In this document: piece by piece, positions 1-64,000 of the stretch
Position numbering within the stretch: position 1 is the stretch's first letter
Layout of the letters: each line of letters opens with the position of its first letter
Sequence record: OR836606.1
Strand: one strand, 5' to 3'
DNA length: 64,000 nt
Notes under the pieces: generated by a model
What the model was told of the DNA's origin: nothing
The model's database searches: none
Seen by the model: the letters and a program-made list of their open reading frames with translations, nothing else
Program-made: the position numbers and the translations under genes

Positions 1-951
1 GATATAAGAGTTTGATGTTAGATTAGATCTAAACGGATTAAACCCTTTAACCTTACTGTCGTCAACTAAAGAAGTCACTTCTTCTAATTTAGTGTTTTTA
101 CCATCTTTAAAAACTAAACTTTTAATAACATTTCCACCTAAGTTATTTGTATTGAAATTATAATAAGAATAATAATTATAGAATTTATAGTCAGATTTTT
201 GACTATAGTTATAAGTAGTACTATTATATTTTTCTTTAATAAAGAGATAAGCTTTTTCTTTGCGACTCTTTGTATTATTATTGTATTCTAAAAGTAAATC
301 GACATCATGAATTTCATTTATCATAGTATTGATTTCTAAAATATATTCAATTAAATCTTCGTCATCTTGTTCTAAGAAAACCTTGAAACTTGGTTTATTT
401 ATATTAGTTTCAACTTTAATAATTTCTTTTACATCCTTAATATCGTCTATTTTATTTTCTACAATTACATCTAATACATTACGACCAATTTTATCAGATA
501 ACGTTAATCCTTTATGATAATTATAGTTTTCATTTTCATAGAATCTAAATATATTATAATTATCTACAATACTAGATTTAATGAAATGTAGTAAAGCTAT
601 AGTTTCTTTTCCCACGACTTTAGTTTCATCTAAAGAACTTAAATTGAAATTTCTAGAAGATACTTGTGTCATAAAAGGATAATTTCCTATTTCATATATT
701 ACATAAATAGTGTTATTATAAGAATTATCTCCATTATTATATGATACAAATCTAAAATCTTCTCCAATAAATACTGTATCTTTAATTATTTTTATGATTT
801 CTTCAAAAAGATACTTAACATTGTATTTAAACAATTTGCTTTCTCTAATTGACTTTTTGTAATTAAGACCCATTTCTTTCTCAAACCATAATAATTCACT
901 TTCTAATAATACCCTTTCCGTTCTACTTGAGTTTAAAATTTGTTTACTCAT
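1..951 (-). CDS. Hypothetical protein, 3' end beyond the left window edge
   Basis: Manual translation gives an open frame from ATG 951 (GGAG RBS upstream) to position 1: MSKQILNSSRTERVLLESELLWFEKEMG... It is absent from the ORF track because no stop lies in the window. Confidence 0.8.
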   Translation of the reverse strand, partial: MSKQILNSSRTERVLLESELLWFEKEMGLNYKKSIRESKLFKYNVKYLFEEIIKIIKDTVFIGEDFRFVSYNNGDNSYNNTIYVIYEIGNYPFMTQVSSRNFNLSSLDETKVVGKETIALLHFIKSSIVDNYNIFRFYENENYNYHKGLTLSDKIGRNVLDVIVENKIDDIKDVKEIIKVETNINKPSFKVFLEQDDEDLIEYILEINTMINEIHDVDLLLEYNNNTKSRKEKAYLFIKEKYNSTTYNYSQKSDYKFYNYYSYYNFNTNNLGGNVIKSLVFKDGKNTKLEEVTSLVDDSKVKGFNPFRSNLTSNSYI

Positions 952-1126
952 ATCCAATTCACTCTCCATTTAAAATATTTTTTGAAATACTATTAGCTAA
1001 TTAGTACTTCACTTTTATAATATATATTTAAAAATTTACATGAAACGTATAAAGACTAAGAAATATTCATAACATTTATTTATATTAATACAAATAAAAG
1101 AAAATTAGAAAGAAGGTATTAAATCT

Positions 1127-1810
1127 ATGCAAATGCCAAAAGTAGATAAAAAAGACCTTCCAAAATTAATCGAGACAATAGAGTTAAATGTAGATGAAAC
1201 AAAGAAATTTGAAATGTATAATAATGAAGATGATATAAAGTCTGAAGAGACATTTAATAAATATATTGAGAAAATTATTAGAAGTTCATATGAATATAAA
1301 TCATTTATTAAAGCTTTGAAAACAGAAATGGACCTCACTAAATGTAAATTTATTCCAGAAGTTGATATAAATGATGATAAGAGATTGACTATTGAGATGC
1401 ACCACTATCCATTGTCTTTATACGATATAGTATCTAGCTACAGAGAGAAGTTAAAAACTAACTATGAGTATAAAAAATCATATGAAAGTTTTAAAATAGC
1501 TGAAGATGTTATTAAGATGCATTTCGAAGGTAATGTAGGAATCGTACCTTTGTCTTATACTGCTCATGAATTAGCTCATAATGGAGATCTATTTATACCA
1601 TTAAATGAAGAGTTTGTTTTCGGTAATTTTGAAGGTTTATTTAATCAAGTGGAATTAGAAGCACCACTGGAAAATAAATTAGAAGCAGTTAAAAAAATGA
1701 CTAAAAAATATGAAGAAGATCCTTCTTTATATGAATCAGAAGTTCTTGACAAAGTTAAAACTGAAATCAAAATGAAAAATGAAGTTAAGCCAAATAAAAT
1801 AATTCAATAA
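1127..1810 (+). CDS. Hypothetical protein, possible HNH-like fold
   Basis: 227 aa. KCKF...IEMHHYP...PLSYTAHELAHNG resembles a degenerate HNH motif. AACA-N6-TA late-type motif at 1071-1082. Confidence 0.6.
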   Translation: MQMPKVDKKDLPKLIETIELNVDETKKFEMYNNEDDIKSEETFNKYIEKIIRSSYEYKSFIKALKTEMDLTKCKFIPEVDINDDKRLTIEMHHYPLSLYDIVSSYREKLKTNYEYKKSYESFKIAEDVIKMHFEGNVGIVPLSYTAHELAHNGDLFIPLNEEFVFGNFEGLFNQVELEAPLENKLEAVKKMTKKYEEDPSLYESEVLDKVKTEIKMKNEVKPNKIIQ

Positions 1811-1829
1811 AAAAAAAAATAATAAAAAC

Positions 1830-1859
1830 GCCCTAACCTTAAATTAATAAGGTTAGGGC
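1830..1859. terminator. Hairpin between convergent genes
   Basis: GCCCTAACCTT / AAGGTTAGGGC perfect stem. Confidence 0.8.
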
Positions 1860-1865
1860 TATTAT

Positions 1866-3815
1866 TTAAAATACAAAAATTATATTTCCACAGTCATAAA
1901 TTTTGTTTTTATCATTTTCATCCTTTCTTTTTTGTCTTATATAGTTATTCTTTCGATTCCCGTTATTCTTTGAAAAGTTACAGAAATCAGGTTCTGTTTC
2001 CGCTATTGGCAGCATATCATAGCTTTTCATTTTATATGCTACATACGAATCTCTTTTAACTATAAATTTTAAATTTTTGTATTTTCTATTAATTAATTCT
2101 AAATCAAATTTATTATTTGTCATGGTATGATAATTATGACATTTTCTTGTTTCCTTATTATAAGAGAATACTGAAATTAATCTATTCTTATAAATTACTC
2201 CTTTATATTCTGTGTCTCCTGTAACAAATTCTTGTCTAGAATTTTCAAAAAATTCTCTAAATTTATAATAACTAATTGTATCTATTTTTATTGAATTAGT
2301 GTCTATGTCTTCAATATCAAATCTTTTATCAAACATCATTAATTCAGATAAAAATCTACCAAATTTATCCCAGCCAATTCCTTTACTCTTATTAGGAATT
2401 TCATCATCATATATATTCAGTAAATGATAACCTTTATTTTCTAGCATTTTTAATTTTCTTAATTGATGGTATTTATTTGAAGCCTCTGATCTTGTTTCAG
2501 ATGAATGGTATTTGATACCTTGAACTTCAATAGCTAATTTTAAATTTTCTATAACTATATCAATGCCATAAGGTTTGATTAAATCTTCTATTTCATAATT
2601 ATTAACTTCAAAATCTAAACTTTGAATATACTCCCTTACAAAAGTTTCTGTTATCGAGGTACTAGTAGAAGAACATTTAGGACATTGTCTACCTTTAATT
2701 AATAAATCTTCAGCTGTTACTTTAAAAGGTCCATGCTTAAGACAAATTACTTCTTGTTTTTCTTTGATAGTCTTAGGTCTGAATTTATCAATTTTATATT
2801 TATTTTTACCATGTTTACGATCAGTTAATTTTTTATAAAAGTCCTGTCTTTCATTTTCTGTATAGATATTTTTATTTATATATTTAATCTTTCTACTTAA
2901 ATTAGTATTATTATCTTCTATTATTTGATCAACGGTCTTTTTATTTAATTTAGGTTTAATAATTTCCTTTGGTTTTTCAGCTTCTTTATTTTCTTCAATT
3001 TTACCTTTATCCAGTGATTTAATATTCTTTAAGAATTTCTTATTTTCTTTTTCAGAATTAGGTATCTTATCTGGTTCTATATAATACTTTAATTTAGGGG
3101 GATTTAAAACTTCATCTAAAAGTCTTTTATTTTCTTCATTTACGTCTACTTTTTCTTTAGTTTTTTTATTTTCTTTTTCCTTCTCTTCTTTTAATTCTTG
3201 ATATATTTTTTCATTTTTATTTTCTATGAATTTATCTTTCCAACTAGTGTCTTTCTTTTCTTCTTCTGTTTCTTTTTCGCATACAGGGCAACCTTTTTTC
3301 TTTATAAAGAAATCTATTGGAGTAGTAAAGAATGGACCATGCTTTCTACATATAACTTTTTGGTTGGATCTAATTGTTGATGGTTTAAAATGACTCATAT
3401 CATATATTATACTATTATAAGTAAAATTAGCAAAATTTTTGTAAAAGAATTCAATATTTTCTTTACTTTCTTTTTTGCATTCTCTAACTTTTACTTTTAA
3501 TTTGGTAGTACTATCTATATACTTATAGATATTTCTAAGATCTTCATCTAAACCTAACTCATCTAAATTAAAAATTTTAGATTTTTTAATATTTAATTCT
3601 TCTTCCTCTTTCTTAAAGTCTTTATCTAATTTTTTAATGTCTTTAGTGTATTTTAATGTCTTTATTTTATATTCTTTTGTAATATCACTAGCATCTTTAG
3701 TTACCATAATTGTATCCTTATTTAAATCATAATCTTTCTTAAAGTCTTCTAATAAAAATATATAATTATAGCCAAACTTTTCATTTAATGATTTCCTAAT
3801 TTTTGAACCTAACAT
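1866..3815 (-). CDS. Free-standing Hef-like homing endonuclease (CxKHGxF..CPxC Zn-finger repeats plus C-terminal PD-(D/E)XK/Vsr-like domain)
   Basis: Two C(R/L)KHGPF...CPxC repeats; GIDIVIENLKLAIEVQGIKYHS nuclease motif; C-terminal IYDCG motif shared with 4599-6782. Confidence 0.7.
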   Translation of the reverse strand: MLGSKIRKSLNEKFGYNYIFLLEDFKKDYDLNKDTIMVTKDASDITKEYKIKTLKYTKDIKKLDKDFKKEEEELNIKKSKIFNLDELGLDEDLRNIYKYIDSTTKLKVKVRECKKESKENIEFFYKNFANFTYNSIIYDMSHFKPSTIRSNQKVICRKHGPFFTTPIDFFIKKKGCPVCEKETEEEKKDTSWKDKFIENKNEKIYQELKEEKEKENKKTKEKVDVNEENKRLLDEVLNPPKLKYYIEPDKIPNSEKENKKFLKNIKSLDKGKIEENKEAEKPKEIIKPKLNKKTVDQIIEDNNTNLSRKIKYINKNIYTENERQDFYKKLTDRKHGKNKYKIDKFRPKTIKEKQEVICLKHGPFKVTAEDLLIKGRQCPKCSSTSTSITETFVREYIQSLDFEVNNYEIEDLIKPYGIDIVIENLKLAIEVQGIKYHSSETRSEASNKYHQLRKLKMLENKGYHLLNIYDDEIPNKSKGIGWDKFGRFLSELMMFDKRFDIEDIDTNSIKIDTISYYKFREFFENSRQEFVTGDTEYKGVIYKNRLISVFSYNKETRKCHNYHTMTNNKFDLELINRKYKNLKFIVKRDSYVAYKMKSYDMLPIAETEPDFCNFSKNNGNRKNNYIRQKRKDENDKNKIYDCGNIIFVF

Positions 3816-3901
3816 ATCTTTTTCAACTCCATATTATAAAAGTATTTGAGATAAATTATATCTCATTTTTATAATATATATTTAAATCTATGTATAAAAT
3901 A

Positions 3902-3932
3902 ACCCTAACCTTCAATTTAATGAGGTTAGGGT
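3902..3932. terminator. Hairpin of the CCCTAACC family
   Basis: ACCCTAACCT / AGGTTAGGGT stem. Confidence 0.75.
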
Positions 3933-3959
3933 AAAAGTGCTTTATTAGTTTTTAGCCGA

Positions 3960-4400
3960 TCAAAAAAGCATAAAATGATCCACCTAGTTTTTCTTTTAAG
4001 TTGTGAATTAAAAGAAATAAAATATTTAATAGTCTAGTTTTTTAATATTAGGGTCAAAACTAGAAAACAAATTAAGTTAAAGTTAGTCAATTATTAAAAG
4101 ACCTCTTTAACAAAAATAAAATCTAATAACTAAACGTAAATTAGATATAAGCTTTAATTTTACAACTGACGATATGCCTTAACGACAGTTGAATCTAACA
4201 GCATAAGTATGGCATATGACTCATACTGTGTTTCATTTACACTAAGTCTGCAGCCTTAGTGTGAGGATGATTAATCCTATCAGTTTGTTCTTGGTGAGAG
4301 TTGAACTCACAAAATATCGATTTGTTCGATATGCTTTAACCAGTAGCAACAAGAACATAATAAATAAAGTGGATCATTTTTCTATGATCCACTTAAATAA
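3960..4400 (+). ncRNA. Candidate large structured non-coding RNA, family unknown
   Basis: ORF-free, with many adjacent stems, a 12-bp long-range pairing (3973-3984 with 4369-4380) and a possible kissing loop. Strand inferred only from G-U pairs. Confidence 0.5.
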
Positions 4401-4563
4401 AGCGCAACATTATACGGGTCGGAGGCTCATGTAAATCACTTGACGTAGAGCAAATTACATGATTGAATGAGAAAAAGAATTTACGAATATAGTAAATAGA
4501 AATATATCTATTACTATATTAAAATAGTTATTTATAAATCCTAAATAAAAAAAAAAAATAATT

Positions 4564-4597
4564 ATAATACAGTGACAAATTAATGTCACTGTATTAT
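4564..4597 (-). terminator. Intrinsic terminator after 4599-6782
   Basis: 14-bp stem ATAATACAGTGACA / TGTCACTGTATTAT followed by a long U-tract on the minus strand. Confidence 0.8.
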
Positions 4598-4598
4598 A

Positions 4599-6782
4599 TT
4601 AATAAATCATAATAGTTCTACCGCAATCATAAATTCTATTAGGATTATTAGGATCTTTCTTTTCAAGTCTTTTGCTTCGATATTTAACTTTTCCTTTAGT
4701 TCGGAAATTTCTATAATCTGGCGATTCTTCTTCAATACTAACGAATCCATATTCTTTAAATTTATATTTGTTATAAGAATCAGATCTTAAATTAAAAATA
4801 ATATTTGGATATTGATTTAAAATTAAATCAATATCTGCATTGGTCCTATAATTAGTGCAATAATTATTAGATATACCTTTATTATTATAAGAAAATACAG
4901 ATATTAAAGTGTTTTTATAAAAAATTCCTTTATAAAATTTATCTTCTTTATTAAAGAAATCTAAAGAGTGATTTTTATAAAATTCTTTTATTTGTGTATA
5001 ACTTATTTTTCTTATTTCTAAATTATTTTCTATTTCTTTATCAATATTAAGATTTTTATCACCAAACAATAGAATTTCTTTTAAGATTTTACTATATTGA
5101 TTTTTTATATGCTCATACTTGTTAAAGAATTGATCTTCATATAGATTTATTAATTTATAACCTTTATTTTCCATTATATCCATTTTTTCTTTTTGATGCG
5201 TTTTTGCGTAATGTTCATCTTTAATCATATTTGAATGCCATCTTAATCCATTTACTTCAATACCCAAACCAATATCTTCTATAAAAATATCTATTTCTTT
5301 TCTATTACCTAGTATTAATCTATTAGAAATTTTAATATTTTGATACAGAGTATATTTTTTGATAATATTAAATAGAGTATCTTCTAAACTTGAAGGACCC
5401 GCAAATTTACATTTAGGACAACCTCCTCCTTTTATAATATTCTCTACTCTAGATTCAAAATAACCATGTTTTTTACATCCAAATATTGATACAGCTTTAT
5501 CATAATCATATTGAAAATTGAATTTATCTAAAATTAGTTGATCTTTTCTTTTATAACGTATCTTATATTTATAAAATTCATTTTTCTGTTTTTGATTGAA
5601 TTGTATTTTTGCTATCATTCCTTTTTCTCTATTATTTAAGTTCTTATCTTTAAATAACTCAAAAGGTGTATACTTTTTAAAATTGGTTTTAATGCTTATT
5701 AAAGGAATGTCTTTTTTATTTAGAGGTTTTCCTGTAAAATTTCCTGCTTTTTCTCTTTTAATAGCCGCAGTTTTTTCTAAAGCACATTTTCTACAACCAT
5801 AACCATTTGAATGAGATCTTAAAGATGTTCGAACTCTACCATGTTTTTTACATTTTATAATTACATGATCTTTATTAAAATTATTAAATCTTAATTCACT
5901 ATAATCATATTTATTGTTATGGATATAACTTAATTTCATTTTCATAAATTCATTTTTTTCATCAATATTAAATTTTATATAATTCTTACGAAAATCTTTA
6001 TCGCCTTTTTTCCATTTTTTAAACAAAGATTCTGGAGTTTCTTTTTTACTAATAGATGCATTTCTTTTTATTTTTTCTTTAACACAATCAGGACAGCTTT
6101 CATTATTTCTTTTAGAATAGTGGTTTACTGCTATTATTTCAAATTTTCTGTTGTGTTTTTTACATCTTAATTTTAACCTACAATGCCTTCCTGTATATAC
6201 TGCTTCAGAATAATCATATTTCTTTTCATATTCTGGGTGTCTTTTAAAAACATTTTTTAAAAATTGTTCTTTCGTTAAAATTTTATTTTTACTATCTCTT
6301 TCTTTTTGACATTTAGGACAATCTACAAATCTTAATAAATGATTACTTATACTTCTTTTGAAGGTGCCATGTTTTTCACATTTTATTTCTATATAGGTCG
6401 ATTTATTATAACGTTTATCTAAGTCTAAATTAGGATAAGTAAATTTATCACCATATATCTCTTTAAATTTAGATAAAAATTCTCTTCCAGTTAGATAATG
6501 TTTTTCTTCATAACATTTAACACATCTTTTAGCACATTTAGCATTGCCCCATAAATCAAAATATTTCTCATGTCCTTTTTCACATGTATATTTTATTCTT
6601 AAATCTTTTTTCTTCATCCCTTTACTATAATTCAATATCTCTATACTACCACCATAAGCATTAAGTAATTTACTCATACTTTTTTCTATATCTTTTTTAG
6701 TAAATGTAACCATTATCCTTTTCATCTCCGTTAAATTTATTTTTATAATTATGAATGTATATTTTAAATTAATACATAACAA
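4599..6782 (-). CDS. Free-standing Hef-like homing endonuclease with about six Zn-finger repeats (true start probably 6713 or 6725)
   Basis: Repeated CxKHG.F...GCPxC units; KEIDIFIEDIGLGIEVNGLRWHS nuclease motif; terminal RIYDCG. Confidence 0.7.
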   Translation of the reverse strand: MLCINLKYTFIIIKINLTEMKRIMVTFTKKDIEKSMSKLLNAYGGSIEILNYSKGMKKKDLRIKYTCEKGHEKYFDLWGNAKCAKRCVKCYEEKHYLTGREFLSKFKEIYGDKFTYPNLDLDKRYNKSTYIEIKCEKHGTFKRSISNHLLRFVDCPKCQKERDSKNKILTKEQFLKNVFKRHPEYEKKYDYSEAVYTGRHCRLKLRCKKHNRKFEIIAVNHYSKRNNESCPDCVKEKIKRNASISKKETPESLFKKWKKGDKDFRKNYIKFNIDEKNEFMKMKLSYIHNNKYDYSELRFNNFNKDHVIIKCKKHGRVRTSLRSHSNGYGCRKCALEKTAAIKREKAGNFTGKPLNKKDIPLISIKTNFKKYTPFELFKDKNLNNREKGMIAKIQFNQKQKNEFYKYKIRYKRKDQLILDKFNFQYDYDKAVSIFGCKKHGYFESRVENIIKGGGCPKCKFAGPSSLEDTLFNIIKKYTLYQNIKISNRLILGNRKEIDIFIEDIGLGIEVNGLRWHSNMIKDEHYAKTHQKEKMDIMENKGYKLINLYEDQFFNKYEHIKNQYSKILKEILLFGDKNLNIDKEIENNLEIRKISYTQIKEFYKNHSLDFFNKEDKFYKGIFYKNTLISVFSYNNKGISNNYCTNYRTNADIDLILNQYPNIIFNLRSDSYNKYKFKEYGFVSIEEESPDYRNFRTKGKVKYRSKRLEKKDPNNPNRIYDCGRTIMIY

Positions 6783-6873
6783 TCACCTCATAATTATAAT
6801 ATAAATTTGAAGAATGATTTAATACAATAAAATTGGGATAATAATCATTAATTAGATTATTATCCCTTTTATA

Positions 6874-8431
6874 TTATTCTATATAACTTTCTATATCTAC
6901 TTCATTTTGTTTAATTGTCATGTCATGGAAAGATTTCATTGAGCTTGTTACAATAGCTTGAGCCACTTGGTTGACCAGTAGACCAATATTCTCAATTCCT
7001 AATTTATAAGGTAATTCTCCCGCACATTTACTACAAATATCTTCATTAGCACAATACATAGGACTTCTAAACTCTAATACTTTACCCATATAATCATCAA
7101 CATTTTCAGGAGTTAACAAAATTAATTGACCCGATCTCGCATTGTTATCTTTGAAATATCTATACATCATTAATGATGCGTTTGACTTGTCTAATGTCAA
7201 TTTAAGAAAATGATTCGTTCTACAATCCGAACCTTTTTTATCTAAAACTGTTGTTTGAAAGGCTGACATCAATTGCTTGGCTTGATCTAATTTAATTTTT
7301 CTGTATTAGTACAATACAGATAAGACTATATCTTCTAATGTAATATATTTAGTCGTTGAACAACTTGTATTAAGTTGATGCTGATTAATCTAATAAGATA
7401 CTTCCAGCAATTAATATTATTTAATGTGAGCATCAAGTTTACCCACCTTCTTGAGTCATTTATGTTAACTATATTAAAATAATACAGATCAGACTATATC
7501 AAAAACTCTATATGAGCTTAATTATATTTAGTCGTTGAACACTATTTTTAGTGATGCTGATTAACTTAATAAAGGATCTCAGCAATTAATAATTTTTCGT
7601 ATATTATATTACTATAATAAAGGGCATTCATATACCTAGTGCACGTCCAGCTGAACCAGCAGTCATGACATCTCCAAACATATAAAGTTCATTAGGATCA
7701 ATTCCTTCAGCTAGTGAGCTTTTAGCAATTCTAATTTTACTTGGATCAGCAAAGTTTTTATTGGCTCCACGAATCAATGCAGTTAATTTATAGTTATTAC
7801 CGAATGAACCACGTGAACCACTATCATAAATATCTAAATCGGCTAAACCTTTTAATTCTTCTTTACTTAATTTAATTAATTCTTTTTCAATAGCAGATAT
7901 TGCGTTTAATTCTTCTCCAGAAGTATTCAACTCTTTTTCATATTTAACTAATAATTCTTCTTTCTTTTGTTTAACCTTATCAGTAGCAGTCATCATTGTA
8001 GTAGTTAAACTAGAATTAATAAAACTAGCTATAGAGAATCCTAACCATTGTAATTTATCAATGTAATCTGACATTTCTTGTGTAGTAATAATATCATTGA
8101 GTAATAAGTTTGATAAATCAGATTGAAGCTTACCAATTCCAGAACCACCCATATCGTGATTCATATATCCTATAATTGGCCCAATTTTATTATCTAAAAT
8201 AAATTTATTAAATATATATCTACCTACAGTAGTCTTTTCATCTTTTTTATTATAAACTAAATCTTTTTTTAATGTAAATTTATCTGATGGATTATACATT
8301 GGTTCTGTATTCTGTCTAAAGGCAAATAATTCTTTTAACTTGTCTAATGTAATATCATCTTTACCAACACTTAATAATGTAGATACTTCTTTTTCGTTAA
8401 GTGTTTTATTCTCATAATTCATATTAGCCAA
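6874..8431 (-). CDS. rpoC: RNA polymerase beta-prime C-terminal subunit (probably virion RNAP), spliced, 408 aa
   Basis: Exons 8431-7634, 7456-7441 and 7286-6874 total 1227 nt and are in frame. Junctions read AGRALG|TQEGGY|QAKQLMSAFQ (bridge-helix-like region). FRSPMYC...ICSKC Zn motif. Confidence 0.9.
7287..7440 (-). ncRNA. In1: mini group I intron, 154 nt
   Basis: P1 GUGGGU/GCUCAC with U-G at the 5' splice site; core AAUUGCUG..AAUCAGC..UUCAACGACUA..AAGAUAUAGUC; terminal G. Confidence 0.9.
7457..7633 (-). ncRNA. In2: mini group I intron, 177 nt
   Basis: Junction GGT|ACTCAAG; P1 GGU/GCC; P2 with GUAA tetraloop; same core motifs; ends AAAUG. Confidence 0.9.
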
Positions 8432-8970
8432 TTTATTTTCACTTCTTTCATTATTTTATTCATATTTAGATGTTATTGAGCATTTTATAATTTTTATATA
8501 ATTAAACAATGTATATGAAGTTAATAGTTATTTTTATATTAAATATTTAATTGTATTAATTTAATAAAGATAATATAAATAGTCAATGATTTATATTAAA
8601 TTAATATAAATTACAGAAATAAATTATGTAAAAACTATAAATTTTTATAATTATGTGATAAAAAATTTGAAAATGCCCGGAATATTATAATTATATTATA
8701 ATAAAATTATAATAATAAATATATTATTCTTATAATATATTTATATAAATTAAAATATTATGAGGGGATAGTACACATTTTTATTTCATAAAAATGTATT
8801 AAGAAAATAACGAACGAAGTGAGTTATTTTATTTATATAAATCCAATTAAAATACATAACAATAATAATCAAAACTATTGTATATAGGAAATTTATTGAA
8901 TAATATTATAAAATAAAAATAATATAAATATATTAATCAATAAAATTAAATACGGAAAGGAATGGCATAA

Positions 8971-11900
8971 TTGAAATATCTTAATAGATTAAAAAATCTT
9001 AAATTCTATTCAATATCTGGATATAAAATTAAAGCTATTGATGAAGAAATCGAAGATAAGAAAAAAGATCAGTTAGTTATTTATAAAGGTTTTAAAGAAA
9101 ATTCATTTACTGATTTTTTAAATAGTGGATTATTATATCATCAGAATTTTAAGAATATCTATATTCCGAGATTGTATAGAACTAGAAATAGAAGAACTAG
9201 ATTATTAACAAATATAACAGATTATCAAAAAGAGATTAAATCTAAATCTTACAAACAGTATAGAGTTGAAAGAAATGAGAAATTATTTAAAGGTAGAAAC
9301 TATATTGTTGATTCAACTAAATTTATTGATTTAGAAGATAAATCATTAATAACTAGAAATTTTAATACAGTATTGGATTCAATTAAATCAACTTTTAATT
9401 CTTTAAATAATGCAGAAGATTACAATAATTTATTATATGTAATTAATGTTGATGGGTATAATAAGTCTTCTCAAGAAGCAATTAGACCTAATACAAAAGA
9501 TTTCATGTCAAGCTTATTCATGATGATTAAGAATCAAGAGGAATTACCTCATGGTGAAAATCAAAATATTAATTTATTATTTGTCTCATTAGATAATGGA
9601 ATAATGTTTAAATTTGATTATAAAGATTATAATAAACTTAATATGAGACTTAGACAAAGATTAAGAAGAATCATTGATACTAATACACAAGCATTAGATA
9701 CTGATGAAATTAGTAAAGTTGAAGATGATGACAATACTGAAGCTGTAGATGGAGTAATTAAAAAGAAAGCATTTGATAATGTAGGAACAATTGATCCTAT
9801 CGAAGCTCAGAACGATGAAGCTGAATATGAAAATGATGAACAGTTAGAAAAAATATCTAATAAAATAGATTCTACAATAAGTTATATTAGATCATTAGAC
9901 AATACTGAAATGGATGTTGATGATGAATATAATATAGCTATGATAATTGAAAAAGAATTAAATAATAATAAAGATTTAATTGATATTGATACTGAAACAT
10001 TATATTCGGATGTATTGGATAAAAATGATTCATTTAAATCAATTAAGAGAAATATTAAAAATAAATCTAGTATTGGCGATGAAGCACTTAAAAATACTAA
10101 AAAGATATTAGCTTTATCCAAGAAACAAGATGAATACCTTAATGATTTAGAGGATTTTAGCTTTTCTGAAGATAAATTAATCGATAGAGAAATTAATGAA
10201 AATATTAATAATATTAATGAAGAGACTATTAATAATATTGCTTCTAATGATTTTGATGTTTCTTATATGCAAAAAACATTTAATAAAGACTTTATTGATA
10301 TAATGAAAAGCTTTAATGACAATGAAGATATTCCGGTATTTATTAATAAAATGAATATTGAAGATAATTCAGATAGTCAATCATTAAAAAATACAGTTAA
10401 AGTTCAATTTAGAAGTCCAGACGGTTTAACTCATAATGTTAAATTTGATGTTCCTAAAGTTATTGACGGTAAGTACATGAAGCTTAACGGTGGGAAAAAG
10501 ATATTAACTAAACAGTTAATGATGTGGCCAATCGTTAAATATAAACCGGATTGTTCATAACAGTCCACTTTTATAGCAATATGAAAGTAAAAAGAATATT
10601 AATTGCTGAAACGGTTTTATTAAATTAATCAGCATCAATTATTATTAATTGTTCAACGACTAAATATATTCACTCTTATTGAGAGTATGATATAGTCTGT
10701 GCTCTAAATTGATAATTTAGAGATTGTATAAAATACAGATAAAAAATTCATATCAGAATTTCTCTTAACATATTTTTATAATATGATTAGGAGGTGAAAT
10801 TAAATGATAAACAAAAACGGAAAATTAGTTAAATCTTTCAAAACTAGAATATACCCAAATCAAGATCAAATAAATTATTTCAATAAATGTTTTGGTGTAA
10901 GAAGAAAAATATGGAATATGGCTTTAGAAGACTATCAAAATAAAGATGATGACGCTCAATTTAGCGGATTTGATTATCAGAAAAAATTAAATAATGAAAT
11001 TTATGAATCTGGTAAATATCCCTATCTTTATGAAGTTAATAGCATGGTTAGACAAGAAGCTTTAAAAGACTTAGATGAATCTTTTAAAATATATAGAAAT
11101 GAACAAAAGAAAGCTAGAAAGTCTAAAGATGCAATTGACACTGAAAAATTTAAACCCAAGTTTAAAAAGAAAAAACATTCTAATGAGTCATTTAGATTTA
11201 TGGTTAAAGATAAGAAATATTTACCTATTAGATTTTTATCTAAGAAATGGATAAAAATTTCCGTAATGAAAGGAATTAAACCTTTTATAATCAAATCTAA
11301 AGAATCAATGAAGTTTATTAATTCTAATAACCATAGATTTCTCACTTACACTATAAGCAGAAAGAATGAAAAATATTATATTTCTGTAACTTATGAGATA
11401 AACAATTATAAGAAACAGAGATTGAATAATGATTCAATTGGTATTGATATGGGTATGAAAACACCATTAGTATGTGTAGATTCAAATGGTCAAACATTTG
11501 AATTTAAAATCCCACATAACTTATGGAAACAAGAAAGAAAAACTGAGAAATTGCAAGCAAAACTATCAAGTAAGAAATATTATTCAAAATCATATTACAA
11601 AACTTTAAAACAATTAAGAAAATCTTATAATAGAGAGTGTAATATATTAGAAGATTATAGAGATAAAATCACTAATTGGTTAGTTAAAAACTATAAAGTG
11701 ATTAATATTGAACCATATAGTCATAAAGCTTCTAATAATTTAAGAAATGCTCGTAGATCTAATAGAAGATTTGGCAAATATGATTTCCTAGAAAAATTAA
11801 AGTATAAGATTTTACAATATGATAATGAATTGAATATAATTACTAAAAAGAAAACTACACAAACATGCTCATCATGCGGTTATGTAAGAACTAACGATGA

Positions 11901-14900
11901 GAAACTTGTCATTGGCGATGATATTCATGATTGTCCTAAATGTAATGTAGTTCTTGATAGAGATTTAAATGCGGCTAAAAATATTCTAGATTTAAAATAT
12001 GTTTAATTAATTTCACAAAATAAAAGATATGAGAGTCGCCTGCGGTCAGCGGGAGACGATAAACGGGTGATAAGCTAATGTCTGATTAGCTTTACAAGGA
12101 GTACAGAGGTACCTCTATACGTTAGTCACTGAGCCAAGTGTATTTTATACAAGATCTTGCCTTTAGATTTAATTATTTAAAATCAAGATTTAACAAGACA
12201 GACAGTATGGATTACAACTAACTATAATAAATTCATTATAGAAAAATTTGGTTATAAAGAAAATGCTGAAACTGAATGGATCAAGAAAGTTATTGAAGAT
12301 GACCAAGTTATAGATTATATTGAAAATAAATCTAACTTATCTGTTAAAAAAGGTAATGCTTCTTTAATCAATAATAAATATGTAACTTCAGTTATTTATA
12401 ATAGCTTATCTAGAAATATATTAAATTTCCAAGATGACACTAATGTACTTGAATTTAATCAAAGAAGTTTATTAGCGATGATTTCTGATAGTGCTAGTTT
12501 ATCTAAAATTGATTATGATCAAGATAAATATTTCCCTATTGGTTATAATATTAATAAATCTAAATTAATATTAGCAGATAAGACAGAATCTGTTATGTAT
12601 GAATGTAGTAAGACTAATATTAAGTCAATGGAAATGAATATATTTGATTACCTTATTGATAAATTAGACAATGAAGTTGACTTTGGTGTTATTGATAAGA
12701 AATTCAGTAAGAATATTCAGGCTAATAAGACTATGGCATTTTCACGTGTTAAAATTACTAATAAATTAGTACCTACAATTTTATTATTAGGTTTCTATAA
12801 AGGTTTAACTAGTATTCTTGATCTTTATGAAGTTGATTATAAATTTACTACTGAGAATGAAAGAATTAGTATTCATGATAAAAAGAATAAAATTAAATTC
12901 CAAGATGGTTATTTAATATACTCTACTGATAAATTAAGATATGATTTATTAATGTCTGGATTAACTGTATTGCCTACATCACAATACAATTTCAGTGATT
13001 TTGAAACTGAAACACCTTACTTAGAATATTTCAATGATAAATTCTACAGTCGTAATGTTGGTAAAGGTATCAAAAATACTATGGATTTAGCAATGGATCC
13101 TATTACTAAAGAAGTATTAAGGGATTTAAAACTTCCTGATAATATGGTTGAATTATTACTATTAGCTAATACGATGTTAGAAGATGTATCAGCTAGAGAT
13201 CATAATGATATGGGAATTTATCGTGTACGTGGCCCAGAACAAATTAATGCATTATTATATAAAATGATGGCAAATGCTTATAAAGAATATTCAGATTCTT
13301 ATAATAATAAAAATCCTAAGAATATTTCAGTTAAACAAGATCAATTAATTAAAACTATTATGGAACAACCTACAGTGGATGAAGTATCTGATTTAAACCC
13401 TAACTTAGAAATAGATAAGATGACTTCTGTTACATTTAAAGGACCTGCTGGACGTAACTCTGAACAATCATATGAACCTGATATTCGTTCTTACGATGAA
13501 AGTATGCAAGGTATATTAGGAATAAGTACACCTGACAGTAATAAGGTAAATTACTTGCCCTTAATTACAGTAATGTAATTCAATGAAAATTTATTAATTG
13601 CTAAAAATCTTTATTAAGATGATCAGCATCACTAAAAATAGTGTTCAACGACTAAATATAAATTCACTTATTATAAGTGTAAGATATAGTCTAATCTGTA
13701 TTAGATTATTATAGAATAATACAAATGAGGTATTGTCAGACAACTTTCATATGATACACAAATTAAATCTACTCGTGGTTATACTGATGGTAGTAAAAAA
13801 GATGTAAGTGATACAGCTTTATACACACCATTAGAATTATTAAATCCATATACTAGTAGACATGCGGATATACGAAATGAGGTAAGTTCGCAATAAAATT
13901 ATTTAATTGCTGGAAAGCTTTATTAAGTTAATCAGCATCAGTTAAAGACTGTTCAACGACTAAATAATAATTACCATTTATATGGTGAAGATATAGTCTA
14001 ATCTATATTAATTTAATATAGAATAATAAAAATGTCACCTCGTATAGGAATGACTGGTATTAAAATGAATGCCCTTTATTATAGTAATATAATATACGAA
14101 AAATATTTAATTGCTAAGAATCTTTAATTAAAGAAATTAGCATCAAATTAATACAATTTGTTCAACGACTAAATAATATTATACTTATTTAAGTATTTGA
14201 TATAGTCTGATCTGTATTAAATTAATACAGTTAACATAAATGACTCAAGCTAAGCATTTAATTGCTACTAAAACAAATGACCGTCCATTAGTTGGTTCCG
14301 GTGTAGATAAATCTTTAGCCTACCAAATTTCAGACACATTTGCTTTTAAAGCTAAAGAAGATGGAAAAGTAACTTCTATTAATGAGAAAACAGGATTAAT
14401 GATTGTTGAATATATTAATGGAGATAAAGATGTAATTGATATATCTGAAAAACTTGCTAAAAACTCTAATGGCGGATTTTATCAAAATAATAAACTTACA
14501 CCGCAATTTGAAGTAGGTAAGAAATTTAATAAAGGACAAATATTAGCTAAAAATGATAATTACTTTGCAGGTTCTGGTAGTAATAATGATATTCAATTCA
14601 CTGCTGGTAAATTATCTAAAGTTGCAGTAGCTAGCTCATATGGTATTATAAATGCCTTTCATTATAGTAATATAATGTATAAAAAATATTTAATTGCTGG
14701 AAAGTCTTTATTAAGACAATCAGCATCATTAATTTATAATGTTCAACGACTAAATAATATTATACTTAATTAATATGTATTTGATATAGTCTAATCTGTA
14801 TTGATTAACTCTTAATGCAGTTAATATAAATGACTTATGAGGACAGTTCTATTATTTCTAATAGTATGTCTGAAGCTATGTCAACTAAAGTTACTATGAA

Positions 14901-15591
14901 GAAAACAGTAAATTTAGCTTCCAATACGAATATTCAATATATTGTAAAAGAAGGTCAAAATGTACGTACAGGAGACCCATTAATGATATTTGAGAATTCA
15001 TTTGATGATGAAGGTATCGGTTCTTTATTAGATAAAATTGGATCTGAATTTGAACAAGAAATCCAAGATATTTCTAATAGAGCTGTTAGATCTAAATATA
15101 CAGGCGTAATTAAGAAAGTAAATATCTATTATAATGATGATATTGAAAATATGTCTCCTACATTAGCTAAATTGGTTAATAGTTATATTAATAAATCTAA
15201 GAATAAATATAAAGAATATAAAAATGCAGTTAAAGGTAACAAATCTACATTACCTGGATTAGATGTAGATATTCCTGCAGTTGAAAAAATCAATAATGAA
15301 AAAATTAAAGGTGAAAAAGTTGATGGTGTTCTTATTGAAATCTTTACAGAATATGAAGATGATATGAGTATCGGTGATAAGATTAGTTTCTATGGGGCGT
15401 GTAAAACGGTCATTGCTGACGTTACTCCACCTGACGAATCCCCTTATGCAGAATATAGACCTGATGAAGAAATTGAAGCTATATTCTCTCCATTAAGTAT
15501 CGTGTCTCGTATGACTACAGATATATATCTCATGTTGTTTACCAATAAAGCACTCATAGAGCTTAAGAGAAAAGTTAAAGATATGCTTTAA
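8971..15591 (+). CDS. rpoB: RNA polymerase beta subunit (probably virion RNAP), spliced from 6 exons, 1417 aa
   Basis: Exons 8971-10551, 12202-13547, 13728-13869, 14035-14058, 14243-14644 and 14833-15591 total 4254 nt and are in frame. Junctions: KYKPD|TVWITT, NKV|GIVRQLS, RHAD|SPRIGMTG|TQAKH, SSYG|TYEDS. Also GDKIS and SPLSIVSRM motifs. Confidence 0.9.
10767..10796 (+). promoter_or_regulatory. Late-type promoter motif and RBS inside In3, upstream of tnpB
   Basis: AACA-TATTTT-TA (10767-10778) matches the AR9 late consensus AACA-N6-TA; AGGAGGTG at 10789-10796. Confidence 0.55.
10804..12006 (+). CDS. tnpB: TnpB RNA-guided endonuclease (intron-encoded)
   Basis: N-terminal HTH (KTRIYPNQDQ); RuvC D/E/D in IGIDMG, INIEP and DRDLNAA; Zn finger CSSC..CPKC. 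Confidence 0.93.
   Translation: MINKNGKLVKSFKTRIYPNQDQINYFNKCFGVRRKIWNMALEDYQNKDDDAQFSGFDYQKKLNNEIYESGKYPYLYEVNSMVRQEALKDLDESFKIYRNEQKKARKSKDAIDTEKFKPKFKKKKHSNESFRFMVKDKKYLPIRFLSKKWIKISVMKGIKPFIIKSKESMKFINSNNHRFLTYTISRKNEKYYISVTYEINNYKKQRLNNDSIGIDMGMKTPLVCVDSNGQTFEFKIPHNLWKQERKTEKLQAKLSSKKYYSKSYYKTLKQLRKSYNRECNILEDYRDKITNWLVKNYKVINIEPYSHKASNNLRNARRSNRRFGKYDFLEKLKYKILQYDNELNIITKKKTTQTCSSCGYVRTNDEKLVIGDDIHDCPKCNVVLDRDLNAAKNILDLKYV
12007..12201 (+). ncRNA. Putative omegaRNA scaffold of In3 TnpB
   Basis: GC-richer stems directly after tnpB (GTCGCCTGC/GCGGGAGAC, AAGCTAAT/ATTAGCTT, AGAGG/CCTCT), ending at the intron 3' splice site. Confidence 0.6.
13548..13727 (+). ncRNA. In4: mini group I intron, 180 nt
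   Basis: Junction AAG GT|A GGT; IGS GCC; core motifs; ends AAAUG. Confidence 0.88.
13870..14034 (+). ncRNA. In5: mini group I intron, 165 nt
   Basis: P1 UGCGGAU/GUUCGCA; P10-like GAGGU pairing with 3' exon ACCUC; core motifs. Confidence 0.9.
14059..14242 (+). ncRNA. In6: mini group I intron, 184 nt
   Basis: Junction GGT|ACTCAAG; P4 GCUA/UAGC; sister of In2. Confidence 0.9.
14645..14832 (+). ncRNA. In7: mini group I intron, 188 nt
   Basis: Junction GGT|ACTTATG; IGS AUGCC; core motifs. Confidence 0.9.
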
Positions 15592-15599
15592 TATTATAT

Positions 15600-15628
15600 A
15601 CCCTAACCATTTATACTTTGGTTAGGGT
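15600..15628 (+). terminator. Terminator after rpoB
   Basis: ACCCTAACCA / TGGTTAGGGT stem followed by a T-rich tail. Confidence 0.75.
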
Positions 15629-15695
15629 TATTTTTAATAAATCATTATTTTAACACATTAATATTAATAAAATAAATAGAAATGAGGAAAATATA

Positions 15696-16724
15696 ATGGA
15701 TTTGAAATCTTTAGAAGAATCTCTAGACAAAGAATTTAATTTAGTTAATGAAGATCCAGAACAAGATTTTTTTAAAAGCATGATAGGGGTTATCATAAAT
15801 CAATATCAAAAAGGGATAGATGGTTTAACAAAACAAGGATATGCTAACTTCCAACCTAGTAAATTTGTTTATGCAGGAACTAATATAAACTTAGAAGTAA
15901 AATGTAAAAACCTAGTTAGTGGAGAAAATACAGAAAGAGATTTTGCTGTAGTTAGAATTAATAGAACTATTGCTTCAGGAGGACAGTATGAAAGCTTAAT
16001 GAATAGAAATAAATCATCTGTATTCCCTGAACTTAAAAAGATGAAACCTTCAGATGAAGCTAAAAAAGCTGCTGAAAGTAGAATTAAGAAGGATAAAATA
16101 AAATTAGAACTTTAAAAAGATATCGAGGATATTAGAAATACTAAAGATAAACAAGAGAAAAAAAGAAAGATTAAAGAATATAAAGAAAAATTGAAAAATA
16201 GTAAGAAAAAATTAAATGAAGAATTAAAAAGAGATATTGACACTGATAAAGAAGAACCTATTTGTGAAGAATGTGGATCTAAAATGTCTCCAAATGAATC
16301 AGGTCAATTAGTATGTGAAGAATGTGGTAACACTTCTGATGTTGCAGTTCAAGAAGGAGTTGTTGAACCTGATAATCTTGAAGCAGATTTTGCTAAAGCT
16401 TGTATGAATTTTAAAATAAAAGCTAAAAGTAATGGCATTAGAATTGATTCAGGTAATGCTGTAGTTGTAGCCAAACGTACTGGTGGTAAAAATGCTGCTT
16501 TGGAGGTACCTATTAAATATAAAGGTAAAGATAAAATTAGAAGAATACCGATTGGTATAGTTGCAGATCGTTTCAAAGAAGCACAAAAATGGGTTCAAAG
16601 TAATGGTAATAAATTTGTATCCATCTTTAAGAAAGCTCCTGATAAGAAACCTGAAATTGATGAAGATGATAAAGTTATTGAGAACTTAGAAAAAATATTA
16701 GATGAAGAATTTAATTTAAACTAA
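15696..16724 (+). CDS. Probable virion head protein interrupted by one in-frame TAA (track ORFs 15696-16115 and 16191-16724)
   Basis: Both ORFs share a frame, and the 25 codons between TAA 16113-16115 and 16191 are open. CxxC Zn ribbons; LExxLDxEFNL motif at both ends. Confidence 0.65.
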
Positions 16725-16767
16725 ACTATATAGAAAAAAATAAATTAAGAAAGTAGGAATTATAATT

Positions 16768-17277
16768 ATGGAAGATTTTTTACAAGAAACACTATTAAAT
16801 GAAGGTAAAGTAAGAGACACTGCTAGAAAAATGTTAAACCCTTCCGATAAAGATACTGAAGAAAGATTCGTAGCACGTGCTACTAAAAAGAAAGCTAAAA
16901 TTATCGCCAAAGGTAAAAAGTTTGATGAAAATGAATTTAGTTTAGACGCAGAAAAAGATGGAACAGTTAACTTTATTTTTAGATTAGTTGACAAATCAGG
17001 GTCTTCTTCTGTATTACAACGTTTTATTCAGGTATGCAAATTTTCAGATCCTGAGAAAGCTAAGAAATGGGCTCAAGCTAATGAAAAGAAATATATTGCA
17101 TTATTCAAAAAATTACCTACTAAATTAAATGAAGCTATGGAAAATAAAATTGATTCAGTTGTAAGTCCTGTTGAAGAAGCTTTATTTAGTTTATTTGAAG
17201 CTATTAAAGAAGAAGAACAAACTAATGAAGAAATCAATTCTTTAGAAGAAGCTTTAGATAGAGAATTCGGTCTTTAA
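16768..17277 (+). CDS. Probable virion head protein
   Basis: 169 aa; C-terminal SLEEALDREFGL; a region (KKAQKW-like) similar to the C-terminus of the upstream gene. Confidence 0.7.
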   Translation: MEDFLQETLLNEGKVRDTARKMLNPSDKDTEERFVARATKKKAKIIAKGKKFDENEFSLDAEKDGTVNFIFRLVDKSGSSSVLQRFIQVCKFSDPEKAKKWAQANEKKYIALFKKLPTKLNEAMENKIDSVVSPVEEALFSLFEAIKEEEQTNEEINSLEEALDREFGL

Positions 17278-17283
17278 TTTTTT

Positions 17284-17316
17284 ATCCCAATACCTTATAT
17301 TAATAGGTATTGGGAT
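17284..17316 (+). terminator. Hairpin of the CCCAATAC family
   Basis: ATCCCAATACCT / AGGTATTGGGAT. Confidence 0.75.
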
Positions 17317-17394
17317 TATTATATTAAAACAAAATTCAAAGATAACAATACCATATACGAAAATTAATAAAGAAAGTGAGGATAATGAGAATAT

Positions 17395-18663
17395 ATGGGT
17401 ACATTTATATCAAATGATGAATTACAACCAAAAGATATTGTAAATAGTTACGTATCCTCATATTTATCCGGTACAGAAAAATATAGTAAGTTTCAAGCAG
17501 GAGCTCCTAGTTTTGTTACATACTATAGTAAAGATCATGAGAAATCTACTTCTGATCGTTCACTAGATAATGTTGAAGAAATTATTGGAGATAATTCTCC
17601 ACTGAAATATAACAAATTAAAAGATTTTCCCTTATATAATGTAGCTGAAATGAATCCTACAATTGAATGGGACGAAGAATGGGGAACTGATAAAGACCTA
17701 GAATCTGAAGCGGTTATATTACCAGGTACTATTGAACCTTTACCAGATGATTTTATTGTATTTCAGTATCAATCTAAAGAAAATGCAACTAGTAGAATAT
17801 ATCGTGTAACTAACGTAGAAATGAGTTCACTAGAGAATTCAGCTTACTATAAAATACAATATCAGAATTTTAATGTTAATACAGAAGATATTGAAAATCA
17901 AGTATCAAACGTGTATAGAACAGTATTTTCCAATATTGGAACAGATAATAAATCGCTGATATTAGAAGAAGATTTCTATCAAGTTAATCACAGTATTAAA
18001 TATGCTGATGAATTTTCACAAATATTTATTGATCATTTCTATAATTCTTCATTAAATACTTTTATTTACTATGAAGATGAGTTCAGTGCAGTTGCATCAA
18101 CTAAATATATTGATTTGAATTTATCTAGATTTATTTATGATAATAATCTATTAGTAAAATCTAACACCTATCTTTCTAATATATTACCTTATAAAGATAA
18201 AAATCCTAAGAATGAAAGAATAAATCAAAAGAATTATAAATTCTCTCTATATGAAAAATTAAAGGATAAAAAGACTTTACCTAATGTTATTACTCTTAAT
18301 GACACTAAGGATAATTTCTTAAAAATGTTTAGAGAGAAGTATAAAGAAATAAGCTTCGTTCATAAAAGTATAGAAGACACTGAAGTATTAGATGGATTAA
18401 ACGATTTTATAGAATTGAGTAATTTAACTAAGATTAATGAAGTTAATGAAGATTATCAAGGCACTAAAAGTTTAACTTACTTTGACGATAGATATAAATT
18501 AATCTCAATGTATATGAATGATGAAAAGGTAGAAGAAAAAATATTAAGTAAAGTGTTTAATTACTATGATGATAAATATGATATGAATATGGAAGATTAT
18601 GTATTACTTCCGTGTATATTATTTATTATTAAAGATAGTATTGAAGGAACTTTTAGAAAATAA
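17395..18663 (+). CDS. Putative virion structural protein
   Basis: 422 aa in a late-gene cluster, behind an AACA-N6-TA motif (17344-17355). Confidence 0.6.
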   Translation: MGTFISNDELQPKDIVNSYVSSYLSGTEKYSKFQAGAPSFVTYYSKDHEKSTSDRSLDNVEEIIGDNSPLKYNKLKDFPLYNVAEMNPTIEWDEEWGTDKDLESEAVILPGTIEPLPDDFIVFQYQSKENATSRIYRVTNVEMSSLENSAYYKIQYQNFNVNTEDIENQVSNVYRTVFSNIGTDNKSLILEEDFYQVNHSIKYADEFSQIFIDHFYNSSLNTFIYYEDEFSAVASTKYIDLNLSRFIYDNNLLVKSNTYLSNILPYKDKNPKNERINQKNYKFSLYEKLKDKKTLPNVITLNDTKDNFLKMFREKYKEISFVHKSIEDTEVLDGLNDFIELSNLTKINEVNEDYQGTKSLTYFDDRYKLISMYMNDEKVEEKILSKVFNYYDDKYDMNMEDYVLLPCILFIIKDSIEGTFRK

Positions 18664-18683
18664 TTTAAGGAGGATATTTAAAA

Positions 18684-20606
18684 ATGTCTGAAGAAAATAA
18701 AAATGATATGTTGTTATTTGAAGATGATTTAAATGATGATGAAAATGAAGAATTAAAACGTGACATTCCTGAAGATGATGAGGAATTAGAAGAAATGTTT
18801 AATGGATTAATTAATGAAGAAGAAATTGATGATGAAGAATCTGATGATCTTGATGAAATTGAAGATGCTGAAGAAGAAGATGGTGTCGAGATAATTGATT
18901 CTGATCATCCTGACTATGATCAACCAATCATATTAGATAAAGATGAAACTATTACTACAGATGTAGCTAATTCAGATAATGAAATTGAAGAAGATTACTT
19001 ATTCGAAGATGAAAAAGAAGATGAAGATAAGAAACAACCAGGATATTCTGAATTGAGAGCTAAATTCTTAGATTCTCAAATGATAGTTCCTACTACTTTT
19101 GGTCCACATAACTCAGTTTCTGTAAATACTTCTAATTCAGGTGTGAGCGCATCTTCTGTTAGTGATGGTGGAATGTCAGCAGCTAACGGTTCAGCTACAG
19201 TATCTGGTGCTGTAACTGAGAGTGTTAGAGGTGGCGCTTATTTATATGAAAAAGATCTACCTCCAGAATACACTTATGTAGATTTAAGAAATGGAATTCT
19301 AGCTACTGACGCTAAAGTTGGTTACACTATCGGCACACCGGAAGTGGATGACGTTAATAAAGATGGTAAAATTGATATTATTGCTAATGAAAATTATGTA
19401 GATGATAAAAATAAAGCATTTCCATTCATTGCCATTGGAGAAGATTCTGATTTTGCTGTAGTCAAATCATTTAAAAACCATGCAGAGAAAATTCATGAAA
19501 CTCTATTAAACACATTTAAATTAGAGAATGAAAATAAAAAACAAATTTTTGTTACTAATGAATCAATTGAAAATGTTAGACGTATTTTAAGTGAAACTGG
19601 TAAAATTGAAAATGGAAAGGCTATTTGTGAAAATTGTGGAAGCAATTTAACAATGAATGAATCAAATGAATTAGTATGTGAAAATTGTAATGAAGAAATT
19701 GAAGAATCTTTAAAAAATTCTAAAGAAGTTGGAGAAGTAATTTGTAATGAATGTGGTGTTCAAGAAACAGTCGACCCTAACGTCAATGAAGATGAGTTAG
19801 TATGTGAAAATTGTGGTTCTACTGATGTTGAATTTAAAACTAAAGTTATTAATGAAGATGAAGTTAATGAATCTTATACAATTAAAGATTTGATTAGATA
19901 TACAAATGCTTTATCTGAATCTTTAGGTAAACGTGTTGATATTGTCATTAGTAAAGAATCTTATATGGAAGAAGTTCCTAAAGTTTATAATCCTTCTTCA
20001 TTATTAGTTAATAAAGTGGATTTTGGTGAAGGATTTAAAAAAGTAATTGTAGTTGAACCTAAAGTGAACAATATACTTAAAGAATTCTATACGGATAATG
20101 AAATAACTTTAGAAAATTTAGAAAAAGAATTTAATATGAATGCAATTCAACGTGTTAATAATGAATCTCAATCAGGTCTTTTAGAAAATTATCTTAATCC
20201 TTTAGATGAGGTCAATGAAGATGTTAAAGAAAAATTATCTAAGGAAATTAATTTAGAATTACTAGAAGAAAATATTAATTTCCAATTAAAAAATAAAGAT
20301 GATTCACTTTATGAAGGAATTGAGGAATCATTAGAAGAATACTATGAAGATATAGTGTTTGAAGCTTATGAAAATGTACCTAATGAAGATGAAACTCGTC
20401 TTAAAAAATTCTTAGAAGAAAATATTAATGATCTTAATGTAAGCAAAGTAATTCAAGTTAATGAATCTTCTATTTCTATTAATGGACATGATTCCGTATC
20501 TTTTGATGAATATACAGAAAAAGAATTAATGGAAAAACTTTCTGAAGAAAGTAGATTAGAAAGAGATTTATTAAATGAAAATATTTTTAAAATTATTAAT
20601 ATTTAA
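18684..20606 (+). CDS. Very acidic protein with CxxC Zn ribbons, probable internal head protein
   Basis: D/E-rich; four CE(N/E)C-type motifs; many (L/I/V)NE sites. Confidence 0.6.
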   Translation: MSEENKNDMLLFEDDLNDDENEELKRDIPEDDEELEEMFNGLINEEEIDDEESDDLDEIEDAEEEDGVEIIDSDHPDYDQPIILDKDETITTDVANSDNEIEEDYLFEDEKEDEDKKQPGYSELRAKFLDSQMIVPTTFGPHNSVSVNTSNSGVSASSVSDGGMSAANGSATVSGAVTESVRGGAYLYEKDLPPEYTYVDLRNGILATDAKVGYTIGTPEVDDVNKDGKIDIIANENYVDDKNKAFPFIAIGEDSDFAVVKSFKNHAEKIHETLLNTFKLENENKKQIFVTNESIENVRRILSETGKIENGKAICENCGSNLTMNESNELVCENCNEEIEESLKNSKEVGEVICNECGVQETVDPNVNEDELVCENCGSTDVEFKTKVINEDEVNESYTIKDLIRYTNALSESLGKRVDIVISKESYMEEVPKVYNPSSLLVNKVDFGEGFKKVIVVEPKVNNILKEFYTDNEITLENLEKEFNMNAIQRVNNESQSGLLENYLNPLDEVNEDVKEKLSKEINLELLEENINFQLKNKDDSLYEGIEESLEEYYEDIVFEAYENVPNEDETRLKKFLEENINDLNVSKVIQVNESSISINGHDSVSFDEYTEKELMEKLSEESRLERDLLNENIFKIINI

Positions 20607-20776
20607 AATTTATAACATTATTATATAATAATTATTTTTGCTATTAAATAAATTCCCTAATACATTACTAAACGATGAGCCAATTAAAAAAATAAGAGAC
20701 TGTCATCGATTTACAAGTGTATTAGGGGAATTTTATCGCATTTATTTTAACATCAAATAGAAAGTAGGAGAAAATC

Positions 20777-21862
20777 ATGGCAGAAAACAATGAAATTTTA
20801 ATAACTGTTCCTCATAAAACATATATACCTAATAAAGGAATGGGACCAATAAATAAACCTTTTTATGTTGACAAAGATATTTTAAAATTATATGACTTAA
20901 TGAATATACAATATAAGAGAATAACCGATTATGATTATACAGATATAAATGAAGATGGAAAATATGAAGTTAAAGAAATCAAATCAGTGGAAGATTATAT
21001 TGAACAGAAGTATTTACAAGTTAATGAAATATTTAAACAAATAAAAATTATGTCTAATGATAGTGAAAATATTAATAGAGAAATAGAAGATAAATTTGAA
21101 AAAGTTAAAAAGAACTTAATTAACGCTGACAGTCTTGATGCATATTTGAGCGATCTTGATAAATTTAAATATGATATAGAAGATAAAAAACTAGATCTCC
21201 AAACTGAAAAAGAAAATGTAATTTCAACAATAGAAGATATGAATAATAAATTGGATAGTGTGAAAGAAACTTTATCTGATTTTGAAAATGTAAGAGAACA
21301 ATTCAATAGTAATTATAACAACACAATGAGTCTTAATGATGAAATGCAGAACTTAAGTGAAACTGCAAACTATATTAAGAGCATGGTAAATGATGTAGCT
21401 AATGTAGAAAAAAAATTAAATCTTATAAAAGATAAAACTGCAGAATTAGAATTATCACAGGAATCATTTAACAATAGTATAAGTGATTTTGAAAATAAAT
21501 TATTAGATTATAAAGAGAATCTTAAAAATTATATGATAGAAAATGCTGAAATGTATAAAGGTGAACCAGGCAAACAAGGACCAAAAGGAGAACCTTTCAA
21601 ATATTCTGATTTCACTCCAGAACAATTAAAGGAATTAAAAGGAGAACCTTTCAAATATTCTGATTTCACATCAGAACAATTAGAAGAATTAAAAGGAGAA
21701 TCTTTTGAATATTCTGATTTTACTCAAGATCAATTAGAGCTATTAAAAGGTGAAAAAGGTGATAAAGGAGATTCAGTTCCTCCTAAAGTATTTACCAAAG
21801 AAGAATATGAAAATTTACCAAATAAAGATCCAAATACTCTATACTTTATAAGTGAGGGATAA
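20777..21862 (+). CDS. Fibre/decoration-like protein: coiled coil plus collagen-like repeats
   Basis: GEPGKQGPKGEPFKYSDFTPEQL repeats; central coiled coil. Confidence 0.65.
   Translation: MAENNEILITVPHKTYIPNKGMGPINKPFYVDKDILKLYDLMNIQYKRITDYDYTDINEDGKYEVKEIKSVEDYIEQKYLQVNEIFKQIKIMSNDSENINREIEDKFEKVKKNLINADSLDAYLSDLDKFKYDIEDKKLDLQTEKENVISTIEDMNNKLDSVKETLSDFENVREQFNSNYNNTMSLNDEMQNLSETANYIKSMVNDVANVEKKLNLIKDKTAELELSQESFNNSISDFENKLLDYKENLKNYMIENAEMYKGEPGKQGPKGEPFKYSDFTPEQLKELKGEPFKYSDFTSEQLEELKGESFEYSDFTQDQLELLKGEKGDKGDSVPPKVFTKEEYENLPNKDPNTLYFISEG
21584..21755 (+). repeat. 54-bp tandem repeat, about 3 copies (KGEPFKYSDFTPEQLKEL)
   Basis: Directly visible in the DNA and the protein. Confidence 0.9.
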
Positions 21863-21867
21863 TTAAT

Positions 21868-22578
21868 ATGATTAATATAGGAAAACAAACAATCCCTTTT
21901 TTGTATAAAGGAAATAATCTTTTATACCCAAGTATAACAAAAGAAAATTTAGTATTGTATTTGGATTTTAAACAATTAACCGGTAAAAGAATTAATAATC
22001 GTCAAATGAAAGATTTGACTTTAAATAATAATATAACATTCAATAATTTCCCAATTTATCCAAATAATTTAATAATGGATTCTATCAAGCTTGACGGAAT
22101 TGATGATTATATCCTTAGTGATGCTAAAGTTGGCGGAAAATCTTTCACCTTACTTCAAAGTCTAGAGATTGTTAGTGATAAAGAACAACAGTTTTTCCAC
22201 TGTTTTAACAATCCTTCTTTTTATATGAGAAAATATCGAAATTTATTACAGTGCTCAGTTAATTATGGGACGCAGACATTAATAACTGCAAATGATATTT
22301 TTCTAGAATTTCCTAAAAAAATTTTTATAGGTTACTCATTCGATTATGAAAAGAAAGAAATAAAACTAATAATTAATGGAAATATTGTTGATAGTAGAAT
22401 TATCACTATCACGTCAAATGTTGATTTAACATTAACTAACATAGGACAGTATTACACTCCTAGTAAAACATATAATTTTGATGGTAATCTTTGTTCTATT
22501 TCATTGTATGATAGAGCTTTAACTAATGAAGAAATAATGAAAAATTATTTAGTGGATAAAGAAAGATGGGGTGTTTAA
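21868..22578 (+). CDS. LamG/ConA-like tail-associated protein
   Basis: LVLYLDF..IKLDGIDDYI..FDGNLCSISLYDRALTNEEI. Confidence 0.7.
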   Translation: MINIGKQTIPFLYKGNNLLYPSITKENLVLYLDFKQLTGKRINNRQMKDLTLNNNITFNNFPIYPNNLIMDSIKLDGIDDYILSDAKVGGKSFTLLQSLEIVSDKEQQFFHCFNNPSFYMRKYRNLLQCSVNYGTQTLITANDIFLEFPKKIFIGYSFDYEKKEIKLIINGNIVDSRIITITSNVDLTLTNIGQYYTPSKTYNFDGNLCSISLYDRALTNEEIMKNYLVDKERWGV

Positions 22579-23406
22579 GTGAGTATAATAAGAATGGGTG
22601 ACAAATCTATTGCCTTTGTATATAAAGGTAATGATTTAATTTATCCAAATCCTATTGAAGATGGTTTAATATTATGGTATGATTTTGCGGGAATGAAAAA
22701 TGATAGTGTTAATAAAAATATTACAAAAGATTTAACTAAAAACACAAATGAAAGTGCTAAACACTTTAATTTTTTATACAATTCTCAAAGCGGTTATAAT
22801 AAGGGAATAAAGTTTGATGGCATTGATGATGAAATTATTCCAATGATAAAATATAAAGACGATATAACACGACAGCTAGATATGAAAAAAATAAATAATG
22901 GTCAAATCTTTTCAATTGAAATGACATTAAAAATGTCAGATAAGATTATAGACAAAGGATCAGAAATATTTATGACTGACAAAACATATGGTAGGTTCTG
23001 GTTACAATTTTTGAAAGATAATAACTATACAGAGACTGATGAGTTTGTTATATCTGCTTCAACATATTATGGAAATGAGGGTGGAAGAAATACTTCTGCC
23101 TTTAGCATAAAAGAATCATATAAATACGGAGATGAATTTCATTTAATTACTACATTAGATAAAAATGATAAAATCGTATTATATGTAAATGGAATAAAAA
23201 AAGATGAAAAAACTTTAGGTGACATTGCAATTACGACACCTCAGGAGGAAGAACTTTTAGTTTATATAGGTCAAGGAGATTCAAGTACGTATTATCGTAG
23301 ATTTGATCATGAAATATACTCAATGAAAATATATGACAAGGTTCTTACTGAAGAAGAAGTTAAACATAATTATGAATTGGAAAAAGTAAGATGGGAGTTA
23401 GAATAA
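22579..23406 (+). CDS. LamG/ConA-like tail-associated protein, paralog of the upstream gene
   Basis: LILWYDF..IKFDGIDDEI..IYSMKIYDKVLTEEEV. Confidence 0.7.
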   Translation: MSIIRMGDKSIAFVYKGNDLIYPNPIEDGLILWYDFAGMKNDSVNKNITKDLTKNTNESAKHFNFLYNSQSGYNKGIKFDGIDDEIIPMIKYKDDITRQLDMKKINNGQIFSIEMTLKMSDKIIDKGSEIFMTDKTYGRFWLQFLKDNNYTETDEFVISASTYYGNEGGRNTSAFSIKESYKYGDEFHLITTLDKNDKIVLYVNGIKKDEKTLGDIAITTPQEEELLVYIGQGDSSTYYRRFDHEIYSMKIYDKVLTEEEVKHNYELEKVRWELE

Positions 23407-23520
23407 TAATCTAAATAATGAACTATCTTTTTTGATTATTATGACTTACTCAAGAAAAATAGATATATGATAGATTGTTGCTATTAAATATTATAGATTA
23501 GAAAAAGAAAGAAGTGATAT

Positions 23521-23745
23521 TTGATGAAATTTGTTATTGCAAATATAGAATTATTTGAGAGAATGGGATACAATACTAAATATTGGAGAAAATCAATAGA
23601 TGGTAATAAAACTATTTGTCATTTAGAATATGCTGAGATTTTAGATAACGGAATTCAAGAAGAACCAGATACTTTAGTTGTTGATGCAGCTGAAGCTCAA
23701 GATATTATGAATTCTGAAGAATGGACTAGTAAAGAAGAAGAATAA
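23521..23745 (+). CDS. Small hypothetical protein
   Basis: 74 aa with an upstream RBS-like sequence. Confidence 0.6.
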   Translation: MMKFVIANIELFERMGYNTKYWRKSIDGNKTICHLEYAEILDNGIQEEPDTLVVDAAEAQDIMNSEEWTSKEEE

Positions 23746-23787
23746 AAACAAGTAAATATAATAAAAATAATTGGAGGAATTTTAATA

Positions 23788-24738
23788 ATGGCTAAAAAAT
23801 ATATCGGTACATGGAATGGTGTTCCAGTATATACTGATTTTTTACCTATTGGTACACGTAGAACTGGAGACAAAATCAACAGCCCTAAATTTATTGTTGC
23901 TCATGACACAGGAAATCCTAACTCTACAGCTCAAAATAATGTCGATTACTATCGTAATTCATACAATATTAATTGGAATTATACGGCTTCAGCACATATT
24001 TTTGTTGATGATAAGGAATGTATTATCTGTGTTCCTTTAGATGAAAAAGCATGGCACGTTATGTATAATACGCCAACTGATAATATTTGGTATGGAGTAG
24101 ATGCAAACGATGCAGCTATCGGTGTAGAAGGTTGTTATTTCTCTAATAGAAACCGTTCATTAAAATCATTTGATAATTATTGTCGTATTCTTGCTTTCTT
24201 ATGTAAAGAATATAAAATTAATGCTAGTACTAATATGCCAGGACATCAAAATATTCAAGCTGATAAACAAGATCCAGGCAATTTGTTAGCTGCTTGCGGC
24301 ATGTCTCGTAATATTTCTAACGTAGATAAAAAAGTTCTAGCTTATATGAAATCTGGAGTAACTTCTACTGCTAAAAAAGAAACTGCTACAAAAGCACCCG
24401 TAAAAGAAAAAGCACCTGCAAAACCTAAGAAAACTAGTACAGTAACTTCTAAAACATGGAAACGTAATTCTGACGGTATTTTATGGAAAACTGAAAGAGC
24501 TATTTTTAAATGTGGTGTCTCAGTAGGAATTGTCACTCGTAAAAATGGTCCATGGACTGGATGGCCGCAAGGTCCTCTTATGAGTAAAGGAGATACTATT
24601 AAATATGATGAAATCCAAGATTTTAATGGTTATATTTGGGTCTCAGGTAAATTTAAAGGTCAATATGTATATGTACCAGTAGGTAAATCAAATGGTAACG
24701 GTAAACGTATTGGACCAGCATGGGGAACATTTAGCTAA
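23788..24738 (+). CDS. Endolysin: N-acetylmuramoyl-L-alanine amidase (Amidase_2) plus SH3b
   Basis: IVAHDTGN, SAHIFVDD, WHV, GHQ..KQDPG; C-terminal staphylococcal SH3b (GPWTGW..YDEIQ..GYIWV..AWGTFS). Confidence 0.9.
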   Translation: MAKKYIGTWNGVPVYTDFLPIGTRRTGDKINSPKFIVAHDTGNPNSTAQNNVDYYRNSYNINWNYTASAHIFVDDKECIICVPLDEKAWHVMYNTPTDNIWYGVDANDAAIGVEGCYFSNRNRSLKSFDNYCRILAFLCKEYKINASTNMPGHQNIQADKQDPGNLLAACGMSRNISNVDKKVLAYMKSGVTSTAKKETATKAPVKEKAPAKPKKTSTVTSKTWKRNSDGILWKTERAIFKCGVSVGIVTRKNGPWTGWPQGPLMSKGDTIKYDEIQDFNGYIWVSGKFKGQYVYVPVGKSNGNGKRIGPAWGTFS

Positions 24739-24773
24739 TAAATGATTCTATAATGTAAATTACAATTTAATAT

Positions 24774-24808
24774 TACCCTAACGATCATATTAAAGATTCG
24801 TTAGGGTA
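24774..24808 (+). terminator. Hairpin of the CCCTAAC family
   Basis: TACCCTAACGA / TCGTTAGGGTA plus T-rich tail. Confidence 0.75.
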
Positions 24809-24906
24809 TTTTATTTTTATATTATTGTGAAACATATTATTTTTATAAAAGAACAACTAAATATAAAGGAATAAAGAAAAATTTATCGAAAGGGTTTGAA
24901 TAAAAT

Positions 24907-25689
24907 ATGAAAACTAAAGCTCAAGCTTTAAATTGGGTTAATGATCGTATTGGTCGTAGACTTGACATGGATGGAGCTTATGGAGCTCAATGTATGGATT
25001 TGACTATTGGTTATTGTAATTATTTAACTGATGGAAAATTCTGGCCATGGGGTAATGCTAAAGATCTTAAAAATAATACACTACCCGAAGGATGGAAACT
25101 TATTAAAAATACTCCATCGTTCTTGCCTCAACCAGGGGATATCGCTATTTGGGCTTATTCTCCATACGATGTTTATGGACATACAGGTATTATTACTTCA
25201 GCTAACTTAAATAATTTCTATTCAGTTGACCAGAACTGGTTTAACGCAGGTAGCAATGGTTCACCTGCAGCTAAAGTATTCCATGATTATACAGGATTTT
25301 GGGGAGTAATTCGTCCAGCTTACGGTATTGATACTAACAAGAAAGCGACACATAAGAAAAAAGCAGTTAAGAAAGTAGCTCCTAAGAAAGCAGTTACATC
25401 TAATAAATGGAGACGTAATTCTGCAGGCATTCTATGGAAAACTGAAAGAGCTACTTTTAAATGTAATGTTTCTTCAGGAATTATTACTCGTAAGAATGGT
25501 CCATGGACTGGATGGTCTACAGGTCCATTCATGAAAAAAGGAGATTCTATTGAATACGAAGAAATCCAAGATTTTGATGGTCTTATCTGGGTTTCAGGTG
25601 AATTTAAAGGACAATACGTTTATATTCCAATTGGTAACTCAAATGGTAAAGGACAACGTATTGGTAAAGCATGGGGAACATTTAGCTAA
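24907..25689 (+). CDS. Endolysin: CHAP plus SH3b
   Basis: DMDGAYGAQCMDL (catalytic Cys), YGHTG (His), DQNW; SH3b C-terminus. Confidence 0.92.
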   Translation: MKTKAQALNWVNDRIGRRLDMDGAYGAQCMDLTIGYCNYLTDGKFWPWGNAKDLKNNTLPEGWKLIKNTPSFLPQPGDIAIWAYSPYDVYGHTGIITSANLNNFYSVDQNWFNAGSNGSPAAKVFHDYTGFWGVIRPAYGIDTNKKATHKKKAVKKVAPKKAVTSNKWRRNSAGILWKTERATFKCNVSSGIITRKNGPWTGWSTGPFMKKGDSIEYEEIQDFDGLIWVSGEFKGQYVYIPIGNSNGKGQRIGKAWGTFS

Positions 25690-25762
25690 AGAAGGATTTT
25701 TATAAGATCCTTCTTTAACTTTTATTTATAAAATAAAATATGATAAAGGAGATCACGTATTT

Positions 25763-26314
25763 ATGTTAAATTTCAACGAAGATAATAATTTCATTATTAT
25801 TAATGAAAAAGCATTTGTGCCTGGTAAAGGTAAAGGTCCTTTTGTTAAACCTTTCCGAGCTTCAGGTTCACAAATCCGTTTATTTAAACGTTTAGGTTTA
25901 CAAGTAACAATTGTCGATGAAGACTATGTATACCCAAGCGATAAATCAGATAAAAAAGAAGATAAAAATGAAACTGTTTCCGAATCAAGTGACACACAAC
26001 CTCAAGAAGAAAGCAACAATGAAGAGAAGAAATTGGATGAAGAAACAGAAAGTAAAGAAACAGAAAGTAAAGAAACAGAAAGTAAAGAAACGGAAAGTAA
26101 AGAAACGGAAAGTAAAGAACCAGAAAGTAAAGAAACGGAAGAATTAAAAGAAGAAGACAAAGAAGCAAAAGTTTATGGAGAAATCAAAGTTACAGAAGAA
26201 GAACTAAATGAATTCACTGTAGCTGAACTTAAAGAAGAATTAGATTCTAAAGGAATCGATTATGTTAAAAATGCTCGCAAACAAGATTTAATTAACTTAT
26301 TATTAAAAAAATAA
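25763..26314 (+). CDS. Protein with KETES repeats and a C-terminal HeH/Rho-N-like helical domain
   Basis: TVAELKEELDSKGI..ARKQDLINLL. Confidence 0.65.
   Translation: MLNFNEDNNFIIINEKAFVPGKGKGPFVKPFRASGSQIRLFKRLGLQVTIVDEDYVYPSDKSDKKEDKNETVSESSDTQPQEESNNEEKKLDEETESKETESKETESKETESKETESKEPESKETEELKEEDKEAKVYGEIKVTEEELNEFTVAELKEELDSKGIDYVKNARKQDLINLLLKK
26042..26140 (+). repeat. 15-bp tandem repeat (GAAACAGAAAGTAAA), about 6.5 copies
   Basis: Directly visible. Confidence 0.95.
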
Positions 26315-26337
26315 AGAAAGGAAAGTGAATTCTAAAA

Positions 26338-28266
26338 ATGGCCACTACTAACTACTTTAAAGTAAAATTATTAGATGAAAAATTAATTCCATTTTTAGGA
26401 TTAGGTGAACGTGGACCTCGTGAAAACGTTATTCTTTCTAGTAATGATTTAGCTAGCTTAAAACAAGCTGGCTGGACTGTTACTGATATTCAACCTCTTC
26501 CTGAAACTGGTAAAATTAAATATGATAGAAGAACAGTTTATTTCAAATCTGAAGGAGAAAGTAATAAATTTATTAATGTGCCTTTCTATATTAATCCTGT
26601 AGACGCTCGTGACGTATTAGGTTTATTAAAATTTGATTTAATTAAACTTTCAGATAAATCTGTAGTTAATACTTATACTGCTAAAGATATTAAGTCTGAA
26701 GTTTTAAGTTTACCTACTTCTGATTTAGAAATTAATGAAGAATATGAACTTAAATTGTATTTCCCTAAAGATACTGCAGAAAAGTATGATATTGCTATTT
26801 CTGAAGGTCATGAAAATATTTTTGAACGTGTTAAAGATTCAATCTTTATTAAAGTTAAGGAATATGGCAAATTTACAGGACGTCTTGTTCAATTACAACA
26901 AGATATTAATGTTTTTAAAGAATCTGTTTTACCTTTAGATAAAATTTTAGGTTATAAAGACTTTGATTCTAAGGAAGTTACTCCTGTAGCTAAAGAAAAC
27001 TTATTACAATTATTGTCTGTAAATATTAGTGATGAAAGTTATGCTAAATATCAGTCAGATAAAAAACGCTTATTATTCTTTAGTAAAACTGGTGAAATCT
27101 TAGTTAAAGTACATGAAAGAAGCATTCAAGATAATATTGTTAATTTCAATATTCGTATTTTAAATGAAGAAACAGTACAAAACGAAATTGATAAAAAAAT
27201 TGATTATTCCATTTATAATCCTAAAAATGGAGAATTTGAAAGTATTAATCAAACTAAAAGTTTAACCGTTACTCCAGAAACAGTTAATATTGAAGCTGAA
27301 GAAACTCAGAAATTAGAAGTTACTACTGAACCTGAAGGAAGAAAAGTAAGCTTTGAATTAAAAGACGGTTCTGAATTTGCTTCATTAGATGATGAAGGAA
27401 ATATTACTGGTATCTCTGAAGGAACTGCAAATGTGACGGTTAAATCAGACAATATTTCTAAAAATGTGGAGGTTAATGTAAGCCGTTTAAAGACTAAGAG
27501 TCTAACTGTTAATCCAGAAGAAGTTAACATCGATGCAGAATCAACTCAACAGTTAGACGTTAAAATTCAACCATCCACAAACCCTGTAAGTTATTCCATT
27601 ACTGAAGGATCTGAATTTGCTTCAGTTAATGATAGCGGTCTTGTGACTGCACAAGCTGAAGGAACTGCTAAAGTCAAAGTAAGTTCTGACGATATTAGTA
27701 AGACAGTCATTGTTAATGTAACTAGAGTGAAGACTAAAAATCTAACTGTTACCCCAGAAGAAGTTAACATCGATGCAGAATCAACTCAACAGTTAAATGT
27801 AACTACAGATCCTGAAGGGAATCCTGTAAACTATTCTATCGTTGAAGGCTCTGAATATGCTTCCGTTAATAGTAATGGTCTTGTAACCGCTAAAGAAGTA
27901 GGAACTGCTAAAGTTAATGTAAGTTCTGATAGCGTAAATAAAGAGATTACTATTAATGTAACTAAAGTAGAGACTAAAAATCTAACTGTTACTCCTGATA
28001 GTATTGATATGAAAGATAATGAAACTCAACAATTAAATGTAACTACTGAACCTGAAGGAAATCCCGTAAGTTATTCTGTCACTGAAGGTTCTGAATATGC
28101 TTCCGTTAACGAAAGTGGTCTTGTAACTGCTAATGCGGTAGGAACTGCTAAAGTTAGAGTTACTTCTGATAGCGTAACTAAAGATATTAACGTTAATGTA
28201 ACTACATCACAAGTAGAAGAAACTCCATTAGAAGAAACTCCAGAAGAAGAAGAAGCTACAGAATAA
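26338..28266 (+). CDS. Virion protein with four tandem Ig-like (Big_2) domains
   Basis: Four roughly 80-aa repeats (TKxLTVTPE..QLNVTTEPEG..ASVNxSGLVTA..GTAKV). Confidence 0.85.
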   Translation: MATTNYFKVKLLDEKLIPFLGLGERGPRENVILSSNDLASLKQAGWTVTDIQPLPETGKIKYDRRTVYFKSEGESNKFINVPFYINPVDARDVLGLLKFDLIKLSDKSVVNTYTAKDIKSEVLSLPTSDLEINEEYELKLYFPKDTAEKYDIAISEGHENIFERVKDSIFIKVKEYGKFTGRLVQLQQDINVFKESVLPLDKILGYKDFDSKEVTPVAKENLLQLLSVNISDESYAKYQSDKKRLLFFSKTGEILVKVHERSIQDNIVNFNIRILNEETVQNEIDKKIDYSIYNPKNGEFESINQTKSLTVTPETVNIEAEETQKLEVTTEPEGRKVSFELKDGSEFASLDDEGNITGISEGTANVTVKSDNISKNVEVNVSRLKTKSLTVNPEEVNIDAESTQQLDVKIQPSTNPVSYSITEGSEFASVNDSGLVTAQAEGTAKVKVSSDDISKTVIVNVTRVKTKNLTVTPEEVNIDAESTQQLNVTTDPEGNPVNYSIVEGSEYASVNSNGLVTAKEVGTAKVNVSSDSVNKEITINVTKVETKNLTVTPDSIDMKDNETQQLNVTTEPEGNPVSYSVTEGSEYASVNESGLVTANAVGTAKVRVTSDSVTKDINVNVTTSQVEETPLEETPEEEEATE

Positions 28267-28281
28267 AAAAAAGATATAAAT

Positions 28282-28313
28282 TCCCCTAACCTTAAATTAA
28301 TAAGGTTAGGGGA
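28282..28313. terminator. Bidirectional hairpin between convergent genes
   Basis: TCCCCTAACCTTA / TAAGGTTAGGGGA; core identical to the hairpin at 1831-1858. Confidence 0.8.
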
Positions 28314-28319
28314 TATATT

Positions 28320-29156
28320 TTATTTTTTATGAATTATATTATCATCTTCTAGTCTTATTTGATTAGATACATCAATTTTATTGACTTCATCAGTATCTAT
28401 AACGTCCTTTATAAAATCGACTTTAATATTCATACCTAAAGAATTTGTTATAGTTTCCATAGTTTTCCATGTCAATTTTCCTTGTTTGATCATTTTATCC
28501 ATAGATGATTTAATTTTACTTATAGGATTTTTCTCATCAGAATTATTTTCAAGTTCTCCAAATAACATCTCAAAAGTATATCCTTCTTTTCCTAATTCTT
28601 CTAAAAACTCTACAAACTCTAATATAAAATCTTCATATATAACATCAGGCATTAAATCGAAATTTAATTTACCCATAAATCTAGAAGACTTAACTTTACG
28701 TTTAGGTTCATATAATTTTAATTCATTCATGCTTTTAAACTCTTCAGTTATTATATGAACTTTATAATCTATAGCTTCAGTAATAGTCATTAATGACTGT
28801 ATTGTAAAAACTTTACTACTTTTAAGTCTATAAATAGTGTTTTTAAAGGAATCAATTTCATCTTTACCATACGCTTTTGCATATCTTTCGAAATAAGATT
28901 CAAAATCTAGATTTTCTTTATCAGCTACAATATTTTCCATAAATTGAATAGCACGTTTACCTAAATATGGAAGACTTTCATATTCCTCCTTAGTTACTAA
29001 ACCTTTAATATCTCCTTTATATTTAGATGAATTTAGATCATCTTCTCCATTAATATTATCTGAACTCCTTACTTCTTTAAAAACTTCTCTAACATCAATA
29101 GTGTCCATACCGCTTATAATTCTTTCTAATTCACTTAAATCCTTTTTGTTCGCCAT
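28320..29156 (-). CDS. Hypothetical protein, possibly two Cro/C1-like HTH domains
   Basis: Two segments ending in FTIQSLMTITEAIDYKVHI and LTWKTMETITNSLGMNIKVDF. Confidence 0.4.
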   Translation of the reverse strand: MANKKDLSELERIISGMDTIDVREVFKEVRSSDNINGEDDLNSSKYKGDIKGLVTKEEYESLPYLGKRAIQFMENIVADKENLDFESYFERYAKAYGKDEIDSFKNTIYRLKSSKVFTIQSLMTITEAIDYKVHIITEEFKSMNELKLYEPKRKVKSSRFMGKLNFDLMPDVIYEDFILEFVEFLEELGKEGYTFEMLFGELENNSDEKNPISKIKSSMDKMIKQGKLTWKTMETITNSLGMNIKVDFIKDVIDTDEVNKIDVSNQIRLEDDNIIHKK

Positions 29157-29254
29157 ATAATATCACTCGCTTTATTTATTTTTTATAAAAAATAAAAGGT
29201 ATATATGATCTAATATAGACATTTATCTATATTAGATCATAAATTATTTGATTC

Positions 29255-30457
29255 TTAAATTCCTAAATCATCATCTTCTTGTTCTGATTCTTTACCCTTT
29301 TTAATAAAATCATCTAGTAAAGAACTAGCTTTACCTTCACTTTCACTGTTTACCTTATTTGATAAATCTTCTAAAGAACCTGATTCTTTGTTAACTTCAG
29401 CATCTTTAAACATGTTAGACTTATCAATTTGTCTATCATTTTGTTCTGGAGTCTCTTTACTTCCAAATGGTAAATCATCATCACTAATTTGATCCACTTG
29501 ACCAACATTAAATGGATTGTCATTTTTTTGTGTTTGTTGATTCTGTTGTTGCGGAGCTTGATTAAAATTTCCAAAAGGATTTCCTTGAGTTTGATTATTA
29601 GATTTTTGTTGGTTAAAGTTATTCTGTTGTTGCGGAGCTTGATTAAAATTTCCGTTATTGCTGCCAAAATTACCAAATTGATTATTGTTATTGAAACCTC
29701 CACCATTGTTATTATTAAAGTTATTATTACGTGGGGCATTACTTTGCGTTGATTTTTCATCCATATGATGATTACTCATATCCGTAGGTAAACCTTGAGC
29801 TCTTAATAGCCCTTTTAATAACTGATTATTTTCAATTTCTTTAGCTTGCATTTCTGCTTGTACACATTGATTTCTGAATGTTAGTGGATCATTAGTAATT
29901 CTAACTAATAAATTAATTAAACTGATAAATGTATTAGCAGATACAAAATCATATTTATTGGCATCATTTACCATAATATTAAATCCAATTTCAAAATTAT
30001 TAGTTCTATTATTTTGGATTACTGCAGGCGCAATAGCAATTTCTTTACCAGATACTAATTTTGGTGATTGCCAAATATGTTGTTGATAGTTTGGATTAAC
30101 TTGATTATTAGAGAAAATATTATTAAAATTCTCACTAATACTTTTATAAGTTGCTTTTAAGAAATTATTAAATTCTTGTAAATGTGGATAACTAATTAAT
30201 ACATCTTCACGAATAGGTGCTTGACCTTGTTGAAATTTGTTATAAGAAAAAGAAATATAATGATTACTATTATTTTCAATCTCACTTAAGAAAGGTACAT
30301 TGTTATATTGACTTGATTGATACGTATTAATATACTCGCTATGAATAGCACTACCAGTATTTTTATTTTTTCTAGTAAATAGTGTATAAATTGAAATTGA
30401 AAGGTTTCCGCCTCTGTGTAAATGATCTTTGAAATTTGTTAACATAATATCCAACAC
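29255..30457 (-). CDS. Possible ssDNA-binding protein with N/Q-rich disordered region
   Basis: N/Q/G/F-rich linker, SDDDLPF motif and acidic tail. Confidence 0.45.
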   Translation of the reverse strand: MLDIMLTNFKDHLHRGGNLSISIYTLFTRKNKNTGSAIHSEYINTYQSSQYNNVPFLSEIENNSNHYISFSYNKFQQGQAPIREDVLISYPHLQEFNNFLKATYKSISENFNNIFSNNQVNPNYQQHIWQSPKLVSGKEIAIAPAVIQNNRTNNFEIGFNIMVNDANKYDFVSANTFISLINLLVRITNDPLTFRNQCVQAEMQAKEIENNQLLKGLLRAQGLPTDMSNHHMDEKSTQSNAPRNNNFNNNNGGGFNNNNQFGNFGSNNGNFNQAPQQQNNFNQQKSNNQTQGNPFGNFNQAPQQQNQQTQKNDNPFNVGQVDQISDDDLPFGSKETPEQNDRQIDKSNMFKDAEVNKESGSLEDLSNKVNSESEGKASSLLDDFIKKGKESEQEDDDLGI

Positions 30458-30527
30458 TCTCCATTTAAATTATTTGTATAATAAATATTTCATTATTAAT
30501 ACATCGTTATAATATATATTTAAAAAT

Positions 30528-31127
30528 TTATTTTAATATTCCAGCATTTTTAATAAATGTTAATAGGAATGATGAAATTGATAAAGATGAATCCGTTAGT
30601 GATTCACTTGTCCCCATTAATTCTTCTGCATAAGAATAATCATCATCTCTTATAGCTGACATCCTAACTACTGACTTAATATCAATAGGCTGGAAGTCAA
30701 TGTATGAAGGTAATTCATACGTGTTATCTGATGAGCCTCCATAAACCAATTCTATCAACTGAGACCATAAAGTAATTTCATCAATCCAAAATACTAATTT
30801 ATCAGCATATTCAGATAATTCTTCAAAGTAATCTCTAATACGTTGTATTTGGATAACTGTATCATCTTTAATCATTCTAATATTATAATTATCTAAAGTC
30901 TGATCAATTTTAGTATACTCTGACAATTGACCATTTTCATAAGCTTCTTTAAGTATTTCATTTTTAAATACTTCTGATAAATCGATATCAGAAAATTCTA
31001 AATACATATCTTTAAATTTAGGATTATCTACCATAAATGTCATATTAATAAATTCTGTATTGGTCTTAGGCGTAGTAGTCACTGCAGAAACAATAATATT
31101 TAATGCAGGCAATTTTTCTTCAGACAT
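30528..31127 (-). CDS. Degenerate DEDD-type exonuclease-fold protein
   Basis: Spacing resembles small 3'-5' exoribonucleases (FWID..LWSQLIEL..LPSYI..PIDIKS), but the ExoI DxE is replaced by SAV. Confidence 0.35.
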   Translation of the reverse strand: MSEEKLPALNIIVSAVTTTPKTNTEFINMTFMVDNPKFKDMYLEFSDIDLSEVFKNEILKEAYENGQLSEYTKIDQTLDNYNIRMIKDDTVIQIQRIRDYFEELSEYADKLVFWIDEITLWSQLIELVYGGSSDNTYELPSYIDFQPIDIKSVVRMSAIRDDDYSYAEELMGTSESLTDSSLSISSFLLTFIKNAGILK

Positions 31128-31156
31128 TTAAAATTCACCCTTTCATAATTTTTATT

Positions 31157-31867
31157 TTATATGATCTCATTTTTAATGTAGAACTCAAAACCATATTCGT
31201 TTTTAAAGTACTGTGCAAATTCATTAATCTTATTGAATAAATATTTATCATTAGTGAATCTAAAATCATATTTATTAATATCTTTCTTATTTTCTTCTAA
31301 TAATTTTATATCACTATCATTATTCTCTATAATTAAATTATTCTTTTCAATACTTTTATTAAGTTCATCTATTTCTTCTTTTAATTTAAATGAATTAGGC
31401 ATTTTTAGCATATTTAGTAAGGCATTGGTAAAAATACCTAATTTAATTCTTTCATTAAGCTCATCATTTTTTTCAGCTATTTCATTATTAAATTTTTTAT
31501 TCTTATTTCTAAGTCTATTATTGACTTTATATTTAGTATCTAGTTTATTTTCTATCATGGATTTTTGAATGTCTATTTTTTCTTTCATTAAACTAATATT
31601 TTCTTTAAAGTTATGAAGAATGATAAATCCTTCATAAAGATCGAATTCAATAAATTTATCATCTAATAATAAATATATCCTATCTTTTTCATTTTTAACT
31701 TTAAATTCTGAATTAACACTGTTCATAATAGAATTTTTAAAATCAGTATGATTAATTTTAAATATCTCACTAGATAAAAATTCATTAATTTCTTTTCTAA
31801 AACTTATAAATAATTCATTGAGGTATTGATAATTATCAATAGCCTCTCCACGAGATATAATAGACAC
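31157..31867 (-). CDS. Hypothetical coiled-coil protein
   Basis: 236-aa ORF in an operon-like arrangement. Confidence 0.7.
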   Translation of the reverse strand: MSIISRGEAIDNYQYLNELFISFRKEINEFLSSEIFKINHTDFKNSIMNSVNSEFKVKNEKDRIYLLLDDKFIEFDLYEGFIILHNFKENISLMKEKIDIQKSMIENKLDTKYKVNNRLRNKNKKFNNEIAEKNDELNERIKLGIFTNALLNMLKMPNSFKLKEEIDELNKSIEKNNLIIENNDSDIKLLEENKKDINKYDFRFTNDKYLFNKINEFAQYFKNEYGFEFYIKNEII

Positions 31868-31888
31868 AATACCTCAACAACCCTTCTA

Positions 31889-33436
31889 TTACTTAATTTT
31901 AAAATCAGTTATATTTAAAGCTTTTTTCTTATATACATTTCTCAATCTATTACTTCCTTGAGAAACTAATTTCTTAAAACCATGGTCAATTAAATCAAAG
32001 AACATTAATTTTTCATTTTCAATATATCTCAGTCTACCCATAATTTGAGTTACTTTGCTTTCACTTGATAAAGGTACTGTATTAATTACTGCTTTTAAAT
32101 CAGGTATATCTATTCCAGTACCTAAAGATAAATCAGTAGTGATAATTAAATTAGATTCCAATACTTTATCTTTTTCTTCCTTATCAATACCGTCATAATA
32201 TCTAATACAGTTTAAGAATTCTAATCCTTCAGGTCCAAGTTTATCTTCTAAATATGAGTAAAAATCATCTATCATATTCTTCAATTTAAACATAACCACA
32301 GTCTTTTTAACTTCTTCTTTCATAATGACATTATTAATAATATTAAATACAATATCAAAATATTCTTTCCTTCTTCTATCTTCTTCAATTAAGTATTTAC
32401 TATAATGATTTACATTAAGGCCATTACGTTTAGAAGCTTTCATGAAATCAGCTAATTCAACTTCTTTAGGATTACTATTCCATCTGATAATAAATACATC
32501 ATGGTATTTAGATGGTATTTTTCTATTATTAGCTATTTGCCTATCATAATTATTAGAACTAAATATAGGTGTTTTTAAGAATATATTACTAAATACTATA
32601 TTTTCTGATTTATCAGATCTTCTAGGTGTAGCTGATAAGTATATTGATGGCAAATCTGTTTGTATATCAATATTGGTTAAACTGCGAAAATCCAAATGTG
32701 CTTCATCAAATATTTTAATACCTACTTTAGTTTTTAATAATAATTCTTGCAACCTTTCTTCGTCTTCTTGAATAAAAGAATTTAATGTTTTATACATTAC
32801 TATATAGAAATCTATTTTATTTCTTTCTTTAGATTTCATTTTAAATAACTTATTGATACTTGATCTCCCTTGAATCACATATATTTTTTCATCATCGATA
32901 TTAGTATATTCTTTTATTTTTTCTTCCCATTGCTCTTTAAGTTTATTATTATTAACGAAAATCATAGGCACTAATTCTCTATCAATGACTGATTTTAAAG
33001 CACAGAAAGTTTTACCTTCACCAGTTTGTAATGAAAGAAATTTTTGAGTTGATGGATCATATATACTAAATGAATTTAAAAATTCTATAGCTTTTCTTTG
33101 TAGAAGATCTCTAGGTTTAAAATTCATTTCAACATCATAATTTGGTTTAGGCTTAAAGAATAAATTTTCAACTGCTCTGAAATCTTGATAGTCAATTTCT
33201 CCATGATTTTTTAATGACTGTAATAATAATTTAGTATTAATGCCTGCTGGAAAAGATATAGTTTTATTTTCTTCATCATATTTGAAAGCTTTATAAGTAT
33301 GTTTATGATATATTTTATCCCATACTGATAAATAACTTTCTATTGCAGAACAAAATCCTAACTCGTAATTTTCAACTAATATACGAGTAGGATATACAGA
33401 TACTTTTATTTTTCTTGTTTCATTTAATACTACCAT
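31889..33436 (-). CDS. uvsW: SF2 DNA helicase, UvsW-like
   Basis: LQTGEGKT, FDEAH, SATP, QIMGRLR motifs. Confidence 0.85.
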   Translation of the reverse strand: MVVLNETRKIKVSVYPTRILVENYELGFCSAIESYLSVWDKIYHKHTYKAFKYDEENKTISFPAGINTKLLLQSLKNHGEIDYQDFRAVENLFFKPKPNYDVEMNFKPRDLLQRKAIEFLNSFSIYDPSTQKFLSLQTGEGKTFCALKSVIDRELVPMIFVNNNKLKEQWEEKIKEYTNIDDEKIYVIQGRSSINKLFKMKSKERNKIDFYIVMYKTLNSFIQEDEERLQELLLKTKVGIKIFDEAHLDFRSLTNIDIQTDLPSIYLSATPRRSDKSENIVFSNIFLKTPIFSSNNYDRQIANNRKIPSKYHDVFIIRWNSNPKEVELADFMKASKRNGLNVNHYSKYLIEEDRRRKEYFDIVFNIINNVIMKEEVKKTVVMFKLKNMIDDFYSYLEDKLGPEGLEFLNCIRYYDGIDKEEKDKVLESNLIITTDLSLGTGIDIPDLKAVINTVPLSSESKVTQIMGRLRYIENEKLMFFDLIDHGFKKLVSQGSNRLRNVYKKKALNITDFKIK

Positions 33437-33453
33437 AGTATCAGCTTCTTTCT

Positions 33454-33900
33454 TTATTGTTTAAGCTCAATAGTGGTAGGAAATACTTCTGCAATAGTTT
33501 TAAAGAAATCTAAACCGTCTTTTTTAAACATGCCGGATAAATCAAATGTAGCTTCAGGATTTTCTAAATCAGTGTATACGGGCACAGAACCCATTAAATC
33601 AAATACCATATAGAAACAACCTTTTTTAAATTGATCATCTTTTTCAGCTTTAATCAAAGTAATTTGCTTATCATCTTCAACAATCACGTTAAGCTTATAA
33701 ACATCATCTACAGTTACTCCATCTTTAGCATGTTTGAAAAATTCTTCAATATTATCATTAATAGTTTTATTTACCATATAAGTACCTGACTGATTATTAA
33801 AAAATGCGTCTCTAATTTCTTTAAGGTTTTTATCATTGCCGGTTAATTCAATTGTTTGTTCTTTATTACCTTCTAATTCTTTTAATTTAAAAATTTCCAT
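33454..33900 (-). CDS. Hypothetical protein
   Basis: 148-aa ORF with RBS. Confidence 0.7.
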   Translation of the reverse strand: MEIFKLKELEGNKEQTIELTGNDKNLKEIRDAFFNNQSGTYMVNKTINDNIEEFFKHAKDGVTVDDVYKLNVIVEDDKQITLIKAEKDDQFKKGCFYMVFDLMGSVPVYTDLENPEATFDLSGMFKKDGLDFFKTIAEVFPTTIELKQ

Positions 33901-33968
33901 ATTAAATTAAATTCTCCTTTTTTATTTTAAAAATTTATATCTAAGAGTTATTATAAAAAATTAATTTT

Positions 33969-34286
33969 TTAAGAATTGATACTTTCTACTATAATTTTAT
34001 TAAGTTCTTCAAATTCATAAATGTTTTCAATTGAAAAACTATGACTTGAAACAGGCATATTATCTTTAACTAATAAGAAAGAAAATACATATTTATTATC
34101 AATTTCTAAATCAGATAATCTATAAATGTCTCTCTCACCATTTTCGTTTATATTGTCAAATACGGTATAACAACTCTTTAATATAGCCTCTATCAATTTA
34201 TTATCTTTGTTAAACATATATTTCTCCAATAAACTTTCATTTAAAATATTATCTATTTCCATATTAAATCCTCCTAGAGTTATCAT
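33969..34286 (-). CDS. Hypothetical protein
   Basis: ORF with RBS GGAGG (start probably at MEIDN). Confidence 0.65.
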   Translation of the reverse strand: MITLGGFNMEIDNILNESLLEKYMFNKDNKLIEAILKSCYTVFDNINENGERDIYRLSDLEIDNKYVFSFLLVKDNMPVSSHSFSIENIYEFEELNKIIVESINS

Positions 34287-34335
34287 ATATAACCAAACTC
34301 CTAAATTAATAGAAGTTTGGTTGAATTATGTTGTT

Positions 34336-36249
34336 TTAAATATCAAAATCAAATAACGGATCAAACATTGAATCTCCATCTTTACTGAAGAAGTTATTAG
34401 TTTCATCAGTACTTAATTGAGCTTTAATCTTTTCAAATATTAATGATTGTACTGGTGAAGGTGAACTTAAAATAGCACTACCTACATTTTTTAATTCAAT
34501 ATTAGGTTCAAAGTTAGGGTCTTTATAATTGATTCTTTCTTCATAACCTCCATTTAAGAATACCATATTTCTAATAATAGTTTCTAAATGAACACTCATA
34601 ACATTTGTACCTGATTTAAGTAATAAATCTGTTACATCATTGAACATTGCCTGATAGTTTTTTTCTTCATAGTCATTTCTAATGTATTTAGTACTTTCTA
34701 ATATAGATCGTATTTTAAGAAGTGGGTCAGCGACACCTTCATTTTTAATTTTAATATTAAATAAGAAATTTTCTTTTAAGTCTTTCATACTGAATATGAA
34801 TGCATTTTCGTCTTCATCGTAAAAATTATCTATAGTTTCAATATTTTGGTCTGGTATTTTAAGAGTTACAGGAGATTTAACAGTATGAGTTTTATTACCT
34901 ACTTTAAATTTAAAGCTTTTAGCTTTATATCTTCCATATTCATAATCTTCATTAATAATCATTTCATCAATAATGACTTTAGTCTTTTCATTACGAGGAA
35001 CAATATTGTCTCCAGAAAATTCAAAATGTTCTTTAAAGATATCAGGCCAAGAGAAACCAGATAATTGTACTGCTTGCAAGTGTTTTGTTGAAAGTAATTT
35101 TTGAGTCATAGGCTCTGTTAATCTTAAAGTAGCCAAAATGCCTACAGATAAGTTTCTATTAATATCGTATAAACGTTTGCCGTAACAAGTTTGACATATT
35201 TTTCCTTCAGATTCGGCACATGTAATAGGGGAACGTAATGGAACAATTTGTCCTATTAAATGAGTGTCTTCTTTAGAATTAATTAATTTTAATTCTTGAT
35301 CCTTATCATCATAATAGAATCTATCATTAAATCTATCTAATTTATCTTGACTGTCCATATTAACATAAACAAAATGTTTACTTCCGCAATCTTCATTTTC
35401 TGATAATTTTAAATCTGATGTTAATAAAGTAATTTTACGGTTTAAGTAGCCTGATTCACGTACTTTATTCTTAGAGTTCATTAATGCGTTTAATGAAGAT
35501 TCTGCATCAATAGCAAATTGTGTTGTATCTTTTAAACCACGCATGAATGAGGTATCAATAATATCAGTTACAACATCGCCACGAATATCTGGTTTATATC
35601 CCACGAAACTTAAAACTTCATTTAATTGTATCTTATTAATACCTGTTCCTGAATGTAAGAAAGTTTTATAATCATTTTCTTTATCAGATTTAATACGTTC
35701 AATTAATTTATGCATATTAGGTTTTTGAACTTCATTAATAATTTGTTGATAGTTTAAGCTAGGATCAATGTCTTCTTTATTAAAGTTAATTAATTTTTCT
35801 ACTTCTTTATCTTCATTAGCTAATCTCATAATATCATATAATGAAATAGAAGGACCGTCTAGAGGTAAAATATATTCATTTGAAAATATAGTTAATTCAT
35901 CAATAATAAATGCAATAGATTGACTAACTTTTATTGGGTCATGTCCTTCATGAATAAAATTGACAACAACTTTGTCAAAATAATCATAATAATCATCAAT
36001 AACAGTTGGATTAACTAGGTATTCTTCTGTAAACTCTTTATTCATATCTCTAAAAGGTTTACCTAATACTAATAGAGTGAAATAATTACTTTTAGAAATA
36101 TTGTCTTCAAAATAGTCTTGCATTCTTCCTTGAGGATTACCAATAATATCTTTCTTTAAATCTTCTAAGATATTAAAGTAATTATCTGAATGTAAATAAT
36201 CATTGTACTTACCTAATTTTAAGTCTAAAACAATTTCTTCATTTGTCAT
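34336..36249 (-). CDS. rpoC: RNA polymerase beta-prime C-terminal subunit of the second (probably non-virion) RNAP; intron-free
   Basis: SFMRGL, KVRESGYLNRKI, DCGSKH, LRSPITC..ICQTCYG, TEPMTQKLLSTKH. Confidence 0.88.
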   Translation of the reverse strand: MTNEEIVLDLKLGKYNDYLHSDNYFNILEDLKKDIIGNPQGRMQDYFEDNISKSNYFTLLVLGKPFRDMNKEFTEEYLVNPTVIDDYYDYFDKVVVNFIHEGHDPIKVSQSIAFIIDELTIFSNEYILPLDGPSISLYDIMRLANEDKEVEKLINFNKEDIDPSLNYQQIINEVQKPNMHKLIERIKSDKENDYKTFLHSGTGINKIQLNEVLSFVGYKPDIRGDVVTDIIDTSFMRGLKDTTQFAIDAESSLNALMNSKNKVRESGYLNRKITLLTSDLKLSENEDCGSKHFVYVNMDSQDKLDRFNDRFYYDDKDQELKLINSKEDTHLIGQIVPLRSPITCAESEGKICQTCYGKRLYDINRNLSVGILATLRLTEPMTQKLLSTKHLQAVQLSGFSWPDIFKEHFEFSGDNIVPRNEKTKVIIDEMIINEDYEYGRYKAKSFKFKVGNKTHTVKSPVTLKIPDQNIETIDNFYDEDENAFIFSMKDLKENFLFNIKIKNEGVADPLLKIRSILESTKYIRNDYEEKNYQAMFNDVTDLLLKSGTNVMSVHLETIIRNMVFLNGGYEERINYKDPNFEPNIELKNVGSAILSSPSPVQSLIFEKIKAQLSTDETNNFFSKDGDSMFDPLFDFDI

Positions 36250-36349
36250 ACCTAATTCATTCTCCTTGTAAATAAATATTTTATACTACATTTATATAAT
36301 ATAAATTTGAATAACGAATTGTATTTAATCCGTTATTCAAATGTCAATA

Positions 36350-38800
36350 TTAGAAATCGTCCTCAAGATTATCTTCAGAATTGTCTGAAGAAGATAAATT
36401 ATCTTCATCGCTATTGCTATTTACCATTTCATTTCTTTTTTTATCTTTATTTATTTCATCTTTAATGTTATTAATAATATTTTCGTATCTATCATAATCT
36501 AAATTAGACATGAATTCTTGTTGAACTAATTCTTTACGAAATAGACGTTTTAGTTTTTCGTTATCATCTTCTTCTTCATCACCGGAAGCTTCTGAAGTAT
36601 ATAAAGGAACTAAAAAGTCTACCATTTGTGTAACAGCTCCAACTTCTTCATTAAGATTTCCTAAATTTAAGAATACTGGTGCTGGGAAGTATGCTTCAAT
36701 TTCTTGTAGTTTATTATTTAATTCCTCATTATATTTTTTATCTTTACTATTTACATTTTCTAAATAATAAAGCTTTCTTAGTACATCAGTATAGAATTTA
36801 CCAAAAGATTTTTGATAATTAACTACACGTCTGACAAAGTTATTATTTTGCATTGATAATGAGCGAGCATAATCAGTTTCATTTTCAGCATCAATATAGT
36901 TTAAAGGAACTCCTGTACCTGATATAACTGATTTTTTAAGCCATTCTAAAAATTCATCATTAATATCAACTTGAATACCAGAAATTGTATCTATTTCTAA
37001 AGGAGAAGTTCCTTCTTTATTTTGAGGGATGTACATATTCTCTAAGTTACCTACTTGATTAAATAATGTTTGAACTGAAGTTCCATCACCAAATAATCCT
37101 GTAGACATTTCGTTCTGTCTCACATTACGGATTATTTCTTCTACAGTTCCTTCATAATCATCATCTAAACCTGCATTAACTCTAAATACACGTCTATCTC
37201 TTGATTGATTTAATTTAACCATCATTGTAGTTATTAAAGTACTTAAATATAATTTAGCAAAGAATAATGATTTACTAAGTTTAGAGACTCCATAAGTTTT
37301 TTGACTATCTAATTTATGATGAAATACTTCATCCGCTTCTAAGAAAGTCATTTTAATACCATTTTCAATAATATAATTCTTACGGATTAATCTATATATA
37401 ATATCTTTAAATGAATCATTTTTATTAATAAAATCCATATTGATTTTTTGAGAAATACCTTTAACTATAACATCAACTAATCCTTGATATGCCATAACAG
37501 TGTTTCCATTTTCATAATATGAACCAGAGGTAGCATTCATTCCTGAATTAGGATTTTTAGAATTGCTAGACATGTTATTTCCTGCAACACCGCCAGTAAC
37601 AGGATCCAGATTAGTAATTCCCATGCCTCCTGAAAAAGATCCTGTTTGACCTTGTTTCTGATATCCGTCTCCCATTAAATTATTCATAGCGGACAATAAA
37701 GGATTACTACCTCCTCTTAAATCAGTTCCAGAATCAGGTTCAATATAAATATATCCAATGCACATACCATCAATTTCTAATTTAATCATATCTTCAGGTT
37801 CCACAGCTCTAAAATATATTGAGCCAGACTTTAATTTATTAGATTTATTTTTATTATTTGCTTTATTTAGAAATGTTTGTAAGTCATTAGATCCTTTGTA
37901 TTTACCTATATCCGAAAGTAATTCAGAAGAATTTTCAAAAAATATTACATTTTCATTAATGCTCTTTAATATTTCATTTTTAAAATTAGCTCTTTGTTCA
38001 TTTAATTGCTCTTCATCTTTAATGGGTTTCTCAAATTGATTATTAAATTCATTAATTATAATATCTAAATCAGATTCTTTAAGATTCTGATCGATAAATG
38101 ATTCATTAATTACTTTTTGATTCTCTTGTGTTTCTCTTCCTAATACATCATCATTTTCATTAAGAATTTCTTCAAAATCAGATTTAGTATCTTTAATAAT
38201 ATAGAATACGTCACCTAATAATAAACCTTCACGAATAGAAGTATAAGTTAAATCATCCAAATTATATTTCTTTACAATCCTATCTAATTCATTTAAAACT
38301 TCTTTATTTTCTGATTCATTTTTATTATTTGTGTCTCCATAACGATACATCAATGATAATTTAGAAGTATCGTCAGGTGCAATAATAGAAGTAGCGAATA
38401 CATCAATACTTGTTGATATTTCAGGTATAAATTTATCTATAATTCTGTAGTCATCATATCTAGAAACTCTAGCAATTTCAGATGAAAAGTCTTGATTTTC
38501 AATATTATTTTCTATGAAATCTTTAATGAAATCTTTTTTATCGTCACCCGTATTAGATTTTCTAAAATTTCTATTCTTACCGTTCACTTTAGATGCTAAA
38601 GATAAGATATCTCCATTACTATTACCATGATTACTTTTACGTCTTATCTTTTTTAATCTATCATCAAAATCAGGTATATTATCAGATAAATTCTTAGGAT
38701 TTTCTTCATCTCCTAATCCTCTGACCATATCCTTATTGATATTATTTATATTTCTCTGAGTTTTATTCTCATCAGCCAAATTTAAAACACTCCTTTTCAA
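36350..38800 (-). CDS. Portal protein (T4 gp20-like)
   Basis: YRIIDKFIPEISTSIDVFATSII, RDRRVFRVNAG, YIPQ, GTGVPLNYI. Confidence 0.75.
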   Translation of the reverse strand: MKRSVLNLADENKTQRNINNINKDMVRGLGDEENPKNLSDNIPDFDDRLKKIRRKSNHGNSNGDILSLASKVNGKNRNFRKSNTGDDKKDFIKDFIENNIENQDFSSEIARVSRYDDYRIIDKFIPEISTSIDVFATSIIAPDDTSKLSLMYRYGDTNNKNESENKEVLNELDRIVKKYNLDDLTYTSIREGLLLGDVFYIIKDTKSDFEEILNENDDVLGRETQENQKVINESFIDQNLKESDLDIIINEFNNQFEKPIKDEEQLNEQRANFKNEILKSINENVIFFENSSELLSDIGKYKGSNDLQTFLNKANNKNKSNKLKSGSIYFRAVEPEDMIKLEIDGMCIGYIYIEPDSGTDLRGGSNPLLSAMNNLMGDGYQKQGQTGSFSGGMGITNLDPVTGGVAGNNMSSNSKNPNSGMNATSGSYYENGNTVMAYQGLVDVIVKGISQKINMDFINKNDSFKDIIYRLIRKNYIIENGIKMTFLEADEVFHHKLDSQKTYGVSKLSKSLFFAKLYLSTLITTMMVKLNQSRDRRVFRVNAGLDDDYEGTVEEIIRNVRQNEMSTGLFGDGTSVQTLFNQVGNLENMYIPQNKEGTSPLEIDTISGIQVDINDEFLEWLKKSVISGTGVPLNYIDAENETDYARSLSMQNNNFVRRVVNYQKSFGKFYTDVLRKLYYLENVNSKDKKYNEELNNKLQEIEAYFPAPVFLNLGNLNEEVGAVTQMVDFLVPLYTSEASGDEEEDDNEKLKRLFRKELVQQEFMSNLDYDRYENIINNIKDEINKDKKRNEMVNSNSDEDNLSSSDNSEDNLEDDF

Positions 38801-38843
38801 TAAATTTTAGAATTTTCTCTTAATTTATAAGTATTTTTTCACA

Positions 38844-39626
38844 TTATATATTATAAATTAAAGTCTTCAGTTTTGCAACAAATTTATCCTGATAAATTGA
38901 AAATTTTAACATAATCAATTCACTATATACATCTGTTTCTGGGGCATAGATATCTATTTTAACTAAAGGACAAATTATTTTATCTTTAGACTTTTTATAT
39001 TTTAACCCTAATAAATACTTTTTAGAAGTTCTAAAATCAATAAGGTAGTCTTTTTCATTATAAATATAATAAGGGTCCTTAACAATAACTTTGTCTTTGG
39101 TAAATATAAATTTAAAGAACTCGGAAGGTTTCCTTTCTTTAATATCTAATAAACTATCATTATCTAATTTAAAATTTAGACTTGGTTTAAAAGAACTAAA
39201 ATAATTAATAGCTTCTAATGAATAATTTAATTCTTCATCTAATCTATCTTCATCAAATTCATCATTATTAATAATAGTTTCTAAATCAGATTCTCTAGTT
39301 ATTTTAATACCACTATTATCAATTTCATTAAAAAATTCAACTTTAATAATTTTATCCCCTTTATTCTTTCTTACTTCAATAAAATCTTCTACATTAAAAA
39401 TGCAATTTTCAACAGGTAAAAGATAATCATAAATTGGATTATCTTCTATAATTTCTACTTCGACTGCATTGGGATTGTCATCTGATTTAGAATAATTTTT
39501 TATAATGTTTTTATTTAAACTAATATACTTACTTCCATCAACAATATTATTGAATAACTTAGATATCTCTTCAAAAGTCATTACTAATTTATTTACTATT
39601 TTTGATTCTTCAATAATAATGGACAT
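38844..39626 (-). CDS. Hypothetical protein
   Basis: 260-aa ORF overlapping the stop of the polymerase N-part gene. Confidence 0.7.
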   Translation of the reverse strand: MSIIIEESKIVNKLVMTFEEISKLFNNIVDGSKYISLNKNIIKNYSKSDDNPNAVEVEIIEDNPIYDYLLPVENCIFNVEDFIEVRKNKGDKIIKVEFFNEIDNSGIKITRESDLETIINNDEFDEDRLDEELNYSLEAINYFSSFKPSLNFKLDNDSLLDIKERKPSEFFKFIFTKDKVIVKDPYYIYNEKDYLIDFRTSKKYLLGLKYKKSKDKIICPLVKIDIYAPETDVYSELIMLKFSIYQDKFVAKLKTLIYNI

Positions 39627-41642
39627 TAACCAATTTCCCCCTCTAATTCTTTAATGATATCATCAGAAGCTTCAATAAGAGAAGGTAAACCATGAAACTC
39701 TTGAGCAAAAGCAACACTGTCTTGACTATTAAATTTACTTACGAATTCAGTATTAAAATCATAATTATCTTTATCTTGCTCATATTTAGGTACCGTTATT
39801 CTATCTTTATCAAGAATATTCATCTTACCTACATGTCCTTCAGGTGTTATATTAAATGCTCTAATAATAGATGGATATAGAGAACTTAAGTCAAAGTCAC
39901 AAACATTACTAAATAATCTATTAGATCTAATATCTTTACCTTTAACCAATACGTCTCCATTACGTTCGATTAACATCATATCAGCTACAAATCCGCCACG
40001 AATTTTATCAGCATTAGGATCCGATAATAATTTTGAATGATTATTGCTTAATACATATCCTTGATTTTCAAAGAATACTGAACTACGATTTCTTAAACAA
40101 ATAGTTTTCTTAAGTGCTTTACTAGGTCTTGTTCTAGTCATGTCTACAATAGAGAATAATAGATCAAACATATTAGTGTTATGTTCAATCAATGCAGCTA
40201 ATACAGTATCCTTAATATTATAAAGAATAAATGTATAGTAATCTCTAAAATGTAAATCAGAGATAGAACCTTCATATACATCTTTAGTAACTCCTGCTTC
40301 TTTTTCTCCAATATCATTTAACTTAACTGATTCCAAAGCACCATTGGGCTTATTAATATTTGCATATAACGCTAATTGGTCAATCCAATTAGTATAAGAA
40401 TTAGTCTCAAATGTAGAAGATCTATTAGCCATATCAGTAGCATTTTTATCTAATTTATAATATGCTTTTTTATCTTCAAATTCTTTAGAACAGAAATAAT
40501 CTGCAGGATTTTCTCCATTAGCTCTAATACGTTCAAATATTGCAGGAAAGTCATAATCTAGCTTTTATATTTATTAAATATAAAATAGACTATATCATAC
40601 TCATTAATATGAGTGAATATATTTAGTCGTTGAACAACTCTTATTAAGTTGATGCTGATCATTCTAAAAAGAACGTTCCAGCAATTAATATTCTTTTAAT
40701 GGAACCTATTATCAATTCCATGCAGTACATATGTCAGGCTTACTAATTTCATTAATATAATATAAGAAAGATTTAATTACTTGCATTTCTGTATCTAATT
40801 CATATATCTCAAATTCTAAACCTAAATTTTTACCAATTTCACTATTTTCATTATTATAAATTTCATTTAAGTTTTTAATTAATTTATCTTGATCTTCCAT
40901 AGTTTCTTTATAAGTGTCAGTGTCATATTTAAGAGCAAATGTTAATACTTTTTTCTTACTCCAATCCACTACAGTTATAATATTTATCTCTGCCTCAGCT
41001 TTAAGCGGGTCCGGGACAATTTGTATTAAAAGTAATACAAATTAGACTATATCTTCTTAGTAATATATTTAGTCGTTGAACATTAAATTTTTAATGATGC
41101 TGATTATCTTAATAAAGAATTTCCAGCAATTAATATTATTTTATCTGAGCTACCTTTAACCCAGTTACTTGAGATCCATCAACCTCAATATCGAATAGAC
41201 ATATATCTATACCAACTTTACTGTCTAAATTCTTTTTAATATACTCATTGATATTATAATCTTCTATATTTATATCAGAACCATGAGCATTATTTAATAA
41301 ATGGAAATCTTTTAGTTTTCTATATTCTTGCCAATTACCTGACTTCATAATTCTATCGTATTCTGCTTTATCTTGAGAATTACCAGCTTCTTTAACTACT
41401 GATTTGATAATATCTTTATGCTTACAAATAACAGTTCTTACTTTATCTTTTTCAATAGAACCTACAATTTTATTAGGAGGTAACCAATGTTCATCTTTAG
41501 TTACATAATAATGCATCATAGGATCTGTTATTTCCATATGTTTTTTAGTACCATCCTCTTCTTTAACTACCATTACTACTTTTTCTTTACCAGAAGCAGT
41601 TTCTTTTTTATTTAAATATGTTGATTTAATGAATCTTCCCAT
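39626..41642 (-). CDS. Split family-B DNA polymerase, N-part (exonuclease plus motif A), spliced, 573 aa
   Basis: Exons 41642-41159, 41016-40715 and 40561-39626 are in frame. Junctions DIEVDGSQVTG-F|PDP and TAWN|LDYDFP; motif A DFDLSSLYPSII. Confidence 0.9.
40562..40714 (-). ncRNA. In8: mini group I intron, 153 nt
   Basis: P1 AUGGAAU/GUUCCAU; core motifs; terminal G. Confidence 0.92.
41017..41158 (-). ncRNA. In9: mini group I intron, 142 nt
   Basis: P1 CUGGGU/GCUCAG; no P2; core motifs; terminal G. Confidence 0.92.
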
Positions 41643-41725
41643 TTATCAATTCCACTCCTTAATTCAAATGTTACTTTGATAATTTAAACGTTATCTAGAA
41701 TTTGTAAAAAATTAAAATATAAATT

Positions 41726-41755
41726 GCCAAACATTCTAATTTAAGAATGTTTGGC
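41726..41755 (-). terminator. Hairpin terminator
   Basis: GCCAAACATTCT / AGAATGTTTGGC. Confidence 0.7.
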
Positions 41756-41763
41756 TTATTAAA

Positions 41764-41919
41764 TTAAATAAACAATGGTTCTTCCATAAAAGAATCCTCA
41801 GCAGTATCAACTTCATCTTGTTTATAAATTGTCTTATTTAAAAATAATTTAGTGGCTATTGTTGAAGATATAAATAATATAATTGATATAAAAATGATTA
41901 ATAATTTCTTTTTATTCAT
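41764..41919 (-). CDS. Small single-pass membrane protein, 51 aa (not in the ORF track)
   Basis: MNKKKLLIIFISIILFISSTIATKLFL...; GAGGAG RBS. Confidence 0.65.
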   Translation of the reverse strand: MNKKKLLIIFISIILFISSTIATKLFLNKTIYKQDEVDTAEDSFMEEPLFI

Positions 41920-41958
41920 AGAATTTCATCTCTCCTCTAGATATAAAATAAAGTCTTT

Positions 41959-42156
41959 TTAGAAAAATGTATTTTTAACATTTAGCATTTCAATTCGTTT
42001 ATTAACGATATTAATATCCTTTTGAATTTCTTCTAATTTATCTTTATCAGGGCCATTAGTATGATGTGCTCCATTATTTAATATAATTTGGTAGTGTAAT
42101 TTATTAAATCTTTGAACTAATTTCATTTCATCTAATTTGTTTGTTTTATTTAACAT
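41959..42156 (-). CDS. Small hypothetical protein
   Basis: 65-aa ORF with RBS. Confidence 0.6.
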   Translation of the reverse strand: MLNKTNKLDEMKLVQRFNKLHYQIILNNGAHHTNGPDKDKLEEIQKDINIVNKRIEMLNVKNTFF

Positions 42157-42171
42157 ATTATCATCTTATCC

Positions 42172-44907
42172 TTAATTTACTTTAAATAATACATTTTTGC
42201 CTTGCATCATTTCTTTATCATTAATGTCAATTTTACTTTCATAACCTTTAAGTAAAATTAAATCAATATCAGCGCTATAGAATTCATCGTTATGACTAAT
42301 TAAAAATACCTGTTCAAGACCCATTAACTCAATTTGCCTGTCTATCACATCAACAAATCTTCTTCGGTTATGAGAATCTAATGTACTATCCATTTCATCT
42401 AAGTAAAGAATATTATAATCTTGAGAAACTTTATTTAATAATGATAATGATAAGCTAATATTAGTTAAAGCTGTTTCTCCTTGGGAAGCTTCTTTAATAT
42501 CTTTAAGCTCAGTTCCATTACCTTTATATACATTGATAAAGAAATCTTTATCTGTCAAATCAAAATCAATTTTAAATGAATTATTATAAGCTACTGAAAG
42601 TAATTCATTAGTACTTACTGCAATATCTTTAAGATAGTTAGTAATGAATATTAATGGTATAGAGTCTTTCTTAGGATTTAATGAATCTACCACCATATTA
42701 TATTTCCATAATACTGATTCAATTTCATCAATCTTAGTAATAATAGAATTAACTGCAAAATATTTTTCTTTAGTGGATTCTAAATCATTTTTCTTCATAG
42801 TTAAATTATCTTTAATAGATTGAATCTTATTATCTGCTTTCTGATTAAGTTCATACAAATTGCTTAGTTTTGAAAGATCTTTATCAATATCATTAACTAT
42901 ATCATTTTTATCTTTAATTTTTGATTTAATTTCTTCAGATTTCTCTGTTAAATTAATAAATTCATTAATAATATTTAAGTTAGTGATTGCTTTTTCTTTA
43001 CGACCATTAAGGTAATTAAGATTCTCAGAAATTTCATTATTTTTATTTTTAATTTCTTCAATTTGTTTAATTAAATCTTCTTTATCTTCTTTATATTGAT
43101 CTAATATTTTCTTATTAGAATAATCTTCTTTAAGAGCATTTTCTTTTCTTTCTAATTCAATAGTCAATTTATCTCTATTAGTTTCATTAGTACGAATTTC
43201 ATTTGTCTTTTCAATTAATGAATTAAGACTATTTAGTTCACTAGAGAATGTATTGCCATTAGTAAATATTTCTTCAATACTATCAATATTAATTATTTCA
43301 AACCCAATATATTTAATTAAACTATTTCTACTAGTAAGTATATCATTGAATTTACGTGATAAGTCAATATGATTAGATAATAGTTTATTATCTTTTTCTA
43401 ATTCTTGATTATTTTTATAAAGTTGATTACCTTTATTTTCTAATTCAGAAATTGAATCAAATTCATTATCTTTAAAATCAGCTACTAAAGGAACAAATAC
43501 ACATTCATTATAGTGTTCATGATCTTTTTGTTCCAATATTTTTAATAAGTCTGATTTACCTTTAATTTGATTAAGCTTAGTATTAATTTCATTAAATTCA
43601 TTCTGGTTCATAGAAATTTTTTCATTATTACCTTTAATTTCTCTTTCAAAATCTCCATGAATAGAATTATATTTGAATTCATTATCATTAATGAATTCTT
43701 TAAAGTTATTTATTTTAGAAATTAAATCATTTACATATAATCTTAATGAATCTTCTTTAATATTATCTTTAATCTGTAATCCGAATTCACTTACAAAAGA
43801 CCCTCTAGAAATATCTACATCCTCTTTAATACCTTCTAAATCTTCTTTATACCCTTCAAGAATTGAATCAATTTCATCAGAAGCATCATAATCTTCATTA
43901 AACTTAATAGCATTCATACGAGATTCTATTTTAGATTTTCTACTAATTAAATCATCTAATTTATCTTGATTATTTTCTTTATCTTTTTCAACAGAAGTTA
44001 ACTCGTTATTAGTGTTATTTAATATAGTATCTATTTTATCTTTTTTATCATTAGCAGATTCAATAGTATATTTATTTAAATTCTCATTATCTTCTTTTAA
44101 TTTTCTTTCTTTTTCTAATTTTTGATTAAGTTCATTAATTTCATTAATTAATTGATTTTTATATTCAGTTGGATGAATCTCTTTGTATTTATCTTCCATA
44201 ATAGAGTTCATCTTAGTTTCATGAGTTGTTTTATCTTTATTAGCTTCATCAAGTTCATCCTGTAATTGATCAATTAAAGTTTCTAAATTCTCTTTTTCTT
44301 TTTTAATTTCATCAAATTCTTTATATTTATCTAAATCAAATCTAAGTGATTTTAAATCTTTAGTAATAACTCTTAATTTCTCATTAGCTACTTTATAAGC
44401 TTCTAAGTATCTATCAATGTTAGGTACAAATTTATTAATATATGATTTACGATCACCTGTAGTATAATCGATAAAGTTTGATACATTATCGCCTAAACGT
44501 CCTACAGTAAAGTATTCTTTAGATACACCTAATTCTTTATCTACTATTTCATTAAATAATTTAATGCCACCATTTTCATTGAGTTCTTCACCATTCTTCT
44601 TAATGAATGATTTATTTTGAGAACTATTTTTTCCATAGTGATGTTTAATTTCATAAAGATCATTATCTTTAATATAATCAATTTCTTTTAATCCTTTTTC
44701 ATTTTCTATGATAATATCTCTTCTTTGGTCATTAGATTCTCTATAAGGACTTAATTGAGAGAGTATGACAGTTTTTGAGCTTCCATTATCTCCAAGAAGC
44801 ATTATCATATTATTTTTACTTTTACTAAAATCAATTTCAACTTCTTTTAATCCCATACCAGCATAAATGCCGATAAAATTCTTTAACTTTAATCTTTTAA
44901 TCTTCAT
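42172..44907 (-). CDS. sbcC: SbcC/Rad50-like SMC ATPase (T4 gp46-like)
   Basis: GDNGSSKT Walker A, long coiled coil, SQGE signature, YLDEMDSTLD, ISH. Confidence 0.9.
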   Translation of the reverse strand: MKIKRLKLKNFIGIYAGMGLKEVEIDFSKSKNNMIMLLGDNGSSKTVILSQLSPYRESNDQRRDIIIENEKGLKEIDYIKDNDLYEIKHHYGKNSSQNKSFIKKNGEELNENGGIKLFNEIVDKELGVSKEYFTVGRLGDNVSNFIDYTTGDRKSYINKFVPNIDRYLEAYKVANEKLRVITKDLKSLRFDLDKYKEFDEIKKEKENLETLIDQLQDELDEANKDKTTHETKMNSIMEDKYKEIHPTEYKNQLINEINELNQKLEKERKLKEDNENLNKYTIESANDKKDKIDTILNNTNNELTSVEKDKENNQDKLDDLISRKSKIESRMNAIKFNEDYDASDEIDSILEGYKEDLEGIKEDVDISRGSFVSEFGLQIKDNIKEDSLRLYVNDLISKINNFKEFINDNEFKYNSIHGDFEREIKGNNEKISMNQNEFNEINTKLNQIKGKSDLLKILEQKDHEHYNECVFVPLVADFKDNEFDSISELENKGNQLYKNNQELEKDNKLLSNHIDLSRKFNDILTSRNSLIKYIGFEIINIDSIEEIFTNGNTFSSELNSLNSLIEKTNEIRTNETNRDKLTIELERKENALKEDYSNKKILDQYKEDKEDLIKQIEEIKNKNNEISENLNYLNGRKEKAITNLNIINEFINLTEKSEEIKSKIKDKNDIVNDIDKDLSKLSNLYELNQKADNKIQSIKDNLTMKKNDLESTKEKYFAVNSIITKIDEIESVLWKYNMVVDSLNPKKDSIPLIFITNYLKDIAVSTNELLSVAYNNSFKIDFDLTDKDFFINVYKGNGTELKDIKEASQGETALTNISLSLSLLNKVSQDYNILYLDEMDSTLDSHNRRRFVDVIDRQIELMGLEQVFLISHNDEFYSADIDLILLKGYESKIDINDKEMMQGKNVLFKVN

Positions 44908-44963
44908 TATCCAGTTTCAACTCCTATTGATAAATATATTTCCGTTATTATAAATTTTTAATT

Positions 44964-45764
44964 TTATTTAAAATTATTTTTCACTAAATATTCTCTAACA
45001 AATTTTTCATCGGTAATTTCTTCAAATATATCATCTAAATCATCTTCAAAAATATTTATTTTATAACTATGATGATTATTATTAATAACATCATAATCAT
45101 AAACATTTAGCATATCTAAAAAAGAGGCTTTAGAAAAGAAAAATTCAATATTAAAATGATGTCTTAATGATTTTAATAAAATAAGATAATTATTAAAGAT
45201 ATCTTTAATTAAATTCTTAAAATCATCATGGTGCTTTATATTTTGATCTTGAATTTCATTTAATAATTTTTCAAGATTGTCAACTAATATCATTCGTTTT
45301 ATTTCTATTTCATCTTCTTCGTTTAAAATATCTTTTATAATACTATTAAATAAAATTTTATCAATTTTATTTTTTATAGGTTTGATTGTAAATAGTATTT
45401 TATCATTAACACTATTTTTATCTATACTAAAAATAGATTTAGTAGAATCTCTTTTAAATTTAAAATCTGCAATAGTTATAAGTGTTTCAAATGAATTTTT
45501 ATTATTAACATTGTAAAGAACAGGAGGTAGACATCTTGGTAAAAATTTTAAATTGCCTTTAATTGCATTATCTTCTTTTTTATAATGAACATCTATTGCA
45601 AGAGTTTCATATGAATCTTCTTCAGTCTGATTAATTATTTTTTCAGCTATTATTAAAGGTAAATAGTCATATAAAAATGAACCTCTATTATTCTTATCAA
45701 CTTCAAATAATTCATCATTTATTTTACATAAGAAATATTTTTTATCACTTTTCATTGCACCCAT
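44964..45764 (-). CDS. Paralog family member (C-terminal FEEITDEK..YLVKNNFK)
   Basis: Terminal motifs shared with seven other ORFs. Confidence 0.8.
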   Translation of the reverse strand: MGAMKSDKKYFLCKINDELFEVDKNNRGSFLYDYLPLIIAEKIINQTEEDSYETLAIDVHYKKEDNAIKGNLKFLPRCLPPVLYNVNNKNSFETLITIADFKFKRDSTKSIFSIDKNSVNDKILFTIKPIKNKIDKILFNSIIKDILNEEDEIEIKRMILVDNLEKLLNEIQDQNIKHHDDFKNLIKDIFNNYLILLKSLRHHFNIEFFFSKASFLDMLNVYDYDVINNNHHSYKINIFEDDLDDIFEEITDEKFVREYLVKNNFK

Positions 45765-45778
45765 TATATTGATCTCCT

Positions 45779-46558
45779 TTATTTAAAATTATTTTTCACT
45801 AAATATTCTTTAATAACTTTCTCATCTGTAATTTCTTCAAATACTCCAGATATTTTATATTCATCAAACAAATTATAATATTCATCATCTATATCATCAT
45901 TATTTCTTTTATCATTCTCTGGTATGTGCGAGAAACAACTATCTGATACAAAGAATTCTATATCAAAATGTGATCGGATTTGTGATAAAATTTCTAATAT
46001 ATAACTATTTACTTCGGTTAATATTTGGTATAAATCTTTATTATTTTTAAAATTAGTTTCTTTACTATTATTATAATCTGATATTAGATTTTCAGGACTT
46101 TCTATAGGTAAATTAAAAGGTATTTTTAAGATATTATCATTATCTAATATATTACCAATGACATTATTGAAAAATATTGAAGTTACATCTGGATTATATA
46201 TGGGTTCAATTCTAATTTTCAAACAATTTTTATTTTCTATTTTTTCATTGAATATAATATCAAAATCAATATTAAGTATATTTATTCCTTCTTTATTACC
46301 AACCTTATATTCTAAAAATGGAAAAATATTGCCAACTGATATAATTCCTGACCATAAATTATTTCCATTACTATCTTCACCCACAATCTCTTCAGAAAAT
46401 ATATCTATTTCTTCACTTTTTATTTGTAAATTAGGAAGTAAATAAGGTAGATATAAATGATCTTCATTTATACCATATCTAGATAAGTTATTAACTATAA
46501 ATAACTCATCTGTCATTTTACTTAAAAAATATGTTTTATCACTTTTATTTATACTCAT
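45779..46558 (-). CDS. Paralog family member
   Basis: N-terminal YFLSKMTDELFIV; C-terminal FEEITDEKVIKEYLVKNNFK. Confidence 0.8.
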   Translation of the reverse strand: MSINKSDKTYFLSKMTDELFIVNNLSRYGINEDHLYLPYLLPNLQIKSEEIDIFSEEIVGEDSNGNNLWSGIISVGNIFPFLEYKVGNKEGINILNIDFDIIFNEKIENKNCLKIRIEPIYNPDVTSIFFNNVIGNILDNDNILKIPFNLPIESPENLISDYNNSKETNFKNNKDLYQILTEVNSYILEILSQIRSHFDIEFFVSDSCFSHIPENDKRNNDDIDDEYYNLFDEYKISGVFEEITDEKVIKEYLVKNNFK

Positions 46559-46574
46559 TAAATTGATCCCTCTT

Positions 46575-47279
46575 TTATTTAAAATTATTTTTCACTAAGT
46601 ATTTTTTAATAACTTTTTCATCTTTAATTTCTTCAAATAATCCAGATTCATTAAGTAAAAATTTATAATCAAATATAGAAAATGATGTGTCTTCGTGTTT
46701 TTCCATTTTTGTATATATTCCTGTCATAAAATATGCTAACTCTGATTTCCTAACATTTAATTTTAAATTTCCATAACTCATTAAATCCATAATATAATTT
46801 AAAAGAGTTTTATTAAATTCTTTGACTAGTAATTCTAATCCTTCAAAATTTTCAATAGTGTGCCTTATAGTATCACTTAAGATTAAGTATTTTCCATCTT
46901 CTCTATTTTCTATTTCGTAAATAAAAGATTCTTCTGGAAAATCTTTTTTAAATATTCCTCCATCTAGAATAGAATTAAATTCTAAATTAAAATCTGTTTT
47001 GCAAATTTTTAAATTTCTTACATAATCATTACTTATTATATTAGAATTTTGTTTGATTTTAACTACTTTATCATTAAAAAGAGAATAGGTTAAAGAAAGT
47101 TCAGATCGGTAATTAAGATATCCAGGGTCTTTATTCAAATTCTCATTTTTATTAATATATTTCATACACATTTTAGTAAATATTTCAGTCAATTTATCTA
47201 TACGAAAGTCAGTTCTATCTATATCGAAGTGAAGTATTTCTCCATCTAATTTATATCTATAGTAATTATTATATTCCAT
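46575..47279 (-). CDS. Paralog family member
   Basis: C-terminal FEEIKDEKVIKKYLVKNNFK. Confidence 0.8.
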   Translation of the reverse strand: MEYNNYYRYKLDGEILHFDIDRTDFRIDKLTEIFTKMCMKYINKNENLNKDPGYLNYRSELSLTYSLFNDKVVKIKQNSNIISNDYVRNLKICKTDFNLEFNSILDGGIFKKDFPEESFIYEIENREDGKYLILSDTIRHTIENFEGLELLVKEFNKTLLNYIMDLMSYGNLKLNVRKSELAYFMTGIYTKMEKHEDTSFSIFDYKFLLNESGLFEEIKDEKVIKKYLVKNNFK

Positions 47280-47300
47280 TATGAAAATCCTTTCTTTATA

Positions 47301-48110
47301 TTATTTAAATCCTTTTCTAACTTTAAACGCTTTCATTTCTTTTTCTGTTTTAATTTCTTTAAATAAATTATTTTCATCACTTTCTATTAAATCTAATATA
47401 TTAACTAAACCATAATTTTCATTATAAAAATCAATATAAAATTCTATATCATCTTTATACATATATTTAATTTCATAAAGAGACATTAATATACTAAGAT
47501 TATTCTGGTATAATATGATAAAGAATAAATCCTTAAAATCTTCTATAAATTTAATAATAGGATTTTTATCAAATGCTGATATTGGAAAACTTAAATCCAT
47601 AAATGGTTCATTGCCATATTTGATCTCATATAAATTCTTTTCAAACAATTCAATATTATTTACAAGAGCTCTCATTTTTTCATTTATTCCTTCATTAACC
47701 AAATTATTTTCATTTACTAAATCATTAGTAATTACATTGAAATATTCTTTATATAATGAATTATCAAAATGAAAATCTAATTTAAATTCTCCACTTTCAA
47801 TAGTTTCAATTTTATTCATTCTAGCAATATTAAAATTAATATGAAAATTAGTATTAAATTTTTTAAGAGTATCATTTTTATTATGTGTATTTCTAAAATA
47901 AATATCGCTATCAATTTCTTTATAATGAAAAATCATATAATCTTCTTCTTTAGAAATATTATCTATGAAAGATTTAGCATATCCTTTGCTACTTAAAAGA
48001 TTATTAATATCCATAGTAGTTAATACGTATGCAATATATTCATATCGGTTAAGATAATTTCTATCAATTTCAATTAATTCATCTCTCTCTTTATCTATAA
48101 AATATTTCAT
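47301..48110 (-). CDS. Paralog family member (start revised to ATG 48110)
   Basis: MKYFIDKERDELIEI...FKEIKTEKEMKAFKVRKGFK; AAAGGA RBS. Confidence 0.75.
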   Translation of the reverse strand: MKYFIDKERDELIEIDRNYLNRYEYIAYVLTTMDINNLLSSKGYAKSFIDNISKEEDYMIFHYKEIDSDIYFRNTHNKNDTLKKFNTNFHINFNIARMNKIETIESGEFKLDFHFDNSLYKEYFNVITNDLVNENNLVNEGINEKMRALVNNIELFEKNLYEIKYGNEPFMDLSFPISAFDKNPIIKFIEDFKDLFFIILYQNNLSILMSLYEIKYMYKDDIEFYIDFYNENYGLVNILDLIESDENNLFKEIKTEKEMKAFKVRKGFK

Positions 48111-48111
48111 A

Positions 48112-48888
48112 TTAGGAAAATCCTTTCTTAACTTTAAATTTTTTAATTTCTTTCTCATCAGTTATTTCTCTAAAATATGCATCAACATCAAAATCATTTA
48201 AACTAATATACTTATCATATTCTTTTTCAAAACTAAAATCTTTTTCTTTTTCCCTTTCTTTACCACTAAAATTCCAATCTGTTGCAATAAGAAATTCAAT
48301 ATCTGAATGATCTTGTATCTGATCTAGCAATTCAAAAATTAATTTATTTGTAGTAGTAAACATCTTGTGTAAATCTTCCTTGAGTTCTAAAGGTCTTTTT
48401 CCCTTTTGTATATGACTTTTAAAATATTTTAAAAAGCGAATCATAACTTCTTCATTAAAGTCATGCGGTAAATCTAGTTCACCATTATCATCAAATATAC
48501 CAGATCTTTTACTAAATAATCTCTTCCCTATTTCACTATTATTATATAAAGGAATAGCTTTAAACTTAATATAATTATCGTCTTCTTCATTTAGACTAAA
48601 GCGTATTATAGCGTATATAAGAAGTTCCATTTTATTTTTCTTACCTTTATATTTGTATTTAACTTTGGGGAAAGCATTAAAATTTATTCTAAGACCAACT
48701 AAACCATTGTCATCATGTTCTTCATGAGATATAAGAAAACTCTCATTATAATTTATTTGCATTGTAGTGAATAGCTCACTTAAAACTTTCCACTTAAAGT
48801 CAAAATAGAGTGTTTCATTTTCATTGAAAGTTAATTCTATAAATTCATCTTTCGATTTACTAATGTAGTATTTGTTAATTTTCTCCAT
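48112..48888 (-). CDS. Paralog family member
   Basis: YYISKSKDEFIEL...FREITDEKEIKKFKVKKGFS. Confidence 0.8.
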   Translation of the reverse strand: MEKINKYYISKSKDEFIELTFNENETLYFDFKWKVLSELFTTMQINYNESFLISHEEHDDNGLVGLRINFNAFPKVKYKYKGKKNKMELLIYAIIRFSLNEEDDNYIKFKAIPLYNNSEIGKRLFSKRSGIFDDNGELDLPHDFNEEVMIRFLKYFKSHIQKGKRPLELKEDLHKMFTTTNKLIFELLDQIQDHSDIEFLIATDWNFSGKEREKEKDFSFEKEYDKYISLNDFDVDAYFREITDEKEIKKFKVKKGFS

Positions 48889-48992
48889 TTACTTAACTCC
48901 TTTTATTATAATAATCCCAATACTAATTTAATAGTATTGGGATAACATTTTTATAATATATATTTATTCTAATTTTCAGAATTAGGCGATAC

Positions 48993-49370
48993 TTAACTAT
49001 TTTCCATTTCTTCACGTTGTCTTTTTAATCTATCAAGAACTTCTTTTTCTTCTACATTTTGATTTAATTCTGGTTCAATTAATAATTCTTTTTCTTTCAT
49101 ATCTTCTAATATATTTAATCCTTTTCCAAACTCTGGAGATTCATTAGGAGGATTAAATCTATTGTGTTTATTATCATAGAAATTTAATTTAACTAGATCT
49201 GAATTAGGTTCAATAACTACCTCAGCTTCTATGAATAAAATATCATAAGGGTCAGTGACACGTTTTCTATATAGCAAAGCTTTAGTATAAGAATCTTTTT
49301 TAAATCCATAATCTCTTAATTCTTGTTTAATATTTTCTTTACTTAAGTTTAATTTGTATTCTGATAACAT
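48993..49370 (-). CDS. Hypothetical protein
   Basis: 125-aa ORF with GGAG RBS. Confidence 0.7.
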   Translation of the reverse strand: MLSEYKLNLSKENIKQELRDYGFKKDSYTKALLYRKRVTDPYDILFIEAEVVIEPNSDLVKLNFYDNKHNRFNPPNESPEFGKGLNILEDMKEKELLIEPELNQNVEEKEVLDRLKRQREEMENS

Positions 49371-49504
49371 TACTTATTGCACTCCTTTTCATTGTATTCA
49401 TGAACTTCATTAAGATGTCTATGGTCATGATAAATAAACATGCAATCTTCTAATTTAGGTTCATATCTCTTTTTAGTTAATAATTCATATAATCTTTTTA
49501 ACAT
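49370..49504 (-). CDS. Small hypothetical protein, 44 aa (not in the ORF track)
   Basis: MLKRLYELLTKKRYEPKLEDC...; GGAGG RBS; fills the gap in the operon. Confidence 0.55.
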   Translation of the reverse strand: MLKRLYELLTKKRYEPKLEDCMFIYHDHRHLNEVHEYNEKECNK

Positions 49505-49519
49505 GATAAACCTCCTTCC

Positions 49520-49861
49520 TTAAAATGATACGTGTAGAAATATATAAAAATCATTCTTAACTCTATCAATTTTATATATTTCTGACATAAGAGCATGATA
49601 ATAAGATAAATCATAATAAAAGTTATCTTCTTTTAAGTCATCAATCATTAGATCTCTTAAAGTTTCATTATCTATAACAATAATATCATCATGCGGAACT
49701 TTTGATTTAAACTTTAATGTTTTATAAAGTTCTTTAGGTGTATTAAAATATAATTCAAATAAATGGTTATCTTCTTTTTTATATCGTTCTTGATCAAGAT
49801 ACCATTGTAAATCTCTTTGTTTACTTTTATTAATTCCGTATATACTTAAACTAAATTCCAT
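49520..49861 (-). CDS. Hypothetical protein
   Basis: 113-aa ORF with RBS. Confidence 0.7.
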   Translation of the reverse strand: MEFSLSIYGINKSKQRDLQWYLDQERYKKEDNHLFELYFNTPKELYKTLKFKSKVPHDDIIVIDNETLRDLMIDDLKEDNFYYDLSYYHALMSEIYKIDRVKNDFYIFLHVSF

Positions 49862-49915
49862 ATTCTCTCCTCCGATATAATATAGCTCCGTAATACATTA
49901 TAGAGATAAAATTAA

Positions 49916-50695
49916 TTAAAATTCAGCTTTTTGATATAAGTTTCCGAATTCATCTTTAACTATATCATCTCTGCCCTCAACTTCTTCAAATACTAAATCT
50001 CTGGTCATGGTAAATAATTCTGGGTATTCTTCTTGAAGTTCATCTTCTTCAATAATATTCATATCCATATCAGCAACTACTAATTCATATTCTTCAGGAG
50101 AATCCCCTAAAACAAAGAATTGTAGTGAACCTTTATAGACTTTTAATATAGAAGATAAATCTTGTTGATCTAATTCATTAATTTCTTGACTCAATTCTTC
50201 TTTTCGATCCAATTCTTTATTAATAGATTTTTCTTCTTCATCCAATTGTAATAATTTTGCGTCTAATTCTTCTCTAAAATCATTGTCTTCATCATTTACT
50301 TCTTCAGGTTCCATCATACTGTCTAGAATGTCTTTATTAGACATTGTATTAAGTTGATTAAGTACATTCTTAGCAAGCTCTTTATAATTATCTTCTGATT
50401 CATCATCAATAGACATTTTCTGAGCTTTCATAGTTAAGTCTATAATATCTTTCTTAACATTTTTCATTTGCATAATAGTATCTTTAATTTCTTTCTCTAC
50501 ACTAATAATGTTAGCTTCCATATTAGATACAAATGTATGTTTAGGATATTTCAGATTCTTAGTTAGATCCATTATACGATGTTCTAATTGAACTTCTTTC
50601 TTTTCCATTTTATCCTTAAATTTTACTAGCATTTTATATTCTTCCATCATATCATTAATTTGTGATATCAAATCAATTTCAACATTATCGGACAT
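49916..50695 (-). CDS. Acidic coiled-coil hypothetical protein
   Basis: 259-aa ORF. Confidence 0.7.
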   Translation of the reverse strand: MSDNVEIDLISQINDMMEEYKMLVKFKDKMEKKEVQLEHRIMDLTKNLKYPKHTFVSNMEANIISVEKEIKDTIMQMKNVKKDIIDLTMKAQKMSIDDESEDNYKELAKNVLNQLNTMSNKDILDSMMEPEEVNDEDNDFREELDAKLLQLDEEEKSINKELDRKEELSQEINELDQQDLSSILKVYKGSLQFFVLGDSPEEYELVVADMDMNIIEEDELQEEYPELFTMTRDLVFEEVEGRDDIVKDEFGNLYQKAEF

Positions 50696-50751
50696 TTATT
50701 TTTTCAACTCACTTCCATCATATTAATTAATATAAAAGAAAGTTAATTAAA

Positions 50752-51390
50752 TTATTTAAAATTTTCTTTAACCGCTAACTTTTTTATTTCTTTTTCATCT
50801 TCTACCTTTTCTAAAATCTCATAAAGTTCATTAAAAGTATATTCATTTAAAATTAAATCTTTTCTAAATTCTTGACTGGTTATGAAATCGACATTATCTT
50901 TTTTTGAATTAACTGTGTATACTAATAAACTTATATCTTTTTCGTTATTAAAAAGATTAACTATATTTGAAATTAATTCGTATTCTATATTATTTATATT
51001 TTCAATTTGAATATAAGTTACATATGAAAATACATTACCGCTAATTAAAGTTTTAAAAGGTCCTATATTTTTACATTCTTTATCAATATTACGTAATAAT
51101 GAAAATACAAAATATAATTCAAAACAACCATTACCTTTATCAGTTATATCTATATAAAAACCTCTAGTTCTATAATAGGTATTTTTGTCCTTTATCAAAA
51201 TACCATCATTTCTTAACGAAAATGAGCCATTTTCATCTATCTTATTTTTAATATTGTTAGAATTAAATAACTCTTTAAATAATTCAATATTTAATTCTTC
51301 TTTACTAGTATCTTTTTTAACGGAAACTATGTCACCTCTATCATCAATCTTATAAAAATCATGATTTTTGATATATTGATTTATACTCAT
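50752..51390 (-). CDS. Paralog family member
   Basis: C-terminal LEKVEDEKEIKKLAVKENFK. Confidence 0.8.
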   Translation of the reverse strand: MSINQYIKNHDFYKIDDRGDIVSVKKDTSKEELNIELFKELFNSNNIKNKIDENGSFSLRNDGILIKDKNTYYRTRGFYIDITDKGNGCFELYFVFSLLRNIDKECKNIGPFKTLISGNVFSYVTYIQIENINNIEYELISNIVNLFNNEKDISLLVYTVNSKKDNVDFITSQEFRKDLILNEYTFNELYEILEKVEDEKEIKKLAVKENFK

Positions 51391-51406
51391 TAAGTTATTC
51401 TCCTTT

Positions 51407-52015
51407 TTATTTAAAGTTTTCTTTAGTTAGATATTTTTTAATTTCTTTTTCGTCTTCTAACTCTCTAAAATATGCATGAGGTTCAAATATATCAATACCA
51501 TTTATAAAGATTTTAATATTTCCATTATTTTCTTCTTTAAGCATTTCATCTAGCAAATTAGATAATTTATCTAAATCATTTTCATGTTCATCATAACCTA
51601 TAATATTTTCTTTATGAAAATTTTTCATCATGATTATACTGACACCGAGTGAATTCTTATCAACTTCTAAAAGTTCTTTATCCGCATGTCTACTAATAAA
51701 AGCCCTTAATTGCAAAGTTACTTTATTATCTTTAATTTTTGCATATGAGAATTCTAAGAATTCTACTGGAAGATTCTTTCTAACTTCATTATACATATTG
51801 CTGAAATATATATTTTCACTATCAATTAATTCAAAGAGTAAACTTAGATTATAATAAAGGTCATCATTTAAACTATAGTAATCTAAATTTCTTTCTATTA
51901 ATTTTTTATAATAGAGTTTATTTATCTTATCTTTAATATCACTTTCATCTTTACTAATTATAAAAAGCTCATTAATATCTTTATTATAATAGAATTTATT
52001 TTCTTTTAAAATCAT
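51407..52015 (-). CDS. Paralog family member
   Basis: FYYNKDINELFII...FRELEDEKEIKKYLTKENFK. Confidence 0.8.
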   Translation of the reverse strand: MILKENKFYYNKDINELFIISKDESDIKDKINKLYYKKLIERNLDYYSLNDDLYYNLSLLFELIDSENIYFSNMYNEVRKNLPVEFLEFSYAKIKDNKVTLQLRAFISRHADKELLEVDKNSLGVSIIMMKNFHKENIIGYDEHENDLDKLSNLLDEMLKEENNGNIKIFINGIDIFEPHAYFRELEDEKEIKKYLTKENFK

Positions 52016-52122
52016 ATCTTTTCCACTCCCTTAATTAGATTAATATAGAGATAATGAATTAATATAATTCATTATCTCATTTTTATAATATATATTTACA
52101 TACATTTTTCATCTAAATAAAA

Positions 52123-52153
52123 GAGATAACGGACAATTATAGTCCGTTATCTC
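52123..52153 (-). terminator. Terminator after the rpoC N-part gene
   Basis: GAGATAACGGAC / GTCCGTTATCTC. Confidence 0.75.
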
Positions 52154-52165
52154 ATCTTTTTAAAT

Positions 52166-54712
52166 TTATTCTTTAGTTAAAGAGTATAAAGCTTGTACCA
52201 TATTATTTATGATAATTAGACTATATCTTCTTAGTAATATATTTAGTCGTTGAACAACTTATATTAAGTTGATGCTGATTAATCTAATAAGATACTTCCA
52301 GCAATTAATATTATTTATTGAGAGCATACAAGCATGTTACTCTCATTACCCAAATTACGTACTGAATTACCAGTGTAGTTTAGGTAGTTAGTTTTCTTAT
52401 TAAGAAGTTTATTAGCTTCTTTATTAGCCTCTACAGTCCAGAGAGATCTGATAGAAATCATATCCATTTACGTTATCTATATTAAGATAATATAGATCAG
52501 ACTATATCTTTACTTTAATAAGCATATTATATTTAGTCGTTGAACACTATTTGTAGTGATGCTGATTAAGATAATAATCTTTCCCAGCAATTAATAATAT
52601 TTAAATACGGCAATATAAATTACCGTCAAACGTTTATGTTATCTATAATAAATGATATCATAGACCAGACTATATCATCATCTCAATTGAGATATATTAT
52701 ATTTAGTCGTTGAACAACTTATATGAAGCTGATGCTGATTGCTCTAATAAGAGTTTTCAGCAATTAATAATATTTTCATTCTTAAATCACTTTAAGAAGC
52801 GACTTTTTCAAATCGGCACCTAACGCTATTTAATTTATAATTAAATTTGGACTATATCATAAACCTAAATATTAGGTTCCCTCACACTTCGGGAATTCAT
52901 TTCCCTACTCTACTCACTTCGTTATAGTATTTCAACTATACTTATTCTCTATATAAGAGTTACATTTATTGTTTTCGATAGTCTCTGAACGTTTATCCAT
53001 CATGTGGATACTTCGCTGCTAGACTTTCCCATTATTAAATACCCTTAGCATTTTCAGCATAGGTCATCAAAGAGATTTTTTCTGTCTTTCGACTGCATGT
53101 CACGCTATCCATTACTGGCATACGTTGTAGCTCTCTAAGCATTAGGGTTTACAAGCAATTCATAAGGTATTTTTTATCCTATATTACTATAAGACTGGAG
53201 CGTAAGTTACTCCGGCATAACTGTTGTGTATAATAGCGGTATCTATAAATACATCTTCATCAACAGGATATTCATGAACAACTTTAGGATAATCTTTAAG
53301 TACAATATCGTCTAAAGTAATTTCAGGAATTGTATCAACTGTAGTCAATATTTTAATTTTGGCAGGTGCAACATTCAAGAAATTTTCGCAAACTATATTA
53401 AATTAATACAGATCAGACTATATCATTACCTACTTTTAGGTATATTATATTTAGTCGTTGAACAAGTTTAATTGACTTGATGCTAATTAACCTATTAAAG
53501 TCTTTTAGCAATTAATAATATTTTCATTCTTAAATCACTTTAAGAAGCGACCAGTGTATTAATCGGATATCTTGAATAAACCACATGCTTATCTTCACAT
53601 ATTTCTGTAGCAGCTATATAAAGTAAATCAATTACAGTAAAAGTTCTACCTAAAGTATTTTCAAATAATTTAACTTTATGACGTTTACCTTGTCTATCAT
53701 TTACATATATAGGACTAAATCTTTCATTAGGATCCTTAATAAAGAATTCTAACATATTCTTAATAGCTTTATCATCAAACTGTTCATATACTTCTTCTAA
53801 TGATAATTCATTTTCATCAGTTCCAGTAGCGGTTTGGAAGGCATCTTTGTGGATTTCAATAAAATCGATAATGTATTTGCTAAAGAAAGGTAAGAATAAA
53901 GTAACTAATTGAGTTAATGGTACCCCTAACTGACCAAATTCAATTTGCATTTCATCCCATTTATTTGAATTAATCTTAGGTGAAGAAATAACTGAGCGAG
54001 TACTGTTATCTACCGTCTTACCTAAAATATTTCTTTGCATCATACCAGTTTTACCTGATAGTTCTCCTGAAGTTAATTTAACGTATATTTCAAATAATTT
54101 ATTTTGAATATTATATTTAGTCGTATTAGCTACAAAGTCAAATGAATTAAAACTAATTGAATCTACAGATCTTAAGATGCTTGCATACATATCATTTATT
54201 TCTTCAGTATCTTGAATTTCCCCTGAAGTTTCATTAGGATTAAAGTCACGATAGAAAGCAGGTATTACGAGCCATTTATCTGTGAATATTCTATCTTTAG
54301 GAGTATTTTTAAGCATATCAATTTTTTCATTTCGGATACGAGAATCATTTTTTCTAAATTTAAGATTTTCATAATTATCGTATAAGAAATTTAATCCAGT
54401 TTCACCATTTTCATCTGGAACTAATTGTCCTTTCTCAATTTTAAAGTAATCAGAACCTTGAATACATAGATCTATATTCTTATCTAATTCTCTCATAGCT
54501 TTATAAGCTACAGGATTCAAGTATTTGCCACCTAAATTAATCCAACCTATATTATTCTTTCTTTCATCAGTACCTATTAAACCAAATATTTCATATGAAA
54601 ATAAACCATCTTCTTTAGGTAAAGTTCCTGAATCAAAGAAAATAGGATTAGTAACTTCTTTAGCTCCATAAGCTGTAATAACTTGATCAACATTAACCAT
54701 ATCTATTTTCAT
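52166..54712 (-). CDS. rpoC: RNA polymerase beta-prime N-terminal (catalytic) subunit, probably virion RNAP, spliced from 6 exons, 503 aa
   Basis: Exons 54712-53562, 53388-53210, 52825-52812, 52630-52622, 52464-52339 and 52198-52166 total 1512 nt and are in frame. They yield RYPI|ENFLN, HNSYAG|ALGAD|FDG|DMISIR and NLGNES|VQALYSLTKE. GKTVDNSTRSVIS motif. Confidence 0.88.
52199..52338 (-). ncRNA. In10: mini group I intron, 140 nt (shortest in the window)
   Basis: P1 GAGAGU/GCUCUC; P10 CUUGUAU with 3' exon GUACAAG; core motifs. Confidence 0.92.
52465..52621 (-). ncRNA. In11: mini group I intron, 157 nt
   Basis: P1 ACGGU/GCCGU; junction GGT|GAT. Confidence 0.92.
52631..52811 (-). ncRNA. In12: mini group I intron, 181 nt
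   Basis: P1 CGAU/GUCG with GAAA loop; junction GAT|TTT. Confidence 0.9.
52826..53209 (-). ncRNA. In13: full-size ORF-less group I (IA-type) intron, 384 nt; 5' site probably after GGAG
   Basis: GAAUUGCUUG..UAGCAGC..UUCAGAGACUA..UGAUAUAGUCC with P7 extensions; IGS CUUACG-CUCC; 5' boundary uncertain by 1 nt. Confidence 0.8.
53389..53561 (-). ncRNA. In14: mini group I intron, 173 nt
   Basis: P1 CGAU/GUCG; junction CCG AT|C GAA; P4 GCUA/UAGC; sister of In12. Confidence 0.9.
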
Positions 54713-54761
54713 TTAATACTTCACTTCCAATCTAATTTTATAAAAAAATAAATATATAAAA

Positions 54762-54790
54762 GCCATGTTAAGCTATAAACTTAACATGGC
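54762..54790 (-). terminator. Hairpin terminator
   Basis: GCCATGTTAAG / CTTAACATGGC. Confidence 0.7.
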
Positions 54791-54798
54791 AATAATTA

Positions 54799-55551
54799 TT
54801 AATTAACTAAGCTGTTACTCATATAACTAAAATAATTTAAATCTATTTCTTTTTCTTTAGCTTTCATAATAGTTGCTTCATCTAATTTTTGATTATATCC
54901 TAATGAAGGAATATCAATACCGGTCTGCATAACATTATCACAGTTCATTATAATATCTTTAATATTACTAACCTCGTCTTCATATATTCTAGTAACATAC
55001 CCTAATGTGTTAATTACATCTGATTTCTTTTCATCTGATTCAAGATAATAAATATCAACCTTTTCCATACTTCCCCTAAATAAAGTTTTTAAAAATCTTT
55101 CTTTAGATTTTAAGTTATTGTCAGAAGTCTTAGTTACAATTGACAATTTATTCATTAAAGGAGTATTAATTGTATATGACAAACTTTTAGCTAGATTTGT
55201 TGGCTGTAATGTATCGTATAAATCTTTTTTAAATACAATTTCTTCGTGAAGTTTATTTCTAGCTTCATTAACTTCATCTTCAGAAAATCTTTCATAAACA
55301 TCTTTTCTCACTAACCATTGGTCAATATAATATTCAGGACGATTGAGAACTGTATTGTAATGAGTGCTATAATTATAATCTGGAGATAGTCTGAAAAATT
55401 GATTGTAATAATCAAAATCTTCATGCATTAATTGAACAATTTTAGGTGAAATATTCACTAAAACTTCATCGCAATCAACAACTATATGACCTGTATTCAT
55501 TTCGTTCTCTTTATACATATAATTAAAATTCTCCTTTGTCATAATCTTCAA
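54799..55551 (-). CDS. HAD-superfamily phosphatase, 5'(3')-deoxyribonucleotidase-like
   Basis: Motif I IVVDCDEVL; later KSDVI..IYEDE motifs. Confidence 0.6.
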   Translation of the reverse strand: MKIMTKENFNYMYKENEMNTGHIVVDCDEVLVNISPKIVQLMHEDFDYYNQFFRLSPDYNYSTHYNTVLNRPEYYIDQWLVRKDVYERFSEDEVNEARNKLHEEIVFKKDLYDTLQPTNLAKSLSYTINTPLMNKLSIVTKTSDNNLKSKERFLKTLFRGSMEKVDIYYLESDEKKSDVINTLGYVTRIYEDEVSNIKDIIMNCDNVMQTGIDIPSLGYNQKLDEATIMKAKEKEIDLNYFSYMSNSLVN

Positions 55552-56863
55552 TGAATCTATTTTTTAATTCTTTTATTTTATCTTCATGAAATTTAGTTTG
55601 TCTAATTTTAAAAGGTTTAGTGCTGTCAAGAAAATCTGTTGAATGAATATTTTCTTCATCAACTAAAGTCATATATTTAGGATTAGTTGTATTTAGTGCA
55701 TCATATAAATCAAATTTATTCTTTTTCATAAGATTGTATTTATCTTGAGTCATTAAAACTGAATAATAAATATCCTTTAATTTAACTGATCTTCTGTAAT
55801 TAGAAGGATCTTGTAAACCAGGTGTTTCTTTAGTATTAGTTATAATTCCTTTACCATGATACTCCTTACCAATATAATAAACTAAATAAATGAACCCCAT
55901 ATTATCTTTAACGCTAAATAATCTATATCCATCTTTATTTTCATCAAATACCTCATAAATATTCCAATCATTAATTACTCTACGCTTAGCATAATAGGGT
56001 CTATTTTCTGGTTTTAAATGATATGGTTGTCCTCCAATACTAAGTCGTTTCTCATATTCTTCTTTTTCAAGTTGTTTAATATAAGTTTTACTAAATTTAT
56101 CCAAAACAATTGAATGTTCTTCATCAAAACTTTCATAATTATAATTAAAAGGTAATACAATCCTAAAAGTTTTACTTGTACATCTATATAAAACTTTACT
56201 TAGATTTTTTTCATTTAATTTAATTTGGATTTCATTAGTTTCTTCATTATAATTAATATCTTCATCATTTATAGAATATAGACTTTTAGTAATTACATTA
56301 AATGTAATTGGATTAACGTCTTCAATCATATTAATAATGATTAAATTTCTTTCATAATCTATATATGCTAACATGTTATACATATCTAAGTTAAGTGAAT
56401 CAGGGTCATACTTATCCTTTGTTTTATGAGGATCTCTAGCCCATACCTCTAATTCTCCCGCATTTTTAATTTTTAATTTAGAATTATCTTTTAATGTGAT
56501 ATCTTTAAGAAAATCTTTACCAATATGATTTCTACCAATCTCATTTAATAATATTGCTAGTTGATGTTCAAATAACTTAGGTATATCTTTCTCTAAAGTA
56601 AAGAAATAACAATCATTATTAAAATTATTTTTATTGCTTTTACGATATTCCTTTAATAAATCAACTAACTCTTTATCTTCATTAAATCGAATAATATTAT
56701 CAATAATAAATCTATTTTGATCAAATCTATAGAACCATGTCCCATTATCATCCATTTTTCTTAACTTAGCCGGTATTTTTCTACCATTTTTTCTGTATAA
56801 ATTCAAATTTTTACTAAATACATCTGACTGTTTTGCCATAGCATTAATACACTCCATTTTCAT
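55523..56863 (-). CDS. Hypothetical protein
   Basis: 446-aa ORF (start probably at MAKQ) behind an early-type motif at 56909-56924. Confidence 0.7.
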   Translation of the reverse strand: MKMECINAMAKQSDVFSKNLNLYRKNGRKIPAKLRKMDDNGTWFYRFDQNRFIIDNIIRFNEDKELVDLLKEYRKSNKNNFNNDCYFFTLEKDIPKLFEHQLAILLNEIGRNHIGKDFLKDITLKDNSKLKIKNAGELEVWARDPHKTKDKYDPDSLNLDMYNMLAYIDYERNLIIINMIEDVNPITFNVITKSLYSINDEDINYNEETNEIQIKLNEKNLSKVLYRCTSKTFRIVLPFNYNYESFDEEHSIVLDKFSKTYIKQLEKEEYEKRLSIGGQPYHLKPENRPYYAKRRVINDWNIYEVFDENKDGYRLFSVKDNMGFIYLVYYIGKEYHGKGIITNTKETPGLQDPSNYRRSVKLKDIYYSVLMTQDKYNLMKKNKFDLYDALNTTNPKYMTLVDEENIHSTDFLDSTKPFKIRQTKFHEDKIKELKNRFIEDYDKGEF

Positions 56864-57050
56864 TTATTTAAAAATGTATCTTAAAAAAGATACATTTCTA
56901 TTACAATTTTATAATATATATTTTAACATAAATTAAAAATTTATGCAAGAAATTTTATATGAAAGTTGATAAATTTTTCTAATTATATAAAATCAATTAT
57001 TTTATCTGAATACATACCAATATTTTCCAATATGTATCCAGATAAATTAT

Positions 57051-60000
57051 TTAGAATTTAATCATATTAGATACAAATGAACTATTTGAAGATTCCAATA
57101 CTCTAACACCAATAGATTCAATAATATCTTTACCTGGTTTAATATGATCTTCAATCATACTATCATAGTCAATAAAAGGTCTAAACTCTTCAGGAATTGT
57201 ATTACCTTCAACTGCAATTACATTTAAACCGTTTTTAACTAAACTTTCATTCTTAAATACTTCTCTAAATCTATCTAAAGTATCTTCATCAGTTATCTTA
57301 TTTTTAATATCTCCAAATGTACTAATATTCAATTTAACTGCTAATATCTTAGCAGGTAATGCTATTTCTTTTTCTGGGAACATTATATTCCATGCTAAAG
57401 CAGCTCTATATGCCATTTGAGAATAAGGGTCTTTATATACCTCAGCATTATTAGCTTTAAACGGTTTTAAGAATTCGATTTCTCCATTATCTAATGATTT
57501 CTTAATCATTTCTTCTATATCTTTAAATTTACGTATTATCTTAATACGATCTACACCGGTTTTATTTTCTAAAATATCTTTTTGTAATATTTCAGTAAAT
57601 AGTTCTCTAATACGTTTATTAGTATTAACTTTTCTAATAGCCATACCTTTAACATCTAAATCTGGAGGTTGAATTAAATTACCCTCTTGTTGAATTACTG
57701 ATGATGCATAAGTTTTCTTTTTATCAGTTGTTAATTGTTTATCAAGTAAAACATTTTTATTAGCTTTATTAAATTAATAAAGATTAGACTATATCTTATA
57801 CTTATATTAAGTACATTTATATTTAGTCGTTGAACTTAATTTCTTAAGCTGCTGATTTAATTAATGAACTATTCCAGCAATTAATAAATTTATCTTTCTG
57901 TATATCGCTATACAACGGAGCATTAACTTGATAATACTCATTTTTCATTGATATTAAACCTAAATGTTCTTCCTCTAATCCTACATCTTTACAGAATCTA
58001 TAGTAAGACAATTCTAATAATTTAGTTATTTGATAGTTAATAATAGATATATTACTTACACGTTGTTCTAATTTATCCTCTAAACCATTCTCTGCAATTG
58101 GAAAATCTTCAGGTTTTAAAGATTTAAATTTTTCGTATAACGGATCTAAGTGAACAAAGTTCATTTATGTTAGCTGTATCAAATATAATACAGATCAGAC
58201 TATATCTTCTTTAGAAATATATTTAGTCGTTGAACTTAATTTCTTAAGCTGCTGATTTGATTAATAAATCATTCCAGCAATTAATATTTTTTATTGACAG
58301 CAATTTTTTATCACAACTGTCAGTATCTATAGTTAATACGCTTCTACGTTTCTTGTAATTCATTCTATACATTCTATTATAATCTTGATAATTATATATA
58401 ACCCAATCTTTTAATATTTCAAATAATTCATCTAATAATGGAATCATATCTTCAGGAGGATCATTTGGATCTAAGAAATCTTCTCTGCCAGTCATTTTAC
58501 TAATTTTATTATCAAATATATCGGTATGATCAATTAACCCAAATAAATTATTTTTGAAATATACTTTATTTTTATCTTCTTGACTTAATTTACTAAATAC
58601 TTCTTCTAACTTAAGAAAATCTTCTTCACTATAATCTTCTTCAACATTAGAAACTAAACCTTCTAAAATTTCTTTATCAGTTGGAATTGATTTTATCTTA
58701 ATATCATGATCTTCATATTTTTCACTAATTATTCTTAATATATAATGATATATTTCATCAATCTTCATGAAAAAGATTTTACCGCCAATAAATCTTTCTA
58801 AAGCTATCGCTGAAGTAGTTACAATATCAACTGCTATATAAATTCGTGAATTTAATTTAATTAATTCGAATTTATTCGACTTCGTCATTACTTTTACTTA
58901 CTTTGCACTTTAAGTTTTTCGTTATAAACTACTTCAACATAAAGTGTCAACCAAAGCAGAGGTTAAAGCTCTTAAGTCATCACATTTGGACATTCAAGAG
59001 AATTTAAATCTAGTTAGCCTGCCCAACAAAACGCTTACCGTACATTTTGAGGTTGACAGCAGCGTTATAATCTCTATCCATTTTATTTCCACAATCACAC
59101 TTATACCATCTATCTGATAACTTCATCTTATTTTCTTTAGTTAAGACTTGACCACAATTAGAACATAATTGAGTTGATGGGAACCATCTATCTGCTACAA
59201 TAATAGTATTACCATTGCTTTCAGCTTTTTGTTTTAATAAAGTTCTGAATTGTCTCCAATTCATTGCAGAAATAGATTTAGACAAATTTCTATTTTTAAT
59301 CATATTTGAAACTTTAAGATCTTCAATTGTAATATACTGATAATTTTTAATTAAGTTAGTAGTTATTTTATGAAGATAATCTTTTTTAATGTTATTAATT
59401 CTCATCCATATTTTTTGTATTTTGGTTTTCAATACATTGTATTTGTTAGAACCATAAACTTTACGAGATAATCTTTTTTGATAGTACTTAATCTTATTGT
59501 ATAGTGGAATCAATTTATCATTTAATGAATGATATTTCTTAAATTTACCGAAATCATCATTAATGATAGCTAAATCTTTTACACCTAAATCAATACCAAC
59601 ATGGCTATTGTTATGAATTAAGCTCTTATTATTATCAACTTTCATTACTATTGAAGCGAAATATTTTCCAGCATATTTAGATATAGTAACTTCTTGAATG
59701 GAATTATAATTAAACGGGATAGATTCTTTCATTTTAATTAATGAATTAATTCCTTGAAGTTTTAATTTATTATTTTTATCGCCTTTAATTTGTAATGAAT
59801 AATTATTCTTCTTATAGAACCTTGTACTTAATTTAGAATGTTTTTTAGATTTAAATCTCGGATACTTACCGTAACCTTTCCACATCATATTAAAAGCTTT
59901 ACCTAAATCTTCAGTTGCTGTGTCCATAACTTGAGATATTTGATCTTTTTCCCAATCTTCTTTACATTTTTTAAGTTCATCACGAACTTTCCTATGTGTT

Positions 60001-61234
60001 GGTTTTGGAAGAGATGTATCAAGTTGATGAGCATTCCACATTTGTTTCCATTTATTAAGCCCTTTATTATAAATATATCTAGAATATCCAAATGCTTGAT
60101 TAAATACTTCTTTTTGTTCTTTATTTGGTTTCAATTCGATTTTAATAGATTTGTACATGTGATTTCACCTCCTTCAAATATATAATATATACTTAAAGTT
60201 AGTGATGAATTTTAATTAAATTAAACTCACGAATTCCTGATTTAGTGTTTCCACATCAGTTAAATAGCAAGACTATATCATATTCTATCAGAATGATAGA
60301 ACCCTCGCACTTCAGGAATATTATTTCCCTACTCTACTCACTTCACATAGTATTTCAACTATGCTTATTCAGGCGTTAATCCTGTGCTTTCGATAGTCGT
60401 TGAACGTTCATCCATCATGTGGATGCTTCGCTGCTAGATTTTCCATTAGTCCACCCTTAGCACTTAATTTACATTAAGCTTTTATTTCAGCCTAGGTAAT
60501 CTTAGAGTATTTTTTCTGATTTTCATCTGCTTTCACGCTATCCATTACTGGTATACGTTGTAGCTCTCTAAGCTTTAGGAGTTTACAAGCAATTCACGAG
60601 GTTTGCTCACTTCTTTCATGAATTAAACTAACTTTAATTCACTATGAAGTAAGGGAGTTTTGATTAACTATTTTAAAATAATTTAAGTGAGCAATTCGTG
60701 TTAAATCACTTAAATTATATTAAACTAAAATAGTTTCTTTTCTCCACTATAAGTAGTTGCTGGACCTGAATTAGCATCATAGAATGTACTATTTTTCTGT
60801 ATCATAGCACCGTAATAACTGTTAGCTAAGATCTTAATTGTTTTTTGTTCATTCATATATTTATCATGTAAAACATCATCTTTACCTTTATAAATAAACA
60901 TATTGTGCTTAGCTACTTTACGAGAATCTATAAAGTCTTTTAACATTTCCGCATTTAAATTTTTTCTTTGTGATTGAGGCTGATAAATAGAACCAGAACC
61001 AGTTACAATTAAATTATTATTAATAATTTGTCTTAAGGTTGTATCTACATTCATTTTTTGTCCTGATATTTCTATTAAAGCTGGATCTAAATGTTTTTTA
61101 ATATATTCTCTACAGGCATTAATTAGTTTCTCATCATCAATATCAGGTTTTCTTATTTTAATTAATTTAATTAAATTTTCTAAATAACCCGTTATAGCCC
61201 TTTTACGTTCATATTTATTATCTTGATTAGACAT
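57051..61234 (-). CDS. Split family-B DNA polymerase, C-part (motifs B and C), spliced from 4 exons, 644 aa
   Basis: Exons 61234-60742, 58830-58316, 58161-57936 and 57751-57051 total 1935 nt and are in frame. KILANSYYG, TYSG-V|DIVTT, IDTDS|NFVHL, MKNE-F|LLDK..KKTYA. Confidence 0.88.
57752..57935 (-). ncRNA. In15: mini group I intron, 184 nt
   Basis: P1 GAGU/GCUC; P2 UGUAUA-GCGA-UAUACA; core motifs. Confidence 0.9.
58162..58315 (-). ncRNA. In16: mini group I intron, 154 nt, directly after DTDS
   Basis: P1 UGACAGU/GCUGUCA; core motifs. Confidence 0.92.
58831..59050 (-). ncRNA. Putative omegaRNA scaffold of In17 TnpB
   Basis: Structured region overlapping the tnpB 3' end (CTCTT/AAGAG stem; AACTA pairing with TGAAG-TAGTT), continuing to the 3' splice site. 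Confidence 0.55.
59010..60158 (-). CDS. tnpB: TnpB RNA-guided endonuclease (intron-encoded)
   Basis: KIELKPNKEQ HTH; RuvC VGIDLG, ITIEDL, DRDYNAA; Zn finger CSNC..CDC; GGAGGTG RBS. Confidence 0.93.
   Translation of the reverse strand: MYKSIKIELKPNKEQKEVFNQAFGYSRYIYNKGLNKWKQMWNAHQLDTSLPKPTHRKVRDELKKCKEDWEKDQISQVMDTATEDLGKAFNMMWKGYGKYPRFKSKKHSKLSTRFYKKNNYSLQIKGDKNNKLKLQGINSLIKMKESIPFNYNSIQEVTISKYAGKYFASIVMKVDNNKSLIHNNSHVGIDLGVKDLAIINDDFGKFKKYHSLNDKLIPLYNKIKYYQKRLSRKVYGSNKYNVLKTKIQKIWMRINNIKKDYLHKITTNLIKNYQYITIEDLKVSNMIKNRNLSKSISAMNWRQFRTLLKQKAESNGNTIIVADRWFPSTQLCSNCGQVLTKENKMKLSDRWYKCDCGNKMDRDYNAAVNLKMYGKRFVGQAN
60182..60197 (-). promoter_or_regulatory. Early-type promoter-like motif inside In17, upstream of tnpB
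   Basis: Minus strand TAAGTATATATTATA versus the recurring TAAATATATATTATAA. Confidence 0.5.
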
Positions 61235-61361
61235 AAATACATTCTCATCTCCTTATAAAATCATACTTATATAAGATAAGTTACTATAGTTTAATAATTT
61301 TTTCATATTTCTTAAATAAAACATATTTCTTATAATCATTATAATGAATAATAAAAAATAA

Positions 61362-61664
61362 TTGAAAGGAAGATCTTCCGTTATGAAAAATAATATTACT
61401 CCACTAGAAGAGCAAATTATGCAAGCAACTGATGAAGCTCTTTTACGTGAACAAAATATCATGCGTTTAGATGAACGTACTAAACGTAAGCGTAGATTAA
61501 ATCAATTAGCCTTAGTTGCTGCTAAAGAAGCTCAAGATCCAATCTACTTTAAATATCAAAAAGCTGCTCGTGCTCGTAAAAAATGGCGTGATATAATTCG
61601 TCAAAAATATGCCACTAAAGCCAAATTAAAATTAGCAGAATTAGATAATGTGAATAAAAAATAA
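61362..61664 (+). CDS. Small basic protein, possibly virion-associated
   Basis: Acidic N-terminus followed by a K/R-rich helical region. Confidence 0.6.
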   Translation: MKGRSSVMKNNITPLEEQIMQATDEALLREQNIMRLDERTKRKRRLNQLALVAAKEAQDPIYFKYQKAARARKKWRDIIRQKYATKAKLKLAELDNVNKK

Positions 61665-61673
61665 TTAAAATTT

Positions 61674-61708
61674 ATCCCAATACCTATTAATGCAATAGGT
61701 ATTGGGAT
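61674..61708. terminator. Bidirectional hairpin of the CCCAATAC family
   Basis: ATCCCAATACCTATT / AATAGGTATTGGGAT between convergent genes. Confidence 0.8.
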
Positions 61709-61712
61709 TATA

Positions 61713-62372
61713 TTATTTAAAATTTTCATTTATTTTATATTTTTTAACTTCACTTTCAGAAAGTTCTTCAATTATACTATTCCTTCTGGTATTAAATACA
61801 ATTTCAATATCTTCTAAATAAAATATATTACTATCTTCTATCTTCCCATTTTTAAATAAAGATAGATTAAATGAATATATTTTCCATCCTAAAATAAATT
61901 TAATTTTGTTTAGAATAGAGCAAACTACATTTTCAAAATTATCTTTATCTGTATGGATTATAACATCGTTATCCGAATATTCTATATGAAATTCTTCATT
62001 TAAGTCTATTAAAGATATTTTAGTTGCATGTAAATCATAATATACACCTAAATCTAATTTCAATTCAATATCAGAACGATACTTAGTGAATAATATAGAA
62101 ATAAAATTATTATTATCAATATCACTTGAAAATACTAATGACACATCATTTTTATTTAAATTATTCGAAATAAAATCTTGGATTAAAATTTTAAAATATA
62201 AGAAAAAGCTGATTTTATCATTTAATTTAAACACATTATTTTTTCTTAAGTTTACATCTTTAGAAAAATTGAAGTTCAAATAATTAATTTTTAATCTATA
62301 ATAAAAAGAATCATCGTTGAATCTCAATAAATTTGTATAGTGATTTATTAATTCATCTCTAAATTTTTCCAT
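61713..62372 (-). CDS. Distant paralog family member
   Basis: C-terminal IEELSESEVKKYKINENFK. Confidence 0.7.
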   Translation of the reverse strand: MEKFRDELINHYTNLLRFNDDSFYYRLKINYLNFNFSKDVNLRKNNVFKLNDKISFFLYFKILIQDFISNNLNKNDVSLVFSSDIDNNNFISILFTKYRSDIELKLDLGVYYDLHATKISLIDLNEEFHIEYSDNDVIIHTDKDNFENVVCSILNKIKFILGWKIYSFNLSLFKNGKIEDSNIFYLEDIEIVFNTRRNSIIEELSESEVKKYKINENFK

Positions 62373-62394
62373 TCAAAATTTCCTTTCTCACTGT

Positions 62395-63108
62395 TTATTC
62401 TAATTCTAATCTTTCGTATCCTAAATAACCTTTAGCTTCTTGTATATTATTGTACTTATTAATTACATTAACTAAACTATGTCTTAATCTATGATAAATA
62501 GGTCCTTTAAGACCATCTATTTCATAATCAATGAACATGATCCATTTATTTAATAATTGATCATCAATTTCAATTATTAAATTACTATTCATCAAATATT
62601 CAAATAATGATGTTAAATGAGGATTAGACATTAAACCTTTTAATCTATCCAATGGAACATCTTCTCTAAAATTAGTATATAAAAAATAAGCTAAGTCTTT
62701 GCTATCAGTTTCTTTTATATTAGATTTAATATTTTTTAATCTAGTAATAAATAAATTTTCATTACTGATAGTTTTATCAATTGGATCAATCATTTTAAAT
62801 AATCTAGAGATAGAAGCTTTTCTTATTAAATTAGTTAGAAATTCATCTGGTTTTTTATTTATAAATAAACCATTTGATTCGAAATTATCTATAACAAAAT
62901 CTATAAATCTATTATATTTATCTAATTCTTTTTTAGTAAATAGAGTAGTATCTAAGTTGTTATTAATATAACAACTTAAAATATTACTTTCTATTAATAA
63001 TTGAAATGAAACCATATTAAGCGCAGAAGGATCATCTAAATTAATACTCATGATATGGTCTATTCTAATATCATTTCTATTTTTTAATTTTTCTTCTTTA
63101 ACTAGCAT
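62395..63108 (-). CDS. Hypothetical protein
   Basis: 237-aa ORF with RBS. Confidence 0.7.
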   Translation of the reverse strand: MLVKEEKLKNRNDIRIDHIMSINLDDPSALNMVSFQLLIESNILSCYINNNLDTTLFTKKELDKYNRFIDFVIDNFESNGLFINKKPDEFLTNLIRKASISRLFKMIDPIDKTISNENLFITRLKNIKSNIKETDSKDLAYFLYTNFREDVPLDRLKGLMSNPHLTSLFEYLMNSNLIIEIDDQLLNKWIMFIDYEIDGLKGPIYHRLRHSLVNVINKYNNIQEAKGYLGYERLELE

Positions 63109-63122
63109 AAGCGGATTCTCCT

Positions 63123-64000
63123 TTAAATAAATGTCTTTTTAATTGTTTCATTCATAATTAATCTCTTTAATTTTCCTTTAGACATTTTAACAAGTGTAGA
63201 TGTTTTACTGTATTTCTCATTTGAAATATTAAATGTATTGTCTTTCATATTCATGTATTCTTTAACAAATTGTCTTTTCTGATTTTCCGTAAAATTATTT
63301 TCAATTAATTTTAATATCTCTTTAACTGCAATATCAGTATATTTATTAGCTGATTTAAAAGATAATAAGAATGATACCTCTTTATAAATATTATCTATTA
63401 ATGTAAAGAAACCAATTTTTGAAAAATATTTAACTTTATCTTCATTCTCAGCTTCCTGTATTTTATCGGTAAAATAATTATAATTTATTCCATTATTATA
63501 TCCTAAGAATTCATGTCCATATAAATTATCTATACCTAATACAAATCTTTCATATAAATAATATTTATTAAATTCATCATATTTAAGACTATTTATTTTA
63601 GACTCCATTAATAAATCTGCGTACTCTAGATCTTCTTTACTATTAATATGATTATTAAATAATTTATAAAAATTGTTTATAATTTTTAATTTAAGCACAT
63701 TATCTTTATGTGAAATATCCAAATCTATTAAACTAGATAATAGTTTCATAAATTTCTTTTTATCACCATTAAACGATAATTTAGTATCTAATAATTCTTT
63801 ATTTAAATTAAAAAATTTATTATTACTTATTTCATCCATATCATTAATGAATTCATCTATATATTCTTCTTTTAATAATCCAAATGAAAAATTTTCATAA
63901 GAAGATTTAAAACTATAAAGGAATTTAATGTTTTTAATATCATTATCTTTACAAAATTTATTTATATAAAATATTAAAGGTAATTGAGATATATTTAAAA
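63123..64000 (-). CDS. Hypothetical protein, 5' end beyond the right window edge
   Basis: The frame of track ORF 63123-63839 stays open to the window end (53 more codons). Confidence 0.7.
   Translation of the reverse strand, partial: LNISQLPLIFYINKFCKDNDIKNIKFLYSFKSSYENFSFGLLKEEYIDEFINDMDEISNNKFFNLNKELLDTKLSFNGDKKKFMKLLSSLIDLDISHKDNVLKLKIINNFYKLFNNHINSKEDLEYADLLMESKINSLKYDEFNKYYLYERFVLGIDNLYGHEFLGYNNGINYNYFTDKIQEAENEDKVKYFSKIGFFTLIDNIYKEVSFLLSFKSANKYTDIAVKEILKLIENNFTENQKRQFVKEYMNMKDNTFNISNEKYSKTSTLVKMSKGKLKRLIMNETIKKTFI

Follow-up and report, generated by a model that had tools for sequence, protein, structure and literature searches.

Two introns of Staphylococcus jumbo phage LY01 are probably IS607-type IStron elements with a predicted 5′ splice site after G

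The DNA analyzed here (the window, 64,000 nt) is from the Staphylococcus jumbo phage LY01 (OR836606.1). The gene for the RNA polymerase β′ subunit is interrupted by an intron designated In13, and the gene for a family B DNA polymerase by an intron designated In17 (Table 1). Both genes are intron-free in the relatives S6, PALS_2, and SA1, in which the corresponding alleles read GCC GGA GCA CTT GGT GCA GAT TTT GAC GGT GAT (β′) and AGT GGT GTT GAT ATT (DNA polymerase). In13 is located directly upstream of the catalytic ADFDGD codons of β′, and the Ala-Leu-Gly at its site is invariant in S6, PALS_2, SA1, MarsHill, Machias, and L104. The first DNA polymerase exon matched Pfam DNA_pol_B/divDNApol and showed 94% agreement with nt 1–491 of the S6 gene; on the β′ side, the mini intron In12 ends at position 53389. 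Both genes also contain mini introns and exons of 9 and 14 nt, an arrangement that is workable only if spliced.

Table 1. Coordinates of the features at the two intron loci (all on the minus strand of the window)
Feature	Position	Strand	Basis or detail
14-nt micro-exon CGTTAGGTGCCGAT of β′	52812..52825	-	Encodes ..A L G A D; S6 alignment and intron boundaries
In13, 384-nt ORF-less group I intron of IStron lineage	52826..53209	-	S6 intron-free allele; first base U53209, terminal G52826
In13 internal guide G-CUCC	53197..53201	-	CUCC pairs with exon GGAG (53213-53210)
β′ exon before In13	53210..53388	-	Ends ...AGT TAT GCC GGA G; S6 β′ nt 1153-1330
DNA polymerase exon 2	58316..58830	-	Starts TTGATATTGTAACT; aligned with S6 pol from ~nt 493
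In17, 1911-nt probable IS607-type IStron (ribozyme, TnpB, right end)	58831..60741	-	S6 intron-free allele; first base A60741, terminal G58831
In17 right end, presumed omega-RNA scaffold	58831..59009	-	Contains 3′ inverted-repeat arm 58864-58841; omega-RNA role presumed
TnpB RNA-guided endonuclease gene, 382 aa, inside In17	59010..60158	-	Pfam and NCBIfam
5′ arm of AU-rich inverted repeat around TnpB region	60212..60236	-	24 nt, 96% complementary to 58864-58841
In17 group I ribozyme core (P2-P9)	60248..60657	-	Aligned with CbISt4 and other members
In17 internal guide CUCC	60654..60657	-	Pairs with exon GGAG (60745-60742); directly 5′ of P2
Family B DNA polymerase exon 1	60742..61234	-	Ends ...ACT TAT AGT GGA G

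In13 starts with UAACUUACG after the 5′ exon end GCCGGAG (53210) and ends in ...AAUUAAAUAG, whereas In17 starts with AAAAG after AGTGGAG (60742) and ends in ...TATATAGCAG. Their predicted ribozyme cores are 78% identical, and that of In17 contains P3 (GAATTGCTTG, 60595-60586) and P7 (CAACGACTATCG, 60402-60391, and GATATAGTC, 60279-60271). Each intron searched alone gave a full-length hit to the Rfam model Intron_gpI, In13 at 27.2 bits (E 4.6e-5) and In17 at 21.2 bits (E 0.0037), and neither reaches the gathering score of 50. A scan of 24 kb at E ≤ 1, like one with the gathering threshold, found no group I intron. The cores of both introns could be aligned with that of CbISt4, a ribozyme classed as IA2 (PMC4227781).

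In17 carries its ribozyme core at the 5′ side and the TnpB gene at the 3′ side of the same strand. The TnpB product matched Pfam OrfB_IS605, Cas12f1-like_TNB, and HTH_OrfB_IS605, as well as NCBIfam guided_TnpB (254.6 bits, cut-off 100). It scored below both family-specific NCBIfam cut-offs (IS607_TnpB, 186 vs 350; IS200_TnpB, 270 vs 425), so that assignment to IS607 rests on the homologue in Listeria phage LPJP1, described below, and on the structure of the ends. No IS607 serine transposase was found near the LY01 elements. The right end of In17 is 89–91% identical to those of the two other TnpB elements of LY01. The sequence-only reading had overlooked the TnpB gene, the IStron identity of In17, and the position of In13 as an ORF-less derivative. 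Because both introns very probably fall in the IStron family, a splice site after G is a known family trait in them and not a new anomaly.

Every in-frame pair of 5′ and 3′ splice sites within ±24 nt was enumerated and scored against the S6 protein window. Only three registers, GG^AG, GGA^G, and GGAG^ (^ marks the splice site), restored that window (29/29), and their redundancy stems from the AG that occurs at either end of each intron. All three give an identical mRNA, and thus a cDNA junction alone cannot separate them. Group I introns require a terminal G for the second splicing step, and a terminal-G intron arises only in the register with G at −1, which held for In13, In17, and two further copies in the LY01 terL and gyrA genes. 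The GGAG^ register was chosen on this rule. The junctions restoring the S6 protein are then GCC GGA G^CG TTA for In13 and AGT GGA G^TT GAT for In17, the same as had been predicted from the letters of the window. The best alternatives with U at −1 and a terminal G cost at least two residue changes (AGVTLGADFDG or AGVADFDG for In13, TTSVD for In17). Protein conservation therefore predicts splicing after G, and its exact sites, in both introns; the U-G site 1 nt downstream in In13, earlier taken to be unused, indeed appears to be passed over, given that shifted solutions alter the protein relative to S6.

As a control, the same procedure returned the canonical U(−1)/terminal-G solution for 6/6 mini-type introns tested in these two genes; the statement that all 15 mini-type introns use U was thereby upheld for these six of the 15. 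An end in C for In12, obtained with BLAST-level boundaries, was rejected; with the canonical CCGAU^...UUUG^CGAAAAU, the change at the Ile codon is synonymous, and the Machias sequence is compatible with this solution too. The P10 pairings that had been brought forward as support for the register were not sustained. CUUACG/CGUUAG of In13 contains a U-U mismatch and pairs at only five of its six positions, AUCAA (60664-60660)/UUGAU of In17 is set off from the internal guide sequence (IGS) by two bases, and the proposed pairings were no better than those with shuffled exons and were absent in the paralogues.

The pairing of exon and guide in P1 exceeds chance. Measured across nine family members on a short hand-assembled alignment (A3), whose IGS columns were placed by hand relative to P2, the 4-bp exon:IGS helix was 94% paired; compensatory changes affect three of the four pairs, and none of 500 shuffles attained these values. 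This alignment was used because a MAFFT alignment (A1) misplaced P1 of In13 and of the gyrA copy. The exon and guide combinations were GGAG/CUCC, AGAG/CUCU, GGUG/CACC, and GAGG/CCUC, and the G-C pair at −1 was invariant in 9/9 members, in agreement with the earlier proposal that G-C replaces U-G at the cleavage site. Thermodynamic folds recovered the P1 helix in In13, In17, LPJP1, and the members labelled C and D; in In17, where an AAAA/AAAA internal loop flanks the guide, it was present in both MFE and centroid folds. A U·G wobble is absent from the cleavage position in the family. In13 and the terL copy have U·G at +1 instead (in In13, guide G53201 pairs with U53209), the gyrA copy has U-A, and In17 has an A/A mismatch with no wobble pair.

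The terL and gyrA copies in LY01 follow the same G(−1) rule. A core dinucleotide flanks both ends of each element, AG^...AG^ in In13, In17, the terL copy, LPJP1, and L104, and TG^...TG^ in the gyrA copy. The element of Listeria phage LPJP1 agrees with In17 in its ribozyme, 5′ flank (GTGGAG^AAAAG), guide (AAAACTCCC), and right end (AATTTATATAGCAG), and it encodes an IS607 transposase (NF033518, 178 bits, cut-off 110) in addition to TnpB. In the IMG/VR locus L104, the DxDGD motif is interrupted by an intron of the In17 type without an ORF (GGTGGAG^AAAAC...AAACAG^ATTATGATGGTGAT), removal of which restores G-G-D-Y-D-G-D. Like CbISt4 of Clostridium phage c-st, In13 and the terL copy begin with UAAC; CbISt4 also follows the G rule (AGAGG^TAAC...AACGG^). 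The end of the 5′ exon at G, as first read from the sequence, is thus supported by the intron-free alleles, the four LY01 copies, the metagenomic copy, and published RT-PCR on BcISt1.

A 15-nt core pattern matched 119 IMG/VR loci, only seven of which had a real intron core. Searches of genome contigs, and of viral contigs with one protein and with an alignment, did not find further relatives of the LY01 TnpB lineage; a right-end DNA pattern gave three matches in genome contigs, in unrelated MAGs, which were taken as chance. Synonymous differences, whose clustering near the junctions would be a sign of co-conversion, were only modestly clustered there, clearly so only for terL (5/24 vs 6/96) and In13 (4/24 vs 8/96), with In17 left out of this result.

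Published group B IStrons are found behind sites that end in G; their 5′ exons terminate in G and their introns open with U, which shifts the U-G pair by one. For BcISt1, splicing after G was confirmed by RT-PCR (Tourasse 2014, PMC4227781). Like these elements, the LY01 elements combine a probable IA2-type 5′ ribozyme with a downstream TnpB gene (ORF B) at a G-ending insertion site, have a long AU-rich inverted repeat around the ORF, and occur as ORF-less derivatives; in In13 and the terL copy, as in BcISt1, the first base U pairs with G and is followed by an internal loop. In contrast, the LY01 elements have an AG or TG core, where the published group B consensus is GG, with CsISt1 (AG/CAG) as the exception (PMC4227781). 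They also lack ORF A (the serine transposase), reside in a dU-type Staphylococcus jumbo phage, and are only distantly similar in intron sequence, and In17 begins with A rather than U and has no wobble pair. By its published description, CsISt1 of Clostridium sporogenes, the group B outlier, inserts after AG, ends in CAG, and has ORF B only, an arrangement resembling that of In17 and the terL copy (...AG^ ... GCAG^).

CbISt4 (Clostridium phages c-st and D-1873) is a phage-borne IS607-type element, with ΔORF A and ORF B and the guide G-CCUC (AGAGG^UAAC... / ...ACGG^), although its core is GG, its TnpB is ~36% identical, and its ribozyme is much more diverged. The LPJP1 element (MZ422438.1, ~220.9–223.3 kb), which is unannotated, is the closest relative of In17, with guide AAAACUCCC and a TnpB that is 42.5% identical; however, it is located in the groL 5′ UTR and not in a coding region, its TnpB frame is broken by a stop, and it has the IS607 serine transposase. 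In the IS607-type CboIStrons, the splice sites are the transposon ends, with the TAM TGGG and a right end ...TCGG (10.1101/2023.11.20.567912). In CboIStron and CseIStron (bioRxiv 2023.11.20.567912; PMC13521648), as presumed for the LY01 elements, a G-rich TAM forms the last exon bases, and the right end serves as both omega-RNA scaffold and 3′ splice determinant; they differ in TAM (TGGG) and right end (UCGG), and their function was shown by experiment, whereas that of the LY01 elements is predicted from sequence. The canonical phage IA2 introns of Twort and T4 td have the core fold, the G-binding P7, and the terminal G that are predicted for In13 and In17, but cleave after the U of U·G and carry homing endonucleases instead of TnpB.

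Three other accounts of the junctions were weighed. Cleavage after GG or GGA, leaving G or A at −1 and C, U, or A as the last intron base, would give the identical mRNA, yet we consider it very improbable. It is established that group I introns need a terminal G. In a 2026 mutational study of one IS607 IStron, moreover, every alternative 3′ site that was used had a terminal G (PMC13521648), and neither shift brings U to −1 in In13, In17, or the terL copy; the gyrA copy alone permits U at −1, with an intron then ending in U. Still less likely is canonical splicing of In13 at GGAGU^, combined with a C-ending intron or with a downstream G at UUAGG^. GGAGU/GCUCC, the centroid fold of In13, looks like a normal P1 with U·G, and in the alignment to the Rfam covariance model, the +1 U of In13 falls on the splice-site U. 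The product, however, would be AGVLGADFDG with a C-ending intron or AGVADFDG with two residues lost, beside the catalytic loop and at an Ala-Leu-Gly conserved in all six sequences compared. Furthermore, In17, LPJP1, and L104 have no U at +1, the gyrA copy has it in U-A, and for BcISt1 the equivalent U was excluded from the exons by RT-PCR (PMC4227781).

The least likely account is that no repair occurs at the RNA level, with split polypeptides, misassembled junctions, or loss of the element from the DNA of a subpopulation. An ATG at 58888 in the 3′ region of In17 could start a C-terminal fragment, and DNA-level excision is possible for IS607 elements (10.1101/2023.11.20.567912). Nevertheless, the same pattern at the junctions is seen in four LY01 genes as well as in the independently sequenced LPJP1, L104, and c-st; In13 has no ORF, no serine transposase lies beside the LY01 elements, and conservation is seen in the ribozyme cores. 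Mini introns and very short exons that need splicing are also present in these two genes. We regard it as highly probable that In17 is an IS607-type (group B) IStron and In13 its ORF-less derivative, both excised without a scar by cleavage after a G that is paired with C.

For such scarless splicing after G, the following mechanism may be proposed. An IA2-like ribozyme at the 5′ end, fused in In17 to the TnpB gene and the right end, would pair the last four exon bases GGAG with the four-base guide CUCC directly 5′ of P2. Cleavage would then occur at the 3′ end of this short P1 helix, after the G of the G-C pair, and exon joining after the intron's own terminal G would restore the protein; in In13, the U·G wobble would be kept but moved one position into the intron. 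The serine recombinase presumably inserts an IS607-type element at a core dinucleotide, which then flanks both ends (AG in these two introns, TG in the gyrA copy, and GG in Clostridium). With a shared core dinucleotide, the base before the 5′ splice site would be the same as the last base of the element, and since group I chemistry needs this last base to be G, the 5′ exon likely must end in G as well.

A further step concerns the subtype formed by In17, LPJP1, and L104. We tentatively suggest, with more doubt than confidence, that it is a natural group I ribozyme choosing its 5′ site without a wobble pair, by cleaving where a 4-bp helix closed by a G-C pair ends, beside the AAAA/AAAA loop. 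If so, the displaced U·G of other group B IStrons would be dispensable, and the helix end would determine the 5′ site in this lineage, because the core dinucleotide has to supply both the last exon base and the terminal G.

Splicing after G is a published hallmark of IS607-type IStrons, the group in which In13 and In17 very probably belong; possibly new are the phage host, the AG or TG core in place of GG, and the In17 subtype without any wobble pair. These IStrons are a documented natural exception in which site choice was left open by the 2014 paper. The essential genes that hold the four paralogous copies of LY01 have known intron-free alleles, and the three states next to its cleavage site (U·G, U-A, and A/A) form a natural series on site definition. 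In13, compact at 384 nt and ORF-less, is convenient for in vitro work. For annotation, U at −1 cannot be assumed when exon boundaries are set in these phages, and all these introns are missed by Rfam at its default threshold. TnpB IStrons are also extended to jumbo phages of Staphylococcus and Listeria, and the range of IStron insertion to the active-site codons of RNA polymerase.

In13 and In17 are two group I introns of Staphylococcus phage LY01, an S. aureus jumbo phage of the PBS1/AR9-like kind, and lie in two minus-strand genes. The window is 100% identical to the LY01 record (OR836606.1, 258.9 kb) and begins at record position 124001. The In17 host gene encodes a DNA polymerase of family B by Pfam (DNA_pol_B/divDNApol), and the In13 host gene encodes the viral RNA polymerase β′ subunit according to the annotation of the relatives MarsHill and Machias. 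Both genes are unbroken in S6, PALS_2, and vB_StaM_SA1 (1935 and 1512 nt), and therefore the exon junctions could be defined at the single-base level. DNA alignment with these alleles showed that the polymerase junction ...ACA TAT AGT GGT GTT GAT ATT GTA... of S6 is represented in LY01 by ...ACT TAT AGT GGA G, 1911 nt, and TT GAT ATT GTA.... TTGAT at the start of this 3′ exon is native gene sequence, found in S6 too, rather than a transposon motif. For β′, the S6 sequence ...AGT TAT GCC GGA GCA CTT GGT GCA GAT TTT GAC GGT GAT ATG... is represented by ...AGT TAT GCC GGA G, 384 nt (In13), and CG TTA GGT GCC GAT, followed by a mini intron, TTT GAC GGT, another mini intron, and GAT ATG.... A 23-nt stretch of coding sequence spanning the ADFDGD catalytic motif of RNA polymerase is broken by In13 and the mini-type introns In14 and In15, leaving two micro-exons.

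All in-frame combinations of a 5′ and a 3′ site lying within ±24 nt of these junctions were enumerated, and the products were scored against the S6 protein. Exactly three registers (placements of the splice sites, marked ^) for In13 and three for In17 gave a window identical to S6 at 29/29 residues. Their equivalence stems from the dinucleotide AG, which precedes the intron and also closes it, and all yield the same cDNA sequence. A terminal intron G was obtained only in the register GGAG^ ... AG^, which places G at −1, the last exon base. The best combinations of U(−1) with a terminal G altered at least two residues, giving AGVTLGADFDG or AGVADFDG for In13 and TTSVD in place of TTYSGVD for In17. 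The sequence-only reading had placed a non-canonical 5′ site after GGAG in both introns; as the sole terminal-G register that restores the S6 protein at 29/29, this observation is confirmed at the level of genomic sequence, and its interpretation is supported.

As a control, six mini-type introns (In12, In14, In15, In16, and two in the polymerase gene) were solved alike. Canonical U(−1)/terminal-G solutions were obtained for 6/6 of those examined in the β′ and polymerase genes, so that the earlier statement that mini-type introns use U held for these six. DNA-level alignment had suggested that In12 ends in C (window 53570-53382, minus; L135:760-950), a placement that was rejected: the canonical CCGAU^...UUUG^CGAAAAU fits, restores P-I-E-N with ATT changed to synonymous ATC, and is permitted by the Machias sequence too. 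BLAST end-points are unreliable intron boundaries at In12. The mini-type introns are just 140-184 nt and carry one short hairpin between the P3 strands (UUGCUG ... CAGCA), where P4-P6 normally sits; none was detected by Rfam at the gathering score. The number of places matched by BLAST was 28 for LY01, 27 for Machias, 25 for AH12, 17 for PB50, 13 for Madawaska, and 10 for MarsHill, and in S6 and PALS_2 BLAST matched the query's flanking exons only. The MarsHill β′ gene (L002:8115-9601) contains a different ~1.5 kb intron with a homing endonuclease, placed ~10 nt downstream from the position of In12, and its boundaries (…AAATTTCC^GTGCG ... CGCTAT^TAAATG) do not obviously offer U(−1)/terminal G either.

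The ribozyme cores of In13 and In17 are 78% identical over ~300 nt and unrelated to the mini introns. Rfam missed both at default settings; when the introns were searched alone, Intron_gpI matched In13 (27.2 bits, E 4.6e-5) and In17 (21.2 bits, E 0.0037) over the full length, below the gathering score. In17 contains an intact TnpB gene (Pfam OrfB_IS605, Cas12f1-like_TNB, and HTH; NCBIfam guided_TnpB, 254.6 bits) followed 3′ by a conserved right end of 180 nt, and its ORF region is enclosed by an AU-rich inverted repeat of 24 nt, 96% complementary. As judged from this anatomy, In17 is an IStron, a group I ribozyme combined with an IS element. The 3′ end of In13 is a short hairpin, AUUUAAUU-AUA-AAUUAAAU, resembling closed inverted-repeat arms, and In13 therefore looks like an ORF-less derivative.

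The remaining LY01 genome was scanned for further elements, which revealed IStrons in terL (large terminase gene) and gyrA and a solo TnpB. Intron-free alleles of terL and gyrA are present in S6, and enumeration against S6 gave the junctions TCT AGA G^AT CTA for terL, with the core AG repeated at both ends, and GAT GGT G^AT ATA for gyrA, with the core TG repeated at both ends (GATGGTG^UUUG ... AACUG^AUAUA). In both copies, the sole terminal-G register has G at −1. The solo TnpB (380 aa) is 86% identical to that of In17 and retains the conserved right end ...TATATAGCAG. As separate features, LY01 has a retron-type reverse transcriptase gene by annotation, and a reverse transcriptase of retron-like type is described in all of MarsHill, Madawaska, and Machias (published description); the window also holds a gene array and two repeats.

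Coordinates of the introns, related elements, and other features (window positions unless a segment is named)
Feature	Location	Strand	Remark
In13	53209-52826	minus	exact boundaries, by intron-free allele comparison
In17	60741-58831	minus	exact boundaries, by intron-free allele comparison
TnpB gene in In17	60158-59010	minus	intact
In17 inverted repeat	60236-60212 / 58864-58841		
Six mini-type introns	53561-53389, 52811-52631, 52621-52465, 52338-52199, 58315-58162, 57935-57752	minus	
Micro-exon, 14 nt	52825-52812	minus	between introns across the β′ ADFDGD motif
Micro-exon, 9 nt	52630-52622	minus	between introns across the β′ ADFDGD motif
terL IStron	L009:44551-42609		TnpB 86% identical to In17's
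gyrA IStron	L007:5607-3609	minus	different TnpB, 401 aa
Solo TnpB and right end	L007:~13500-12165 (LY01 record 62165-63500)	minus	intergenic, without ribozyme
LPJP1 IS607-type IStron	L011, record ~220.9-223.3 kb	minus	unannotated
Seven paralogous ~800-nt genes	44964-51469	minus	array, 3′ ends conserved
240-nt-period repeat	27364-28204		within ORF 26338-28266
15-nt tandem repeat	26025-26159		
Retron-type reverse transcriptase gene	L007:23311-24813 (LY01 record 73311-74813)		

The closest relative of In17 is the element of Listeria phage LPJP1, which has in common with In17 the 5′ flank and start GTGGAG^AAAAG, the guide AAAACUCCC, and the terminus AATTTATATAGCAG, and whose TnpB is 42.5% identical to that of In17. 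It also codes for a serine transposase of the IS607 family (NF033518, 178 bits vs the cut-off of 110; Pfam Resolvase). This element is located in the groL 5′ UTR, with a GGAG Shine-Dalgarno-like motif on one side and the start codon on the other, and its TnpB frame is broken by an in-frame stop. The LY01 elements lack the IS607 transposase, and LY01 TnpB scores below both family-specific cut-offs; the putative assignment of the LY01 copies to IS607 is based on the LPJP1 homologue together with the end structure. An In17-type intron without an ORF was found in an RNA polymerase β′ homologue on the IMG/VR contig L104 (...GCA CTT GGT GGA G^AAAAC...AAACAG^AT TAT GAT GGT GAT...), where the catalytic D-Y-D-G-D is recovered only when the exon ends in G. 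An element of Clostridium phage c-st (AGAGG^UAAC..., guide G-CCUC, terminus ...ACGG^) agrees in phage and in size (~2.05 kb) with CbISt4 as listed in the 2014 survey (PMC4227781), and its UAAC start is common to In13 and the terL copy. Large collections were searched for further relatives of the In17 TnpB lineage, and none was found.

Nine family members have, directly 5′ of P2, four bases complementary to the final four of the exon (exon/guide GGAG/CUCC, AGAG/CUCU, GGUG/CACC, and GAGG/CCUC). The −1 pair was G-C in 9/9, bearing out the proposed replacement of U-G at the splice site. In a short alignment, hand-assembled from the sequences with the guide placed relative to P2, the P1 helix was 94% paired with compensatory changes at 3/4 pairs. 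The observed pairing or covariation was reached by 0/500 shuffles, and both dropped at any offset of the partner strand. Unconstrained folding found P1 helices in In13, In17, the terL and gyrA copies, and LPJP1. No pairing was observed at −5, −6, or +2, and the first intron base (+1) faces the base 5′ of the guide as U.G in six members; the gyrA copy has U-A here, and A/A is the state in In17/L104 and LPJP1. The P10 helices suggested earlier did not stand: CUUACG/CGUUAG of In13 pairs at 5/6 positions, AUCAA/UUGAU of In17 is two bases from the guide, and for each the shuffle test was not significant and paralogues had nothing comparable.

IStrons have been split into two groups (Tourasse et al. 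2014, PMC4227781). Group A (IS200/IS605-type) inserts after TTGAT-like sites with U at −1, and group B (IS607-type) inserts after GG-ending sites and has a CGG terminus. In group B, G is the last 5′ exon base and U the first intron base, such that the U-G pair is displaced one base pair from the splice site and followed by an internal loop (PMC4227781). Group B ORFs are enclosed by a long AU-rich inverted repeat, ORF-less copies are known, and splicing of BcISt1 after G was confirmed via RT-PCR (PMC4227781). The group B member CsISt1, with insertion after AG, a CAG end, and ORF B only (PMC4227781), has the arrangement of In17. In the CboIStrons (IS607), the splice sites were shown to fall at the transposon ends, with the TAM TGGG and the right end ...UCGG (Zedaveinyte et al., 10.1101/2023.11.20.567912), and a 2026 follow-up reported a terminal G at every 3′ site used (PMC13521648). 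In13 matched the group B signature exactly (G^U, U.G at +1). Given these traits, the apparently non-canonical site is, on sequence grounds, the family signature of IS607-type IStrons.

We propose that a serine recombinase would swap strands at the core dinucleotide, leaving this dinucleotide at both element junctions. Scarless RNA removal of an intron ending in G would then make the base that precedes the 5′ splice site the same G, and the constraint would thus land on 5′ site selection. In this lineage, cleavage would occur at the 3′ end of the short exon:guide helix, rather than at the wobble pair. Since the adjacent position varies (U.G, U-A, A/A) in essential-gene copies, the displaced wobble is perhaps not essential. 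The LY01 introns are phage-borne additions to the known IStrons, of modest novelty, among which a putative sub-variant is set apart by the missing wobble pair and the AG/TG core.

What the first reader, a model, noticed from the sequence alone, without database searches (positions are those of the whole stretch)
58811..60746. Second, independent TnpB-intron chimera in the DNA polymerase gene
Seen: In17 pairs a different, full-size ribozyme with a divergent TnpB, again without TnpA. It is inserted just after motif B (TYSG-V|DIVTT). The long L1 region (about 60740-60660) is a stack of hairpins, and the motif CACGAATT occurs near both ends (about 60690 and 58841-58848), which could be transposon-end remnants. 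Inference: TnpB was captured twice by two intron classes in one phage. The predicted TAM is ..TGGAG and the predicted guide is TTGATATTGTAACTACTTCA. A G-rich site is more like IS607-type IStrons than the TTGAT-type.
Basis: partly seen in the sequence, partly recalled or inferred. Interest (0 to 1): 0.85.

Follow-up and report, generated by a model that had tools for sequence, protein, structure and literature searches.

The report
TnpB-carrying IStron in phage polymerase gene
[quoted passage not shown] This kind of element is already known, but here it sits in essential genes of a lytic phage, where RNA-guided intron homing could be tested directly.

Summary
Window 60741-58831 (minus strand, 1911 nt) is a clean insertion in the family-B DNA polymerase gene of Staphylococcus jumbo phage LY01. 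Seven relatives without the intron read straight through the site.

The insert has four parts:
- a group IA2 ribozyme (weak Rfam hit, strong covariation);
- a long AU-rich inverted-repeat stem that encloses an intact tnpB gene (dN/dS about 0.15);
- a roughly 197-nt structured 3' RNA that ends exactly at the boundary;
- no tnpA.

Nine independent insertions of the same family sit after TGGAG, AGGAG or TAGAG. A homologous element in Listeria phage LPJP1 still carries the IS607 serine recombinase.

The "captured twice in one phage" reading is not supported. In17 belongs to a pre-existing group B IStron lineage. It resembles CsISt1 (AG/CAG ends, TnpB only) and is widespread in AR9/S6-like jumbo phages. 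LY01 holds at least four relatives. The other TnpB in the window is unrelated (31% identity).

Unexpectedly, all relatives' empty sites lack the TAM (GGTG, CGTG). LY01's exons are synonymously recoded exactly at those positions.

Splicing and cleavage are inferred, not shown. This is a new member of a known kind.

The parts
58831..60741 (-). Whole element (In17): a TnpB-only group B (IS607-type) IStron, 1911 nt
   Evidence: The boundaries come from relatives without the intron. They also come from where homology to LY01 copy 2 and to LPJP1 stops.
60742..60746 (-). Last 5 nt of the 5' exon, TGGAG. This is the predicted TAM, the TnpA target motif and the exon strand of P1. AG at 60743-60742 is the shared core dinucleotide.
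   Evidence: Nine independent family insertions follow TGGAG (6), AGGAG (2) or TAGAG (1).
60654..60657 (-). Internal guide sequence CUCC, pairing with exon GGAG to form P1
   Evidence: The MFE fold shows the pairing. The Rfam alignment starts here. In copy 2 the pairing is AGAG/CUCU, a compensatory change.
60662..60737 (-). Its apical loop holds CACGAATT (60700-60693).
   Evidence: z -5.6; self-inverted 60727-60669
60606..60653 (-). P2 hairpin
   Evidence: LPJP1 has a different sequence here that also forms a hairpin (read directly).
60271..60601 (-). Ribozyme core. P3 60601-60596/60308-60303; P4 60591-60588/60435-60432; extended P5 domain; P6/P6a 60431-60404; P7 60398-60393/60276-60271; P8 60302-60282. 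The P7.1/P7.2 region lies between P7 and P3'.
   Evidence: Covariation on 7 homologues: 96.2% of cells paired against 33-42% in slid controls, and 31 of 61 pairs with compensatory changes. RF00028 alignment.
60212..60235 (-). 5' inverted repeat (AATTCGTGAGTTTAATTTAATTAA). With the 3' repeat it forms the long AU-rich stem that encloses tnpB.
   Evidence: 24 nt, with one G-U position. The equivalent stem in L008 has a different sequence.
60166..60174 (-). Shine-Dalgarno sequence (AAGGAGGTG) of tnpB
   Evidence: read directly
59010..60158 (-). tnpB, 382 aa, intact
   Evidence: Pfam; invariant D190/E279/D363 and CxxC...CxC; dN/dS 0.14-0.17 against the other LY01 copies; closest solved structures are 8IAZ and ISDra2 TnpB
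58831..59027 (-). Structured 3' RNA, the predicted omega-RNA scaffold. It overlaps the last tnpB codons. Helices: 59024-59020/58992-58988, 59011-59008/59000-58997, 58978-58974/58882-58878, 58969-58962/58897-58890, 58875-58867/58846-58838.
   Evidence: Covariation on 8 homologues: 94.5% paired against 31-55% in slid controls, and 19 of 31 pairs compensatory.
58841..58864 (-). 3' inverted repeat. It can pair either with the 5' repeat (intron fold) or with 58875-58867 (terminal omega-RNA hairpin), and the two foldings exclude each other.
58831..58832 (-). Right-end core dinucleotide AG. G 58831 is the terminal intron G (3' splice site). The element ends ...TTTATATAGCAG.
   Evidence: Eleven family right ends finish in ..(T)ATAGCAG..ATGACAG or ..AAGGCAG.
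58811..58830 (-). First 20 nt of the 3' exon (TTGATATTGTAACTACTTCA), the predicted guide and target
   Evidence: Inferred from TnpB/IStron architecture (bioRxiv 10.1101/2023.11.20.567912). It is identical in MarsHill, S6 and PALS_2 and has 1-3 mismatches in four others.

Best explanation
In17 is a non-autonomous, TnpB-only group B (IS607-type) IStron inserted in frame in the family-B DNA polymerase gene of the jumbo phage LY01.

RNA level. The 5' ~580 nt fold into a group IA2 ribozyme. Its guide sequence CUCC pairs with the exon end GGAG. A 24-bp AU-rich inverted-repeat stem loops out tnpB and brings the 3' end (…AUAGCAG) to the core. Splicing at 60742|60741 and 58831|58830 restores the polymerase reading frame.

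Alternative RNA fate. Alternatively, the last ~197 nt of the same transcript, plus ~16-20 nt of the 3' exon, fold as a guide (omega) RNA for TnpB. The intron fold and the guide-RNA fold compete for the same 3' repeat.

DNA level. TnpB with this RNA would cut polymerase alleles that lack the insert. Such alleles carry the TAM (consensus TGGAG) directly followed by TTGATATTGTAACTACTTCA. Repair from an IStron-bearing genome then keeps or spreads the element during replication or co-infection.

Mobility. The element cannot transpose on its own because LY01 has no IS607 serine recombinase.

Shown here: the boundaries, the anatomy, conserved RNA structures, an intact TnpB under purifying selection, and family membership.
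Inferred: splicing, guide-RNA processing, the TAM, and cleavage or homing.
For: - Clean insertion with in-frame exon joining. This holds here, in LY01 copy 2 inside the large terminase gene, and in scaffold L008.
- Ribozyme: RF00028 hit and covariation. Homologous introns without ORFs occur in nrd, polymerase and capsid genes of other phages.
- P1 covaries with the exon: GGAG/CUCC here and AGAG/CUCU in copy 2.
- Inverted-repeat stem.
- Conserved 3' RNA that ends exactly at the boundary.
- TnpB domains and catalytic residues and dN/dS about 0.15.
- Listeria phage LPJP1 has the homologous element with the same ends plus a Resolvase-domain TnpA.
- The TnpB clade sits next to the C. botulinum phage c-st group B IStron TnpB. 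The left-end starts are alike: TAACGAAACAG, TAACTAACAG and AAAAGAAAC.
- These features match those published for group B IStrons and for CsISt1. PMC4227781 gives the G-ending 5' exon, the long AU-rich inverted-repeat stem with a 3' direct repeat, and AG/CAG ends. 10.1101/2023.11.20.567912 and PMC13521648 give the conflict between guide RNA and intron.
Against: - There is no transcript or biochemical data.
- The Rfam score is below the gathering threshold (21 against 50 bits), and standard-size scans miss it.
- P1 is only 4 bp and lacks the usual U-G pair.
- The 3' RNA folded alone is no more stable than shuffles (z -0.47).
- It matches no Rfam family.
- All seven known polymerase alleles without the insert carry TGGTG, not TGGAG, at the TAM. 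The only known potential recipients may therefore be poor substrates.
- The clade has uracil-substituted DNA (10.1101/2020.12.14.422802). TnpB has not been shown to work on such DNA.
Confidence: 0.8

Rival explanations
1. Domesticated or decaying relic. The ribozyme still splices because the polymerase depends on it. The TnpB/guide-RNA module no longer cuts DNA, or it has another role such as regulating splicing or transcription, so no homing occurs.
For: - There is no TnpA in LY01.
- All known empty sites lack the consensus TAM.
- The LPJP1 TnpB has an in-frame TGA.
- TnpB is reported to repress IStron splicing (10.1101/2023.11.20.567912).
- The family includes copies without a ribozyme and mini copies without an ORF.
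Against: - The TnpB ORF is intact with all catalytic residues.
- dN/dS is 0.14-0.17 across three LY01 copies that have diverged to dS about 0.6.
- The 3' RNA structure is conserved by compensatory changes.
- Relatives lack the inserts at both sites, so LY01 gained them.
Confidence: 0.15
2. One reading: a resident LY01 group I intron locally captured a stray tnpB gene, as a second and independent capture within this phage.
For: - LY01 holds a close ORF-less relative of the same ribozyme in its RNA polymerase gene (78% identity).
- It also holds a different TnpB behind a different, small ribozyme at 10590-12200.
Against: - The complete arrangement, with the same ends, exists in Listeria phage LPJP1 with TnpA. 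It also exists in distant metagenomic jumbo phages.
- Ribozyme, inverted repeat, TnpB and 3' RNA are all homologous along the full length between In17 and LY01 copy 2 (81% over 1.9 kb).
- The ORF-less RNA polymerase intron has IStron-type ends (GGAG|TAAC...ATAG|). It looks like a deletion derivative, not a precursor.
Confidence: 0.04
3. The insert is not spliced. It splits the polymerase into two separately translated polypeptides: 61234-60725, and 58888-58244 starting at the ATG at 58888.
For: - ORFs with start codons exist on both sides.
- LY01's depositors annotated them as separate hypothetical proteins.
Against: - There is no convincing ribosome-binding site before 58888.
- The N-terminal piece ends 5 codons into the insert.
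- The break lies 25 codons after motif B, in a contiguous domain that is uninterrupted in seven relatives.
- The ribozyme core is conserved by covariation.
- The exon end matches the guide sequence.
Confidence: 0.03

Closest known systems
CsISt1, group B IStron of Clostridium sporogenes (Tourasse et al. 2014, PMC4227781)
   Same: Both carry ORF B (TnpB) only. Both are inserted after an AG site and end in CAG rather than the group B consensus GG/CGG. Both have an IA2 ribozyme at the 5' end and belong to the IS607 lineage.
   Different: The host is a lytic uracil-DNA jumbo phage, not a bacterium. The targets are essential replication and packaging genes. The sequence was not compared directly because CsISt1 was not available in the tools. 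Lengths are 1911 against 2369 nt.
CboIStron / CbISt1-4 of C. botulinum and its phages c-st and D-1873 (PMC4227781; bioRxiv 10.1101/2023.11.20.567912; PMC13521648)
   Same: - The order of parts is the same: ribozyme, (tnpA), tnpB, guide RNA.
- The 5' exon ends in G, which pairs with C of the guide sequence.
- A long AU-rich inverted-repeat stem is present.
- The guide-RNA fold and the intron fold compete.
- The right end mimics the TAM except at position -3 (TGGG against TCGG there; TGGAG against AGCAG here).
- The TnpBs are neighbours in the tree, and the left-end starts are similar.
   Different: The core dinucleotide is AG, not GG. The predicted TAM is TGGAG, not TGGG. TnpB identity is only about 36%. 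The 3' RNA is not alignable by eye. In17 has no tnpA.
BcISt1 of Bacillus cereus (group B; splicing after G shown in vivo, PMC4227781)
   Same: The tnpA is truncated or absent while tnpB is intact. The total length is about 1.9 kb. ORF-less derivatives keep one repeat plus the 3' inverted repeat, as the LY01 RNA polymerase intron does.
   Different: BcISt1 has GG/CGG ends and sits on a bacterial chromosome.
CdISt1 and other group A (IS200/IS605-type) IStrons
   Same: They combine a group IA2 ribozyme with TnpB and a guide RNA.
   Different: Group A inserts after TTGAT-type pentanucleotides, ends in TCAG, has a U at the 5' splice site, and has subterminal palindromes for a Y1/HUH TnpA. None of these is present here.
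Classical phage group I introns with protein homing endonucleases (T4 td/nrdB, Twort, SPO1, AR9)
   Same: The ribozyme subclass is IA2. They sit in DNA-metabolism and structural genes of lytic phages. The presumed spread is by double-strand-break repair in co-infections.
   Different: The mobility gene here is an RNA-guided TnpB with a guide taken from the flanking exon. It is not an HNH, GIY-YIG or LAGLIDADG protein.

Membership tests
Group B (IS607-type) IStron | Group I (IA2) ribozyme occupying the 5' part of the element | tested here: met
   RF00028 full-length alignment at 21.2 bits, below the gathering score. Covariation: 96% paired and 31 of 61 compensatory pairs.
Group B (IS607-type) IStron | Inserted after a G-ending GG/AG site, so the 5' exon ends in G (not U), paired to C of the guide sequence | tested here: met
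   The exon ends ...TGGAG. P1 is GGAG/CUCC. Nine family sites end in GAG.
Group B (IS607-type) IStron | 3' terminus CGG (CAG in the CsISt1 variant), with the same dinucleotide at both junctions | tested here: met
   The element ends ...ATAGCAG, and AG is present at both junctions. This is the CsISt1-type variant, not the canonical CGG.
Group B (IS607-type) IStron | Long, very AU-rich inverted-repeat stem enclosing the ORFs, plus a 3' direct repeat that can pair with the 3' inverted repeat | tested here: met
   A 24-bp stem, 60235-60212 with 58864-58841. The alternative hairpin is 58875-58867/58846-58838.
Group B (IS607-type) IStron | IS607-family genes: a serine-recombinase TnpA and/or TnpB | tested here: met
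   TnpB is present. TnpA is absent here and from LY01. The homologous LPJP1 element has a Resolvase-domain TnpA.
Group B (IS607-type) IStron | Self-splicing that restores the host gene | not testable with these tools
   Only in-frame exon joining can be shown, at three independent sites.
TnpB / omega-RNA RNA-guided nuclease | RuvC D-E-D triad and zinc finger intact | tested here: met
   D190, E279, D363, C332, C335, C354 and C356 are invariant. PDB relatives are 8IAZ and ISDra2 TnpB.
TnpB / omega-RNA RNA-guided nuclease | Structured guide-RNA scaffold overlapping the 3' end of tnpB and ending at the right end, with the guide taken from the flank | tested here: met
   A conserved structure of five helices, 19 of 31 pairs compensatory, ends at the boundary. 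Processing and guide use were not testable.
TnpB / omega-RNA RNA-guided nuclease | TAM-dependent cleavage of the empty site | not testable with these tools
   The TAM is inferred from the 5' flanks only. The empty sites of known relatives carry TGGTG.
Group A (IS200/IS605-type) IStron | Target TTGAT/TTTAT/ATTAT, 3' end TCAG, U at the 5' splice site, subterminal palindromes, Y1 TnpA | tested here: not met
   The flank is TGGAG, the end is GCAG, and the exon ends in G. The relative's TnpA is a serine recombinase.
Group I intron with a protein homing endonuclease | Intron ORF of the HNH, GIY-YIG, LAGLIDADG or VSR type | tested here: not met
   The only ORF is TnpB.

The most novel reading that the evidence does not exclude
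In17 represents an IStron lineage restricted to phages and adapted to AR9/S6-like uracil-DNA jumbo phages. In this lineage TnpB-only copies act as RNA-guided homing introns between co-infecting phages, working on dU-containing DNA. Invasion of sites that lack the TAM is accompanied by synonymous recoding of the last exon codons (Gly GGT to GGA in the polymerase, Arg CGT to AGA in the terminase). This recoding creates the motif that the TAM, the recombinase core and P1 all share.
Probability: 0.3. Interest if true: 0.7.

Novelty: new member of a known kind. Interest (0 to 1): 0.5.

Why it matters
IStrons and their three-way compromise between intron, guide RNA and transposon ends are established. 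Whether TnpB-only IStrons spread by RNA-guided intron homing is explicitly still untested (review PMC13565253).

LY01 offers a culturable lytic system for that test. It has two full TnpB IStrons in essential genes (DNA polymerase and large terminase). Sequenced sister phages (MarsHill, S6, PALS_2) carry identical 20-nt targets but a one-base TAM difference.

The findings also show that this TnpB clade is common in jumbo-phage metagenome scaffolds of about 240 kb and was not found in bacterial genome representatives.

Two smaller questions follow. Can TnpB and an IS607 recombinase work on uracil-DNA? And why are the host exons recoded exactly at the TAM/P1 positions?

For annotation, LY01's polymerase and terminase are currently deposited as fragments labelled 'hypothetical protein'.

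Tried and rejected
- **Rfam at normal scale.** Scans of the whole window at gathering threshold and of 4.5 kb at E<=10 found no family at all. This was a filter effect. Short stretches recover RF00028 for In17 and for the neighbouring introns, one of them above gathering. 'No Rfam hit' was therefore rejected as evidence against a ribozyme.
- **Rfam on the 3' RNA.** Only chance-level hits.
- **Single-sequence fold of the 3' RNA.** Not better than shuffles. Only the alignment shows structure.
- **Search for close relatives by TnpB.** IMG/VR gave none. The bacterial genome representatives gave hits only at 38% identity or less, mostly Chlamydiae. JGI metagenomes gave five close loci.
- **The CUCC at 60581-60578 as the guide sequence.** Rejected, because it pairs within the P5 domain in the consensus fold.
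- **A U-ending 5' splice site (…TATAGT|).** Considered and rejected. It would need a non-G intron end or would break the reading frame, and it contradicts the empty sites.
- **TCGTGAATT at 60600-60592 as a transposon-end repeat.** Rejected, because it is the 3' part of the P3 5' strand, J3/4 and the start of P4.
- **Klebsiella phage Miami.** Its ribozyme match and its TnpB lie 3 kb apart and are separate features, not an IStron.


Full report
**Source and insertion site**

The window is part of Staphylococcus phage LY01 (OR836606.1, 258.9 kb, from a pig farm). Window coordinate plus 124000 gives the record coordinate. LY01 belongs to the S6/MarsHill group of AR9-like jumbo phages. These phages are reported to have uracil in place of thymine and many intron-split genes (bioRxiv 10.1101/2020.12.14.422802).

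On the minus strand the family-B ('divDNApol') polymerase gene is broken into several ORFs. MarsHill has no insert at the site in question and reads CCAGCAACTACTTATAGTGGTG|TTGATATTGTAACTACTTCA. So do S6, PALS_2, AH12, Machias, SA1 and PB50.

LY01 reads ...TATAGTGG[AG]AAAAGAAAC... on the left and ...TTTATATAGC[AG]TTGATATT... on the right. The insert is therefore 60741-58831, 1911 nt, with a two-base AG shared by both junctions. The spliced product reads TYSG-VDIVTT.

**The protein**

The only substantial ORF (60158-59010, 382 aa) follows a strong Shine-Dalgarno sequence. It matches all three TnpB Pfam domains. In an alignment with eleven homologues the RuvC residues D190, E279 and D363 and the four zinc-finger cysteines are invariant. 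The closest solved structures are 8IAZ and ISDra2 TnpB.

LY01 carries two more genes of the same lineage at 86% protein identity. Pairwise dN/dS among the three is 0.14-0.17 at dS 0.56-0.70. The protein has therefore been under purifying selection, and the copies are not recent duplicates.

No tnpA lies in the element. LY01 is absent from the 80 phage records that match the serine recombinase of the LPJP1 relative.

**The ribozyme**

Standard-size Rfam scans returned nothing, which at first looked like evidence against an intron. On a 631-nt stretch, RF00028 aligns over its full length to 60657-60248 at 21.2 bits, E 0.0041. The same effect hides the small introns next door, one of which scores 54.6 bits against a threshold of 50.

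Independent evidence is stronger. The core is 70-79% identical to sequences that interrupt nrd, polymerase III and capsid genes of Enterococcus, Lactococcus and Streptococcus phages. It also matches a sequence that directly follows a gene's end in an unannotated stretch of Klebsiella phage Miami.

I aligned seven homologues. The group I topology there comprises P3, P4, an extended P5 domain, P6/6a, the P7 pseudoknot and P8. It has 96.2% of cells paired, against 33-42% when partners are slid. Compensatory changes occur in 31 of 61 pairs, against 4-9 in the slid controls. None of 500 shuffles reached these values.

The 5' exon end GGAG pairs with CUCC at 60657-60654 to form P1. A P2 hairpin follows (z -5.6).

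**The ends and the 3' RNA**

A 24-nt repeat just after P9 (60235-60212) is complementary to 58864-58841, with one G-U position. Together they enclose tnpB. The last ~197 nt (59027-58831) begin inside the final tnpB codons.

I aligned eight homologues of this region. It forms five helices with 94.5% of cells paired, against 31-55% in the slid controls. Compensatory changes occur in 19 of 31 pairs. The region ends exactly at the element boundary in eleven family members...ATAGCAG|, with variants ...ATGACAG| and ...AAGGCAG|.

The terminal hairpin (58875-58867/58846-58838) and the inverted-repeat stem use the same 3' repeat, so the two folds exclude each other. This is the arrangement reported for the C. 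botulinum IStron, where guide-RNA folding and splicing are antagonistic (10.1101/2023.11.20.567912; PMC13521648). That this RNA is the TnpB guide, with the guide proper being the first ~20 nt of the 3' exon, is inferred from that architecture and was not shown here.

Three of the window's four CACGAATT octamers lie in the element. Two of them are the two arms of this stem. The third, in the P1 hairpin loop, is not conserved in relatives.

**Relatives and family assignment**

- Listeria grayi jumbo phage LPJP1 has a homologous element. It has the same left junction (AAGTGG[AG]|AAAAGAAGC), the same right end (TTTATATAGC[AG]|), and homologous ribozyme, TnpB (42% identity) and 3' RNA. It also carries a 209-aa Resolvase-domain protein between ribozyme and tnpB, making it a complete IS607-type IStron. 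Its tnpB has an in-frame TGA.
- LY01 copy 2 is colinear with In17 over 1.9 kb at 81% identity, and homology stops exactly at the predicted ends. It interrupts the large terminase gene in frame.
- LY01 copy 3 has only tnpB plus the right end, in an intergenic position.
- A 384-nt ORF-less relative of the ribozyme (53209-52826) sits in the virion RNA polymerase beta-prime gene. It has IStron-type ends, GCCGG[AG]|TAAC...AAAT[AG]|CG.
- Most of the best 120 database homologues (about 60% identity) lie on metagenomic scaffolds of 200-255 kb, and several of the listed contig lengths recur among hits. One such scaffold is syntenic with LY01 around the polymerase. These scaffolds contain both ribozyme-bearing copies in genes and 5'-truncated copies.
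- No close relative was found in IMG/VR or in the bacterial genome representatives.

In a TnpB tree, In17 and the two LY01 paralogues sit inside this jumbo-phage clade. Next come LPJP1 and Machias, then the group B IStron TnpB of C. botulinum phage c-st (support 90/85). The other TnpB of the window (10804-12006, 31% identity) lies far outside on a long branch.

These features coincide point by point with group B IStrons as defined by Tourasse et al. (PMC4227781). They fit CsISt1 especially well (ORF B only, AG site, CAG end). I therefore file In17 as a member of that family.

**TAM**

Nine independent insertion sites of the family have TGGAG (six), AGGAG (two) or TAGAG (one) immediately 5' of the element. 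This is far from chance in DNA of 25-31% G+C.

The right end mimics the motif except at -3 and -5 (AGCAG). This parallels the TGGG/TCGG self-avoidance described for the C. botulinum element.

Several insertions sit shortly upstream of a start codon, so the motif may coincide with Shine-Dalgarno sequences. LPJP1's sits 13 nt before the groL ATG. The right ends of L010, the L012 mini-element and L083 lie 1-10 nt before an ATG.

The same five bases must serve the recombinase core, the TAM and P1. The flank conservation alone cannot say which constraint dominates.

**An unexpected point**

All seven polymerase alleles without the insert carry TGGTG, not TGGAG. All four terminase alleles examined carry TCGTG where LY01 has TAGAG. 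Both differences are synonymous (Gly GGT to GGA, Arg CGT to AGA). They are confined to the last five exon bases, while the adjacent ~20 nt on either side are nearly identical to MarsHill. In copy 2 the guide sequence is CUCU, matching its AGAG exon.

Three explanations remain open:
- The motif came in with the element, through donor-derived junction bases or a very short co-conversion tract.
- It was selected afterwards, for P1 pairing and splicing.
- Insertion happened in rare pre-existing variants.

One consequence is that the sequenced sister phages, although their 20-nt target is identical or nearly so, may be poor substrates for In17's TnpB. By contrast, MarsHill's empty site for the RNA polymerase intron has a natural GGAG.

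**Verdict**

The evolutionary inference of a local 'capture' is not supported. In17 is one copy of a pre-formed IStron lineage circulating among uracil-DNA jumbo phages.

Splicing, guide-RNA maturation, TAM specificity and homing remain inferences. As a kind of element it is known, because IStrons, including TnpB-only ones and ones in C. botulinum phages, are already described.

Its interest lies in three things: the setting (essential genes of a culturable lytic phage with intron-less sister phages), the apparent restriction of the clade to phages, and the exon recoding at the TAM/P1 motif.

Noticed in passing
window 53209-52826 (-): A 384-nt ORF-less intron in the virion RNA polymerase beta-prime gene. 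Its core is 78% identical to In17's. It has IStron-type ends (GCCGG[AG]|TAACTTACGCTCC ... AAAT[AG]|CG). It is probably a deletion derivative (mini-IStron). MarsHill's empty site there is GCTGGAG|CACTCGG.
   Followed up: partly
window 52825-52812 (-): A 14-nt micro-exon (CGTTAGGTGCCGAT) lies between the intron above and a small group I intron (about 52811-52632). It corresponds to 14 nt of contiguous MarsHill exon.
   Followed up: partly
window 52200-53590 and 57650-58310 (-): Many very small (150-200 nt) group I introns share AATATTAATTGCTGG...AATCAGCATC...GTTCAACGACTAAATAT...GATATAGTC. The whole-window Rfam gathering scan reported none. On a short stretch one scores 54.6 bits, above the 50-bit threshold, so the filters cause false negatives in this AT-rich DNA.
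   Followed up: partly
window 10590-12200 (+): This is the other TnpB-ribozyme chimera. A small-class ribozyme (about 10590-10700) is followed by a 400-aa TnpB (10804-12006, 31% identical to In17's). After it comes a G+C-rich structured-looking 3' region (about 12030-12130). Its TnpB is a distant outlier in the tree.
   Followed up: partly
L004 2385-4329 (LY01 record about 229.9-231.9 kb, outside the window): A second full IStron of the same family (81% identity to In17) splits the large terminase gene in frame. LY01's exon reads TCTAGAG| where four relatives read TCTCGTG|, a synonymous Arg recoding.
   Followed up: yes
L005 2975-4320 (LY01 record about 62.2-63.5 kb, outside the window): A third copy consists of tnpB plus the right-end RNA only. 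It has no ribozyme and no 5' repeat, and it lies between genes. Similar 5'-truncated copies are common on the metagenomic jumbo-phage scaffolds (L083-L088).
   Followed up: partly
L003 254-2710 (Listeria phage LPJP1): A complete IS607-type IStron (ribozyme, serine recombinase, tnpB) is annotated only as 'hypothetical protein' and 'IS607 family transposase'. It lies between an SD-like GTGGAG and the groL start codon. Its tnpB has an in-frame TGA at the zinc-finger glycine codon.
   Followed up: partly
L012 about 660-1495 and 1501-2634 (JGI contig JGI24503J29689_10025773): An ORF-less mini-IStron (ribozyme, RBS, remnant of the tnpB 3' end, right end) ends 6 nt before the start codon of a second, complete tnpB. 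The arrangement is tandem or nested.
   Followed up: no
window 58244-58310 and 57844-58164 (-): The polymerase motif C (…TIDTDS) is followed immediately by another small intron. LY01's polymerase is deposited as five separate 'hypothetical protein' ORFs plus a 'transposase'.
   Followed up: no
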